34,939 nt of DNA, taken from a virus (lineage: Duplodnaviria; Caudoviricetes). The DNA is taken from positions 1 through 34,939 of IMG/VR virus record IMGVR_UViG_3300007511_000065. One strand, given 5' to 3'. The notes beneath the pieces were generated by a model. It did not search any database. It saw only the letters and a program-made list of their open reading frames with translations, and was not told the DNA's origin. The position numbers were made by a program, and so were the translations under genes. This document shows, one piece after another, positions 1 through 34,939 of the stretch (positions are counted from its first letter, which is position 1; every line of letters begins with the position of its first letter).

Positions 1-687
1 AGCTGCATCTACGATTAAATCCCATTTGGCAGAATCAGTGTTACTAGATATTGGCAAACTACCACTAGCAGTATGAGCGGTATTACAAATATAAATGTTA
101 TTGTTGCCAGTATCTTTAATTAAGTCACGCTGGTCATATACTGTTGTTGCTGCCCAATTACCTTGGAAAACACCAATTTCTTGCGTAGCAACAAGGTTAC
201 CTGAAGTATCATAGGCTAATAGTTTAGATGCACGCTCAGTAGCTGTTGCTGTAATTTCTACAGTTCCGGCATCTGTTGTGGTCTTAGAAAACTTATATGA
301 CCTATCTAAAGCATCTTGGATTTCTTGCTGAATTGAGGTAAGCTTATCTAAAGCGCCTTCGTGTGTCTCAGCTGGAAAATCATCATTATCTACATAATCA
401 ACTTCTTGCGTAAGAGACGTATCCCTATAAACAACAATCTTTTCAGTAGATGCTAATGTTGAATAAGTTGATCCCGATTTAGGGAATGTTACCGTGCCGC
501 TAGCTGCACCTGCGCCTGTGACAGTATAATCTGTATTAAGAACAAGAGTCGATTCAACCCCTGTTGAATTATCAACATGGGTACATTTAATCTCTGTCTC
601 AACAGAATGCTTATAATTAAAAGTGAAAACGGTAGTGCTACCGTCACCAGTAAAGCTTTCTCTCGATATTGTTGTAGAAATAGTCAT
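1..687 (-). CDS. Tail fibre protein, N-terminal part (runs off the window)
   Basis: Not in the ORF track; hand-translated MTISTTISRESFTGDGSTTVFTFNY...DYTVTGAG...FPAETHEGALDKLT, resembling the T7 gp17-type fibre anchor. ATG at 687 overlaps the upstream TGA (ATGA); the frame is open to position 1. Confidence 0.88.
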   Translation of the reverse strand, partial: MTISTTISRESFTGDGSTTVFTFNYKHSVETEIKCTHVDNSTGVESTLVLNTDYTVTGAGAASGTVTFPKSGSTYSTLASTEKIVVYRDTSLTQEVDYVDNDDFPAETHEGALDKLTSIQQEIQDALDRSYKFSKTTTDAGTVEITATATERASKLLAYDTSGNLVATQEIGVFQGNWAATTVYDQRDLIKDTGNNNIYICNTAHTASGSLPISSNTDSAKWDLIVDAA

Positions 688-3600
688 CTATATCCTCCAC
701 CGTATTTTATAACAGAACTAGGCGGTATGTAAAACTTTTGCCCTTGGTGCTGTTTGATCCTAGATTCTAGCCTGCTTAAATACCCCGGGTTAACCAACTC
801 TTGTATATTATACAACAGAAAATAATCTAAAGCGGCTCTTGTGTAAAATAAATTTATTCCAGGGGTATTGTTCATAGCGAAGCGAACTGATCTAGCAGCC
901 GTATCTTCACCTCGAATAAATCGTGAGTATAATTCAGCAATGTCATCCATCTGACCAAAAGTAGGACCTGCCATAGTAGCTGTGAATGATCGTCCAAATC
1001 TATTGAACTCACCAAACATAAAATCTCCATAGATACCTAGACCACCACCTTGTGTGAAAGCAGCAATCCATGTTTTTGGATCATCAGGATCTCTTGGTTC
1101 TCTTCCTTTAGAAGCATCTTTAGCTGCCAAAGCCATATACCCGAATATTGTTGTTCCCAGTATTAAGTGAGATAAACCTTTAATATCACCATTGCCTTTT
1201 AACAAAGCTTCCTTAAGAGACTTAGCGCCTGCGCCATGTAATTCACGGCCAAGAGGTTTTGTTAAAACAGTTACAGGGAATGATTTAAACTGCATGATAA
1301 ATCTAAGAGCTTCACCAAGAGGAGTACCTGGTTGAGTTCCTTGCTTCATGATAGCCTGTTCTCTATCTCCAGGAGTAGGCACAGCAAAATCTACACGATC
1401 AGTAAAGTACATACGAAGAGCATCTTCAAGATCATCTTTATACTGTTGGATCTTATGTGTATGAGACTTTGGTGTAGAAGCCTTCATAAGATCTTTAATA
1501 TCAATAGCTGTTGGTAACTTATCTTTTTCAGTTACTCCTAAGCGTGTGGCAATATCATCACGTCTAGCAATAAGCTTATCAATAAGCTCCTTCTGAAGTT
1601 TCTTTTGCGTTGGACCGAATGTCTTAACCAAGATATTAATTTCTTCATCAGTAACACCCGCAACTCTTCTAGCACCGTTTATTATTTGATCTTCTGTCAG
1701 ATCACCAAAAGCATATTTGCCTTGAGAAGAGGATGGTAGGGTTTCCAATTCACCCACTTTTTTTGTAAATTTAGAGCCCTTAGGTTCCCCCATACCCCTA
1801 AACAGGAGTGCACCACCCTCATCTATATGGGTAGCTTTCCCGCCTATCATTTGAACATTATCAAAACCAGTTCCTAGAACATCCCAGTTAGCTAGCCAAG
1901 CATGAACAACAAAATCATCTTTAAGATTGGGCTCTAGTCCAATGGCTGCTCCAGCTTGCTTCATATCAACACGATCAGAAACAACACCTAGTTTTCCTTT
2001 ATCACCAACATTTGATAGATGCTTATTAAGAACACGAACACCAAGAAGCTGATATAGGCGATTAGCTAAGATTTCATTCCTAGCAACCTTATCATCTTCT
2101 GTCTTCATAAAGTATTCTTTGCCAAACTTATCCTTAAAGAAACCACCAGGACTTGAACCAGTTGCTGGCTTTTGCCCTGTAGGCGTTAAGTCACCTTTAT
2201 AAAACTTCAAGCCAGTTGCTGCCTTAGGAACAACGCCAAGGGCTTGCATGACGCTTTCATCGGAAAGTTGTCTTACTGCTTCAGGAGTAATATGTCCATC
2301 TTGATAATCTAATGATCTGATAACATTCCACTTGGCTTCATCAATATTGTACAAGCCAAAAACCCTCTGCATTTCAGGATCAAGTTGATCCCAAGGGTTT
2401 GCTTTTTGCATGAACATATGCTTTGACATCATAAGACCAGCGGCTGTCTTTTGAGAGTCAGTCCACCAGGATAACAGATTTAATCTAAAGAATCCTTGTT
2501 GTAATTTAGACATTCTTCCAGGAAGTGAATCAGTAGCACCAAATCTAGATAAGATGGTACCGATCATACCTTCAAAACCTACTCCTAAGAGATCTGCAAT
2601 TTCTCTACGCTCTGCACCAGAACGTCCTTTCATAACTCCATTAAAGGCATTTGAGTAACCTTTCAATAAGCCATGGCCTTGATAGCGTAACTCAGCCGCG
2701 TGGAAAGGAATATCAGTAATAGCTGATAATGTTGCAGCTCCAAGTTTCGCCATATTATTAACAGCACGAACGATTGCTCCACCTGACGCCATAGTCTGGT
2801 TAACAGGGATACGCGCCGAACCATCTACTTCAGCATAATAAGCATCGATGATATTTGATCGTAGCTTTTTAGTTGCTGCGTAGTTATCACGATTATCATC
2901 TAGTAATCTTTTCCTAATCTTATTAAACATTCCCTCAGGATTTGTTCCTAAGTTTTTCATAAGAGCAATGTTTCGAGCACTATGCTCTAGTCCAAAGACG
3001 ACTGATTCAGATAATCCTTGCGTACCGAACTGTCGATTATAATCATACCAATCATCAGCAGATTTAAAATGTAGAACTCGCTCTTGCGAGATTCTTTTAG
3101 CTAAATTGCTAGGACCAGTAAATGCCGCTGCATCATCTGCAGCATGACCTCCACGAGCTTTTAAATGTGTACCTGAAGTCAATGCCAAATAAGTAGCATT
3201 TAGAAACTCATCAATTTCTTTTGGATTTAATTCTTTGAATGTCTGGTCTGGATCAATATGCTTTAATGCAACTTGCTTCCATTTTTCGAAGCCAGCTTTT
3301 CTAATCTTAAACTGATCATGTGATTGACGTGTGATATAACCAGGAAGCTTTTTAATCCATGCACCAACAGAGTTTTGCTGATGAACAGCTACGTCCTGAT
3401 ATTTCTTAACAATCTTAGCGATCTCAATAGCTTCTGAACGAATACCTTTTAGATTACCATCTGTATCCATTGACCAAAGAGCTCTAGCAATATCTCGATC
3501 ATACTCTTTACTATTGAAGTGCTTTATTAGTTTAGCATTCTCTAGATCATAGAGCATTCCACCAACAAACTTACCAAAGATAGATTTACTTTGTGCACTA

Positions 3601-3947
3601 ATAGAAGCGCGTGATCCTTTAATATTACTATTCAGACCAACTAAATATGAAACTAAGCCAAGGCCTTGATTCTCAAATTGCTGAATATGCTGATACGCTT
3701 TGTTCTCAGCAACAATATTAAAGACTGCATTTCTCTTTTGTATTACTGATGCTGTTAAAAGATCATTAATAATTTCATCAGAAGCTTGTGCTAATATATC
3801 AGCTTGATTTTCTGCCGTAGCTCCAGCACCTTTTAATGACTTCGCTGCTTTAACTTTCTTCTCAAGTAAGCCTAAGATCTCAAGAGCCTCATGGTCCTTA
3901 ATATCTGTAACGACTTCCTTAATAGTGTTAATACATTCTTGTGCCAT
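684..3947 (-). CDS. Large internal virion/ejection protein with embedded PI3K/HipA-like kinase domain (aa ~587-803)
   Basis: 1087 aa, last gene before the fibre, in the position of podovirus large ejection proteins. Ala/Gly-rich helical body; internal motifs GSSPGG, YFMK, NEILA, WLANWD..DN and HIDEGG. Confidence 0.85.
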   Translation of the reverse strand: MAQECINTIKEVVTDIKDHEALEILGLLEKKVKAAKSLKGAGATAENQADILAQASDEIINDLLTASVIQKRNAVFNIVAENKAYQHIQQFENQGLGLVSYLVGLNSNIKGSRASISAQSKSIFGKFVGGMLYDLENAKLIKHFNSKEYDRDIARALWSMDTDGNLKGIRSEAIEIAKIVKKYQDVAVHQQNSVGAWIKKLPGYITRQSHDQFKIRKAGFEKWKQVALKHIDPDQTFKELNPKEIDEFLNATYLALTSGTHLKARGGHAADDAAAFTGPSNLAKRISQERVLHFKSADDWYDYNRQFGTQGLSESVVFGLEHSARNIALMKNLGTNPEGMFNKIRKRLLDDNRDNYAATKKLRSNIIDAYYAEVDGSARIPVNQTMASGGAIVRAVNNMAKLGAATLSAITDIPFHAAELRYQGHGLLKGYSNAFNGVMKGRSGAERREIADLLGVGFEGMIGTILSRFGATDSLPGRMSKLQQGFFRLNLLSWWTDSQKTAAGLMMSKHMFMQKANPWDQLDPEMQRVFGLYNIDEAKWNVIRSLDYQDGHITPEAVRQLSDESVMQALGVVPKAATGLKFYKGDLTPTGQKPATGSSPGGFFKDKFGKEYFMKTEDDKVARNEILANRLYQLLGVRVLNKHLSNVGDKGKLGVVSDRVDMKQAGAAIGLEPNLKDDFVVHAWLANWDVLGTGFDNVQMIGGKATHIDEGGALLFRGMGEPKGSKFTKKVGELETLPSSSQGKYAFGDLTEDQIINGARRVAGVTDEEINILVKTFGPTQKKLQKELIDKLIARRDDIATRLGVTEKDKLPTAIDIKDLMKASTPKSHTHKIQQYKDDLEDALRMYFTDRVDFAVPTPGDREQAIMKQGTQPGTPLGEALRFIMQFKSFPVTVLTKPLGRELHGAGAKSLKEALLKGNGDIKGLSHLILGTTIFGYMALAAKDASKGREPRDPDDPKTWIAAFTQGGGLGIYGDFMFGEFNRFGRSFTATMAGPTFGQMDDIAELYSRFIRGEDTAARSVRFAMNNTPGINLFYTRAALDYFLLYNIQELVNPGYLSRLESRIKQHQGQKFYIPPSSVIKYGGGYR

Positions 3948-5875
3948 TATACTTTACCGTTCATACACATTGAAGCAATCTTAATAGCCGAAGCCCATTT
4001 TTTTGAATCATTAATAACTGTATCCATATCATCTATCATTTTTCTTTGCTCTTTTGTTACTAAGCCTAGCCTATCATGCTCAGCTAGAATCTCTAAGAAT
4101 TCATCTAGCTTTGTTTGAGCTTGCGCTTCATCAAATTGCTTAGGAATAGTTTTTAAAATTTCACCGAAAGCTAGCGCTTGTTCGACATCAACTGATGAGA
4201 TATTTTCTGTTTTACCAGTTGCACGTAATGCAGCTGCAATATCTTCATTAGTAGCTTTCGATAAAACTCCATCATAATCTTTAGGTAATAATTGAGCCGA
4301 TATTTCATAATATTCACCTCCCGCATTTTTCCTCTTTTTTATGCTGCGAATGAAGAATGATTCATTTCGTCCAAGCATAAATTCTCTTTCGCCGTAGAAT
4401 TGACTTCTACCATGTTGTCCAGGCGACGCAGCATGATCAACAACCATTCCTTTAGTACCAGCAGGCATAGACACTTTCCAAAATGTCCTAACATGGTTAT
4501 CTGGCGTATGGTGCGACATGAAGTCTATGCCGGTTTCCCTCTTAAAAGATCCGGCAAAGAAAGTAGGTATTGCATGTTTTTGCCCAGCAACAATATCATT
4601 GATTAAACTAGCTGATAAATTCTGACCGCGGAATAAGAACATTGGTTGATCTAACGTTTGCTTTTTCGTGGCCGAATCTAATTGCTCTATTATCTTGCGT
4701 AAATGCGGATCTTTTATTTGATCAAGATCACTGCCATGCTTAGTAACTGCTTGCAAAATAGCCTTTGTAATTTCAGCATGATTATGTCCTTGCCAATAGC
4801 GTGCTGCAGCTGTTTCATCTCCTGTAAAGGTTTTCTCTTTAAAAGCTTTTGCCTTCATATCTTTTAGCCACGTTTTTATTTGTGGCCAAGAAAGTCCTTT
4901 CGTTCTTTCATGAACGTTTAGAATACCTTCAAGTTGTTTCCAGGTTTGTTCTTCTGAATAATCTTTAGCCGCAGTTGCCTCATCATCTACATGTTTTTGC
5001 ACATTAGGAACAGCTTCATCAGGTTCATTTTTAATGATAGTAATATCATCATCACCGAAAGCTATTTTAGAAGGTGCGGAATCTTGTGCTGTTAAATCAC
5101 TTAATGATTTTTTAATAACAGTATCTGCTGCTGTAACCGTCCTTCCTTCATCAACCATTTTAGTTGCCCATTGGAAAGCTTCTACTCTCTTCCTGAAAGT
5201 AGTCATACCACCCCAATCACCAAGGACTTTACCAAAAACTAGGCGTAAGCCACCGGCTAAAGTAGCTCCACCTAAAACAGAAATCATTGAATCAATGAGA
5301 CCATAATCCGCTTGCTCGCGTTGTGCAACAGCATATGTAATAGGTTCAACAGCGGAAATACCAACAAGACCTTCAGCAAAACCTCTAGAAAAACGAGCTC
5401 CCGTTATTCCCATGGTAGCACCCATTCTTACAAAGGTTTGTTCACGCGTAATAGGAATAAACATTGCTGCAACATTTAATGGATCAACTAATGATCCAAG
5501 CATTGCTGAACCAAAACGTAATGCACCGCCTCCATCAGCACGATTAATAACATGCTGTAAGCGTCGTTCATTACGTTTTTCTTCTGCTATAGCTTCTGCT
5601 AAACGTTTATTAATTGTTGGCTCTTCTTCCTCATCCCAATGAAGACCTAAATCTCTATACTTTTCATTTGCTTCACTAGTAAGCATTCTTTCGGGTTTAA
5701 CTTTTTCGATAGCATCATAACGCATCGAGCGAAGTGCAGAAAACCCTGGACCATACTTTACAGCAATATCAAACGAAGCTCCGGCGGAACGTCCACTAGA
5801 TACAGGCATTCTACTGAGTAGAGGAGAAGCCTCTATTCTAGGATCTGGAGTAAATCTATTAACTCGTGGTAGCAC
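3947..5875 (-). CDS. Internal virion/ejection protein with ADP-ribosyltransferase domain (aa ~350-531)
   Basis: N-terminal ejection-protein-like segment (GSLVDPLN, Gly/Ala-rich hydrophobic stretches). R-S-E ART motifs LFRG (R416), FFAGS (S443) and GEREF (E496/E498). GTG start coupled to the upstream stop. Confidence 0.82.
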   Translation of the reverse strand: MLPRVNRFTPDPRIEASPLLSRMPVSSGRSAGASFDIAVKYGPGFSALRSMRYDAIEKVKPERMLTSEANEKYRDLGLHWDEEEEPTINKRLAEAIAEEKRNERRLQHVINRADGGGALRFGSAMLGSLVDPLNVAAMFIPITREQTFVRMGATMGITGARFSRGFAEGLVGISAVEPITYAVAQREQADYGLIDSMISVLGGATLAGGLRLVFGKVLGDWGGMTTFRKRVEAFQWATKMVDEGRTVTAADTVIKKSLSDLTAQDSAPSKIAFGDDDITIIKNEPDEAVPNVQKHVDDEATAAKDYSEEQTWKQLEGILNVHERTKGLSWPQIKTWLKDMKAKAFKEKTFTGDETAAARYWQGHNHAEITKAILQAVTKHGSDLDQIKDPHLRKIIEQLDSATKKQTLDQPMFLFRGQNLSASLINDIVAGQKHAIPTFFAGSFKRETGIDFMSHHTPDNHVRTFWKVSMPAGTKGMVVDHAASPGQHGRSQFYGEREFMLGRNESFFIRSIKKRKNAGGEYYEISAQLLPKDYDGVLSKATNEDIAAALRATGKTENISSVDVEQALAFGEILKTIPKQFDEAQAQTKLDEFLEILAEHDRLGLVTKEQRKMIDDMDTVINDSKKWASAIKIASMCMNGKV

Positions 5876-8328
5876 TAGAAATTATCCTGTGGTAGAAATT
5901 CATCATCTTTCATCTTGAGTATATGTAGCTTTTTCTGCTGAATAAACTCAAGGTGGGTTATTTTCCCTGAAGTATATAGTTTTCTTAATTCATCTAGAGA
6001 ATATTTTGGCGTTGGACGAACGTCGTCATTCTTAGGAGATGGTACATACGGGACAAATGGTATTTTGTCATTCATGATTTGATCAAGGGAAACAGAGATC
6101 GTTTTACCGTCATACATTAAAGGTATCTCAGCACCGGATAAATCTGTTATTACATAAATGTAGTTGTTATGACCGTCATTTCGCCAGTGACCATATTCAC
6201 CTGCAGTTAAAGCCATCTCTGAATTAGCAAACTCATCAGTAACCCAAGGTTGCTGCTTAATAACATCTAATTGATTTTTGCCAAAGCCGAACGTTCTAGC
6301 GACATCTTCAAAAGAGGACGTATTAGATAACCAAGCATGAACCTTTTCGGGAACAACAGGCTTGCCAGTATCCGAGTTAATATTAGGGATAGAGACAATT
6401 GAGTCAACCTCATCACCAGGAATCGTTACGAATGAAGCATGCTTATTAATAAGGTTATCTAAAATAAAATCAACTGATTCACTTGGGCCTGAATTTGTTG
6501 ATCTGCCATGCATAATAGCTAGGTCAACAACAGTCTGCTCAAGTTCAGCTAGCTGCTTAGAACTGTTTGCATCGAAGCCAAAAACTTCAGCGTATTTAGC
6601 CAAGCCACTTTCTGCTGCAGTAACAAAATCTGCTGACTTTTCACCAGATAATCTAAGATCAGCAATATCTTTTTCAGTCATACTTAAGTATGACTTAGCA
6701 TATGGAGCTAGGTGAATGTTATCATATGTTAACAAAGCGAACTCAATTTTACTACCGAGAGTTTGACTAGATTTTTCTGCAAATTCTTGTCTAATACGCG
6801 GCCAATATTCTCCTTCAGCACCACCGAAGTAATTTTCCATTTGAGCAAAGACATCAGTTAGCTTCTTCGGGTTAGTTAGGTTATTCTGTATTTGAGTTAA
6901 CCATCGATCAACAATAGGGTCAGGGATAACTTCAGTATAGGCTTCAGCCATGCCATTATTAATTTGAGAAGTAATAGATGCATCAATATATGCTTTCCAA
7001 AGATTAGGATCATTTCCATCTACGGCTGCTTCATAAGCTTGTGAGACGGTTAAATCATTTTGTAAAACATACGACGCTGGAGCATTATTAAATTGCTTTA
7101 TACGTGATTCATACGAAGCCAGTACTCTTCCAGCAATAACTTGTCTTTCAGTTGCATTTATTTCTTTTGCATCATCAACAATCTCCCAAGAACTAGCCTT
7201 ATAGTCAGGATTTTTATTACCATCAGCTAGAAAAGGCATCATCTCAATAACAGACTCATCTTGGTTAAGAAGCAATTTACCTTCAACAACCTCTCGCTGT
7301 TTATGATAACCTTTAGCATTTCTAGCGGCGACTATATATTTTTCAACATTAGCGTCACAAGGTGGAGATAAGCATGAATTATTTCTAATTATATTTAGAT
7401 CAACATCACCTTGCCCCGTTGCTTCCATTGAAGAAATAGAATCATCAATATTTCTTTCTGTCTGTATAACTAATGCAGCAGAATTTTTTAACTCTTGATC
7501 ATCTGCTTTAAGCTTATAGTAAGTTAATTCTGCTGATGTTAAGCCTTTCGCCCAATCAGGTGTTGACTTAGCTAGTTCATTTTGCAAAACTTCAGGAGCA
7601 GAATCTAATAGAGCATCAGCTCGCGCTTTAGCAAGATCATGCTTAATACTAGTTCGTAAAGTTGAAACTTGCTTAGGAGTCAACTTATGGGACGCTGACC
7701 AAAAAGCAATCTGCGATTCTACTTGCTGTTCAATAACTCCCCAGCGTTCCATACTAGTAGGATCTGCTAAGGTACCATTTAGAATTTCATTTGTCCAACC
7801 GGTGATTGCTTCTTCACGGTTTTTAGTATTCCATTCCATTTGTTGAATGGCTTCCCATGAATAAGCTGATTTATGTACGGATTCTTTATATCGATAAATT
7901 CCTTCATCAACAGCTCTCTGACCATCTTTTGTTGTAAATTTACTTTTAAGATAATCGGCATGTTGCTGATAGTTAAATCTTTTAGTAACTTCTCGTCCGT
8001 CTTCTATGACAGTAACATCACGAGGAGTTTCGAAAAAATCTCTAGTAAAACCATCTGGTGATTTATCTTTTGACCAGCCTGTTTTAGCGTCAATAAAATT
8101 AGTATCCCACGTTGTTCTAAACTTAGATAGTTCTGAACTAGAATACTCTTTTTCTTCTTTTTGCTTATTCAGTTGATGAACTGTTTCACCAAGCCTTGTT
8201 AAGTTACTACCTAAGGATTGATATGCAGCCATGATACCCGCTGTCTCACTTCCTGAAAACCTAGGTGTATGTTGTCCTGAAGTTTGTAGTGTAGATGAAT
8301 CAGCTAAGTATTGTTGTATTTTTGCCAT
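5875..8328 (-). CDS. Internal virion/ejection protein (T7 gp15-like position)
   Basis: 817 aa, RBS AGGAGG, MAKI-type start, helical; syntenic with podovirus ejection genes. Confidence 0.7.
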   Translation of the reverse strand: MAKIQQYLADSSTLQTSGQHTPRFSGSETAGIMAAYQSLGSNLTRLGETVHQLNKQKEEKEYSSSELSKFRTTWDTNFIDAKTGWSKDKSPDGFTRDFFETPRDVTVIEDGREVTKRFNYQQHADYLKSKFTTKDGQRAVDEGIYRYKESVHKSAYSWEAIQQMEWNTKNREEAITGWTNEILNGTLADPTSMERWGVIEQQVESQIAFWSASHKLTPKQVSTLRTSIKHDLAKARADALLDSAPEVLQNELAKSTPDWAKGLTSAELTYYKLKADDQELKNSAALVIQTERNIDDSISSMEATGQGDVDLNIIRNNSCLSPPCDANVEKYIVAARNAKGYHKQREVVEGKLLLNQDESVIEMMPFLADGNKNPDYKASSWEIVDDAKEINATERQVIAGRVLASYESRIKQFNNAPASYVLQNDLTVSQAYEAAVDGNDPNLWKAYIDASITSQINNGMAEAYTEVIPDPIVDRWLTQIQNNLTNPKKLTDVFAQMENYFGGAEGEYWPRIRQEFAEKSSQTLGSKIEFALLTYDNIHLAPYAKSYLSMTEKDIADLRLSGEKSADFVTAAESGLAKYAEVFGFDANSSKQLAELEQTVVDLAIMHGRSTNSGPSESVDFILDNLINKHASFVTIPGDEVDSIVSIPNINSDTGKPVVPEKVHAWLSNTSSFEDVARTFGFGKNQLDVIKQQPWVTDEFANSEMALTAGEYGHWRNDGHNNYIYVITDLSGAEIPLMYDGKTISVSLDQIMNDKIPFVPYVPSPKNDDVRPTPKYSLDELRKLYTSGKITHLEFIQQKKLHILKMKDDEFLPQDNF

Positions 8329-8344
8329 ATATCCTCCTAATCAG

Positions 8345-8785
8345 TCACGACGTAACCGACGCATATGATGCTGCACCACTAGCTAAAAGAGAAGCTGAAC
8401 GAGCTATGCCTTCAGTTTTAGCATATTTAGCTCGCATTCCTTCCATGACGGCTTCTTGCTCAGCTCTATTTGCTTGATATTCACCTGTATGGATAATTCT
8501 CTTTTCATCTAGTAAGGATTCCATTTCATTCTCTTGCATAACTTCAAGAGGCGTTCCTTCCATGAGAACTCCGGATTTTCCATAGATAGCTCTATTCTTG
8601 CCTTGCATTTTTGCAACACGATGTCTATGATCTTCTACTTCAGCTGCTGCAGCTTGTTTGCGATACTCGGCTTCTTGCCTTGCTGCTTCTGCATTGTACT
8701 GATGCATTTGTGCCTGCTGTTTTGCAGCCTGCATTGTACCAGCTATACCAACAATCGTTCCAACAATGATTAATGCTTGAGCCAT
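8345..8785 (-). CDS. Small internal virion protein (T7 gp14-like)
   Basis: Hydrophobic N-terminus, Q/A-rich coiled coil, G-x-SGV-x2-EGTP motif; follows the GNAT gene. Confidence 0.8.
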   Translation of the reverse strand: MAQALIIVGTIVGIAGTMQAAKQQAQMHQYNAEAARQEAEYRKQAAAAEVEDHRHRVAKMQGKNRAIYGKSGVLMEGTPLEVMQENEMESLLDEKRIIHTGEYQANRAEQEAVMEGMRAKYAKTEGIARSASLLASGAASYASVTS

Positions 8786-8787
8786 AT

Positions 8788-9237
8788 CTAATCTCTAGTT
8801 CTAGCGTACATGACGTAATTATCACCTTCTGGTGAAAAATTCTTCAAGACACCTTCTTGCTTAAATCCCATCCATTCTACCCAGTTGCGTGATACCTTAT
8901 AGTCTTCTCTAACAGTAACTTGTAATCTGTGCAACTTAAAGTTATCTTCTATTAATTTTAACCCGTTTAGCACTGCACGAGCAACACTAATTTTATTTTC
9001 TTCGATTTTATTCGAACCGATTAAATAAGCATCTGCAACACCTTTCCAATGAACTATGCATCCTGCAAAAGCAATTATTTCACCGTCTTTTATTCCTGTA
9101 TATGCTGCTCCCTTGTTCTTGTACATCCAAGCCCATTCATCACTGATGCCATCTCTTGTGGCCATGTACATGTCAGCATTTCTAATATTGTCTCGTAATA
9201 ATTTTAAATGAACTTCTTCAAAAGGGATAATCTTCAT
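8788..9237 (-). CDS. GNAT acetyltransferase-like virion-module protein (T7 gp13-like position)
   Basis: LHRLQVTV...WVEWMGFKQEGVLK..PEG.NY.MYAR is a RimJ/GNAT-like C-terminus; lies after tail tubular B. Confidence 0.8.
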   Translation of the reverse strand: MKIIPFEEVHLKLLRDNIRNADMYMATRDGISDEWAWMYKNKGAAYTGIKDGEIIAFAGCIVHWKGVADAYLIGSNKIEENKISVARAVLNGLKLIEDNFKLHRLQVTVREDYKVSRNWVEWMGFKQEGVLKNFSPEGDNYVMYARTRD

Positions 9238-10994
9238 CGATCCCCCGTATCTGCATATAAAATCAATGCCAATATATTCATTGGCAATGGATCATTTTGT
9301 AAGACAACTGCTTGACTTTGTCTATCCCAACCACTAGGAAAATTAAGAACTTTATCACCAGTAAATAATGGTGGAGATGATCCCATAGGAGAAGATGATG
9401 GACGTAGCATTGCTGGATCCGTATTACTCTCTGTTGGACCATACTCACAACCTAATGATTCATGGAAACGAATACCCAAAGCAATAATTCTCTTAAGATG
9501 CGTCTGAGAAGTACCAGAAGCTACTCCACCTTCATAATCAACGGTCTGAACTACTGAGGTATAGGCTAAGCCAACTTGAACCTTCGTTGCTGCTTTAGAC
9601 AGAGTAATTCCACCGGAAGAAACTGTCTTAGATGGTTGAACTGCTCCATCAGCTAGAATACTAACTGTTTCACCTTCTAGATGAGATAATCCAGAAATAG
9701 TTGTAGTAGACGTTCCATTATATTCTAAAGAACTATCTACAAAAATAGCGCCATCCTTGTCTTGCGTAGTCAACGGGTAATAGTCTTTACTAATATATTC
9801 TATGTACCTCTTAGTCGATCCATTAATTGTTCTCTTAACAGAGACCCAAACTTCATCTTGTCCTTCTGAACCAGGAATGATTGAAACACTTTCAACTTCA
9901 GAATCTGTTCCACCTAGTATATGTTGAGACCAAGCAATGACATCATCATTAGGTGAAAATGTCATTGATAATAATTGACCTGTATCTGTAACGCACCATG
10001 TAATTTGATTACGCGTTTTCTGGTATTCAATCTGCTTTATAACTGTTTTATTACTTAAATGTTCTGAAAGTATAGATAGATCTTTGCCAGTATAACTGTC
10101 ATTTTCAAAGATGTATTTAAACTCTCTAACTTTGTGTCCTTCTCGCTGGACAAATAGTACTGATGTATCTACTTTAACAGGTTTAACTTGTTGACAACCG
10201 TATGTTGTCTCAAGAGTAATTCTAACGTTTGTTGGAGTCACTGGCTCATTTAAAGCAGAAGCACGAACAATATATTCACCACTAAGGGTTCCTACAGCTA
10301 ATACTTTACCTGATGAGAGCCAGCGAATAGACGATACGTCTCCCGAAGCGATTGTATATCTTAATGACATATCGTCAGCCACGGGAGTCTCAGTATAATC
10401 TTCGTAGTCACCTGTCTTACTTGCAAACAGCTTTTGTGGATCGTTATTTGTTCCACCCCACCATAAACGTTCTTCATAAAAAGCAACTGCTGCAGGACAA
10501 TTATCTGAACCGTCTGCGCCGAATGGATCTGACGTAGGAGTAAAGTTTGATAATGTCCAGGCAGTATGGCCTGTTCTACTAATTTTTCTAGGCTTGTAAC
10601 TCGGATGTGCTAAATATAAAACATCAGCACTTTGTACAAATTGAATTTCGAATAAGTCAGCTTCTAAATAAGGAGTGGAAATCTCATAAGGAGATCCACC
10701 TGAGGTAACTTGACCTTGGTCTTTGAAGACGCGCATATATTGATCACCAAACTCTAAAATATAAGCTTGTGTGAGTGAAAACTCGAAACGAATAAGTCGA
10801 ACTTTCTTAGCGCTATTTTTTACTTCTGCTACGAAACGTGTTCCTGTCCTTCTAAAAACTCCCCCGTGGGTTTGGACAATAACGTTTTTTAATGTCTCTG
10901 CAGTATTAAAATACTTATCGAAGTCTACTCGACCTTTAAGTCTTGGGCTAATTTCCCCTGCGGTAAAATTCGATTGTAGTATTGCTTGTCGCAT
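9234..10994 (-). CDS. Tail tubular protein B (nozzle)
   Basis: QSNFTAGEISPRL.GR.D...Y, GG..RR.GT.FV and QSADVLYLAHP motifs; 586 aa, beta-rich. Confidence 0.92.
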   Translation of the reverse strand: MRQAILQSNFTAGEISPRLKGRVDFDKYFNTAETLKNVIVQTHGGVFRRTGTRFVAEVKNSAKKVRLIRFEFSLTQAYILEFGDQYMRVFKDQGQVTSGGSPYEISTPYLEADLFEIQFVQSADVLYLAHPSYKPRKISRTGHTAWTLSNFTPTSDPFGADGSDNCPAAVAFYEERLWWGGTNNDPQKLFASKTGDYEDYTETPVADDMSLRYTIASGDVSSIRWLSSGKVLAVGTLSGEYIVRASALNEPVTPTNVRITLETTYGCQQVKPVKVDTSVLFVQREGHKVREFKYIFENDSYTGKDLSILSEHLSNKTVIKQIEYQKTRNQITWCVTDTGQLLSMTFSPNDDVIAWSQHILGGTDSEVESVSIIPGSEGQDEVWVSVKRTINGSTKRYIEYISKDYYPLTTQDKDGAIFVDSSLEYNGTSTTTISGLSHLEGETVSILADGAVQPSKTVSSGGITLSKAATKVQVGLAYTSVVQTVDYEGGVASGTSQTHLKRIIALGIRFHESLGCEYGPTESNTDPAMLRPSSSPMGSSPPLFTGDKVLNFPSGWDRQSQAVVLQNDPLPMNILALILYADTGDR

Positions 10995-11551
10995 TATTTT
11001 CTAGCGTTTAACCAAGTGTCTGCTTCTATTTGACCTACAAAGCTCTCTTGACCATCCATGCCACGAGACTCTGTTAGTTTCATATTATAAATATCCCAAA
11101 ACTCTTTTGCAACAGGCATTTGACCAATAAGTGGATAGCATAACTCCGCAGTCAATCTTGCTGAAATAGTATCCCTCAGAAGAGGATCCATAGTGTTTGG
11201 GTCTGTTACTTGCGCGACATATAAGACTTCTAATGACGACGCATCTGATAAAATTTGTTTTCCTTCAACGACGAATGGTTGAGTAGAATCTTTTAGACCT
11301 AGAACTCTAATACAGTCTGAAGGATAATTAAAAGCGTTACTCCAACCCCATGAAGGTGCTGTTGTAACAGGTGCGATTGTTGTGCGTTTAATTGCACAAT
11401 TCCAAGGATGTGCTCTAAGAACAGCATCTCTTGATGGAACATAGCGCTGATTGCATAGGCGAGCTTCTTTTGTATCATCTGTCAATGACGCAATAGTATC
11501 TGCACCTAAACTAATTAGTGCTGCGTTACATATTTCTACAACTGATGCCAT
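10994..11551 (-). CDS. Tail tubular protein A (adaptor)
   Basis: MAS.VEICN.AL..LG, EARLC...Y...RD.VLR.HPWN.A and P.DC.R motifs. Confidence 0.92.
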   Translation of the reverse strand: MASVVEICNAALISLGADTIASLTDDTKEARLCNQRYVPSRDAVLRAHPWNCAIKRTTIAPVTTAPSWGWSNAFNYPSDCIRVLGLKDSTQPFVVEGKQILSDASSLEVLYVAQVTDPNTMDPLLRDTISARLTAELCYPLIGQMPVAKEFWDIYNMKLTESRGMDGQESFVGQIEADTWLNARK

Positions 11552-11567
11552 GGCCTACTCCAGTAGA

Positions 11568-11606
11568 GGGTCCTTCTTCTCCGAGGAGATTGGAGAAGAA
11601 GGACCC
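11568..11606. other. Perfect 15-bp stem-loop between capsid and tail genes
   Basis: GGGTCCTTCTTCTCC-9 nt-GGAGAAGAAGGACCC; no U-tract on the coding (minus) strand. Confidence 0.75.
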
Positions 11607-11612
11607 GTTGCG

Positions 11613-12035
11613 TTAATCTACTGTGTACAAGATAGCGCAAGCAATCGTTCCAGTAGCAGAACCGCCACCAGTTGTGATTACTACGTCAGTTTCAGTAGTA
11701 TTCTCATACCCGAAACCTCCGATTGCACCGTCCGCAGACAGAGATAGATTACCAGCAGTAGCTGCAGCCGTTGCCGTAATATAACGATCATCGTCAGAAG
11801 CATCTCCGACTTTAAGCGTTACACCAGTACCAAGCGCATCGTGATGGATAATAACATCGTATACATTAGCACCTTTAGGCAAACGAGCGATAGTGATGTC
11901 ACTACCTGTTGCCAAAGATGATGCTTCATACGTATCCTTCCAAACACGAAGACGACCTCCAGTCTCATCGACAGGAGCTGCAACAGCGGGAACTGCATCC
12001 AAGTTGGTGATATTAACACCTTTTACACTAGACAT
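11613..12035 (-). CDS. Capsid-associated structural (decoration/minor capsid) protein
   Basis: 140 aa, beta-rich, immediately after the MCP; LPKGA.V and L.VGD..DDDRY motifs. Confidence 0.75.
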   Translation of the reverse strand: MSSVKGVNITNLDAVPAVAAPVDETGGRLRVWKDTYEASSLATGSDITIARLPKGANVYDVIIHHDALGTGVTLKVGDASDDDRYITATAAATAGNLSLSADGAIGGFGYENTTETDVVITTGGGSATGTIACAILYTVD

Positions 12036-12048
12036 GATTTACCCCCTA

Positions 12049-12936
12049 TTAAGTTTCGTCGCACTTGATTTCAACTACACGCTCTTCTTCAACACGAGTA
12101 GCACCAATAGACATGGCGTAATACACGTAAGTAGAGAAACGTTTGTCAGAACGCTCAGTAATCTTAGCTGTAGGCTCTTTACCTACTGCAAGACCAAGAC
12201 CACCCTTATTCCAAGCAATTACACGACGGTAAGAACTAGAATCAGCGTTTAGTCTCTCTGTGCGAACGAAGTTGAATCCCATAAAGGTATTCACGTCGCC
12301 TTGCACAAGCGCTTTAACAGAGTTGTAATCTGAACTTGTTACTTCAGTTGTCTGCAATAGATCATGGATCTGTTTAGCAGAACAAGCAATGTAACGCTCT
12401 TCCGAAGGATCTACTTCCGCGGCATCTAGCTGTTCTTTAGCAGCACGAAGCTTACCAATAGTCAGGCCAGAATTAACCACAGAACCAGATTCAACGTAGT
12501 TCACTGCGATCTGTTGTGAAGAAGGGAATGCAACAGTTGTAGAACCAGTCTCACCTGTATAAGCATTACCAAAAGCACTAGTGATAATTTCATCATCAAT
12601 AGCGCGACCCATTGCCCATGCGGCATTAAGAGCATAAGCACTAGTAGGATCAATCAGAGTTCTGATCTTGTCGAAATCATCAACAAGGTCACCCCAATCA
12701 TAATCAACTAGTGATACACGTCTACGATCGTGTGGCGTGTGGATCAGAGGAGAATCAGCATGACGGCTGGTTACTTTCTGAGCCGATGTAGCACCAATCT
12801 GATCAAAGTAAGCATTCTTACCATTGATCGCCATAGTGTTCACCGCACCACGAAGACGAGACCCTTTCTGCTGCAGGAGGTGCATTACATTTGCACTATA
12901 CTGCTGGACAAAAGCAGTAGTAATTTGATTAGACAT
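12049..12936 (-). CDS. Major capsid protein
   Basis: MSNQITTAFVQQY...LQQKGSRLR, AMGRAIDD.I, TSSDYN.VKALVQG....FMGF.F and GATRVEE. Start moved to ATG 12936 behind RBS AAGGAG. Confidence 0.93.
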   Translation of the reverse strand: MSNQITTAFVQQYSANVMHLLQQKGSRLRGAVNTMAINGKNAYFDQIGATSAQKVTSRHADSPLIHTPHDRRRVSLVDYDWGDLVDDFDKIRTLIDPTSAYALNAAWAMGRAIDDEIITSAFGNAYTGETGSTTVAFPSSQQIAVNYVESGSVVNSGLTIGKLRAAKEQLDAAEVDPSEERYIACSAKQIHDLLQTTEVTSSDYNSVKALVQGDVNTFMGFNFVRTERLNADSSSYRRVIAWNKGGLGLAVGKEPTAKITERSDKRFSTYVYYAMSIGATRVEEERVVEIKCDET

Positions 12937-12969
12937 AATTGTCTCCTTTAACAAAAATTAAACAAGTTT

Positions 12970-13071
12970 TCGAGTGAGCTCCCCGTTAAACGGACCCGTC
13001 TCTACATTCACACGTGTTCCGTGGTAGTCTATCCTACTGTCTGCACGGACCCTAGCCAGAGCTCCCCGTAA
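12970..13071 (-). promoter_or_regulatory. Structured leader between scaffold and major capsid genes
   Basis: Two copies each of ACGGGGAGCTC (13069-13059, 12986-12976) and GGGTCCGT (13052-13045, 12997-12990), able to form the same bulged helix twice. Confidence 0.6.
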
Positions 13072-13875
13072 TCAACCTGAAGCAATATCAGGATGGGCAT
13101 ATTCAAATAGCTTAGCCATTCTTGTAACAGCTTCGCCATGTGTTGGATTAGAAGCGTCACCATAAGATGTCATGAAATCAGCATCTCTTTGTAGAGAAGC
13201 AATCTCACGTTGGGCTTCATCAGGTGTCATTGTGAAGGAGCTATTTCCATCTCCAATCGCAATACTATCCTCAGCCATCGCCATACCAATCTTGGCAAAC
13301 ATCTTAATGACTCTAGGATCATTACCTAGCCCTGATTCTTCTAGTAACTCTATTCCTTCATCACCTCCAAATTCTTGTGCGACACGCGACGCCAGTCCTA
13401 CACGCTCATCATAAGCATTACCAAATTCACCACGAAGGGTTTCTTCAGCTTGTAGACGACGATCTTCTAAAGCAGTTTCTACTTTACCGTATGCATCGAC
13501 GCTAGTCTTATTATACCAATCAAATAAGCCTTCGGCTTGCTTTTTTGATAATCCTAGATTATACGCTGCATCTTTGAATTGTGACAATTGTTCACTATCA
13601 CTTAAAGAACCTGCTTCTTCTCCTGGATTAAACTCATAAGAGGCTGCTTCACTTGGTCTGCCTAACTTATCATAAAAAGTGCCCCAATCAGATTCATCAG
13701 CATTTTGCCCAGGAATAGCCACCTTATCTGCACCGACCATTTTCTGTGCATTAAAATAAGAACGTGCTAGATCTTGAACATTGCCAATATCTTTAAACGC
13801 TGGTTCAGCTCTCAAATCTTCTGGAAGACTATCTGAGAAAGGAACTTCTACTTCTACATCATTTTCACTCATCAT
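13072..13875 (-). CDS. Capsid scaffolding protein
   Basis: Acidic and helical; LPEDLR, LA.SY..AQK.VG, KLGRP and GLGN.P.VIK.F motifs; directly upstream of the MCP. Confidence 0.85.
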   Translation of the reverse strand: MMSENDVEVEVPFSDSLPEDLRAEPAFKDIGNVQDLARSYFNAQKMVGADKVAIPGQNADESDWGTFYDKLGRPSEAASYEFNPGEEAGSLSDSEQLSQFKDAAYNLGLSKKQAEGLFDWYNKTSVDAYGKVETALEDRRLQAEETLRGEFGNAYDERVGLASRVAQEFGGDEGIELLEESGLGNDPRVIKMFAKIGMAMAEDSIAIGDGNSSFTMTPDEAQREIASLQRDADFMTSYGDASNPTHGEAVTRMAKLFEYAHPDIASG

Positions 13876-14128
13876 TGTTTCCTTCTATTATTGCGTCGAT
13901 GTCAGCGGGCGTCAATTTAAGAAGATACATAATTCTTAGGAAGACGTTTCTTTCGCCTTCTCTATAAGCAGTCTCATGTGAATCATTCCTAACGTATGTT
14001 GGATGACCCATGTGGCACTGCTCATATAAATCAGCAAATACTCTTTTACCTTGCTCTGTGCCAAAAACAAAAGAGTAATCTGCGAGTTTTTCTTCAGCAC
14101 TATAGTGGTATACTTGCTTCTCCGGCAC
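13865..14128 (-). CDS. Small conserved head-module protein (Bbp19-like)
   Basis: Y..VFGTEQGKRV..DL ... TAYREGER.V motif between portal and scaffold. Confidence 0.75.
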   Translation of the reverse strand: MPEKQVYHYSAEEKLADYSFVFGTEQGKRVFADLYEQCHMGHPTYVRNDSHETAYREGERNVFLRIMYLLKLTPADIDAIIEGNNDE

Positions 14129-15797
14129 CTAATGCTCCTTGAGCGAAATCACCTTCACCCTTTGCAAATTTACTATATGCCTCAGCAGCACCTTGTGCAC
14201 CTTCAATCATTTGTTGTGCTTCTACTTGTTGCTGTTGCGCCTGTCGTTGTTGATCAACTTCACCTTGCTCCTTCATAATATTAGAAGGAACTGCAAATAA
14301 CTTAGCTACCCATCTGAAGGCTTTATCACCATCTACATTGGTCATTAAGGCAGGATCTGCTTGAATGAATGGAGACATTACTTCCAAGGTTCTAATCAGA
14401 CTTTCAGACTCAATTGCCTTTTGAGCTCGAGCAATAGGTGATACATACTCAATCTCTAGGACTCCAGTCTCTAATCCTGGGGGCCCTTCGGGTAATCTCT
14501 TTGACCTCTCTAATAGTGCATATACTCGTTTAATTAGAGGACCTAGGAACTCTGACTGCATGCGCCCCATCATAGGACTCATAAGTCTCATCTTCTCTTC
14601 CCTACGTTGAAGAACCTCTGTAGCAGTTTGCTCCATATGTGTCTTCTGTTGTGTAGGTGTTAAAAGCATATCTACATAAAAAGCTTTACTAATATGCTGA
14701 CGACGCTGTTCCATCATATCTAGGCCAACAGTAAAACTACCTTGACTCTTAAGAGGTTCAATACGATCTTGCGTACCTGATCTGTAATAATTAAGACCAC
14801 CAGGAACCGTGCGAACAGGGTTCATAAAGCCATCATCAGGAACCATTAAAGGAGGATCAACTGCTTTTTGTGCTGCTTTAATAACGGTCTTACTCATCTC
14901 GTTAAGCATCTTAATATCAGGTAAGACTGTCATTGCAGGAGAACGACCATACGTCTCTCCAACAAGTTTAGACCAACGTGGAACTAAGAATGGAAACTCG
15001 TCATAACCAGACTCGTAAACAACATGCCTAGTATCAATATGAACGTAGTATGATCCATATGCTTTACTCTTCTTATCCTTCTTCTTGAAGCCGTAATCAG
15101 AACGTGGCATTACACAATGAATAAGATCTACTTCTTTATCTTGGTCCTGTTCTGCCTGGCGACGCATCTGAGTAGATAGTGATTCAATACCCCAACGCTG
15201 AATGATCTGTCTAAAGCTCATTCTAACTTTGCGATACAACACATCAATCTTACCTTGATGATTTTCCATAATGAAACAATCAGCAAGATGAAGTGTACTG
15301 AAACGAATGCCCTTGCCTACCTCTTCATCAACATACATGACAGAGGTTCCAAAGGCAGCTGTATCTAAATAAAGCTCATGCGCCTGTGGATTGAAGTTCA
15401 TCTCAGGAGAATTGAAGACATCATACATGGCGCGCTGTGTCTCAAGCAGCCAATCACGAACATCTTTATTCTCTAGAAGTTTCTTATCAGTAAGTGTTAA
15501 AGCAAACCATGGTTGCTCTGGTGAAGTAAGAAATGATTGAAGACCCGCGGCAAGTTGCTCACAAGACCATGGAGCAGTACCATCATAGATCTGCTCTGTT
15601 CTCTTATTACCTTTACTTGTTCTGGTCTGGAAATCTGCTCTACGTGGTAGGACAAGCTCAGCAACCTCTTGCCAGTGGGTTTCCCACGTGGCACGGTTAC
15701 CTTTCATCTTGTCAAACCTTCTGATTATAAAATCAGCGAGTTTAGCCTTTTTTCCAGGGCCAGGACTTAATCCTTTTGATGGATCTTCAATAGCCAT
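14100..15797 (-). CDS. Portal (head-tail connector) protein
   Basis: R..WE.HWQE....VLP, YGRSP....LPD.K.LN and TATEV..R.EEK motifs of T7 gp8-type portals. Confidence 0.95.
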   Translation of the reverse strand: MAIEDPSKGLSPGPGKKAKLADFIIRRFDKMKGNRATWETHWQEVAELVLPRRADFQTRTSKGNKRTEQIYDGTAPWSCEQLAAGLQSFLTSPEQPWFALTLTDKKLLENKDVRDWLLETQRAMYDVFNSPEMNFNPQAHELYLDTAAFGTSVMYVDEEVGKGIRFSTLHLADCFIMENHQGKIDVLYRKVRMSFRQIIQRWGIESLSTQMRRQAEQDQDKEVDLIHCVMPRSDYGFKKKDKKSKAYGSYYVHIDTRHVVYESGYDEFPFLVPRWSKLVGETYGRSPAMTVLPDIKMLNEMSKTVIKAAQKAVDPPLMVPDDGFMNPVRTVPGGLNYYRSGTQDRIEPLKSQGSFTVGLDMMEQRRQHISKAFYVDMLLTPTQQKTHMEQTATEVLQRREEKMRLMSPMMGRMQSEFLGPLIKRVYALLERSKRLPEGPPGLETGVLEIEYVSPIARAQKAIESESLIRTLEVMSPFIQADPALMTNVDGDKAFRWVAKLFAVPSNIMKEQGEVDQQRQAQQQQVEAQQMIEGAQGAAEAYSKFAKGEGDFAQGALGAGEASIPL

Positions 15798-15798
15798 A

Positions 15799-16014
15799 CT
15801 AAGCCCCTAGTTTTCTTTTAAGAACCTTTGCTTCGTCTTTAAGACCTTTAGGTCCCGTCAATATCGTTGACTTTTTACCTTTACCTAGATAGCGCTGCTG
15901 CACTTCTTTTTTCTTTGCTGCCGCTTCTGCTGGAGCACTCTCCGCTCTCGTTGGAGGCGGTGGTGGAGGTGCAGGAGGTGGCGGTGGTGAAGGTGAACTG
16001 AATAATCCAGACAT
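15799..16014 (-). CDS. Small proline-rich virion/assembly protein
   Basis: Poly-Pro tract, then G.KSTILTG..G and a terminal K.LG, typical of the small pre-portal gene; RBS AGGAG. Confidence 0.75.
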   Translation of the reverse strand: MSGLFSSPSPPPPPAPPPPPPTRAESAPAEAAAKKKEVQQRYLGKGKKSTILTGPKGLKDEAKVLKRKLGA

Positions 16015-16024
16015 ATTTTCTCCT

Positions 16025-17317
16025 TTACATTATTGCATATTCATTGTCAGCAAACGCTGGAAGATCTTCATAGTTCCTCTCTTCACGCATGCCAACGGCC
16101 AAATAACGAAAAGCATCTGCACCGTGTGAGGTCCAATCGTGTTTAGGTTTTTCCCTGTACATTCCACGCTTTTCATCATATTCTTTTACGTACTGCTTCA
16201 ATGCGTCGATACCTCGTTCGCATTTTTCTTCATCAAACCAGATTCTAGGAAGGAGCTGTCTAACAGCTGAAATACCGTCTTGAACACCGATCTGTGGAGC
16301 CATTATAAACCGAATACCAAAATTAAGTGCAACTTCTTGTCTACTTTTACCGGTACCTAATTCGCGAACTGCTATATCATGCGGAGCAATATGGTCTCCA
16401 TAGGAATATCCTTTCTCTCTAAGTATAGCAGCATACTCCTCTAACCCACGACCGTTGTCTTCATAATAATCTATTACCCATACCTCCCGATTATTAACCT
16501 GGTAAAACCAGATAGCGGTAGCATCGTGCATACCTATATCCCAAGCAGTATGAACAGGAAGTCTTGGATCATACGGGACGTGAGTAATTCTACCTTCTTC
16601 AACTGCTTTCTTCATACCATCACCGTAATATGATCCTACAAGAGCTGCGTCAAATGAACAGAAGAACTCTTGTTGTATAAGTTCCTCAGGCATTCCTGCT
16701 GCGCGCTCTTCGTCAACAGCTGACATAGGGATTGATCCTGTTTTATCAATGGTCAATTCCTCTGCAAACCAGTTATCATTCTTTTTAGCTTGCTGCATTA
16801 ATTCATAACCATGGTTCCTTCCACGTGGTGTATAAATAAACACTGCCCAACCGCCATTCTCTGCGAGGATTGGTCTAATATAATCCCAAGCTCTAGGATC
16901 CTGTAGTGAATACTCACTGAAAACACAACCAACAGGGTTTGCTCCTACAAGTCTATCAACGTTATCAGTACCTACGACCTGCCAAATAGAACCATTCTTC
17001 AACTCGAGCTTCATCTCAGTATTGTTTACTCCGGTAACTAACTCCTCTGGCCAATGATCCAAGAAGGATCTTCCAGTTTTAGTAATACCATCCCAAACAA
17101 TCTTACGCCCTTGTTGATATGTCGGCAGCAAGTGCCAATAGAGTCCTGGTCTTTTGAATGCAGAATAAATCGTCCAGTTCATTGACGTCATATCCTTACC
17201 TGCTCGTCGATGCCAAACGGCAACGGCTCTTTTTCCCCCGGTAGCCAAATAGTCCCACAATGGAGACTGATACTCACGTGGTGACCAATTCTTAGGAATC
17301 TTTATCTTTGATGCCAT
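16025..17317 (-). CDS. terL: Terminase large subunit
   Basis: PR.YQ, HRRAGKD Walker A variant, VFSEY, TPRGRNH, QEF.CSF.A, nuclease WDIG..D and H..DAFRY. Confidence 0.95.
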   Translation of the reverse strand: MASKIKIPKNWSPREYQSPLWDYLATGGKRAVAVWHRRAGKDMTSMNWTIYSAFKRPGLYWHLLPTYQQGRKIVWDGITKTGRSFLDHWPEELVTGVNNTEMKLELKNGSIWQVVGTDNVDRLVGANPVGCVFSEYSLQDPRAWDYIRPILAENGGWAVFIYTPRGRNHGYELMQQAKKNDNWFAEELTIDKTGSIPMSAVDEERAAGMPEELIQQEFFCSFDAALVGSYYGDGMKKAVEEGRITHVPYDPRLPVHTAWDIGMHDATAIWFYQVNNREVWVIDYYEDNGRGLEEYAAILREKGYSYGDHIAPHDIAVRELGTGKSRQEVALNFGIRFIMAPQIGVQDGISAVRQLLPRIWFDEEKCERGIDALKQYVKEYDEKRGMYREKPKHDWTSHGADAFRYLAVGMREERNYEDLPAFADNEYAIM

Positions 17318-17624
17318 TCGCTTTTTCTACGACTTCTTTATCAGGAGTAAACTGAACAAGTTCAACAGTGATTGAATGATCACCTGACTGCTCTATATCT
17401 ACTGCCTTAAGCTGTGGAGCTACATACCTGGCTAACTCTTTATGACAAGATACTCTCATAGTCATATCCTGCTTTTTATCCTTAGCCACCATGATCATTG
17501 CTTCAATAGGAGAATACTTATGCTTATCCATCATCTCCTTTACAGCTCTAGTCTTAGCTTGCCTAGAAGTAGGCTGCCCTTTCTTAGGACGTCCTGAGCC
17601 ATCTCTCGCGCCACCCCAACTCAT
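17292..17624 (-). CDS. terS: Terminase small subunit
   Basis: GGAR.GSGRPKKG N-terminus and ELA.YV.P.LKAV motif; overlaps the terL start. Confidence 0.75.
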   Translation of the reverse strand: MSWGGARDGSGRPKKGQPTSRQAKTRAVKEMMDKHKYSPIEAMIMVAKDKKQDMTMRVSCHKELARYVAPQLKAVDIEQSGDHSITVELVQFTPDKEVVEKANGIKDKDS

Positions 17625-17655
17625 AATATATGATCTCCGTAAGTGTATAGTTAGG

Positions 17656-17684
17656 ATTGTACCACGTCTCTATAACAATGTAAC
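17656..17684 (-). promoter_or_regulatory. Sigma70-type promoter for the packaging/structural operon
   Basis: GTTACA-17 bp-TACAAT with extended TGn, just upstream of terS. Confidence 0.6.
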
Positions 17685-17747
17685 AATAAATGCGATTAAA
17701 GATTTGATTTTTTCGAACAAAGGGTCTTGTAGCGACTAAACAGGGTT

Positions 17748-17893
17748 ATTGTTATTACTATATAGAGAACTTTTTTAATTTTTCTAAACCCCATGCAAAA
17801 TTGCCAATATGTCCAATAACCCAATAATATCCTTATATATCAATCACTTACGCATATTGGCACCCCTGTCGGTTATTGGCAACTGCCAATAAT
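17748..17893. repeat. 146-bp imperfect direct repeat, copy 1 (origin-like)
   Basis: Matches 32337-32482. AT-rich head, 4x CCAATA plus 2x TATTGG, palindrome TTATTGGCA-AC-TGCCAATAA, and IHF consensus match TATCAATCACTTA at 17838-17850. Confidence 0.9.
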
Positions 17894-17976
17894 ATTGAGC
17901 CTTTTTGTAGGTAGCCAACTATTTTTATCCGTTAGCCTTTCCAAGTCCCCCTAGTTATTTTTACTAATGCTCTTAC

Positions 17977-18125
17977 CCTCGCGCGCCGGCCTGGGGGCCC
18001 CTGCCCGCCCGTCGTCGCACACTCGCACATGCCCGCCCGCCCCTGCGCCCGTGACCGGTCCCGCGGGTACATGCTACATTGCTTATGCCAGCCGAGCTAG
18101 GTCCGGGTTGCCGCGTCAAAGCCGA
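17977..18125. other. GC-rich non-coding island (candidate packaging/terminus site; G4 motif on minus strand)
   Basis: Strongly G+C-rich against an AT-rich background; CCC-G-CCC-G-CCCC-TGCG-CCC at 18032-18050. Confidence 0.55.
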
Positions 18126-18208
18126 GAAGGAGAGTGATAGTATCAAGGCACGTTATAGCCGATGCCAGACAACTGCTGATTGTCGGAAAACAAATTGCAA
18201 AAAAAGTG

Positions 18209-18237
18209 TTTACATTGTCGGTCAACCGATGTATAAT
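18209..18237 (+). promoter_or_regulatory. Strong sigma70-type early promoter
   Basis: TTTACA-17 bp-TATAAT with an A-tract UP element; palindrome TCGGT-CA-ACCGA in the spacer. Confidence 0.85.
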
Positions 18238-18244
18238 AGCACTA

Positions 18245-18292
18245 ACGGGTGAGAAATTGGATTGACAGTTTCAAGCTCGTGGCTCTTTAACA
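18245..18292 (+). promoter_or_regulatory. Hairpin plus boxA antitermination-like element
   Basis: GCTCTTTAACA (18282-18292) matches rrn boxA and follows a possible hairpin (18245-18280) in the early leader. Confidence 0.6.
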
Positions 18293-18385
18293 ATTAGGTA
18301 TGGTATTGATTTCAATGACATTGGAGGATGTTTCATTCTCTGATTGTTGAAGATTTTTAAACGTTCTAAGAAAGGAGAATTTATC

Positions 18386-18724
18386 ATGAACGACAAAATG
18401 AAAAACAAAACCAAAGAGCAACTTGTGGCAATGATTGAAGATTTGGAAAATCAAGTTTCCGAGTTGAAGATCAAGAGAGCGAGAAATGTTAAAAAATATC
18501 GCTTGATCAACGGCAAAGTTGATAAAAAATTGCCAAAACAAGAGCTTGCTCTGATCGCTAACGCACCTGAAGATGAGGAATTTACTGGTGTCGATCTTGA
18601 GAATTTTGCAAAAGATTCTGGCGATCTGGTAACCCGTCAGCCAGAAGGTCGCATTTTCGCATGGTATCGTGCAGCGATGGTCGATGGTGGATACATTGAA
18701 GCGGTTAAGCCAGCGGTTAACTAA
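18386..18724 (+). CDS. Early protein, paralogue family member 1 (N-terminal coiled coil)
   Basis: RBS AAGGAG before ATG 18386; LPKQ...LVTRQPEGRIFAWYRAAM motif shared with 19581 and 26368. Confidence 0.85.
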   Translation: MNDKMKNKTKEQLVAMIEDLENQVSELKIKRARNVKKYRLINGKVDKKLPKQELALIANAPEDEEFTGVDLENFAKDSGDLVTRQPEGRIFAWYRAAMVDGGYIEAVKPAVN

Positions 18725-18731
18725 AAAGGTC

Positions 18732-18763
18732 AAGGGCAGTCATTTCGGTGGCTGCCCTTTTTT
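18732..18763 (+). terminator. Rho-independent terminator
   Basis: AAGGGCAGTCA-TTTCGG-TGGCTGCCCTT followed by a T-run. Confidence 0.85.
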
Positions 18764-18833
18764 GTTTCCGTCACCGGGCGCTCGAAAACTGCATAGAGTA
18801 GAGTGGAGGGCGAAGCAATTTTACGTTTAGCCG

Positions 18834-18862
18834 TTTACATTTGTCGTAAACCGATTTATAAT
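18834..18862 (+). promoter_or_regulatory. Sigma70-type early promoter 2
   Basis: TTTACA-17 bp-TATAAT; spacer TTTGTCGTAAACCGATT resembles the spacer of the 18209 promoter. Confidence 0.85.
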
Positions 18863-18937
18863 AGACTATATGAGCGCAGACCACGGTCATACTTGACTAA
18901 GCCTGATTTGGTCACAGGCATATAAAGGAGAAACGCA

Positions 18938-19072
18938 ATGGATAATCTTATTGCATGGGTAGTGTTGGCAGCCATTTTTGGTGCGTACGGCATGTGTGTT
19001 GTAACTGGACTTATTTCAAAAGAGACATTAGATGAAGCCAATGGTGTGGAAAAAACGATACTACGTCGTTGA
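18938..19072 (+). CDS. Small membrane protein (44 aa)
   Basis: Below the track cut-off. RBS AAGGAG; MDNLIAWVVLAAIFGAYGMCVVTGLISKETLDEANGVEKTILRR, one hydrophobic helix. Confidence 0.75.
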   Translation: MDNLIAWVVLAAIFGAYGMCVVTGLISKETLDEANGVEKTILRR

Positions 19073-19074
19073 TA

Positions 19075-19167
19075 ATGATGAGCGATTTCATAATACGCTC
19101 ATTAGTGATTACAGCGGTTGCTTTCAACACTGTAGTCTGGACTTGGTTAATTGAAAGCTATTGTTAA
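19075..19167 (+). CDS. Small hydrophobic peptide (30 aa)
   Basis: MMSDFIIRSLVITAVAFNTVVWTWLIESYC fills the gap between two genes; no clear RBS. Confidence 0.45.
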   Translation: MMSDFIIRSLVITAVAFNTVVWTWLIESYC

Positions 19168-19179
19168 TAGGAGAAACAA

Positions 19180-19377
19180 ATGAGAGGACGCAAGATCACT
19201 CAAGAACAGAAAGAGCAAATGATTGAATTAGCTCTTATAGATAAGACACCACGTGAGATAGTTGCGGCTGTAGGCTTGGCATACTCAACTGTGTGTACTT
19301 TTTTGAATAAGCATAAAACATCAATTGAGTTACTTCGCTCTAAGCAAGTAAAACGTTGGTGGCAATTCTGGAGATAA
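19180..19377 (+). CDS. Small HTH DNA-binding protein with KRWWQFWR tail
   Basis: RBS AGGAG; TPREIVAAVGLAYSTV is a helix-turn-helix pattern. Confidence 0.75.
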   Translation: MRGRKITQEQKEQMIELALIDKTPREIVAAVGLAYSTVCTFLNKHKTSIELLRSKQVKRWWQFWR

Positions 19378-19380
19378 GTA

Positions 19381-19584
19381 ATGGCAGCAATTACAATTGA
19401 CTCAAAGGCACCTGAGGGCAACGCCTTCATGGTGCTTGGTAAAGCTAAGTCAGTAATGAACGCTTTGGGTTATGAGCGAGATATTATCGATCAGATGATG
19501 TCAGAAGCTATGGACGGTGACTATGATCACTTGTGCCAGACCGTGGAAGAGTTCACTGATGGTTTCATGGAGATAGAAAGATGA
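19381..19584 (+). CDS. Hypothetical phage protein (acidic)
   Basis: GNAF..LG ... AM.GDYDHL pattern; tight operon packing. Confidence 0.75.
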   Translation: MAAITIDSKAPEGNAFMVLGKAKSVMNALGYERDIIDQMMSEAMDGDYDHLCQTVEEFTDGFMEIER

Positions 19585-20189
19585 CTTATGAAGCATTTGC
19601 ACTATTTAAAGACTCAGATGACTCTATCAGGAAACTGGTAGGGTTCACCCAAGCAGCACAAGGTAAAGCCTTTTGCATGGATAAGGATAATTTGTTTATA
19701 TCTACTGAAGAGCTCATTGACAAACTATCACTGGCTCAGATGGTAACAATATATAACAAGTATGCAGATAAAGAAATAAAGAAGTTTAAGGACAAAACGA
19801 CAGGGGCTGAACGCCTCTGGCATGTTCTAGAAGTATCTGCACAGCCTTCTGTATATGACAAAACCTCGGACGGTGGTGATAAATCACGAATTGAGCATAT
19901 ACCAAGACGTAAGAAGTCTGACAGGCTATACGTCTATGAGAAAGTAGATGATTTCGAGAAAGCTATTGCAGGTATGCCTAAACAAGCTAAAGATCTAGCA
20001 CATATCGTAAAAGCTGAATTACGCTCTCGTTGGACAGAGCCAGAGTTAAAGCAGGTGATACACGCTGCAGCACGCTCTGGTGCACTTAAGACGAAGCAAG
20101 ATCCTTGGCGCATATTTCAGTATTACAGAAGCCATCTTTTGAATGCTGGTATTCTACGTTTAACAACAAGATCATTGAGGGATATATAA
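19581..20189 (+). CDS. Early protein, paralogue family member 2 (shared domain at C-terminus)
   Basis: ATGA coupling; MPKQ...LKTKQDPWRIFQYYRSHL. Confidence 0.85.
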   Translation: MTYEAFALFKDSDDSIRKLVGFTQAAQGKAFCMDKDNLFISTEELIDKLSLAQMVTIYNKYADKEIKKFKDKTTGAERLWHVLEVSAQPSVYDKTSDGGDKSRIEHIPRRKKSDRLYVYEKVDDFEKAIAGMPKQAKDLAHIVKAELRSRWTEPELKQVIHAAARSGALKTKQDPWRIFQYYRSHLLNAGILRLTTRSLRDI

Positions 20190-20530
20190 TGTGGTTATAT
20201 TTTGATGATGCGTTTGTCAGTGTTGTAACACACCGAGAAGATGCTAATGTCGTCTTGGTGCGTTCACGCTGGAAAGCACATATTAATAAGCTGTTTCCTA
20301 AAGCAGTAGTTAAGTATTTGCCTAAGGCAGATTACCCATACAGAGCAGAAATTCTTAAAAAGGATTTCTCAGCTATGTTAGCCAGGAAAACAGAGGAAAT
20401 GCTGTATACAAACTTCAAGTATGCGCTTAAAGAAAAGTCTCCGGATCTCTACGAAGCAGCTTTACTGGTTTATGAAGATACCTTGTGGGGTAGAGAGATC
20501 CACGGGTGGTTGGGTAACCCTAACGTATAG
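20189..20530 (+). CDS. Hypothetical phage protein
   Basis: Start moved to ATG 20189 (TAATG overlap, GAGG RBS); MWLYFDDAFVSVV...LVRSR...DYPYRA...YTNFK. Confidence 0.8.
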   Translation: MWLYFDDAFVSVVTHREDANVVLVRSRWKAHINKLFPKAVVKYLPKADYPYRAEILKKDFSAMLARKTEEMLYTNFKYALKEKSPDLYEAALLVYEDTLWGREIHGWLGNPNV

Positions 20531-20544
20531 GTTACTTTATCGTT

Positions 20545-20578
20545 GAGCCCCTATGGACATCCTAGGGGCTCTCTTTTT
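20545..20578 (+). terminator. Terminator where the early and replication operons converge
   Basis: GAGCCCCTA-9 nt-TAGGGGCTC followed by TCTTTTT. Confidence 0.8.
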
Positions 20579-20952
20579 CACCTTTTTCTTATGATCCTTA
20601 AGAATTCTTGCCAATCATATGGCTTCTCAAACAAAACTCTAGGAACTGTTACCATACCATCCATTATCAAGTCATTGCTCTGATAAGGATCGTACAGTTT
20701 AATATCATCTTTGTGTCTGATGACAATCCAAACAGTACCTCCAGCATCTGCTCGTCTCATTAGCCAGGCAGCTTGATCTGCTCTTAAGTGGACTTTGTTA
20801 CCAGTGACAACTTTTAGTTCTAACCAGAACTCATCTCCACCGCAGCAACCATTTACATCAGGAACTCCTTGACTTGTTGCTGTTTCAATACGTTGCCAAT
20901 GAACCTCAGTTAACGCTTTCCTTATGCTGTTCCAGAAGCCGTTCTCTTTCAT
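20578..20952 (-). CDS. VRR-NUC / Holliday-junction-resolvase-like PD-(D/E)xK nuclease
   Basis: E..FW, RIE....GVPDV.....FWLELK and Q..W motifs; start probably ATG 20952. Confidence 0.85.
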   Translation of the reverse strand: MKENGFWNSIRKALTEVHWQRIETATSQGVPDVNGCCGGDEFWLELKVVTGNKVHLRADQAAWLMRRADAGGTVWIVIRHKDDIKLYDPYQSNDLIMDGMVTVPRVLFEKPYDWQEFLRIIRKR

Positions 20953-21112
20953 GTGTCTCACCCATTAAATATCGTGTTCCTTGCATTATAAGGTGTAAAC
21001 GCTCTCTAGCTTCGGGAAGATTACCTTCGGTTTCCAATAGTCTAAACACTAGCAAAATATCTGTATAGATAGCCTCTAGTTTCAATTGACATTCCTTGTT
21101 ATCATGTATCAT
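20906..21112 (-). CDS. Hypothetical protein
   Basis: ATGA-coupled to the polymerase stop; overlaps the nuclease gene start. Confidence 0.55.
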   Translation of the reverse strand: MIHDNKECQLKLEAIYTDILLVFRLLETEGNLPEARERLHLIMQGTRYLMGETHERERLLEQHKESVN

Positions 21113-22953
21113 TTTACATTCCCCCAGTTAGGTCCTATCTCTGCATCACAGAGAATAGGTATAGTTATTTCAGGCATACATTCCTCCATGATCTTCTTTA
21201 TCTCAGCAGCTTCTTTTAGACCCTCTATTGATAAATCTACTTCATCGTGTACTGTCAATTGTGGGGTATAACCAGCATCGTCTAATAAGACAATAGCTTT
21301 CTTCATCATATCAGCACTAGATCCTTGTATAAGAGCATTCAGTGCTTTATATGTGAAAGCGCGGCGTATCAGCGGACCATATTCTTCTAATGCCTCCTTT
21401 CTTGGTAATGGCTTATCATAACCACTATACTTCGTAGGTTCCCATAGATCAAACCTTCTCTTTCTGCCGAGGATAGTTTTTAAATATCCACGACGTGAAA
21501 CTGTGTTAGTGCAATAATCTTGCAGTCCTTTAACAAAAGGAACTTTCTCATGATATTGATGAAAGATTCTTTTAGACTCTTCAGGTGTCATACCTAATTG
21601 CTCAGTCATTCTTCTTGTGCCCATACCATAAGTCATTCCCAGGTTCAATGTCTTTGCAGTGGTTCGGTTAACGTTCGCCATCTCAGCAATCATGGTATGA
21701 TAATCTGTAGACGGGTCCTCTATAAATTGTTTTGCTGCATCTAAGGCACCTGGGAACTTTAGCAAGCTTGCGTAATGTATTGTAACACGGGGTTCTTGCT
21801 GGCTATAGTCGAATTTCCCCCATAAAGATCCTTCATCTGGAATAAATAAAGATCTTATTTGTGGTCCTATGCCATCACCACGTGCAGGTACTTGTTGTAA
21901 GTTAGGATTTGCAGAACTAAATCTACCAGAAACTGTTCCACCATCATCTCTTCGTAACTGATGGAATTGCGTGAATATTCTACCATTCTTAGAATGATCT
22001 AGAATCATGTTTTGTAGAAAAGTTCCGCGTGCTTTATTTAGTTTTCTTGTTTCTAGAATAGTAGAAGCAATCTCATGAGGGTCGCTAGCTAAAAATTGTT
22101 GGGTAAATGAGGGATTACCCTTATCGGTGGTATTATAGGGTAAACCTAAGGTCCTATAGGCCTTTTCGATACTTTTACTAGACCATATATCAATTGGATT
22201 ACCCGCTATGCGAGTCATTCGCTTAGATAATTCCTGTTCTTTAATACCCCAAGCATCATATAGTTCTTCTGTTTTATCTACATCAACGGCTACACCGCGT
22301 ATTCTCATTTTAAATAATACTGATTGCAGCTTTGACTCTAACTGAAAAAGATCCCACAAGCCTTCTTTTTTAAGCTTTTCGCGTTGTATAGCAAAGATTT
22401 TCATAGGTAAGACAGCATCTTGCTCTGCGTAAGGTCCTACATATTTACTAGGTAATTGCCACAAGCCAGCTTTAACATCTTTAATACCATAAGCATCCGC
22501 GGCTATTTTAAGCAGTTCTTCGTCTTTACTGTCTCCAAGATATTCTTCAGCAAGAGCCTGGAGGGCGAAACTTCTTTTATTTTCATCAAGTAAAGGCTCG
22601 GCTATTTGTATATCCCATAAAGGTCCACTGACGTGTATATCTTCAGTCCATAACCATTCTAGATCATATAATAAGTTTGCCCCGCATTTAGGGATATTCG
22701 TAGATAAAACTTCTTGCAGCCAGGAGACAATAACTTTCTTGTCCATATTTCCTGACTTATGACCTATAGGGAAATAGCCTACAAAACCTGTGTCTGTGGC
22801 TATGGAGACACCAGCTAAGTGTCCATCATGTCGAACACCTCCTGGTCCTAGTTTCTTTAGATTTGGATCGTTAGTTTCAGTATCTAACGATATGATTGAT
22901 GCATTAGATAAGTTCGGCAGCTCCGAAGGTGGTCTCCAGATACTCTCTGTCAT
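21109..22953 (-). CDS. polA: Family A DNA polymerase with 3'-5' exonuclease domain
   Basis: Exo SLDTET, N..YDL and YAEQDA; SGRFSS.NPNLQQVP; motif A DYSQQEPR, motif B RTTAKTLNLGMTYG, motif C VHDE. Start moved to ATG 22953 after GGAG. Confidence 0.95.
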   Translation of the reverse strand: MTESIWRPPSELPNLSNASIISLDTETNDPNLKKLGPGGVRHDGHLAGVSIATDTGFVGYFPIGHKSGNMDKKVIVSWLQEVLSTNIPKCGANLLYDLEWLWTEDIHVSGPLWDIQIAEPLLDENKRSFALQALAEEYLGDSKDEELLKIAADAYGIKDVKAGLWQLPSKYVGPYAEQDAVLPMKIFAIQREKLKKEGLWDLFQLESKLQSVLFKMRIRGVAVDVDKTEELYDAWGIKEQELSKRMTRIAGNPIDIWSSKSIEKAYRTLGLPYNTTDKGNPSFTQQFLASDPHEIASTILETRKLNKARGTFLQNMILDHSKNGRIFTQFHQLRRDDGGTVSGRFSSANPNLQQVPARGDGIGPQIRSLFIPDEGSLWGKFDYSQQEPRVTIHYASLLKFPGALDAAKQFIEDPSTDYHTMIAEMANVNRTTAKTLNLGMTYGMGTRRMTEQLGMTPEESKRIFHQYHEKVPFVKGLQDYCTNTVSRRGYLKTILGRKRRFDLWEPTKYSGYDKPLPRKEALEEYGPLIRRAFTYKALNALIQGSSADMMKKAIVLLDDAGYTPQLTVHDEVDLSIEGLKEAAEIKKIMEECMPEITIPILCDAEIGPNWGNVK

Positions 22954-23374
22954 ATTCGTTTCTCCAGTATCGTCCTGCTTTCTTCCATAATTCTTGTCCT
23001 GATGAAGGATAGTCTTCAAGAAAAATGATGCGTGTACAGGAAGTATTCAACAGTAGTTTTGTGCATGTAATACAAGGTGCTGTTGTGCAATAGCACGTCT
23101 TAATTTCGTAGACGTCTCTGCACTGTAATAAAGCATTCTGTTCTGCATGTATTGCTTCACATTCATTTAAAAAACTGCCCGAAGGCTTTTCAGCCCCCGG
23201 ACAGGGTTCTTCTATGCAATGACTCATACCAGCAGCTCCGCCATTATAACCGGTAGCAAGAACATGGTGACGCCCGCTGACAAGGACACAACCAACTTGT
23301 CTTCTTGCACAAGTACCGCGTTTAGCTACTAGTTTAGCCATTTCAAGGAAGTAGGTATCGCGATCAATCCTCAC
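22904..23374 (-). CDS. dCMP deaminase family protein
   Basis: C.RRQVG, TGYNG, HAEQNA and PC..C zinc-deaminase motifs. Confidence 0.93.
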   Translation of the reverse strand: MRIDRDTYFLEMAKLVAKRGTCARRQVGCVLVSGRHHVLATGYNGGAAGMSHCIEEPCPGAEKPSGSFLNECEAIHAEQNALLQCRDVYEIKTCYCTTAPCITCTKLLLNTSCTRIIFLEDYPSSGQELWKKAGRYWRNEYDREYLETTFGAAELI

Positions 23375-24167
23375 GAACGAAAACCTCCGTCATGAAGTTA
23401 GTAGGACATTCAATAATCCTACCATGAGCAAGACCGCGCAATTGCTCAACTAACTGACATTGTGATGTAAAATCATATGGATTAAATGGTTCGTATTCCC
23501 ATGTTCTTATTTCTGAATAGAGAACATCACCGGCTTTTTCCCAATTACGTTGATACAAATGCTGAGAACCTGCTGTTAGATATAAGTTACCTAACGTCAA
23601 ATCAGTCAAACCTCTGTTTCGCAACATTAGCATTATGTAACCAGTAAGCATAGTAAAGTTAAATACGTCATATGGCCAACCAAGCCAAGCATCACTAGAT
23701 CTCATTGTATCGTGACAGTTAATTACACCATCACGAATAGTCCATTGAATAGCAACGGTACAAGGTATGTCTTTACTAGGCCGCGGGTTAGGTCTCCATA
23801 TAGTCATTACCGCTTGTCTTGTATCGTTATCCTTTAAGAGCATATCACATACGTAATTCAATTGGTCTACTACTCGAGGGCCATATGCACCATTAAACCG
23901 CATACCATCATCACTGAATTGCTCTATCACTTTACTGTACGGAGCAATAGTTGCTACTCTGTTATCACCAGTGATGATCCATCTAGCTTCTGCTGGCATA
24001 AATTTATAGCCTAGCTTTCTCTCGCAGACAGTAACAATAGGATATTTCATATCAACAATAGAAGTATATGCAAGCTCTTCTCTTACCAGCATACCCCTTG
24101 GGTTACAGGTGGGTGCATCAAGCATTTTATTCAATAAGGCTATCCAAGCTTCATTTGCTGTTGCCAT
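23364..24167 (-). CDS. Thymidylate synthase homologue, probable dCMP hydroxymethylase/methylase
   Basis: YGPR, DTRQA, catalytic PC(136)T, RSSDAWLGWPYD(167) and SQHLY; Asp at the position of E. coli ThyA Asn177. Confidence 0.88.
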   Translation of the reverse strand: MATANEAWIALLNKMLDAPTCNPRGMLVREELAYTSIVDMKYPIVTVCERKLGYKFMPAEARWIITGDNRVATIAPYSKVIEQFSDDGMRFNGAYGPRVVDQLNYVCDMLLKDNDTRQAVMTIWRPNPRPSKDIPCTVAIQWTIRDGVINCHDTMRSSDAWLGWPYDVFNFTMLTGYIMLMLRNRGLTDLTLGNLYLTAGSQHLYQRNWEKAGDVLYSEIRTWEYEPFNPYDFTSQCQLVEQLRGLAHGRIIECPTNFMTEVFVRED

Positions 24168-24231
24168 GTTTTACCTCCTCATAATATAGGTATAACAAAA
24201 AGGAAATCCAGATGATACCAAAAACAATCAT
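24151..24231 (-). CDS. Possible 26-aa hydrophobic peptide
   Basis: MIVFGIIWISFLLYLYYEEVKHGNSK, ATGA-coupled to the kinase stop. Confidence 0.35.
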   Translation of the reverse strand: MIVFGIIWISFLLYLYYEEVKHGNSK

Positions 24232-24836
24232 TGCTGTAACCATCTTAGAGCTCCTTGGATGTTTCTAGCATCCATTGCGAATTGTTCAACTTGACCACCA
24301 TGATCTTCAATACAATAACGTAGACCATCTACTCTGTTTTGGAAACCTCCGCCACGGGTAATTCGAGCAGCAAGGCTATCACCTTTACAAGATTTATTGC
24401 CATACCACAGATCTATATAACGCTTGCAAACAGCTTCCATATTGTCATACATTTCATCTCTTGTTTCGCGCATTTCTTTATGCCGAGCAACACCCGCCTT
24501 AACTGTCTTTGGCATTGCGATGATATATAAAGCACTAGCCTGTTGAGCTTTAATGTCCATAATTTGTTCATTAAAAGTAGGATCTGACCCATCTCTATAA
24601 ACAGCTGCATAAATATTTTCACTCATCCAGAGTCTGTCAATGACAACCAAACGCGTTTTAGATGCTTCAATAGCGTCATGAAGAATACCAAGCTGATAAC
24701 TATACATATCCAAATCATCATCATAGGTAAGATGAATATACTCACTACCAGGGGATATCTGACATATCTTGTTTGCCAAGGTGGTTTTACCTGTCGCATC
24801 TGGTCCATCAATAATAATCAATCCTTTATGCTTCAT
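24228..24836 (-). CDS. P-loop nucleotide monophosphate kinase (thymidylate-kinase-like)
   Basis: IIIDGPDATGKTT Walker A and VIDR...SE.IY motif. Confidence 0.85.
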   Translation of the reverse strand: MKHKGLIIIDGPDATGKTTLANKICQISPGSEYIHLTYDDDLDMYSYQLGILHDAIEASKTRLVVIDRLWMSENIYAAVYRDGSDPTFNEQIMDIKAQQASALYIIAMPKTVKAGVARHKEMRETRDEMYDNMEAVCKRYIDLWYGNKSCKGDSLAARITRGGGFQNRVDGLRYCIEDHGGQVEQFAMDARNIQGALRWLQQ

Positions 24837-25246
24837 CGATAATCCCTCTCTTCTGCCATAAAGGCTTCCATAACAATACCTTCAATATCAGGAGATTTCC
24901 AGTCATCTGGTTTTACTACATCAAGAAGTGTACCTCGTTTAGAGTCATCAGCATTATTGGCGCGCACTTTACTCATGTTTGCTCGCTGAACTTCATCCCA
25001 ACCTTCTTGCCAAGGGAAACCCATACCGTAAGCTGTTCCCATAGCAACATAAACAAGATCGATTAATGCATCAAAGACTTCAGCATAATCCGCTTTTTCC
25101 AAGCCAGCTTCTAATTCAGCTAATTCTTCTTTAAGAAAGTTTACCCTAAATTCTTGGTAATGTTTAGATCCAAGGTCTGGTTTACCTATCTGCTTTAAAC
25201 CAAATTTTTCATGAAAAGCAATAATGTCTTTATACATATCAGCCAC
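24833..25246 (-). CDS. MazG-like all-alpha (d)NTP pyrophosphohydrolase
   Basis: FHEKFG, EELAE, DALIDLVYV..G, V..ANMSK and KP..W..P. Start is GTG 25246 (GGAGG RBS) or ATG 25237, not 25384. Confidence 0.88.
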   Translation of the reverse strand: MADMYKDIIAFHEKFGLKQIGKPDLGSKHYQEFRVNFLKEELAELEAGLEKADYAEVFDALIDLVYVAMGTAYGMGFPWQEGWDEVQRANMSKVRANNADDSKRGTLLDVVKPDDWKSPDIEGIVMEAFMAEERDYR

Positions 25247-26063
25247 GACAATCCTCCCAATGATCAGAACTAGAATAAGGTGTTTCAATACAAGACCATG
25301 GTGGGAAAATATCTGGCTTGTCCATACTTTTATGTGTAACTCTCCAAATAACATTTCGTGAATGTTCAGGAAATAATGGAGCAAACATAACGGCTAAAAA
25401 GTTCACATCATAATATTCTCTTAAAGCATCAAAAGCACCGTCAAGTTCCCATTCATATAACTTGTTTTTATAATCGGTAATAGAAGCAAAAGTTCCGTAA
25501 TGAGCCTCAATAGTAAAGCCGTGATCTTCTAACATACGACCAAAGGCTTCGTAGGTCATCTCATTGACGTGGTTTGCTGCTGCTTTACCATTAAAGCAAG
25601 GGGTAGAAATAAAAGCTACACCGTCATTAGTCAAATGTTCTTTAATAGTTTTAAGCATGCGATGAACGTGCTCAGGCTCAATATGTTCAACAACTTCAAA
25701 ACATGTAATTATATTTCGATCGTTGGGCAAAGCTAGTCCTGTAACATCACCACTAATTAATTCAATTGGAAACTTACCGGTGTGGAACATTTCAGGTACT
25801 TCCAATTTGTTTACGTCAACTCCAATATAGTCTTTTGCTATCATTCGAGATGAGTACATTGTTTTAGCTAATGGAACTTCTTTACCGCAGCCAATATCTA
25901 AAATCTTGGCATTCTTATAGCGTCCTTTAGCATTCAAATATTTGATTACATGGGTCCATCTAAGTACATGTGCAATATAATCTCTGTGAATAAACCCACG
26001 TTTTTCGGCTGTGTCTAATGACAAGTGGGTGTTGTCAATAGCCTTTCCTCTAGCATTCGCCAT
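25239..26063 (-). CDS. Class I SAM-dependent methyltransferase (small-molecule type)
   Basis: ILDIGCG, YIGVD, CFEVVEH, G...ISTP and H..E motifs; no DNA-MTase DPPY/NPPY/PC motif seen; RBS AGGAG. Confidence 0.88.
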   Translation of the reverse strand: MANARGKAIDNTHLSLDTAEKRGFIHRDYIAHVLRWTHVIKYLNAKGRYKNAKILDIGCGKEVPLAKTMYSSRMIAKDYIGVDVNKLEVPEMFHTGKFPIELISGDVTGLALPNDRNIITCFEVVEHIEPEHVHRMLKTIKEHLTNDGVAFISTPCFNGKAAANHVNEMTYEAFGRMLEDHGFTIEAHYGTFASITDYKNKLYEWELDGAFDALREYYDVNFLAVMFAPLFPEHSRNVIWRVTHKSMDKPDIFPPWSCIETPYSSSDHWEDCRG

Positions 26064-26082
26064 CGTTTCTCCTATAGTTAAT

Positions 26083-26100
26083 GCCCCTCCGAAGAGGGGA
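26083..26100. terminator. cUUCGg hairpin, possible partial terminator
   Basis: Minus strand CCCCTC-TTCG-GAGGGG with a weak U-tract; T-rich tail on the plus strand. Confidence 0.55.
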
Positions 26101-26107
26101 CTTTGTT

Positions 26108-26368
26108 TTAATCGTCAGCAATTTCTCTGCGTTCTACTTCAATACAATTATTATCCATAAGTACTCGCTGATAATAAGACAGGATCCTACTAACAGATTG
26201 CTTAGTAGTCAAGCGGCGTTCAAGAATAGCTAGCAAATCATTGCGCTCAATAGGTTCTTGCTTAGTAACCTCTTTGATAACCTCAACGATTTCCCAAGCT
26301 TGATCAGGAACATCACATTCCGCTGGACAATCTTTGTATGAATAAAACTTTAGAATTTTCTTTGCCAT
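26108..26368 (-). CDS. Small protein, paralogue family member 3
   Basis: VPDQ...LTTKQSVSRILSYYQRVL. Confidence 0.8.
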   Translation of the reverse strand: MAKKILKFYSYKDCPAECDVPDQAWEIVEVIKEVTKQEPIERNDLLAILERRLTTKQSVSRILSYYQRVLMDNNCIEVERREIADD

Positions 26369-26380
26369 ATTTTTTCCTTG

Positions 26381-27361
26381 TTAGGCGGCCTTAGCATACT
26401 CCTGAGCAAGATCAATTGCATTTCGCTTAAGAGTTGCATTACGACCAAACCATGCGTTAAACATTGCAGCATCTCGTTCACGACCTAACTTGTGATCAAC
26501 AACATAAGTGACTGCATTAGCTGCTGCCCACCAAGTGTTTTTTGTAGGTAAGTCATGACCAGGTTGCTTCCAAATAGCCTCACGCACTAATGACGCTGTT
26601 CTCTTAAACTGCTGAAAATCTACCACAACATCAGACTTAACATCTTTTATTTGTGATGGAGCTAGAAGTTCCGGTTGGAAAAGCTTGGCAATATATTCAT
26701 CGACCTTTTTATCCGTGAATTCTTTGCTCGCAAGAAATTCTGCATTATGTTTAAGTTGATCCATCTGATTACTAGCTAAACCAAGTGCATCTTCAGCTTT
26801 GGCAATAACAGAAGCGTCAAACTCCTGAATATGCGGCATTCTGAATTGTCCCTTAGAGCTTTCACCTAAGGCATATGTCAATGTGTTATTACACACGACA
26901 CGCGTAGGCGTAAACTTCATAATAAGACTTTTACCCCATTGATGTGGCTGAGATAGTAGAAGATAACCTTCAACCTCATCACCACCAGGAAGAGTAAATC
27001 CCTTATTAATTTTTGCTAATCCCCAGACATGTTGTCCTCCCTTAAGTGATCCAGCTGTATTCATTTCCATGTGACCTGCATCAGTGAACTTCTTAAAGAA
27101 TTCAAACACTTTCTCGTTTTGAAATGGAACGTAGTTAGATCCGCATACTCCAAACTGTGACTCATCAGAATCTCTCATAAGAACTCTGTAATCAAGTACT
27201 GGAATATCTGTCGTAGTTTTCAATGGACGTGCGGACACGGTCCAATCCAAACCAGCAGCTACTAGCATTTCGTGAGGGGTTAAATCGTGTTCTACCTGAA
27301 CACCAAGGCCATGCCATGGAACGTCACCCGCCCAAGCCATAGATTCGACTTCATGTGCCAT
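26381..27361 (-). CDS. DUF932 family protein
   Basis: MAH.VE.MA..G..PWHGLG, AGLDW.V, Y.P.QN, TAGSL.GG and RVVC.NTL motifs; RBS AGGAG. Confidence 0.88.
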   Translation of the reverse strand: MAHEVESMAWAGDVPWHGLGVQVEHDLTPHEMLVAAGLDWTVSARPLKTTTDIPVLDYRVLMRDSDESQFGVCGSNYVPFQNEKVFEFFKKFTDAGHMEMNTAGSLKGGQHVWGLAKINKGFTLPGGDEVEGYLLLSQPHQWGKSLIMKFTPTRVVCNNTLTYALGESSKGQFRMPHIQEFDASVIAKAEDALGLASNQMDQLKHNAEFLASKEFTDKKVDEYIAKLFQPELLAPSQIKDVKSDVVVDFQQFKRTASLVREAIWKQPGHDLPTKNTWWAAANAVTYVVDHKLGRERDAAMFNAWFGRNATLKRNAIDLAQEYAKAA

Positions 27362-27420
27362 ATCGTTTCTCCTTTCTATAAATGGTTAATTGTCATATAA
27401 GGTTTTGACCTTATGTGTAT

Positions 27421-27449
27421 ATTATATACCGACAAAATATCTAAGTAAA
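27421..27449 (-). promoter_or_regulatory. Sigma70-type promoter for the DUF932/modification/polymerase operon
   Basis: TTTACT-17 bp-TATAAT; TTGTCGG in the spacer; leader hairpin ATAAGGT/ACCTTAT. Confidence 0.8.
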
Positions 27450-27484
27450 CAGACTTTTTTACTTTTTTACGGGATAATAAAAAA

Positions 27485-28957
27485 TCATAGACTATAAAAT
27501 AAGTTTGTCATCGGTTGTATCAAATGTAAGGATTGTTTTGCTCGAGTGCATCCAACATAAAAAACTCGTGCTTCATCATCTGGATATTTGGTCATGTCAT
27601 TAAAAGATCTTGGTGCAATATCTGTTAATAGCATAACATTATCTGCTTCACCACCTTTAGCTCCGTGAATAGTAGATATTTTAATTCTTGGTTTATTTTT
27701 GAATGATTCTTTTTGTCTTAAACAAGCGATGATGTATTCACGTTCTTTAGGCCTGATCTTATCTAGACCTTTATGCCAAATAATGTTGGGCATACCAGCT
27801 GTTATTCTGGTATACATCGTGTTTTTATTTCTGTTTAGTTTAAGACGGTGAGATGTATATCTATTTATAGACTTTATCTCTTCATGAAAGCATATCCCGT
27901 TACGACGAAGCTTTTCCCAGGATTGTATTGCTTTTAATGCTGGACTGTCTAATATCCCTTTGTTTTTAGATTCATAGACATATCCATTGCGTTCACACAT
28001 TTCCTCTAGTTGCTTTAACATATAGCCATTTCTAGCTAAAAGCAACCAGGAACCTTTACTTACATCAGGTTGTTCATAGTGACTGTACCATTGAATACTA
28101 CCTGGTATGTGCTTGGGGTCCCATCGTTTGGCTCTGCGCTTAGATACACGTCCAATAATTCTGCTCGCGAAACTGTGGATCCTTTCTGGGACACGGTAAC
28201 TTGTGCCAAGGACTTGAACTGATCCATTAAGTGTTCTGAATCTATCAACGTCGGCTCCGGCCCATCGGAAAATTGCTTGGTCATCGTCTCCTGCAACATA
28301 TACTACCTCTGCTTGTTGTGATAATTTATTTATTACTTGCCATTGTACCACGGAAAGATCTTGAGCTTCATCAATAAACAATACCTGCAATTCAGGATCT
28401 ACTCCTTCCTCAACAAACTTAGTCAACATGTCTGTATAATCAATTAACCCCATTAAATCCTTATACTGGTAAAAGGCATCGGCAACTTGCCTTAGTTCAA
28501 ACCAATTAATATCTTCATCGTAAGACGTTTGCCATTGCTCTTCTAAAGATATTTGCTTAATACGTCGCATATTCTCATGAAATAAAAATCTGTCTCCTTT
28601 CTTAGAAGTCATGAGAGTACCTTCAGTTAAATCTAACTTAGATGAAAACTCAATGCCTAATCTAGTACCTAATTCTCTATAATGACTTAACTGCATAACG
28701 CTAGACTTATTAATACCTAACTGTCTATAACAGAGAGAATGAATTGTTCTAAAGAATACTAGGTCGTCATCACTCAAATCAAATTTATCAATAGCTCGTT
28801 CTTTAGCTTCATTTGCTGCCTTCTTTGTAAAAGCCAAGAAGCCTATATTCTCAGGTTTTACGCCATTGGTAATATGGTCTTCAACTAGCTTTAATAATGT
28901 TGTGGTCTTCCCTGTGCCAGGTGGTCCTACAATAATCTGAACTTTGTTGGGGTTCAT
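27485..28957 (-). CDS. UvrD/Rep-like SF1 helicase
   Basis: GPPGTGKT, FTKKAA.E, IDEAQD, GDDDQAIF.W.GA, SYR and STIHGAKG.EAD.V. Confidence 0.93.
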   Translation of the reverse strand: MNPNKVQIIVGPPGTGKTTTLLKLVEDHITNGVKPENIGFLAFTKKAANEAKERAIDKFDLSDDDLVFFRTIHSLCYRQLGINKSSVMQLSHYRELGTRLGIEFSSKLDLTEGTLMTSKKGDRFLFHENMRRIKQISLEEQWQTSYDEDINWFELRQVADAFYQYKDLMGLIDYTDMLTKFVEEGVDPELQVLFIDEAQDLSVVQWQVINKLSQQAEVVYVAGDDDQAIFRWAGADVDRFRTLNGSVQVLGTSYRVPERIHSFASRIIGRVSKRRAKRWDPKHIPGSIQWYSHYEQPDVSKGSWLLLARNGYMLKQLEEMCERNGYVYESKNKGILDSPALKAIQSWEKLRRNGICFHEEIKSINRYTSHRLKLNRNKNTMYTRITAGMPNIIWHKGLDKIRPKEREYIIACLRQKESFKNKPRIKISTIHGAKGGEADNVMLLTDIAPRSFNDMTKYPDDEARVFYVGCTRAKQSLHLIQPMTNLFYSL

Positions 28958-30459
28958 AGTATTGCATCGGAACCAAAGTCTGGTACATCAAACTCTTCTG
29001 TTTGTTGAGCAAACTCTTGTACAGACCAGGCATTAATACCTTTACCTTTCACATTAAAGAAATGATGCTCAGCTCCACGATCTTTAAGCATCGCATAGAT
29101 CTGATGAACCTTAAAATCTCTAAAATGCTGTCTATCTAAGAAAGCAAGAAGATCATTTACTCTAAAATAAGTTCGACCATTCTCCGTCCACGGCTTACCA
29201 ATAAGTAATTCTTCTTTAACTTGAGCTTGAACTCTACCAGTAGCGAAAGCTTCAAGCATTTCCCAAAACTGTCCTGCAGCAGAAGCATCTTCAGGAACTT
29301 CAACAATATTAACGTTGTCTAATAGGTGTTGTATAAGCTGTTGCCAATTATTTCTGTTAACAATAGATGGCATTGAGTTAAGCTGCTCCATACATCTACG
29401 TTGAAATCTATTCTGATTTTGTAAGTCATCTGTAGATAATTCTAAGCGTTCACCTTCAACATCAATAAACCAAATAGGTGGTCGTGTATCTAACTTTGTT
29501 AAACTGCCTAAGTTAGGTTGTCCACCTCCAGATACGCCGATACCATGCTCTCTTTGTCTACAAACCATCGCGTTACAATGTGGAGCGAGTGGAACCCTAT
29601 TACACATATACTCATAGTCTTTTCGTTTTAAACTCTTAACAACCGCTAAGACCTCTATACTCTTTAGAGGTGGGTCCATGTATTGTCTATTCAACTCTTC
29701 AACTTCTTCTTCCCATTTATCTGGAACTGCCTTACGTGCATAAACGCCAAGGTTAAATAGTCCATCATTACGCGTTCCTTCTGGAAAGCCACTTGTTGCT
29801 AAATGTTGTAAACAAGGTGGGCCATCAGGTAATTGATCACATGTCTGTGCTTTTATTTTCTTGACGGCTCTTTCTGTTTGTTTAAAACTATTAGCATACT
29901 CAATAAACTGTGCTGGTGATAAAGCATTACCATCATTATCAAGGCAATAGCGAGTAGTCTTATCACCATTAAAATATGGCATGTTTAGCCATGAGCCAAC
30001 ATCACCTCTTTCTACCAATAATTTTGTTTGCTTAGGAAATATCTCACAACCGCCAAAGCCACAACTTGCTGCCATGTCAGTTAGTTTTTCCTGCATAAGA
30101 CTCGCAGGTATAGGCTTCTTTACAAAAAGAAATAAATGCAAACCGCCACTCTTTGTTCTACATGGAACAAGAGGGTAATTCTTAGAGCGTATTTTCTTTA
30201 TTTGTTCTGGTATATCTAAATCGTAAACGTCAATATCAGCTGCACCCCAATGACACTTAGCATCATCGTCGATAGGAACTATACCAAGGCCTTTCTTACC
30301 TTGCAAATGTTCTTCCCATAAAGCATCTGTAACTGGCTCATTTAGCGTCTGAGCACGACCGGTCTTTTTCCCAGAGTGTTTTTCTCCTTTGATCTCATAC
30401 GAGCCATGCGCTCGTGCAAGACCTTTAAATAGCTCTGAGAACTCTGTTACTAAATCCAT
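28954..30459 (-). CDS. AEP-superfamily primase with PriCT-like domain
   Basis: HL.G...GI, DID.Y, RTKSGGLH, EIFPKQ, LNMPY, PPC and G.RN..LFN; Cys pattern; no fused helicase Walker A. Confidence 0.82.
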   Translation of the reverse strand: MDLVTEFSELFKGLARAHGSYEIKGEKHSGKKTGRAQTLNEPVTDALWEEHLQGKKGLGIVPIDDDAKCHWGAADIDVYDLDIPEQIKKIRSKNYPLVPCRTKSGGLHLFLFVKKPIPASLMQEKLTDMAASCGFGGCEIFPKQTKLLVERGDVGSWLNMPYFNGDKTTRYCLDNDGNALSPAQFIEYANSFKQTERAVKKIKAQTCDQLPDGPPCLQHLATSGFPEGTRNDGLFNLGVYARKAVPDKWEEEVEELNRQYMDPPLKSIEVLAVVKSLKRKDYEYMCNRVPLAPHCNAMVCRQREHGIGVSGGGQPNLGSLTKLDTRPPIWFIDVEGERLELSTDDLQNQNRFQRRCMEQLNSMPSIVNRNNWQQLIQHLLDNVNIVEVPEDASAAGQFWEMLEAFATGRVQAQVKEELLIGKPWTENGRTYFRVNDLLAFLDRQHFRDFKVHQIYAMLKDRGAEHHFFNVKGKGINAWSVQEFAQQTEEFDVPDFGSDAIL

Positions 30460-30576
30460 AAGTTCTCCTCAATAAAGGCTGCATGTACATACGAAGGCAG
30501 CCACTCCGTTCTAAATAATCTACAAGTAAGAATATAAAGAAACCTCTTGTAGAAGATGATGTACTCACCCAACGTT

Positions 30577-31350
30577 TTAGATTAGATCATCATTATTATC
30601 ATCTTCACCAGATGGTGCACTCACGTTAACTGCGCCGGAACTTACGGATTCATGGAAAGCTTTTGCTTCCATATAAACGTCAGCTTGATTAACAAGACCA
30701 GCAGACGTAATACTCCAACCAAACCAAGTACCCATGTCGTTAGACTCTGGAACAGTTGTTAGGTTATAGACTTGGCCAAACATTGGTGGGGTGATTACTT
30801 TACCATCAATGTTTTCACGACGTGAAGCAATCATACTATTCCAGCGTCTAGCTTTTTTAAGCTGCGTTGAAGACATTGTAATAACTGCTTGCATTGGTTT
30901 ACCATCTGGTCCTACAGCAATAACATAATGGTAAGCGGTCTGAACAATATTATTTCCATTTGGTAAGAAGTCTTTACCATCAATGGTTTTCATATTTGAC
31001 AGAATAGGATCATTAGGCTCATACTGATTAACAAGACCACCACCTTCTTCACGTGGTTTCCATTCAACAAACTTACGTTGATATGCTGTAGGAATAACTT
31101 GAAGACCAGTATCACCATCGAAGATTTCGTTAGATACAGTATTATGTATCATACCTTCTTCTGCACCTTTAATGTAAGCACCATCAGACTTCTTACATTG
31201 TGGTGAACCTGACTGTAATATAGACAGGAATGGAATAGCCAGATCATCTGCGCCAATTGTTTCTAAGCCAGCACCTGAGTCAAGTGCTATTGAAGTAAGC
31301 ATCTCTTTAGAGAGCTCAGTGGTTTTTTGGGTAACTAATTTATTAGTCAT
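30577..31350 (-). CDS. Putative single-stranded DNA-binding protein
   Basis: IPFL.ILQ..SP, EW.PR..GGG and M.STQLK..R.WNS motifs; acidic C-terminal tail; upstream of the primase. Confidence 0.65.
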   Translation of the reverse strand: MTNKLVTQKTTELSKEMLTSIALDSGAGLETIGADDLAIPFLSILQSGSPQCKKSDGAYIKGAEEGMIHNTVSNEIFDGDTGLQVIPTAYQRKFVEWKPREEGGGLVNQYEPNDPILSNMKTIDGKDFLPNGNNIVQTAYHYVIAVGPDGKPMQAVITMSSTQLKKARRWNSMIASRRENIDGKVITPPMFGQVYNLTTVPESNDMGTWFGWSITSAGLVNQADVYMEAKAFHESVSSGAVNVSAPSGEDDNNDDLI

Positions 31351-31365
31351 TTGTTTCTCCTTTCT

Positions 31366-31923
31366 TTACTTCTTGATAGAAGCTTTGTTTGAAATGTGGA
31401 TACTAAATGTATCCATTGGTATAGGCTCACCGGCCTCAATCTGCTCTTTAACAAACGCACGAAGTGTTTGCCAATGAACGGAATCTTTTTCGCTAAATGG
31501 AATATTCTCTTCAGACATGAGCTCTTTAACATGGTCAGCAGTATCTTCTTCACCGCGACCAAAATTCATTTTGATCTCACTTTTAATAAGATCGCCAAAG
31601 CCATTGTCTCGTAACCAGGAATAAGCTACATCAGCATTCTTTTTAGAAATAGCCGCATAATATTCTGTTGCTACAGAAATGGCAGAGCCATCTTCAAGAA
31701 CAACTTTCTCTAAGCCAAGCTCACTCATAGCTTGGGGAAGAGCTTCATATTGTAGTCGATCTAATTCTTTCTTTTTATCTTTAAGCAACTGCTCAATATC
31801 TTCAATTTCTCTCACTGTAGCAGAAAGAGTTGCTGCGATATAAGAGACTAAACCTAAGTTCATCTCAGCAGCTGATTGATTTTTGGGTGCAGCGTCAGCT
31901 GCCATCATATCAGATAGATCCAT
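31366..31923 (-). CDS. Replication-module protein of unknown function
   Basis: Coiled coil, LP..M.E.G, WLR.NG.GDLIK and VH..TL.AFVKE; RBS AGGAG. Confidence 0.75.
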   Translation of the reverse strand: MDLSDMMAADAAPKNQSAAEMNLGLVSYIAATLSATVREIEDIEQLLKDKKKELDRLQYEALPQAMSELGLEKVVLEDGSAISVATEYYAAISKKNADVAYSWLRDNGFGDLIKSEIKMNFGRGEEDTADHVKELMSEENIPFSEKDSVHWQTLRAFVKEQIEAGEPIPMDTFSIHISNKASIKK

Positions 31924-32251
31924 TGTTTCTCCTTATGTCAATAGTCGTAGGATAATAGTGCTTCAACTCTTTATCCCATTTTAATAGATTAACGTATCCC
32001 CCAGTTTTACTAGAAGCAATCATAGCCGCAGCGGCAATTGAACCAGGGTCTCCCATTAATAATAGATAATCCTTCACTGTAAACAAGTCTAAGCCTTCTT
32101 GTAAGACTTTTATAACTTCATCATTATTGAAGGTAAACAAGTTACCATGAGGGAGTAGTACGCTGATGTTACCATATTCTGTTGCACTAAGAATGTTTCG
32201 CCCGCGTACTTCCTGCGTAACATAGACTGTAGGAACAGTTTTTTCTGTCAT
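31910..32251 (-). CDS. Hypothetical phage protein
   Basis: VYV.QE...NI..A..YG, DYLLL.GDP and LKWD motifs; RBS AGGAG. Confidence 0.8.
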   Translation of the reverse strand: MTEKTVPTVYVTQEVRGRNILSATEYGNISVLLPHGNLFTFNNDEVIKVLQEGLDLFTVKDYLLLMGDPGSIAAAAMIASSKTGGYVNLLKWDKELKHYYPTTIDIRRNNGSI

Positions 32252-32283
32252 AATTATTCTCCTTTCTGTGTAGTAAAGTGTAT

Positions 32284-32312
32284 ATTATAATTCGGTTTTT
32301 ATCCAATGAAAA
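32284..32312 (-). promoter_or_regulatory. Sigma70-type promoter for the replication operon
   Basis: TTTTCA-17 bp-TATAAT; AACCGA ends two bases before the -10 box. Confidence 0.75.
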
Positions 32313-32336
32313 CAGGGAAATTAAATTTAGTCGTTA

Positions 32337-32482
32337 ATTGTTATTACTATATAGAGAAATTTTTTTATTTTTCTAAACCCCATGGAAAAATGCCAATATG
32401 TCCAATAATCCAATAATACCCTTATATAGTAAGGACTTAGGGGTTATTGGGTGTTTATCGGTTATTGGCAACTGCCAATAAT
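32337..32482. repeat. 146-bp imperfect direct repeat, copy 2 (origin-like)
   Basis: Same length and orientation as 17748-17893; the last 25 bp are identical. Confidence 0.9.
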
Positions 32483-32493
32483 TTATTTCCAAG

Positions 32494-32522
32494 TTTACAT
32501 ATTTAATCCGCCGGCGTATAAT
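32494..32522 (+). promoter_or_regulatory. Sigma70-type promoter for the SNF2 helicase
   Basis: TTTACA-17 bp-TATAAT. Confidence 0.8.
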
Positions 32523-32557
32523 ATATAATAACAATTACCCACCAGAAAGGAGAATAT

Positions 32558-33997
32558 ATGAATTTCAAAACAACCCCCTATGCACATCAATTAGAAGCCT
32601 TCAACAGAAGCTGCGACCAACCAGCCTTTGCTTACTTCATGGAAATGGGTACAGGTAAATCAAAAGTTCTTATTGATAATATTGCATATTTATATTATAA
32701 ATCAGAAATAAATGCTGCCATCATCTTTGCTCCTAAGGGAGCATATAGGAACTGGACAAATATCGAACTAGGTAAGCACACGCCTGATGATATTACTATG
32801 ACCTTTGCTTACTGGACACCTAATCCTAAGAAAAACGAAAAAGATGCGTTGCTCTCTGTCCTTCAACAAGGTAGTGATACACTAAAGGTCCTTGTAATGA
32901 ACACAGAAAGTCTGTCTACGACTAAAGGAACGAAGTTTGCTCAACAATTTTTAATGCGCCACCACACATTAATGGCGATAGATGAGTCAACGGGGATCAA
33001 AAATTATAAAGCAAAACGAACAAAAGCTGCTCTTAATATTGGTAGACGAGCAAAGTATCGACGTATTTTAACAGGTGAACCTGTTACCAAGAGTCCGTTA
33101 GATCTGTATAGTCAAATGGCTTTCCTCAATCCTAACATTATTGGTCATACCTCATTCTATTCTTTTCGAAATAGATATGCAATCTTAAAACAACGCTATA
33201 CAAATGCAAGGACATTCACAGAAGTAACAGGTTATAAAAATATTGAGGAATTACAAGCACGTATACAAATAGCCTCTTATCGCGTACGTAAAGAAACATG
33301 CTTAGATCTACCTCCAAAGATATATACTACTAGAGAAGTTGAGTTAACTGCTGAGCAAAAGAAAATCTACAAAGATCTTGTTAAACGCAGTCGAGCTGAA
33401 TTAACGGAAAAAGGAAAGTTTGGTGTAGTGTCTACGCCTATGATTATCACAAAGATATTACGACTACATCAGGTGGTTTGTGGCACATTAAAAGATGATA
33501 ACGGGGAGTTACATAGTATAAATAGTAATAGAGTTAAGTCGCTTATGGAACTTCTGGAGGAAGTAGATGGAAACGTTATTATTTGGTGTAACTATATTGC
33601 TGACATTCACAACATATCTAATGCTTTATCTAAGGAATACGGGCCAGAGTCTGTGGTCCCTTATTACGGAGCAGTTAGTTCTGATGATAGAGTTGAAGCT
33701 GTCGATAGGTTTCAATCAGGAGAAGCACAATTCTTCGTAGGTCAATCACGCACAGGAGGTTTTGGTCTAACCCTTACTAAGGCCACAACTGTTATATACT
33801 TCTCTAATAATTACGATTTGGAAGTTAGACTACAATCAGAAGATCGTGCACATAGAATTGGCCAAGATGTTTCTGTTACATATGTCGATATGATTTCACC
33901 AGGAACAATTGATGAGAAGATTATCCAAGCATTAAAAGCTAAGCGCAATCTATCAACAAAAGTTATGGGAGATGATTGGAGAGACTGGATAAAATAA
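32558..33997 (+). CDS. SNF2-family (SF2) helicase/translocase
   Basis: PY.HQ, MEMGTGKS, IDEST.IKN, LTG.P, GG.GLTLT.A and QSEDRAHRIGQ. Confidence 0.93.
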   Translation: MNFKTTPYAHQLEAFNRSCDQPAFAYFMEMGTGKSKVLIDNIAYLYYKSEINAAIIFAPKGAYRNWTNIELGKHTPDDITMTFAYWTPNPKKNEKDALLSVLQQGSDTLKVLVMNTESLSTTKGTKFAQQFLMRHHTLMAIDESTGIKNYKAKRTKAALNIGRRAKYRRILTGEPVTKSPLDLYSQMAFLNPNIIGHTSFYSFRNRYAILKQRYTNARTFTEVTGYKNIEELQARIQIASYRVRKETCLDLPPKIYTTREVELTAEQKKIYKDLVKRSRAELTEKGKFGVVSTPMIITKILRLHQVVCGTLKDDNGELHSINSNRVKSLMELLEEVDGNVIIWCNYIADIHNISNALSKEYGPESVVPYYGAVSSDDRVEAVDRFQSGEAQFFVGQSRTGGFGLTLTKATTVIYFSNNYDLEVRLQSEDRAHRIGQDVSVTYVDMISPGTIDEKIIQALKAKRNLSTKVMGDDWRDWIK

Positions 33998-34025
33998 AGC
34001 CTCGGAGTGACTAGTTCCGAGGCTT
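33990..34025 (-). terminator. Rho-independent terminator (U-tract on minus strand)
   Basis: AAGCCTCGGA-9 nt-TCCGAGGCTT followed on the minus strand by TATTTT. Confidence 0.8.
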
Positions 34026-34085
34026 AAGATCCATCTTCGAGGAGAAACGCTCTTGAGGAGAGGACATTAGTAAGAAGAGTGGATA
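33990..34085 (-). ncRNA. Candidate ~95-nt small RNA with anti-Shine-Dalgarno tracts
   Basis: Bounded by a near-consensus promoter and a terminator; no RBS-led ORF; contains CUCUCCUCAA and GCGUUUCUCCU. Confidence 0.55.
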
Positions 34086-34090
34086 ATTGT

Positions 34091-34119
34091 ATTATACCAA
34101 ACGATATTATTAATGTAAA
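34091..34119 (-). promoter_or_regulatory. Sigma70-type promoter of the candidate sRNA
   Basis: TTTACA-17 bp-TATAAT with extended TGn. Confidence 0.8.
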
Positions 34120-34128
34120 CAGTATTGG

Positions 34129-34287
34129 CTAATTAACCCGATTAGTACAGTCACATGGTGGACACACTACCTGCTGTGGCATAGACATCATCTGTCTTGG
34201 CATATCCATCATCATTTGAAAGAAAGCATAACTTGCTGTTGCTGTAATCATTCCAATGCCAAATACTATGGCGCATCTTTTATTCAT
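34129..34287 (-). CDS. Small Met/Cys-rich secreted or membrane peptide (52 aa)
   Basis: MNKRCAIVFGIGMITATASYAFFQMMMDMPRQMMSMPQQVVCPPCDCTNRVN; ATGA-coupled; signal-peptide-like N-terminus. Confidence 0.65.
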   Translation of the reverse strand: MNKRCAIVFGIGMITATASYAFFQMMMDMPRQMMSMPQQVVCPPCDCTNRVN

Positions 34288-34712
34288 TTTCCCTTCGCTA
34301 ATTGCGCTCCAAAGTAGAACTCAACAATCATTGTCGCCCACTTAAAGATCTCTTCATACTTAACCATAGCTTCTACTGTTATATAGGTTGTTGTCTCTGG
34401 TTCTTCTATCATCCCATACAACCAGCTAGTGCCTTTCTCTACTACTGGGATAGCAACTTCAATACCAAATAGCCCTGCTAGTGGATATAAAGCTACCAAG
34501 CCAAGAATAGAAAACACCAACACTCTACGGTTAAGGGCAGCCATAGGGCTTTCCTTGTTTGCCTGTGCTCTAGCTTTTTCTAAAGCCTCATTATTAACCT
34601 GATTACCTTGTATAGCCAGCTTAAACGCTTCATGGTTTTGCTGTGATTTAATTGCAATCAGCTTAGCAATAAAGCCTAAAATAATAGGTATAACATTAGT
34701 CAGTAATGCCAT
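34284..34712 (-). CDS. Holin-like membrane protein
   Basis: About three hydrophobic segments and a terminal FYFG motif as in 3TM holin-like proteins; start ATG 34712 (TGATG) or GTG 34715. Confidence 0.6.
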   Translation of the reverse strand: MALLTNVIPIILGFIAKLIAIKSQQNHEAFKLAIQGNQVNNEALEKARAQANKESPMAALNRRVLVFSILGLVALYPLAGLFGIEVAIPVVEKGTSWLYGMIEEPETTTYITVEAMVKYEEIFKWATMIVEFYFGAQLAKGK

Positions 34713-34819
34713 CACTTAAACCACCTCTTAATGATATTCCAATAGTGTTTAAAACAGTTAGCAGGACATACCTCAACATACACCCCTCTAGCATTACGAT
34801 ACATCTTAGTCTTTTTCAT
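34712..34819 (-). CDS. Small basic hypothetical protein (35 aa)
   Basis: RBS GGGGAG; MKKTKMYRNARGVYVEVCPANCFKHYWNIIKRWFK; stop overlaps the next start. Confidence 0.55.
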   Translation of the reverse strand: MKKTKMYRNARGVYVEVCPANCFKHYWNIIKRWFK

Positions 34820-34939
34820 ATTCTCCCCCTAGCAACAGTACAGATACGGAAAGAACAAAGTACAGTCTGCTATCGGCACTAGATAATCAATCATCCAATC
34901 GTCTTTAATGTTTCAATAAAACCTATTTCAGTCATTAAG

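What the first reader, a model, noticed from the sequence alone, without database searches (positions are those of the whole stretch)
1539..2189. Kinase domain embedded in the large DNA-ejection protein
Seen: aa ~587-803 of the 1087-aa virion protein carry a full atypical kinase motif set: Gly loop GSSPGG (597-602), K615, helix-C E625, catalytic D689...N697 and Mg-binding IDEG (D709). Lys/Pro-rich linkers flank it. Known: this layout matches PI3K/PI4K-, HipA- and LepB-like kinases, and podovirus ejection proteins enter the cell with the DNA. T7 gp0.7 is a phage kinase but an early gene product. Inference: a kinase delivered at injection, able to phosphorylate host defence, translation or lipid targets before any phage transcription.
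Basis: partly seen in the sequence, partly recalled or inferred. Interest (0 to 1): 0.85.

Follow-up and report, generated by a model that had tools for sequence, protein, structure and literature searches.

The report
Kinase built into phage DNA-ejection protein
A marine short-tailed phage carries a complete domain predicted to fold as a kinase inside a protein it likely uses to push DNA into the cell, and an ADP-ribosyltransferase-like domain in the neighbouring one, so it would deliver two protein-modifying enzymes at the moment of infection, though neither activity nor delivery is tested.

Summary
Confirmed and extended. The 1087-aa gene (684-3947, -) is a full-length homologue of epsilon15 gp17, and a model of an insert-less relative resembles T7 gp16-type core proteins. 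Residues ~573-826 are an insertion: 117 of 119 aligned homologues lack it, one 67%-identical relative shares it, one has an unrelated insert there. The insert folds confidently (pLDDT 93) as an atypical kinase (CtkA Z 13.9, CotH 12.7, PI4KII 12.3, HipA 10.5), and K615, E625, D689, N697, D709 are nearly invariant. It belongs to a large family with no Pfam, PHROG or NCBIfam model (3,922 clusters), mostly fused to phage MuF, portal or prohead protease, often with ADP-ribosyltransferase (ART) or Nudix domains, and also present in a HopAG1-like effector. Best reading: ejectosome-borne early effectors. Substrate, cytoplasmic delivery and activity are untested; a PI3K, LepB or HipA label is not earned. 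The scan had no look-alike of this sequence on record; it noted other enzyme cargo in ejection proteins.

The parts
684..3947 (-). 1087-aa third (last) large ejection-block protein; epsilon15 gp17 homologue, T7 gp16-like scaffold with an inserted kinase
   Evidence: phrog_684 E 6e-190, 840-position profile over aa 1-1079; hhalign of 78 relatives to epsilon15 gp17 probability 100, E 5e-45, 806 columns; top 6 Foldseek rows for a relative's model are podophage core proteins, E 3e-3 to 6e-2
1470..2231 (-). Inserted segment, aa ~573-826 (kinase plus linkers), in a loop between two scaffold helices
   Evidence: absent from 117 of 119 aligned homologues; site is the loop between helices 564-571 and 578-603 of the insert-less model; GC and GC3 like the flanks
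1548..2177 (-).
   Evidence: AlphaFold pLDDT 92.9; VIA Z 13.9 CtkA, 12.7 CotH, 12.3 PI4KII-alpha, 11.3 MavQ, 10.9 actin-fragmin kinase, 10.5 HipA
2142..2159 (-). Gly-rich loop GSSPGG (family consensus GSNPGG)
2073..2105 (-). K615 (strand) to E625 (helix C-like) ion pair
1821..1883 (-). Catalytic loop D689...N697 and metal-binding D709 (IDEGG)
1122..1178 (-). Conserved hydrophobic helix aa 924-942, candidate membrane segment, C-terminal to the kinase
   Evidence: hydropathy peak in this protein and the strongest peak across 78 relatives
3947..5875 (-). 642-aa second large ejection-block protein with a lineage-specific ART domain
   Evidence: N-terminal part matches phrog_3003, phrog_342 and 'internal virion protein' genes of HTVC010P-type pelagiphages
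4283..4843 (-). Alt/VIP2-type ADP-ribosyltransferase domain, aa 345-531, with R416, S443, E496-x-E498
   Evidence: PF03496 40.6 bits against a cut-off of 23.4; residues; absent from 13 of 13 other genes in this position scanned; shared with P0310/P0311
5875..8328 (-). 817-aa first large ejection-block protein, by position only
   Evidence: no Pfam or PHROG family; same slot as HTVC035P gp49 and epsilon15 gp15
8345..9237 (-). Two small internal virion proteins
   Evidence: phrog_418 and phrog_308
1..687 (-). Tail fibre start, cut by the contig end
   Evidence: phrog_1640 and phrog_6518; 3' open

Best explanation
The gene encodes a homologue of a podophage core (DNA-ejection) protein with a whole domain inserted that is predicted to fold as an atypical kinase; the fusion is likely packaged in the head and ejected with the DNA channel, and the kinase would then phosphorylate host proteins in the cytoplasm before phage genes are expressed. 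Steps: (1) shown: in-frame insertion, conserved catalytic set, kinase-type model. (2) Inferred from homology: the scaffold is the T7 gp16-like protein that is ejected and whose C-terminal body sits in the cytoplasm under the inner membrane. (3) Inferred: the kinase threads through the tail partly unfolded, refolds and stays tethered beside the entering DNA. (4) Inferred: it works alongside the ART of the adjacent ejection protein, as kinase and ART are fused elsewhere in this family, and both modify host defence or gene-expression proteins. Host proteins as substrate is the most likely class, not a shown one.
For: Insertion. Fold and residues. All 12 checked active-site positions are kept in a second lineage although the domain is only 57-58% identical. 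Scaffold; reviews place epsilon15 gp17 in the core (PMC5850374), say the core exits the capsid (PMC12391199) and put T7 gp16 residues 411-1118 in the cytoplasm (PMC8954989). Family habit: 31 of 57 kinase ORFs scanned begin with MuF (23), prohead protease (5) or portal (3), and 5 more follow a portal or head gene; 85 of 149 representatives also hit ART or Nudix profiles, against 0 of 120 scaffold homologues; the homologue in Yersinia phage fHe-Yen8-01 is noted 'phage particle associated protein' by its depositors. Precedents: T4 ARTs injected with DNA and MuF toxins (PMC5576092); T7 kinase disarms defences (PMC13645617). By sequence 43 of 66 members hit HipA_C weakly, best E 3e-5, and HipA is a protein kinase (recalled).
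Against: No activity, proteomics or host data for this phage. The structural match of the scaffold is weak (Foldseek E 3e-3 or worse, TM ~0.2; VIA Z 6.2, rmsd 7.8), so which side of the membrane the insert reaches is not fixed, and the periplasm lacks ATP (own knowledge). The best structural neighbours mix protein kinases and lipid kinases within about 2 Z units. The insert is on a long branch and diverges faster than the scaffold (58% against 66% and 79%) and has lost a few family-typical residues (N599 to S, Q595 to A). 21 of 57 family ORFs have no recognised head anchor. No immunity or off-switch gene was identified.
Confidence: 0.58

Rival explanations
1. The kinase is delivered as above but phosphorylates a small molecule or lipid, for example NAD+, ADP-ribose or a related immune signal, working with ART and Nudix partners.
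For: ART and/or Nudix in 85 of 149 representatives and 29 of 36 other long carriers by precomputed Pfam; kinase plus Nudix recurs in a HopAG1-like effector; lipid kinases PI4KII and MavQ score Z 12.3 and 11.3; tethering would hold it at the membrane.
Against: Co-fusion in cargo proteins often means a shared carrier, not a shared pathway (PMC5512222); the window has no Nudix; most Gram-negative hosts lack phosphoinositides (own knowledge); the nearest Pfam family by sequence is HipA_C.
Confidence: 0.2
2. The kinase acts on phage parts: it phosphorylates the ejection proteins or itself during late assembly or ejection and so tunes packaging or DNA release, not the host.
For: It is made late with the virion genes and sits on the DNA-gating protein; the Gly-loop Ser is kept in 186 of 218 domains and could be a self-phosphorylation site.
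Against: 117 of 119 homologues work without it, and the same domain rides on unrelated carriers, which fits a portable effector better than a fitted regulator.
Confidence: 0.12
3. The domain is a tolerated passenger in a permissive loop, or never reaches the cytoplasm, and gives no catalytic benefit here.
For: The same loop takes an unrelated ~200-aa helical insert in P0113 and varies from 12 to 65 residues in others; long branch.
Against: All checked catalytic residues are kept across two lineages 42% different in the domain; 250 extra residues per subunit must pass the tail channel; a second enzyme sits in the neighbouring gene.
Confidence: 0.1

Closest known systems
T4 Alt and other head-packaged ADP-ribosyltransferases (PMC9503650, PMC5576092; passages read)
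   Same: Protein-modifying enzyme carried in the head and injected with the DNA; the neighbouring gene here has the same ART class (phrog_802 weak hit, PF03496).
   Different: Here the cargo is a kinase and is built into an essential podophage ejectosome subunit, not a free internal protein or MuF fusion.
MuF toxins and phage polyvalent proteins (Jamet 2017 PMC5576092; Iyer 2017 PMC5512222; passages read)
   Same: Most relatives of this kinase are such fusions (MuF, portal, protease, ART, Nudix).
   Different: The kinase Iyer et al. describe lacks the whole C-terminal subdomain, whereas this one has a full helical C-lobe. Jamet's main text never mentions a kinase. None of 185 other carriers has the gp17-type scaffold.
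T7 gp0.7 kinase (Bartolec et al. 2026, PMC13645617; abstract, section 10, passages read)
   Same: Phage kinase that can disable host defences by phosphorylation.
   Different: Expressed early rather than packaged (recalled); DPV motif and C-terminal shut-off domain, which are not seen here.
CtkA, CotH, PI4KII, MavQ, actin-fragmin kinase, Fam20, HipA/HipT (atypical kinase group)
   Same: Same fold over ~200 aligned residues, Z 10-14, rmsd 3.6-4.1.
   Different: 11-16% identity; no sequence match in the PDB; distinct NWD-x7-N loop and DxGG-L-(F/Y)RAQG signature.
epsilon15 gp17 / T7 gp16 / PhiM1 tetrameric ejection protein
   Same: Scaffold homology and gene order.
   Different: None of the aligned relatives but one carries the kinase; the enzyme known on T7 gp16 is a periplasmic transglycosylase.
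HopAG1-like type III effector of the Pseudomonas syringae group
   Same: A 715-aa ORF with kinase (35% identity over 207 aa, E 3e-28) and Nudix, followed by a cellulase and a phosphothreonine lyase, matching the hopAG1-hopAH1-hopAI1 order.
   Different: The name HopAG1 is my inference from gene order and domains; the passages read mention only its Nudix domain. It is a plant-directed effector, not a virion protein.

Membership tests
Protein-kinase-like superfamily, atypical (CtkA/CotH/PI4K/HipA) group | Bilobed kinase fold | tested here: met
Protein-kinase-like superfamily, atypical (CtkA/CotH/PI4K/HipA) group | Lys-Glu pair, catalytic Asp/Asn, metal-binding Asp | tested here: met
Protein-kinase-like superfamily, atypical (CtkA/CotH/PI4K/HipA) group | ATP-dependent phosphotransfer | not testable with these tools
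   needs an assay
HipA (Pfam HipA_C / HipA_2) | Score above the curated cut-off | tested here: not met
   no hit for this domain; 43 of 66 relatives hit HipA_C only weakly, best E 3e-5
HipA (Pfam HipA_C / HipA_2) | DxH-type catalytic loop (recalled) and toxin-antitoxin context | tested here: not met
   residue after the Asp is V, A or S in 182 of 191 matched domains; flanking genes are virion genes
PI3K/PI4K and LepB-type lipid kinases | PF00454 or PF18640 match; DRH-type loop (recalled) | tested here: not met
   no Pfam hit; only language-model neighbours at 0.91; loop differs
PI3K/PI4K and LepB-type lipid kinases | Phosphoinositide substrate | not testable with these tools
   needs an assay
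Polyvalent-protein kinase of Iyer et al. 2017 | [quoted passage not shown] | tested here: not met
   paper passage against the model's four C-terminal helices
epsilon15 gp17 / phrog_684 core proteins | Full-length sequence homology | tested here: met
epsilon15 gp17 / phrog_684 core proteins | Last of three large genes between tail tubular B and tail fibre | tested here: met
T7 gp16-type ejection protein | Shared fold of the C-terminal body | tested here: inconclusive
   top 6 of 350,542 chains are core proteins but E 3e-3 to 6e-2; VIA Z 6.2, rmsd 7.8, 291 aligned
T7 gp16-type ejection protein | Present in virions and ejected across the inner membrane | not testable with these tools
   reported for relatives only
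Alt/VIP2 (R-S-E) ADP-ribosyltransferases, for gene 3947-5875 | PF03496 above cut-off and R-S-ExE residues | tested here: met
Alt/VIP2 (R-S-E) ADP-ribosyltransferases, for gene 3947-5875 | NAD-dependent transfer to a target | not testable with these tools
   needs an assay

The most novel reading that the evidence does not exclude
An undescribed family of thousands of phage kinases is a general class of virion-delivered effector, partnered with ART and Nudix. This phage has grafted the kinase and the ART onto two subunits of its DNA channel, so the channel itself chemically modifies host defence proteins at the point of DNA entry. The same kinase module has also been recruited into a plant-pathogen type III effector.
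Probability: 0.4. Interest if true: 0.88.

Novelty: new variant of a known kind. Interest (0 to 1): 0.7.

Why it matters
Phage kinases were known as early-expressed genes (T7 gp0.7), and injected enzymes as ARTs, nucleases and internal proteins. A kinase riding on the ejectosome would act before any phage transcription, when restriction and other first-line defences strike. It also exposes a very large unannotated kinase family, with members in cultured phages (Pseudomonas Jeremy and Dolphis, Yersinia fHe-Yen8-01, Gordonia Forza) in which it can be tested now. The insertion loop marks a place where a podophage ejection protein tolerates a 250-residue folded domain, which bears on how these proteins unfold and refold during entry.

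Tried and rejected
Sequence searches of the domain against the PDB gave nothing, single or as a profile; the profile held flanking ART and Nudix domains and so returned those, which says nothing on the kinase. No Pfam, PHROG or NCBIfam model for the domain. The scaffold profile has no PDB sequence match. The second ejection protein did not align to epsilon15 gp16 (probability 0.7), so that equivalence is by position only. No contig was found for the second lineage (P0004 or P0310) in viral or metagenome contigs. A tree of 84 domains (quick search; the careful one did not finish) did not resolve a donor. No compositional sign of recent transfer. No excess of promoter-like sites that would suggest separate expression of the insert (8 found, 11.2 expected). 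No RNA holder listed. The Mecenats66 paper's main text has none of six terms sought. The epsilon15 genetics paper PMC3832910 was not held. Table 1 of PMC8954989 lists epsilon15 proteins whose numbers and lengths do not match the RefSeq record, so I did not use it. Assembly chimera rejected. No complex prediction was run.

Full report
Setting. The window is a whole 34,939-base contig of a podovirus found in marine metagenome runs (8 of 8 listed holders, two studies, six marked as possible sources). Its virion genes run on the minus strand: terminase, portal, major capsid, tail tubular A and B, two small internal virion proteins, three large genes (5875-8328, 3947-5875, 684-3947) and a tail fibre. 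The capsid protein is closest to HTVC010P-type pelagiphages at 56-62% identity, and the gene order matches HTVC035P, SPN1S and epsilon15. The host is unknown.

The observation. The coordinates and all named residues are correct. The reading frame is open over 1087 codons. The exact protein is recorded on 6 contigs from three sources, an IMG/VR contig encodes it at 100%, and a contig from a run not flagged as a source spans both ends of the insert; no joint skipping it was seen in 4 of 4 runs laid (contigs drop rare variants).

It is an insertion. A protein search gave 446 homologues, of which 120 were listed. Aligning 119 of these with the query, 117 have only 12-65 residues between the anchors ITPEAV and KDDLED where the query has 290; P0004 (67% identical) has 291 with the same kinase, and P0113 has 243 of unrelated helical sequence. 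The insert runs from about aa 573 to 826. A kinase profile hit 2 of the 120 listed proteins, the window's own cluster and P0004, and only the window's own locus among 42 loci carrying the scaffold. In an AlphaFold model of an insert-less relative (mean pLDDT 81.6) the site is a short loop between two helices.

The scaffold. It matches phrog_684, and a profile of 78 relatives aligns to epsilon15 gp17 over 806 columns (probability 100, E 5e-45; direct BLAST E 2e-25). A review states that the epsilon15 core is gp17 (PMC5850374, passages) and another paper that the core exits the capsid to form a tube across the periplasm (PMC12391199, passages). The six best Foldseek rows for the scaffold model among 350,542 chains are all podophage core proteins (E1004, PhiM1, T7), but none reaches E 0.001; VIA ranks the PhiM1 ejectosome chain first at Z 6.2, model 90-606 against chain 564-1223. 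This is suggestive of T7 gp16's C-terminal body, which is modelled in the cytoplasm (residues 411-1118) and followed by a membrane region (PMC8954989, section 5 part 1). Here the insert precedes the one conserved hydrophobic helix (aa 924-942), which fits that layout but does not prove it.

The kinase. The domain model has mean pLDDT 92.9. VIA gives CtkA Z 13.9 (rmsd 3.6, 204 aligned), CotH 12.7, PI4KII-alpha 12.3, 7wcf 11.6, MavQ 11.3, actin-fragmin kinase 10.9, Fam20 10.6, HipA 10.5 and HipT 10.2; Foldseek also puts CtkA first. K615, E625, N687, D689, N697 and D709 are kept in 207-215 of 218 domains and in all 8 full-length copies of the two ejection-protein lineages, where the domain is 57-58% identical. 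The loop has seven residues between Asp and Asn in 149 of 191 matched domains and Val, Ala or Ser after the Asp, unlike the DRH and DxH loops of PI3K/PI4K and HipA (recalled). The domain has no Pfam, PHROG or NCBIfam hit; 43 of 66 relatives hit HipA_C weakly. So it works like an atypical kinase but is not a member of HipA, PI3K/PI4K, LepB or the C-lobe-less polyvalent-protein kinase (PMC5512222, passages).

The family. A full search found 3,922 clusters at 50% identity with E up to 0.001 and 2,298 up to 1e-10. Of the 149 best non-self representatives 139 are 700 aa or longer and 85 also hit ART or Nudix profiles built from 10 and 7 carriers (77 ART, 26 Nudix), against 0 of 120 scaffold homologues. 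In IMG/VR 434 stretches matched; the best 80 were kept, and 79 non-self loci hold 86 kinase ORFs. I scanned the first 400 aa of 57 of them, leaving out 5'-cut ORFs, near-duplicates and the short Nudix-kinase forms: 23 begin with MuF or head-morphogenesis domains, 5 with prohead protease, 3 with portal, 5 more follow a portal or head gene, and 21 are unassigned. This sample is biased to close relatives found by one motif. Twenty records of the annotated phage collection carry it; in fHe-Yen8-01 the 2146-aa carrier is noted 'phage particle associated protein' (basis not given in the record), and in Forza it follows the portal gene with an ART two genes on. None of 185 other carriers has the gp17-type scaffold. 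In a quick tree the two ejection-protein kinases form one branch on a long stem with no resolved donor.

A second cargo. The next gene upstream (3947-5875) has an internal-virion-type N-terminus and a PF03496 ART domain at aa 345-531 above the curated cut-off, with R416, S443, E496 and E498. Thirteen other genes in this slot had no ART (11 of them align to its N-terminus), while two 39-40% identical proteins share it (sub-threshold Pfam hits). One kinase-bearing and one ART-bearing member of the second lineage both list a longest contig of 8,204 bases from the same source, which hints that they are neighbours too; I could not fetch that contig. The kinase-ART pair that is fused in many head-cargo proteins is thus present here on two adjacent ejection proteins. 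No Nudix was found in six frames of the window.

Mechanism. Shown: insertion, intact catalytic set, predicted fold, homology of the scaffold, ART in the neighbour. Inferred: packaging (about 0.9), cytoplasmic exposure (about 0.7), and host proteins as substrate. I commit to an ejectosome-tethered protein kinase acting with the ART on host defence or gene-expression proteins at entry (0.58). Rivals are a small-molecule or lipid substrate (0.20), action on phage parts (0.12) and a passenger (0.10). How the producing cell tolerates the enzyme is open; the conserved Gly-loop Ser (186 of 218) could be a self-phosphorylation off-switch as in HipA (recalled, untested).

Comparison and novelty. Head-packaged enzymes are known: ARTs fused to MuF or portal (PMC9503650, passages), MuF toxins (PMC5576092, passages, no mention of kinases in the main text) and polyvalent proteins. 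T7 kinase is an anti-defence enzyme (PMC13645617, abstract, section 10 and passages). Five full-text searches and passages of PMC7824862 showed no description of this kinase family or of a kinase inside an ejection protein; most subscription papers are not searchable here, and the online domain lists that accompany Iyer et al. 2017 and 2022 were not seen and may include the family. A homologue lies in a HopAG1-like effector (gene order from PMC2745422, passages; PMC4981494 and PMC11760712 passages name only its Nudix domain; PMC8150971 does not mention it). PMC11440229 (passages) gave the PhiM1 nomenclature. The scan's own notes had no look-alike sequence but list other enzyme cargo in ejection or head proteins. 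Verdict: real, a new variant of a known kind, interest 0.7.

Noticed in passing
window 4283-4843 (-), in gene 3947-5875: Alt/VIP2-type ART domain with R-S-ExE residues inside the second ejection protein, absent from 13 other genes in that slot.
   Followed up: yes
L208:3143-5290 (+) and L209: HopAG1-like 715-aa ORF of Pseudomonas cerasi and P. fragariae contains this kinase family (35% identity) before its Nudix domain; the passages read describe only the Nudix.
   Followed up: partly
P0113, at the site equal to aa 573-826: An unrelated ~200-aa helical, coiled-coil-like insert in the same scaffold loop; epsilon15 gp17 has about 14 extra residues there. The loop looks like an insertion hotspot.
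   Followed up: partly
L034, L036, L038, L041, L045, L046, L059: Phages with two genes of this kinase family close together: a 1200-1560-aa protein, a ~160-aa gene, then a 504-568-aa kinase protein of the Nudix-fused size class.
   Followed up: no
P0166, P0171 and others: Giant proteins with several copies of the kinase domain (5 matched stretches in a 3416-aa protein).
   Followed up: no
L135-L141, L143, L159: Endozoicomonas genomes hold the closest cellular matches, several per genome; L139 is a MuF-kinase fusion of 1381 aa, and the similar viral locus L028 lies beside an integrase.
   Followed up: partly
window 22904-26063 (-): Cluster of dCMP deaminase, a divergent thymidylate-synthase-like gene, a nucleotide-kinase-like gene, a pyrophosphohydrolase and a methyltransferase next to DNA polymerase A; could be a base-modification pathway.
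   Followed up: no
window 9234-10994 (-): Tail tubular B homologue is 586 aa, shorter than in HTVC035P (~758 aa) and epsilon15 (~825 aa).
   Followed up: no
P0320 and P0326: Two pieces (aa 1-473 and 506-1087 equivalents) of the second-lineage kinase-bearing protein with the same longest-contig size; a split gene or an assembly error.
   Followed up: no

Follow-up and report, generated by a model that had tools for sequence, protein, structure and literature searches.

In T-even phages, the hydroxymethylcytosine pathway joins a dCTPase (gp56), a hydroxymethylase (gp42), a kinase (gp1), a deaminase (Cd) and a polymerase, and α- and β-glucosyltransferases are found there as well. Hen1 methylates the 2′-hydroxyl at the 3′ terminus of RNA, and its bacterial forms partner with Pnkp. 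The window described here, a stretch of 34,939 nucleotides from an uncultured HTVC010P-type podophage, carries a cassette that resembles the T-even pathway in logic but differs in the lineage of its thymidylate synthase homolog (TS), in its MazG-like dNTPase and family A DNA polymerase (PolA), and in the presence of a methyltransferase (MT) where T-even phages have glucosyltransferases. Clusters of this kind were reportedly surveyed by Iyer and colleagues in 2013.

We propose that the cassette probably replaces cytosine in the phage DNA with 5-hydroxymethylcytosine, which MT would O-methylate to give 5-methoxymethylcytosine, a predicted base. We also incline, a little less firmly, to the broader view that a widespread Hen1-derived phage family may have exchanged RNA termini for DNA bases as its target and would make 5-methoxymethylcytosine as a full substitution. 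No description of methoxymethylcytosine in DNA was found in a literature search with thin subscription coverage, in which an earlier computational mention may have been missed, and nothing was found there on the MT family or on the base composition of the cultured phage AXL3.

Organization of the Cassette

The six genes lie on the minus strand in the order MT, MazG-like pyrophosphatase, kinase, TS, dCMP deaminase and PolA, as the original prediction had it. The MazG-like and kinase genes overlap by 4 nt (ATGA) and TS and the deaminase gene by 11 nt, but a gap of 60 nt separates kinase and TS. MT (25239..26063) encodes a class I SAM methyltransferase of 274 amino acids, a predicted 5-hydroxymethylcytosine O-methyltransferase on the basis of Pfam (Methyltransf_23), its structural model, its HEN1 match and residue conservation. 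The MazG/PRA-PH-like dNTP pyrophosphohydrolase (24833..25237; 134 amino acids; PF01503, phrog_671) is likely a dCTPase, and its most likely start is the ATG at 25237, 1 nt past the MT stop, rather than the TTG at 25384. The P-loop dNMP kinase (24228..24836; 202 amino acids; phrog_761) lacks a C-terminal domain of roughly 130 amino acids present in many relatives; there the domain looks UDG-like by one weak Pfam match (E 0.009), and a PDB search with it gave no meaningful match. TS (23364..24167; 267 amino acids), a predicted dCMP 5-hydroxymethylase, is preceded by a GAGGAGG site. The dCMP deaminase family protein (22904..23374; 156 amino acids; PF00383, phrog_174) likely supplies dUMP for thymidylate synthesis. 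PolA (21109..22953; 614 amino acids; PF00476, PF01612), which includes a 3′-5′ exonuclease, most likely starts at the ATG at 22953, with GGAGA upstream and a 50-nt overlap with the deaminase gene; its identification as DpoZ was rejected (320 bits against a cut-off of 500).

The same gene order occurs in AXL3 and in two Manatee Spring genomes, and TS is present in 67 of 80 viral loci found by MT alone, the other 13 of which end near MT on one side; the order is thus not a product of chance. The window, which is the entire assembly, lacks a terminal repeat and probably represents an incomplete genome, from which a gene may be missing.

Residues and Class of the TS Homolog

The window TS has P135-C136-T137 in place of PCH and an Asp (D167) at the position of ThyA N177, both as originally reported. 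Its diagnostic residues (R117, D133, C136, T137, S157, D159, D167) place Asp at ThyA positions 143, 169 and 177, the published signature of dCMP hydroxymethylases (acidic 143, Asp169, Asp177; PMC13326640), and the combination D143/C146/S167/D169/D177 is identical to that of T2 gp42. S157 and R117 form the Ser167/Arg126 pair (ThyA numbering) that denotes a deoxy substrate (PMC5175136). The best PDB match of the window TS is the CMP hydroxymethylase MilA (E 3e-19). In a quick IQ-TREE tree, which has long branches, T2 gp42 falls in a five-row clade (support 99) that does not include the window TS, a separate lineage nearer MilA. These residues point to formation of 5-hydroxymethyl-dCMP from dCMP, rather than of a 5-methyl or 5-hydroxy product.

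Fold and Family of the Methyltransferase

The window MT matches only Methyltransf_23/25/11/12 in Pfam, with no match there to N4/N6 or C5 DNA-methyltransferase families. Its model (pLDDT 92) shows the class I Rossmann fold, carries the SAM motifs at DIGCG (56-60) and D83, and matches HEN1 (3htx) with Z 16.9 and rmsd 2.7 over 183 aligned residues; HEN1 is also the best PDB match of a diverse MT profile (E 1.8e-13). HEN1 residues E796/E799/H800 align with E123/E126/H127, and H165 has the same HxxExT spacing as HEN1 H860, an alignment that crosses a gap and rests on motif spacing. Among MT representatives, E126 and H127 are each found in 148/148, E123 in 147/148 and H165 in 147/149. In HEN1 these E/E/H/H residues bind Mg2+ and substrate hydroxyls (PMC10781085). 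The fold itself does not fix the acceptor, because the ExxEH motif is present in UbiG too and carboxyl and N-methyltransferases, with tied Z-scores, are among the best structural matches; structure search alone, in which many class I methyltransferases tie, was set aside as a guide to the acceptor. The protein is acidic (pI 6.0), which does not favor DNA binding. The family comprises 329 clusters at 50% identity (E up to 1e-30), occurs in podo-, sipho- and T4-like phages, and is nearly virus-only, with three full-length matches among 185,579 prokaryote genomes. The initial label of small-molecule methyltransferase was too narrow, given that the nearest solved structure is a nucleic-acid O-methyltransferase and that in some relatives a C5-DNA-methyltransferase-like domain forms part of the same protein.

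That the nearest solved relative is an RNA 2′-O-methyltransferase also suits a different reading, in which the DNA contains plain 5-hydroxymethylcytosine and MT acts elsewhere, for example in Hen1-like 2′-O-methylation of RNA ends or on a nucleotide by-product. We regard this as unlikely, and MT is far under the cut-off for bacterial Hen1: the model TIGR04074 (cut-off 340 bits) gives 28-42 bits for three of six MT relatives and no match for the window MT. A Pfam search of the 32 window ORFs detected no Pnkp domain. Somewhat less probable still is methylation of the modified cytosine at another atom or adduct, either at N4 of hydroxymethylcytosine or on a sugar or another group that an unrecognized enzyme attaches; N-methyltransferases are among the structural matches, but a HEN1-type site activates hydroxyls and no Pfam N4/N6 DNA-methyltransferase family is matched.

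Linkage of MT and TS Across Phages

The expected co-occurrence of MT with Asp-type TS across phages was observed. Every TS read beside MT carries the hydroxymethylase signature (93/93 parsed and two read by eye, with 59/59 and 17/17 in further sets), all have Asp177, and no Asn177-type TS lay beside MT in the loci examined. The partner TS lineages share mutual identities of only 20-34%; one partner is 50.5% identical to T2 gp42, and some MT loci carry gp42 orthologs. Because the MTs that accompany gp42-like and 'GLGND' TS branch within those of window-type TS (SH-like 98 and 99), MT appears to have retained a hydroxymethylase partner over at least two partner swaps. An enzyme of RNA would have no reason to track hydroxymethylase-type TS over unrelated lineages. 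On the other hand, no TS was detected at three MT loci whose flanks each extend for about 7 kb (L510, L514, L517), and the window-type TS clade also occurs with the kinase alone in T7-like pelagiphages, both of which suit uncapped hydroxymethylcytosine. Constant linkage to a cytosine-type (Asp177) TS would also fit an amine-dependent site.

An RNA enzyme would likewise have no reason to alternate with a glucosyltransferase-like gene. A gene like that for T4 β-glucosyltransferase is present at 14 sister-cassette loci, 0/14 of which contain MT, and in 0/256 MT loci; these 14 loci represent about five lineages, three of the loci are one contig, and one locus (L215) carries a different Methyltransf_23 gene. 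The reported lack of a glycosyltransferase in the window was upheld, since none was found among its 32 ORFs (Pfam, PHROGs) or in its six frames with a profile of the β-glucosyltransferase-like family. None was found in the scanned unannotated ORFs of complete AXL3 (39 ORFs in all) and MW202510 (22 ORFs) or by the profile over both genomes, which argues against a sugar adduct; when the L120 glycosyltransferase and P0260 were each used as single-protein queries, they matched themselves only, or nothing. In T4-like loci sugar-nucleotide genes adjoin MT, so that a sugar acceptor is possible there, and C5-methyltransferase-like and TylF genes, which also suit another adduct, are part of some cassettes.

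Restriction of AXL3 DNA and Alternative Roles of TS

AXL3 carries the cassette as a distant relative (MT 32%, TS 48% identity). Its DNA resists 35 of 37 enzymes, those 35 being G/C-site enzymes that include KpnI (PMC7504290), for which its genome has 13 sites. For nearly all enzymes the digests equal those of T4gt DNA, and they fit plain 5-hydroxymethylcytosine almost as well as a methyl-capped base. Only PdmI hints at something past plain 5-hydroxymethylcytosine: its 21 AXL3 sites are uncut and XmnI is partial on T4gt, in a comparison that spans two laboratories and enzyme sources. Restriction-site avoidance was dropped as support for a modified base, since similar patterns appear in genomes that lack the cassette. 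Over 40 MT loci (0.50; median 0.90) and in the window (one copy against 11 expected), no 6-bp palindrome is more depleted than GATATC, and EcoRV cuts T4gt DNA (PMC7653180), but the site is absent from cassette-free HTVC010P too; general palindrome avoidance is absent from three cassette genomes (medians 0.87-0.92) and also from 2/4 cassette-free controls.

The digests and residues also bear on other roles for TS. Were it a dCMP methylase of the Xp12 type, the DNA would hold 5-methylcytosine and the deaminase would convert 5-methyl-dCTP to dTTP. TS, deaminase, PRA-PH and PolA together make up the neighborhood of 5-methylcytosine-selective deaminases, in which 5/7 TS made 5-methyl-dCMP (bioRxiv 2024.12.05.627091), and a second thymidylate synthase is missing from the window. 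This is nonetheless very improbable: the Xp12 and Mallos enzymes have N143/P147 against D143/T147 in the window and lie on a separate branch of the quick tree; DHFR adjoins TS in both phages and is not annotated in the window or AXL3; KpnI cuts fully 5-methylated Xp12 DNA, but neither T4gt (PMC7653180) nor AXL3 DNA; and AXL3 encodes a separate ThyX. We give slightly less credence to an RB69-type dCMP hydroxylase, with MT making 5-methoxycytosine. Hydroxylases share the acidic 143 and Asp177, and a phenol-like 5-hydroxyl would suit a UbiG-like enzyme, but RB69 differs from the window at E143 and N169, and all tested dCMP hydroxylases carry Asn169 (PMC13326640), whereas the MT-linked TS read all carry Asp169. 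An ordinary route of thymidylate supply, from dCMP through dUMP to dTMP, which is how homologs are annotated in the AXL3 and PW916 papers, is hardly credible against Asp143 and Asp177 in TS, the ThyX of AXL3 and the resistance of its DNA to G/C-site enzymes.

Proposed Pathway and Implications

In the favored pathway to 5-methoxymethylcytosine, the MazG-like enzyme would convert dCTP to dCMP, from which TS, with methylene-tetrahydrofolate, would form 5-hydroxymethyl-dCMP. The kinase and host NDP kinase would raise this to the triphosphate for incorporation by PolA, while the deaminase would supply dUMP for a thymidylate synthase of host or phage origin. MT, with SAM and a divalent metal, would then cap the CH2OH group, the role held by glucosyltransferase in T4; we lean slightly toward capping on DNA rather than on the nucleotide. 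Residues, linkage and AXL3 digests thus support two parts of the original prediction, namely that a 5-substituted base takes the place of cytosine and that a methyltransferase is dedicated to the system. Its candidate bases can be narrowed: 5-methoxymethylcytosine is favored, 5-methoxycytosine is unlikely given a TS signature for 5-hydroxymethyl-dCMP, and N4-methylation is less likely given a HEN1-type metal site for hydroxyl methylation.

If correct, this would enlarge the DNA alphabet by one base, give hydroxymethylcytosine a third type of cap, after sugars and carbamoyl, and extend Hen1 chemistry beyond RNA. The base would block ordinary restriction enzymes, accounting for the unexplained resistance of AXL3, and would hide the hydroxymethyl or glucosyl marks sought by type IV nucleases; escape from nucleases of 5-hydroxymethylcytosine and its glucosylated form, such as CMoRE (PMC12923530), would be predicted. 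MT would be the first SAM-dependent 5-hydroxymethylcytosine O-methyltransferase and a tool for labeling that base with SAM analogs. The predicted base can be sought in cultured AXL3.

Comparison with Known Systems

The pathway to 5-carbamoyloxymethylcytosine (Yang et al., 2021; PMC8670742) has in common with the cassette a TS, a PRA-PH protein, a deaminase and a transferase that places a cap other than sugar on the 5-hydroxymethyl group; in that paper the cap donor is carbamoyl phosphate, and the word methyltransferase is absent from its main text. With HEN1/Hen1 the window MT shares the class I fold, an Arg before motif I, ExxEH, an STP motif and HxxExT, but its family is nearly virus-only and linked to cytosine-modification genes, and its predicted acceptor is a base hydroxymethyl. 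MilA, the CMP 5-hydroxymethylase of mildiomycin, has Asp at 143 and 177 like the window TS, but uses Ala176/Lys133 for ribose where the window has the deoxy-preferring Ser157/Arg117. Xp12, with 5-methylcytosine, and RB69 and DLP3, with arabinosyl-5-hydroxycytosine, likewise combine an Asp177 TS with a kinase or deaminase and replace cytosine fully; unlike the window, Xp12 has N143/P147 and a DHFR partner, and RB69 and DLP3 have N169 and arabinose genes.

Genome Context and the Six-Gene Cassette

The window, which comprises the entire assembly, is a podophage contig (34.9 kb, 39% GC) in which Pfam and PHROGs matches assign the left part to portal, capsid, and tail tube genes and the right part to replication genes, and its capsid protein is 55–62% identical to those of HTVC010P-type pelagiphages. 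Some genes are probably missing, because no terminal repeat was found in the window and complete relatives measure 40–47 kb. In the stretch separating the terminase region from the replication block (17625–20530), the contig changes to five short plus-strand ORFs (126, 65, 67, 202, and 141 aa), which have no Pfam family matches, and the GC skew flips sign. GATATC occurs once in the window vs. 11 expected; other palindromes are not avoided there, and control genomes gave a mixed result.

The minus-strand gene at 3947–5875 encodes an internal virion protein in which residues about 345–531 match an ADP-ribosyltransferase domain (PF03496, E 2e-10), with further matches to phrog_3895 and the Alt-like phrog_802; this protein may be an Alt-like enzyme that the small podophage injects for host takeover. 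The large virion protein encoded at 684–3947 (minus strand) carries a ~220-aa insertion (residues about 580–800) relative to phrog_684 (1087 vs. 840 positions), which has no match in Pfam or PDB and which, from motifs judged by eye, looks kinase-like.

Gene calls bore out the original observation of six genes, all on the minus strand, in the order SAM methyltransferase (MT; 25239–26063), MazG-like pyrophosphatase, dNMP kinase, thymidylate synthase (TS) homologue (23364–24167), dCMP deaminase, and DNA polymerase, with respective Pfam and PHROGs matches to Methyltransf_23, PRA-PH/nucleotide pyrophosphohydrolase, thymidylate kinase, thymidylate synthase, dCMP deaminase, and PolA. The PCT motif and Asp167 ascribed to the TS are likewise present. 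The genes had been described as overlapping or coupled; their junctions are tight except that 60 nt separate kinase and TS, the probable starts of the MazG-like and PolA genes being 25237 and 22953. In the proposed pathway, the TS would convert dCMP to hm-dCMP, hydroxymethylcytosine (5hmC) would then substitute for cytosine in phage DNA, and the MT would add a methyl group to its hydroxyl. We regard the substitution as very probable and lean, with moderate confidence, toward the O-methyl cap. The gene set is real and conserved, and the 5hmC core of the proposed pathway is already known; no account of the methyl cap, the MT family, or the predicted base was found in the mostly open-access literature searched, and an earlier computational mention elsewhere is possible.

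Linkage of the Methyltransferase to Hydroxymethylase-Type TS

Among 80 viral loci retrieved by MT alone, 67 contain a TS and the remaining 13 end close to the MT on one side. In a combined locus set, a TS lies beside 91 of 104 distinct MTs, a share inflated by the inclusion of loci retrieved by TS. Two more distant MT subgroups were reached by DNA patterns; a TS accompanies 57 of 65 distinct MTs of the first (80 loci with flanks, excluding 40 with 300-base flanks) and occurs in 17 of 23 loci of the second. Three of the six TS-less loci in the latter (L510, L514, and L517) have no detected TS despite ~7 kb on each side, and are either real exceptions or have a more distant TS. Every MT-neighboring TS read has Asp at ThyA positions 143, 169, and 177 (93 parsed plus two by eye, 59, and 17 in successive locus sets).

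The MT-linked TS proteins fall into lineages with 20–34% mutual identity, one of which consists of T4 gp42 orthologues (50.5% identity to T2 gp42; clade support 99) located in T4-like myophage contigs. In an MT tree (FastTree, 41 representatives), the gp42-linked and “GLGND”-linked MTs are nested among MTs of window-type TS; therefore, the MT swapped its TS partner at least twice, each time keeping a hydroxymethylase. This retention suggests that the MT is tied to the TS product rather than to a single protein or phage group.

Alternative Genes in the Cassette

The window-type TS clade does not require the MT: 67 of 189 distinct TS lack it, 32 of them with 4 kb or more of upstream sequence, mostly in T7-like pelagiphage types that have just a kinase and a TS. 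The cultured Pelagibacter phages HTVC200P (L004) and HTVC119P (L005) and ~20 T7-like contigs have a kinase together with a TS that bears the dCMP hydroxymethylase signature and, in both cultured phages, is annotated as thymidylate synthase; such phages may contain uncapped 5hmC DNA.

In 14 loci, representing about five lineages, the MT is replaced by a gene that has T4 beta-glucosyltransferase among its nearest Atlas clusters (feature score 0.96, TM 0.71). The two did not co-occur, with MT in 0/14 glucosyltransferase-like loci and the glucosyltransferase-like gene in 0/256 MT loci; one of the lineages has an unrelated methyltransferase. The beta-glucosyltransferase-like family represented by L120:1167-2174 has no Pfam match and is related to proteins of T4-like Aeromonas phages and of Gordonia phages. 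A cassette with a carbamoyltransferase has also been described (PMC8670742), and taken together the three genes read as providing alternative caps for one hydroxyl.

Other cassette members vary as well. A C5-DNA-methyltransferase-like gene (PF00145) recurs in hydroxymethylase cassettes (L128:8867-9901, L132:9135-10184, L215:5978-7027, L498, L511, and L517), adjoining or fused to the MT, and is also found in glycosyltransferase-type cassettes. The kinase of L007:7244-8236 and ~200 other loci has an extra C-terminal domain (~130 aa) with a conserved HPxYxKRF motif and a weak UDG-superfamily match; it is absent from the window kinase (24228–24836), and the window holds no separate copy. The dNTPase position is occupied in some relatives by a trimeric dUTPase-family or Nudix gene (L100:4522-4986, L078:1497-2060).

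The Methyltransferase Family and Its Predicted Active Site

The MT family (1025 proteins; 329 representatives at E up to 1e-30) is almost restricted to viruses. The predicted structure (pLDDT 92) has a class I fold, and its leading structural matches include ChlM, SmtA, toxoflavin N-methyltransferase, and HEN1, with scores too close to single one out. A profile from 67 diverse members places HEN1 first in PDB (E 1.8e-13), followed by UbiG and further Hen1 proteins. E123, E126, and H127 align with HEN1 E796, E799, and H800, and H165, aligned across a gap, lies in an HxxExT spacing like that of the Hen1 motif; over 150 representatives, these residues are conserved in 147/148, 148/148, 148/148, and 147/149, respectively. 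The four HEN1 residues hold Mg2+ together with substrate hydroxyls (PMC10781085), and the MT may work like a metal-assisted hydroxyl methyltransferase. By the family cut-off, it does not belong to the Hen1 family itself.

Action on DNA is suggested by fusions (L498, L511, and L517) in which the MT either precedes or follows the C5-DNA-methyltransferase-like domain, by occupancy of the glucosyltransferase slot, and by kinship with HEN1. The fusion of an MT to a MazG-like domain in one protein (P0248) and the MT pI of 6.0 point instead to the nucleotide pool.

Comparison With Known Enzymes and Modified DNAs

Both cultured phages AXL3 and PW916 have the cassette. AXL3 encodes ThyX, and no glycosyltransferase was detected in its genome; 2 of 37 enzymes cut its DNA, both at A/T sites (PMC7504290). 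PMC7653180 reports that KpnI fully cuts 5-methylcytosine DNA and does not cut T4gt (unglucosylated 5hmC) DNA. The 13 KpnI sites of AXL3 stayed uncut, which argues against plain 5-methylcytosine. PMC7653180 gives XmnI as cutting T4gt DNA partially and T4 DNA not at all, and its isoschizomer PdmI left 21 AXL3 sites uncut, a weak hint that this DNA may carry more than 5hmC. AhdI, complete in the text and partial in the table of PMC7653180, was given no weight.

The top PDB match of the window TS is the CMP hydroxymethylase MilA (E 3e-19), with every ThyA ranking lower. Three positions are described as diagnostic (PMC13326640): Asp177 marks the use of dCMP, non-methyl products go with an acidic residue at 143, and hydroxylases have Asn169. 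These are correlations over few assayed enzymes, none from the window TS clade. A further point against hm-dCMP is that 5/7 assayed deaminase-linked TS made 5-methyl-dCMP (bioRxiv 2024.12.05.627091). We nevertheless consider hm-dCMP its likely product, because its residues D133, C136, T137, S157, D159, and D167 are identical to those of T2 gp42, and Ser157 with Arg117 forms a pair preferring the deoxy substrate (PMC5175136), while it has D133/T137 where Xp12 and Mallos TS, with their neighboring DHFR, have N143/P147, and D133 and D159 where RB69 gp48 has E143/N169.

Follow-up and report, generated by a model that had tools for sequence, protein, structure and literature searches.

Why would a phage keep, between two convergent transcription units, a promoter-led stretch that encodes no evident protein and whose minus strand is complementary to the ribosome-binding sites (RBSs) of its own genes? 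The question arises in the window analyzed here, that is, the whole stretch of 34,939 nucleotides, a 34.9-kb fragment of an uncultured marine podovirus without terminal repeats. Sequencing runs from the same studies are seawater metagenomes. The capsid protein shares 56-62% identity with those of HTVC010P-type pelagiphages, and the helicase and primase share 39-53% identity with those of psg01 and DSL-LC04; blastn searches against cultured phages returned nothing meaningful.

An initial annotation of the sequence had proposed a small RNA acting against the RBSs of multiple early and replication genes. The analyses reported below support a candidate multi-target anti-RBS RNA directed at the phage's own early and replication genes, on the grounds of a predicted accessible seed, top-ranked predicted sites and conservation in a diverged relative, L129.

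Organization of the locus and predicted transcript

The anti-RBS unit sits between the convergent helicase gene and the end of a leftward, presumably late, operon, with the following features.

32558-33997, plus strand: helicase gene, convergent with the leftward operon
33990..34025, minus strand: intrinsic-terminator-like hairpin (10 bp, 9-nt loop, U-rich tail) abutting the helicase stop codon
33990..34084, minus strand: predicted RNA of ~95 nt, its start placed from the -10 spacing and its end from the terminator
34029..34038, minus strand: 3' arm of the enclosing stem (predicted fold)
34040..34050, minus strand: main anti-RBS tract GCGUUUCUCCU, with a 9-nt seed predicted to be accessible and UUUCUCCU conserved in L129
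34053..34061, minus strand: second tract UCUCCUCAA, partly within a weak inner hairpin
34074..34084, minus strand: 5' arm of the enclosing stem (predicted fold)
34091..34099, minus strand: extended -10, TG-n-TATAAT, of which TATAAT and the next bases are conserved in L129
34114..34119, minus strand: -35 hexamer TTTACA, absent from L129
34715-34284 and 34287-34129, minus strand: last genes of the leftward operon

The promoter (TTTACA-17-TATAAT with an extended -10 TG, 34119-34091, minus strand) had been described as near-consensus and matches the consensus at 11 of 12 positions, ranking best among 61 promoter-like sites in 17000-34939. Only four of these sites score 11/12, and the other three (18209, 18834 and 32494) have the same hexamers and lie ahead of early or helicase genes. 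The RNA that we infer to be transcribed from it is predicted to fold (-28 kcal/mol, z -4.4) into a 10-bp stem closing a large loop that contains the accessible GUUUCUCCU seed, followed by the U-tailed terminator. When four of the six sequencing runs were compared with 17000-34939, no contig covered the unit, a result that counts neither for nor against expression. Most of the significance of the predicted fold comes from the terminator, as the 5' domain alone yields a z of -1.5 in both the window and L129, like shuffles. The terminator hairpin itself was recovered as annotated, although a terminator scan, with its loop limit of 8 nt, did not list a hairpin with a 9-nt loop; it would also terminate the late operon. 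The plus strand of the unit folds with equal stability (-32 kcal/mol), and a bidirectional terminator was rejected because the U-tail is present on the minus strand only.

The claim that the ~95 nt hold no RBS-led open reading frame (ORF) proved accurate. The minus strand of the unit contains one 18-codon ORF without a Shine-Dalgarno (SD) sequence; on the plus strand, the motif is followed by a TTG ORF of 5 codons, its TTG lying 8 nt past AGGAG. Neither is retained in L129. A coding role for the unit was rejected, given an ORF that is SD-less, 18 codons long and not kept in L129.

Several other features of the window were recorded alongside. An imperfect direct repeat of ~150 nt (17746-17890 and 32344-32500) flanks the early/replication block; it is AT-rich, carries recurring CCAATAA/TTATTGG motifs, is partly kept in L129, and its copies may be origins of replication or sites for a regulator. 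The stretch from the terminase small subunit to the first early promoter includes a GC-rich island (17900-18130) that contains repeats and palindromes, in a genome that is otherwise 39% GC. Internal segments resembling inserted domains are present in two large late proteins of 1087 and 642 aa (684-5875); by eye, these segments look kinase-like and ADP-ribosyltransferase-like.

Complementarity to the ribosome-binding sites of early and replication genes

The minus-strand sequence GCGTTTCTCCT at 34050-34040 is, as first noticed, an exact 11-nt complement of 18926-18936. The seed complement GGAGAAAC occurs eight times in the 34.9-kb window, once in the unit and seven times just before start codons, including all six starts that had been named for it (19180, 22953, 26063, 27361, 31350 and 31923). 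A second sequence, TCTCCTCAA at 34061-34053, had been matched to the primase RBS; its exact 9-nt complementarity to 30472-30464 stands, and the primase RBS was downgraded as a main target because the net energy is only -5.2 kcal/mol. The RBSs concerned are the following.

18926..18936, plus strand: RBS of a 44-aa hydrophobic ORF (start 18938) without a PHROG match, 11-nt complement
19169..19177, plus strand: RBS of a 65-aa ORF (start 19180), predicted target
22957..22965, minus strand: RBS of DNA polymerase (phrog_17, start 22953), predicted target
26064..26073, minus strand: RBS of a methyltransferase-like gene (start 26063), predicted target
27364..27373, minus strand: RBS of a phrog_1221 gene (start 27361), predicted target with the best net energy, -14.0 kcal/mol
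30464..30472, minus strand: primase RBS, weaker candidate, complementary to the second tract
31353..31361, minus strand: RBS of a phrog_2402 gene (start 31350), predicted target
31925..31933, minus strand: RBS of a phrog_2378 gene (start 31923), predicted target

Two of the seven predicted targets have no PHROG match, and the others are the polymerase, the methyltransferase-like gene and the phrog_1221, phrog_2402 and phrog_2378 genes. Two tiny hydrophobic ORFs, 18938-19072 (44 aa) and about 19078-19170 (~30 aa), lie behind the 18834 promoter and a structured leader. The 18938-19072 ORF has the longest match to the RNA.

Target scoring was performed over 40 curated start regions, with early and late classes assigned from gene identity and position. 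The motif GGAGAAAC is found at 7 of 22 early/replication start regions and at 0 of 18 late ones (Fisher p=0.009), in agreement with the original description of the targets as early or replication genes. Valid scores were obtained for 39 of the 40 regions, the MazG-like gene being entered as zero in the Mann-Whitney test (p=0.024); its upstream region does not contain GGAGAAAC, so that the 7/22 count is unaffected. Across the phage's start regions, the seven GGAGAAAC sites rank first in predicted accessibility-corrected energy (-14.0 to -11.3 kcal/mol), followed by two late genes (-9.4 and -8.7 kcal/mol); the primase and helicase start regions rank low.

Burial of the tracts in structure had been raised as a possible objection. 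The predicted cost of opening the 9-nt seed is ~1.1 kcal/mol at 37 C and 1.5 kcal/mol at 15 C, a value of ~1.1 kcal/mol holding for 5' ends from 34082 to 34200, and rises to 2.1 kcal/mol in a 311-nt read-through context. The full 11-nt tract, whose first two bases are predicted to be paired, would cost 3.8 kcal/mol to open, and the second tract 2.4 kcal/mol. Predicted hybrid energies over the SD at three tested sites range from -13.9 to -19.9 kcal/mol, the comparison duplex with a 16S-type tail having -8.7 kcal/mol.

The seed is short, at only 8-9 nt. Perfect complements of 9 nt or more to the 38-nt loop are present in 8 of the 40 start regions. The same count of 8 is reached by 29 of 64,186 other 38-nt segments of the genome, all of them at a single site antisense to the primase gene; among 20,000 dinucleotide shuffles, 16 yield 8 or more such regions. 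Since a match at ~1e-3 would occasionally turn up by chance in a very large scan, independent conservation becomes the decisive evidence.

Conservation of the unit in a diverged relative

Protein-led scans identified one intermediate relative, L129, which is the sole diverged relative found; its helicase and primase are 69% and 78% identical to those of the window, and its gene order is the same. Only 31 of 90 four-fold synonymous sites of the helicase are identical between the two, indicating saturation. Against this background, the stretch from the -10 through the 5' stem arm is identical at 20 of 26 positions without gaps, and the seed at 8 of 8. The L129 unit occupies the same position on the same strand, with a TATAAT, a 10-bp stem and a terminator that is unrelated in sequence. 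Its loop is a 19-nt pyrimidine tract, predicted to be fully open, that ends in UUUUUCUCCUU and keeps UUUCUCCU; no second anti-RBS tract is found within the L129 unit. In a near-identical strain the element is unchanged, which is little informative.

Aligned stem pairs are kept in 5 of 5 cases, one via a two-sided and one via a one-sided change. The two-row pair count equals that of shuffles (252/500), and slid registers pair only 20-50%. The wobble (G-U) pairs of the L129 stem form on the minus strand only. No -35 is present in the L129 unit, where the TATAAT shares bases with the stop codon of a 38-aa ORF, and an independent promoter is there doubtful; the RNA may therefore also, or only, be the 3' end of late transcripts.

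Among 114 distinct helicase-downstream regions, a TATAAT followed by an anti-SD tract was detected only in L129 and the near-identical strain, and a two-sequence covariance model of the 5' domain retrieved nothing from 200 sources beyond the two sequences it was built on. Scans of viral contigs for sequence patterns gave 64, at least 119 and 12 loci; among the matches listed, the near-identical strain was the only relative, besides two distant helicase-bearing loci from the second scan that have no such unit. The conservation evidence comprises two lineages only. Judged by these comparisons, the unit is a real, selectively kept non-coding unit with a putatively exposed seed that matches early and replication genes of the same phage.

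Other elements in L129 touch on the same motif. At 2668-2725 of L129, in a divergent intergenic region where the window has a 113-aa gene (32251), there is a second strong stem-loop; the anti-RBS tract in its minus-strand loop is longer and is complementary without mismatch over 11 nt to the RBS of the next gene (start 2564), and the stem-loop may act in cis or as a second anti-RBS element. In the L129 unit, the loop of the terminator (4455-4470) carries AGGAGA on the RNA strand, predicted to pair with the unit's own seed at -8.5 kcal/mol, and a possible self-masking pseudoknot is thereby suggested that is absent in the window. The helicase promoter is conserved at 2961-3003 of L129, where the start codon lies 11 nt past the -10, SD-less and near-leaderless; unlike that of L129, the window helicase has an AGGAGAA RBS. 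In an unrelated phage (L473, 3001-3125), a TATAAT precedes a hairpin, then an UUUUCUCCUU tract that is unpaired, and more hairpins upstream of a terminase gene, and no RBS matching that tract was found within the 6 kb examined.

An extended ribosome-binding site in phages carrying the unit

In the window, the motif GGAGAAAC lies ahead of 5 of 34 long ORFs, compared with 9 of 2125 in 262 loci of more distant relatives. The shorter AGGAGAA precedes 8/34 ORFs in the window, 2/5 in L129 and 73/2125 in the more distant relatives. As far as these counts go, the extended RBS is a feature of phages carrying the unit. Kinship can explain the correlation between the two, because they belong to one lineage.

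The window and L129 were further compared over five orthologous start regions drawn from 6,271 of the 16,420 bases of the L129 contig. The window loop forms perfect matches of 9, 9 and 9 nt with its own three orthologous RBSs and of 6, 8 and 8 nt with those of L129; the L129 loop forms perfect matches of 7, 9 and 10 nt with its own RBSs and of 7, 9 and 9 nt with those of the window. The orthologous RBSs thus differ between the two phages in the direction of the respective seeds. In swapped duplexes, however, predicted energies favor the own RBS in only one of three orthologous genes, for the window loop and the L129 loop alike, and where the RBSs differ, the more AT-rich phage has A/U in place of G/C. 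Because the energies show no own-target preference and the changes follow this compositional direction, covariation of seed and RBS is suggestive only.

Proposed mechanism and alternative explanations

We consider it somewhat probable that the unit encodes a trans-acting anti-RBS RNA that damps early and replication translation and is produced both from its own promoter and from the 3' ends of the late operon. According to this model, the RNA would display its seed in an open loop closed by a stem, and the seed would pair with the extended RBS, (A)GGAGAAAC, of seven early and replication genes, at mRNA positions of about -13 to -1. Pairing would exclude the 30S subunit and lower translation of the target genes. 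Two sources would supply the RNA: host polymerase starting at the unit's own promoter, and late transcripts stopping at the same terminator, of which it would form the 3' end. Because late-operon transcripts end at that terminator, its dose would rise through infection, imposing a delayed brake on the polymerase and other early and replication mRNAs and shifting ribosomes from these to late mRNAs. Late timing would not follow from a constitutive sigma-70-type promoter alone. Repression by the RNA and its timing are, like its transcription, what we infer from this arrangement.

Whether there is a regulatory RNA at all is the most basic point of contention. The region could instead be the terminator or 3' UTR of the late operon, with the plus-strand AGGAGAAA representing a relic RBS, as the initial annotation had itself envisaged, or a chance motif. 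A late operon requires a terminator anyway, a plus-strand TTG does follow AGGAG in the window, one other genome site equals the match count by chance, and events at p ~1e-3 are expected when many windows are scanned. We nevertheless judge this unlikely, for the TTG ORF has just 5 codons and a relic RBS is disfavored in that the L129 plus-strand motif has no start codon behind it at a distance suiting an RBS; moreover, the full extended promoter lies inside the window's intergenic gap, and the -10, stem and seed are conserved despite saturated synonymous sites and a rewritten terminator. It is likewise improbable, in our estimation, that the motif is read by a protein, in the manner for which T4 RegB and CsrA provide models. 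The minus strand would then be a decoy for a protein binding or cleaving anti-SD sequences, or a plus-strand RNA arising by helicase read-through and carrying AGGAGAAAC would titrate a translational repressor or a GGAG-cutting nuclease that acts at early RBSs. Read-through of the helicase is possible in the absence of a plus-strand U-tail, the plus strand folds as stably, the common extended RBS motif could serve as an operator, and the second stem-loop of L129 (2668-2725) has the same motif in its loop; yet the conserved -10, the predicted start at the 5' end of the stem, the terminator tail and the G-U pairs of L129 all indicate the minus strand.

Granting a minus-strand RNA, its main targets might be host mRNAs with AGGAG(A) SD sites, for shut-off or reprogramming of the host, the match to the phage reflecting no more than a shared host-type SD. 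What is conserved, the core UUUCUCCU, is an anti-SD of generic type, swapped energies show no lineage specificity, and the best sub-threshold Rfam match is to the toxic small RNA (sRNA) family of Betaproteobacteria (E 0.097), overexpressed members of which are reported to slow growth (PMC5688073). Set against this, the seed reaches into AAAC(G), which is present at seven of the phage's own RBSs and rare in relatives (the 9/2125 above), and the mRNA of the phage's own polymerase would be struck hardest, so that a predominantly host-directed RNA seems to us a rather poor prospect. An RNA that occludes the same RBSs could also persist and silence the early genes of resident or incoming genomes, in an immunity or carrier-state role. 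Being of the host sigma-70 type, the promoter could be active with no phage protein present, the gene with the longest match is the first one downstream of an early promoter, and c4 RNA is reported to act in immunity (PMC12197685). The window, however, is a fragment without terminal repeats, and we regard such a role as very unlikely. The damping of early and replication translation by a trans-acting anti-RBS RNA thus remains our preferred reading.

A broader proposal builds on it. A private SD extension may tag early and replication mRNAs, with one anti-RBS RNA reading the tag at a dose rising with late transcripts; this would constitute a protein-free early-to-late translational switch and an instance of a widespread, undescribed class of phage RNAs. 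We put this forward tentatively, as a possibility that we lean against at present. Early-gene shut-off in small podoviruses without an obvious transcription switch is poorly known, and, if the proposal is true, an RNA reading an 'address' in the RBSs of an entire temporal class would account for it compactly and would also provide a small orthogonal RBS/anti-RBS pair for synthetic translation control.

Relation to known regulatory systems

In T4, the endoribonuclease RegB shuts down early phage mRNAs by way of a GGAG-type SD motif by which early genes are distinguished. There the reader of the motif is a nuclease made of protein, whereas in this phage the reader of the motif would be an RNA.

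The principle of an anti-RBS sRNA is already known. No Rfam family matches the window unit at gathering score. The best weak match, RF02278, covers the 3' part of the unit and scores 19.6 bits (E 0.097), below its gathering threshold of 50; RF02278 has no match in the L129 unit, and the c4 family is not among the window or L129 matches to E 10. In the predicted structure, the unit shares with RF02278 an unpaired CU-rich RBS complement ahead of a terminator. The toxic sRNAs are described as having unpaired CU-rich RBS complements and slowing growth on overexpression (PMC5688073), and the function of the double-hairpin RNAs of RF02278 is called unknown in another paper (PMC4603805). Both are described as short RNAs with CU-rich RBS complements before a terminator and many predicted RBS targets (PMC5688073, PMC4603805). 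The RF02278 RNAs are chromosomal and multi-copy in Burkholderia, with the seed mostly at the free 5' end; this unit, in contrast, is predicted to carry its seed within a large loop closed by a stem, and the seed matches sites in the genome that encodes it. It works like the RF02278 toxic sRNAs, as far as prediction goes, but is not a member of the family. The NmsR sRNAs of Neisseria meningitidis similarly leave two CU-rich tracts unpaired, and these complement RBSs in a functional set of genes (PMC5688073); NmsR serves a bacterial metabolic regulon and not a phage temporal program, and no sequence relation to the unit is shown there.

Many phage non-coding RNA candidates have no assigned function, as listed in a preprint (bioRxiv 10.1101/2023.10.13.562163). 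In the literature covered on phage sRNAs and anti-Shine-Dalgarno or early shut-off, with subscription journals sparsely represented, no phage RNA mirroring its own early RBSs was found. PreS of lambda and VpdS of VP882 are described in one review (PMC12197685) as trans-acting phage sRNAs of 50-90 nt that tune the lytic cycle; they differ in being Hfq-dependent, with host targets (PreS acting on dnaN), and are not presented there as anti-SD mirrors of their own early RBSs. The closest phage RNA in logic, by analogy, is c4 of P1/P7, described in the same review (PMC12197685) as a phage-encoded trans-acting RNA whose loops pair around the RBS of a phage mRNA and block translation. There, c4 controls one antirepressor operon for immunity (PMC12197685), whereas the single seed of the unit reported here matches the extended SD of seven scattered early and replication genes.
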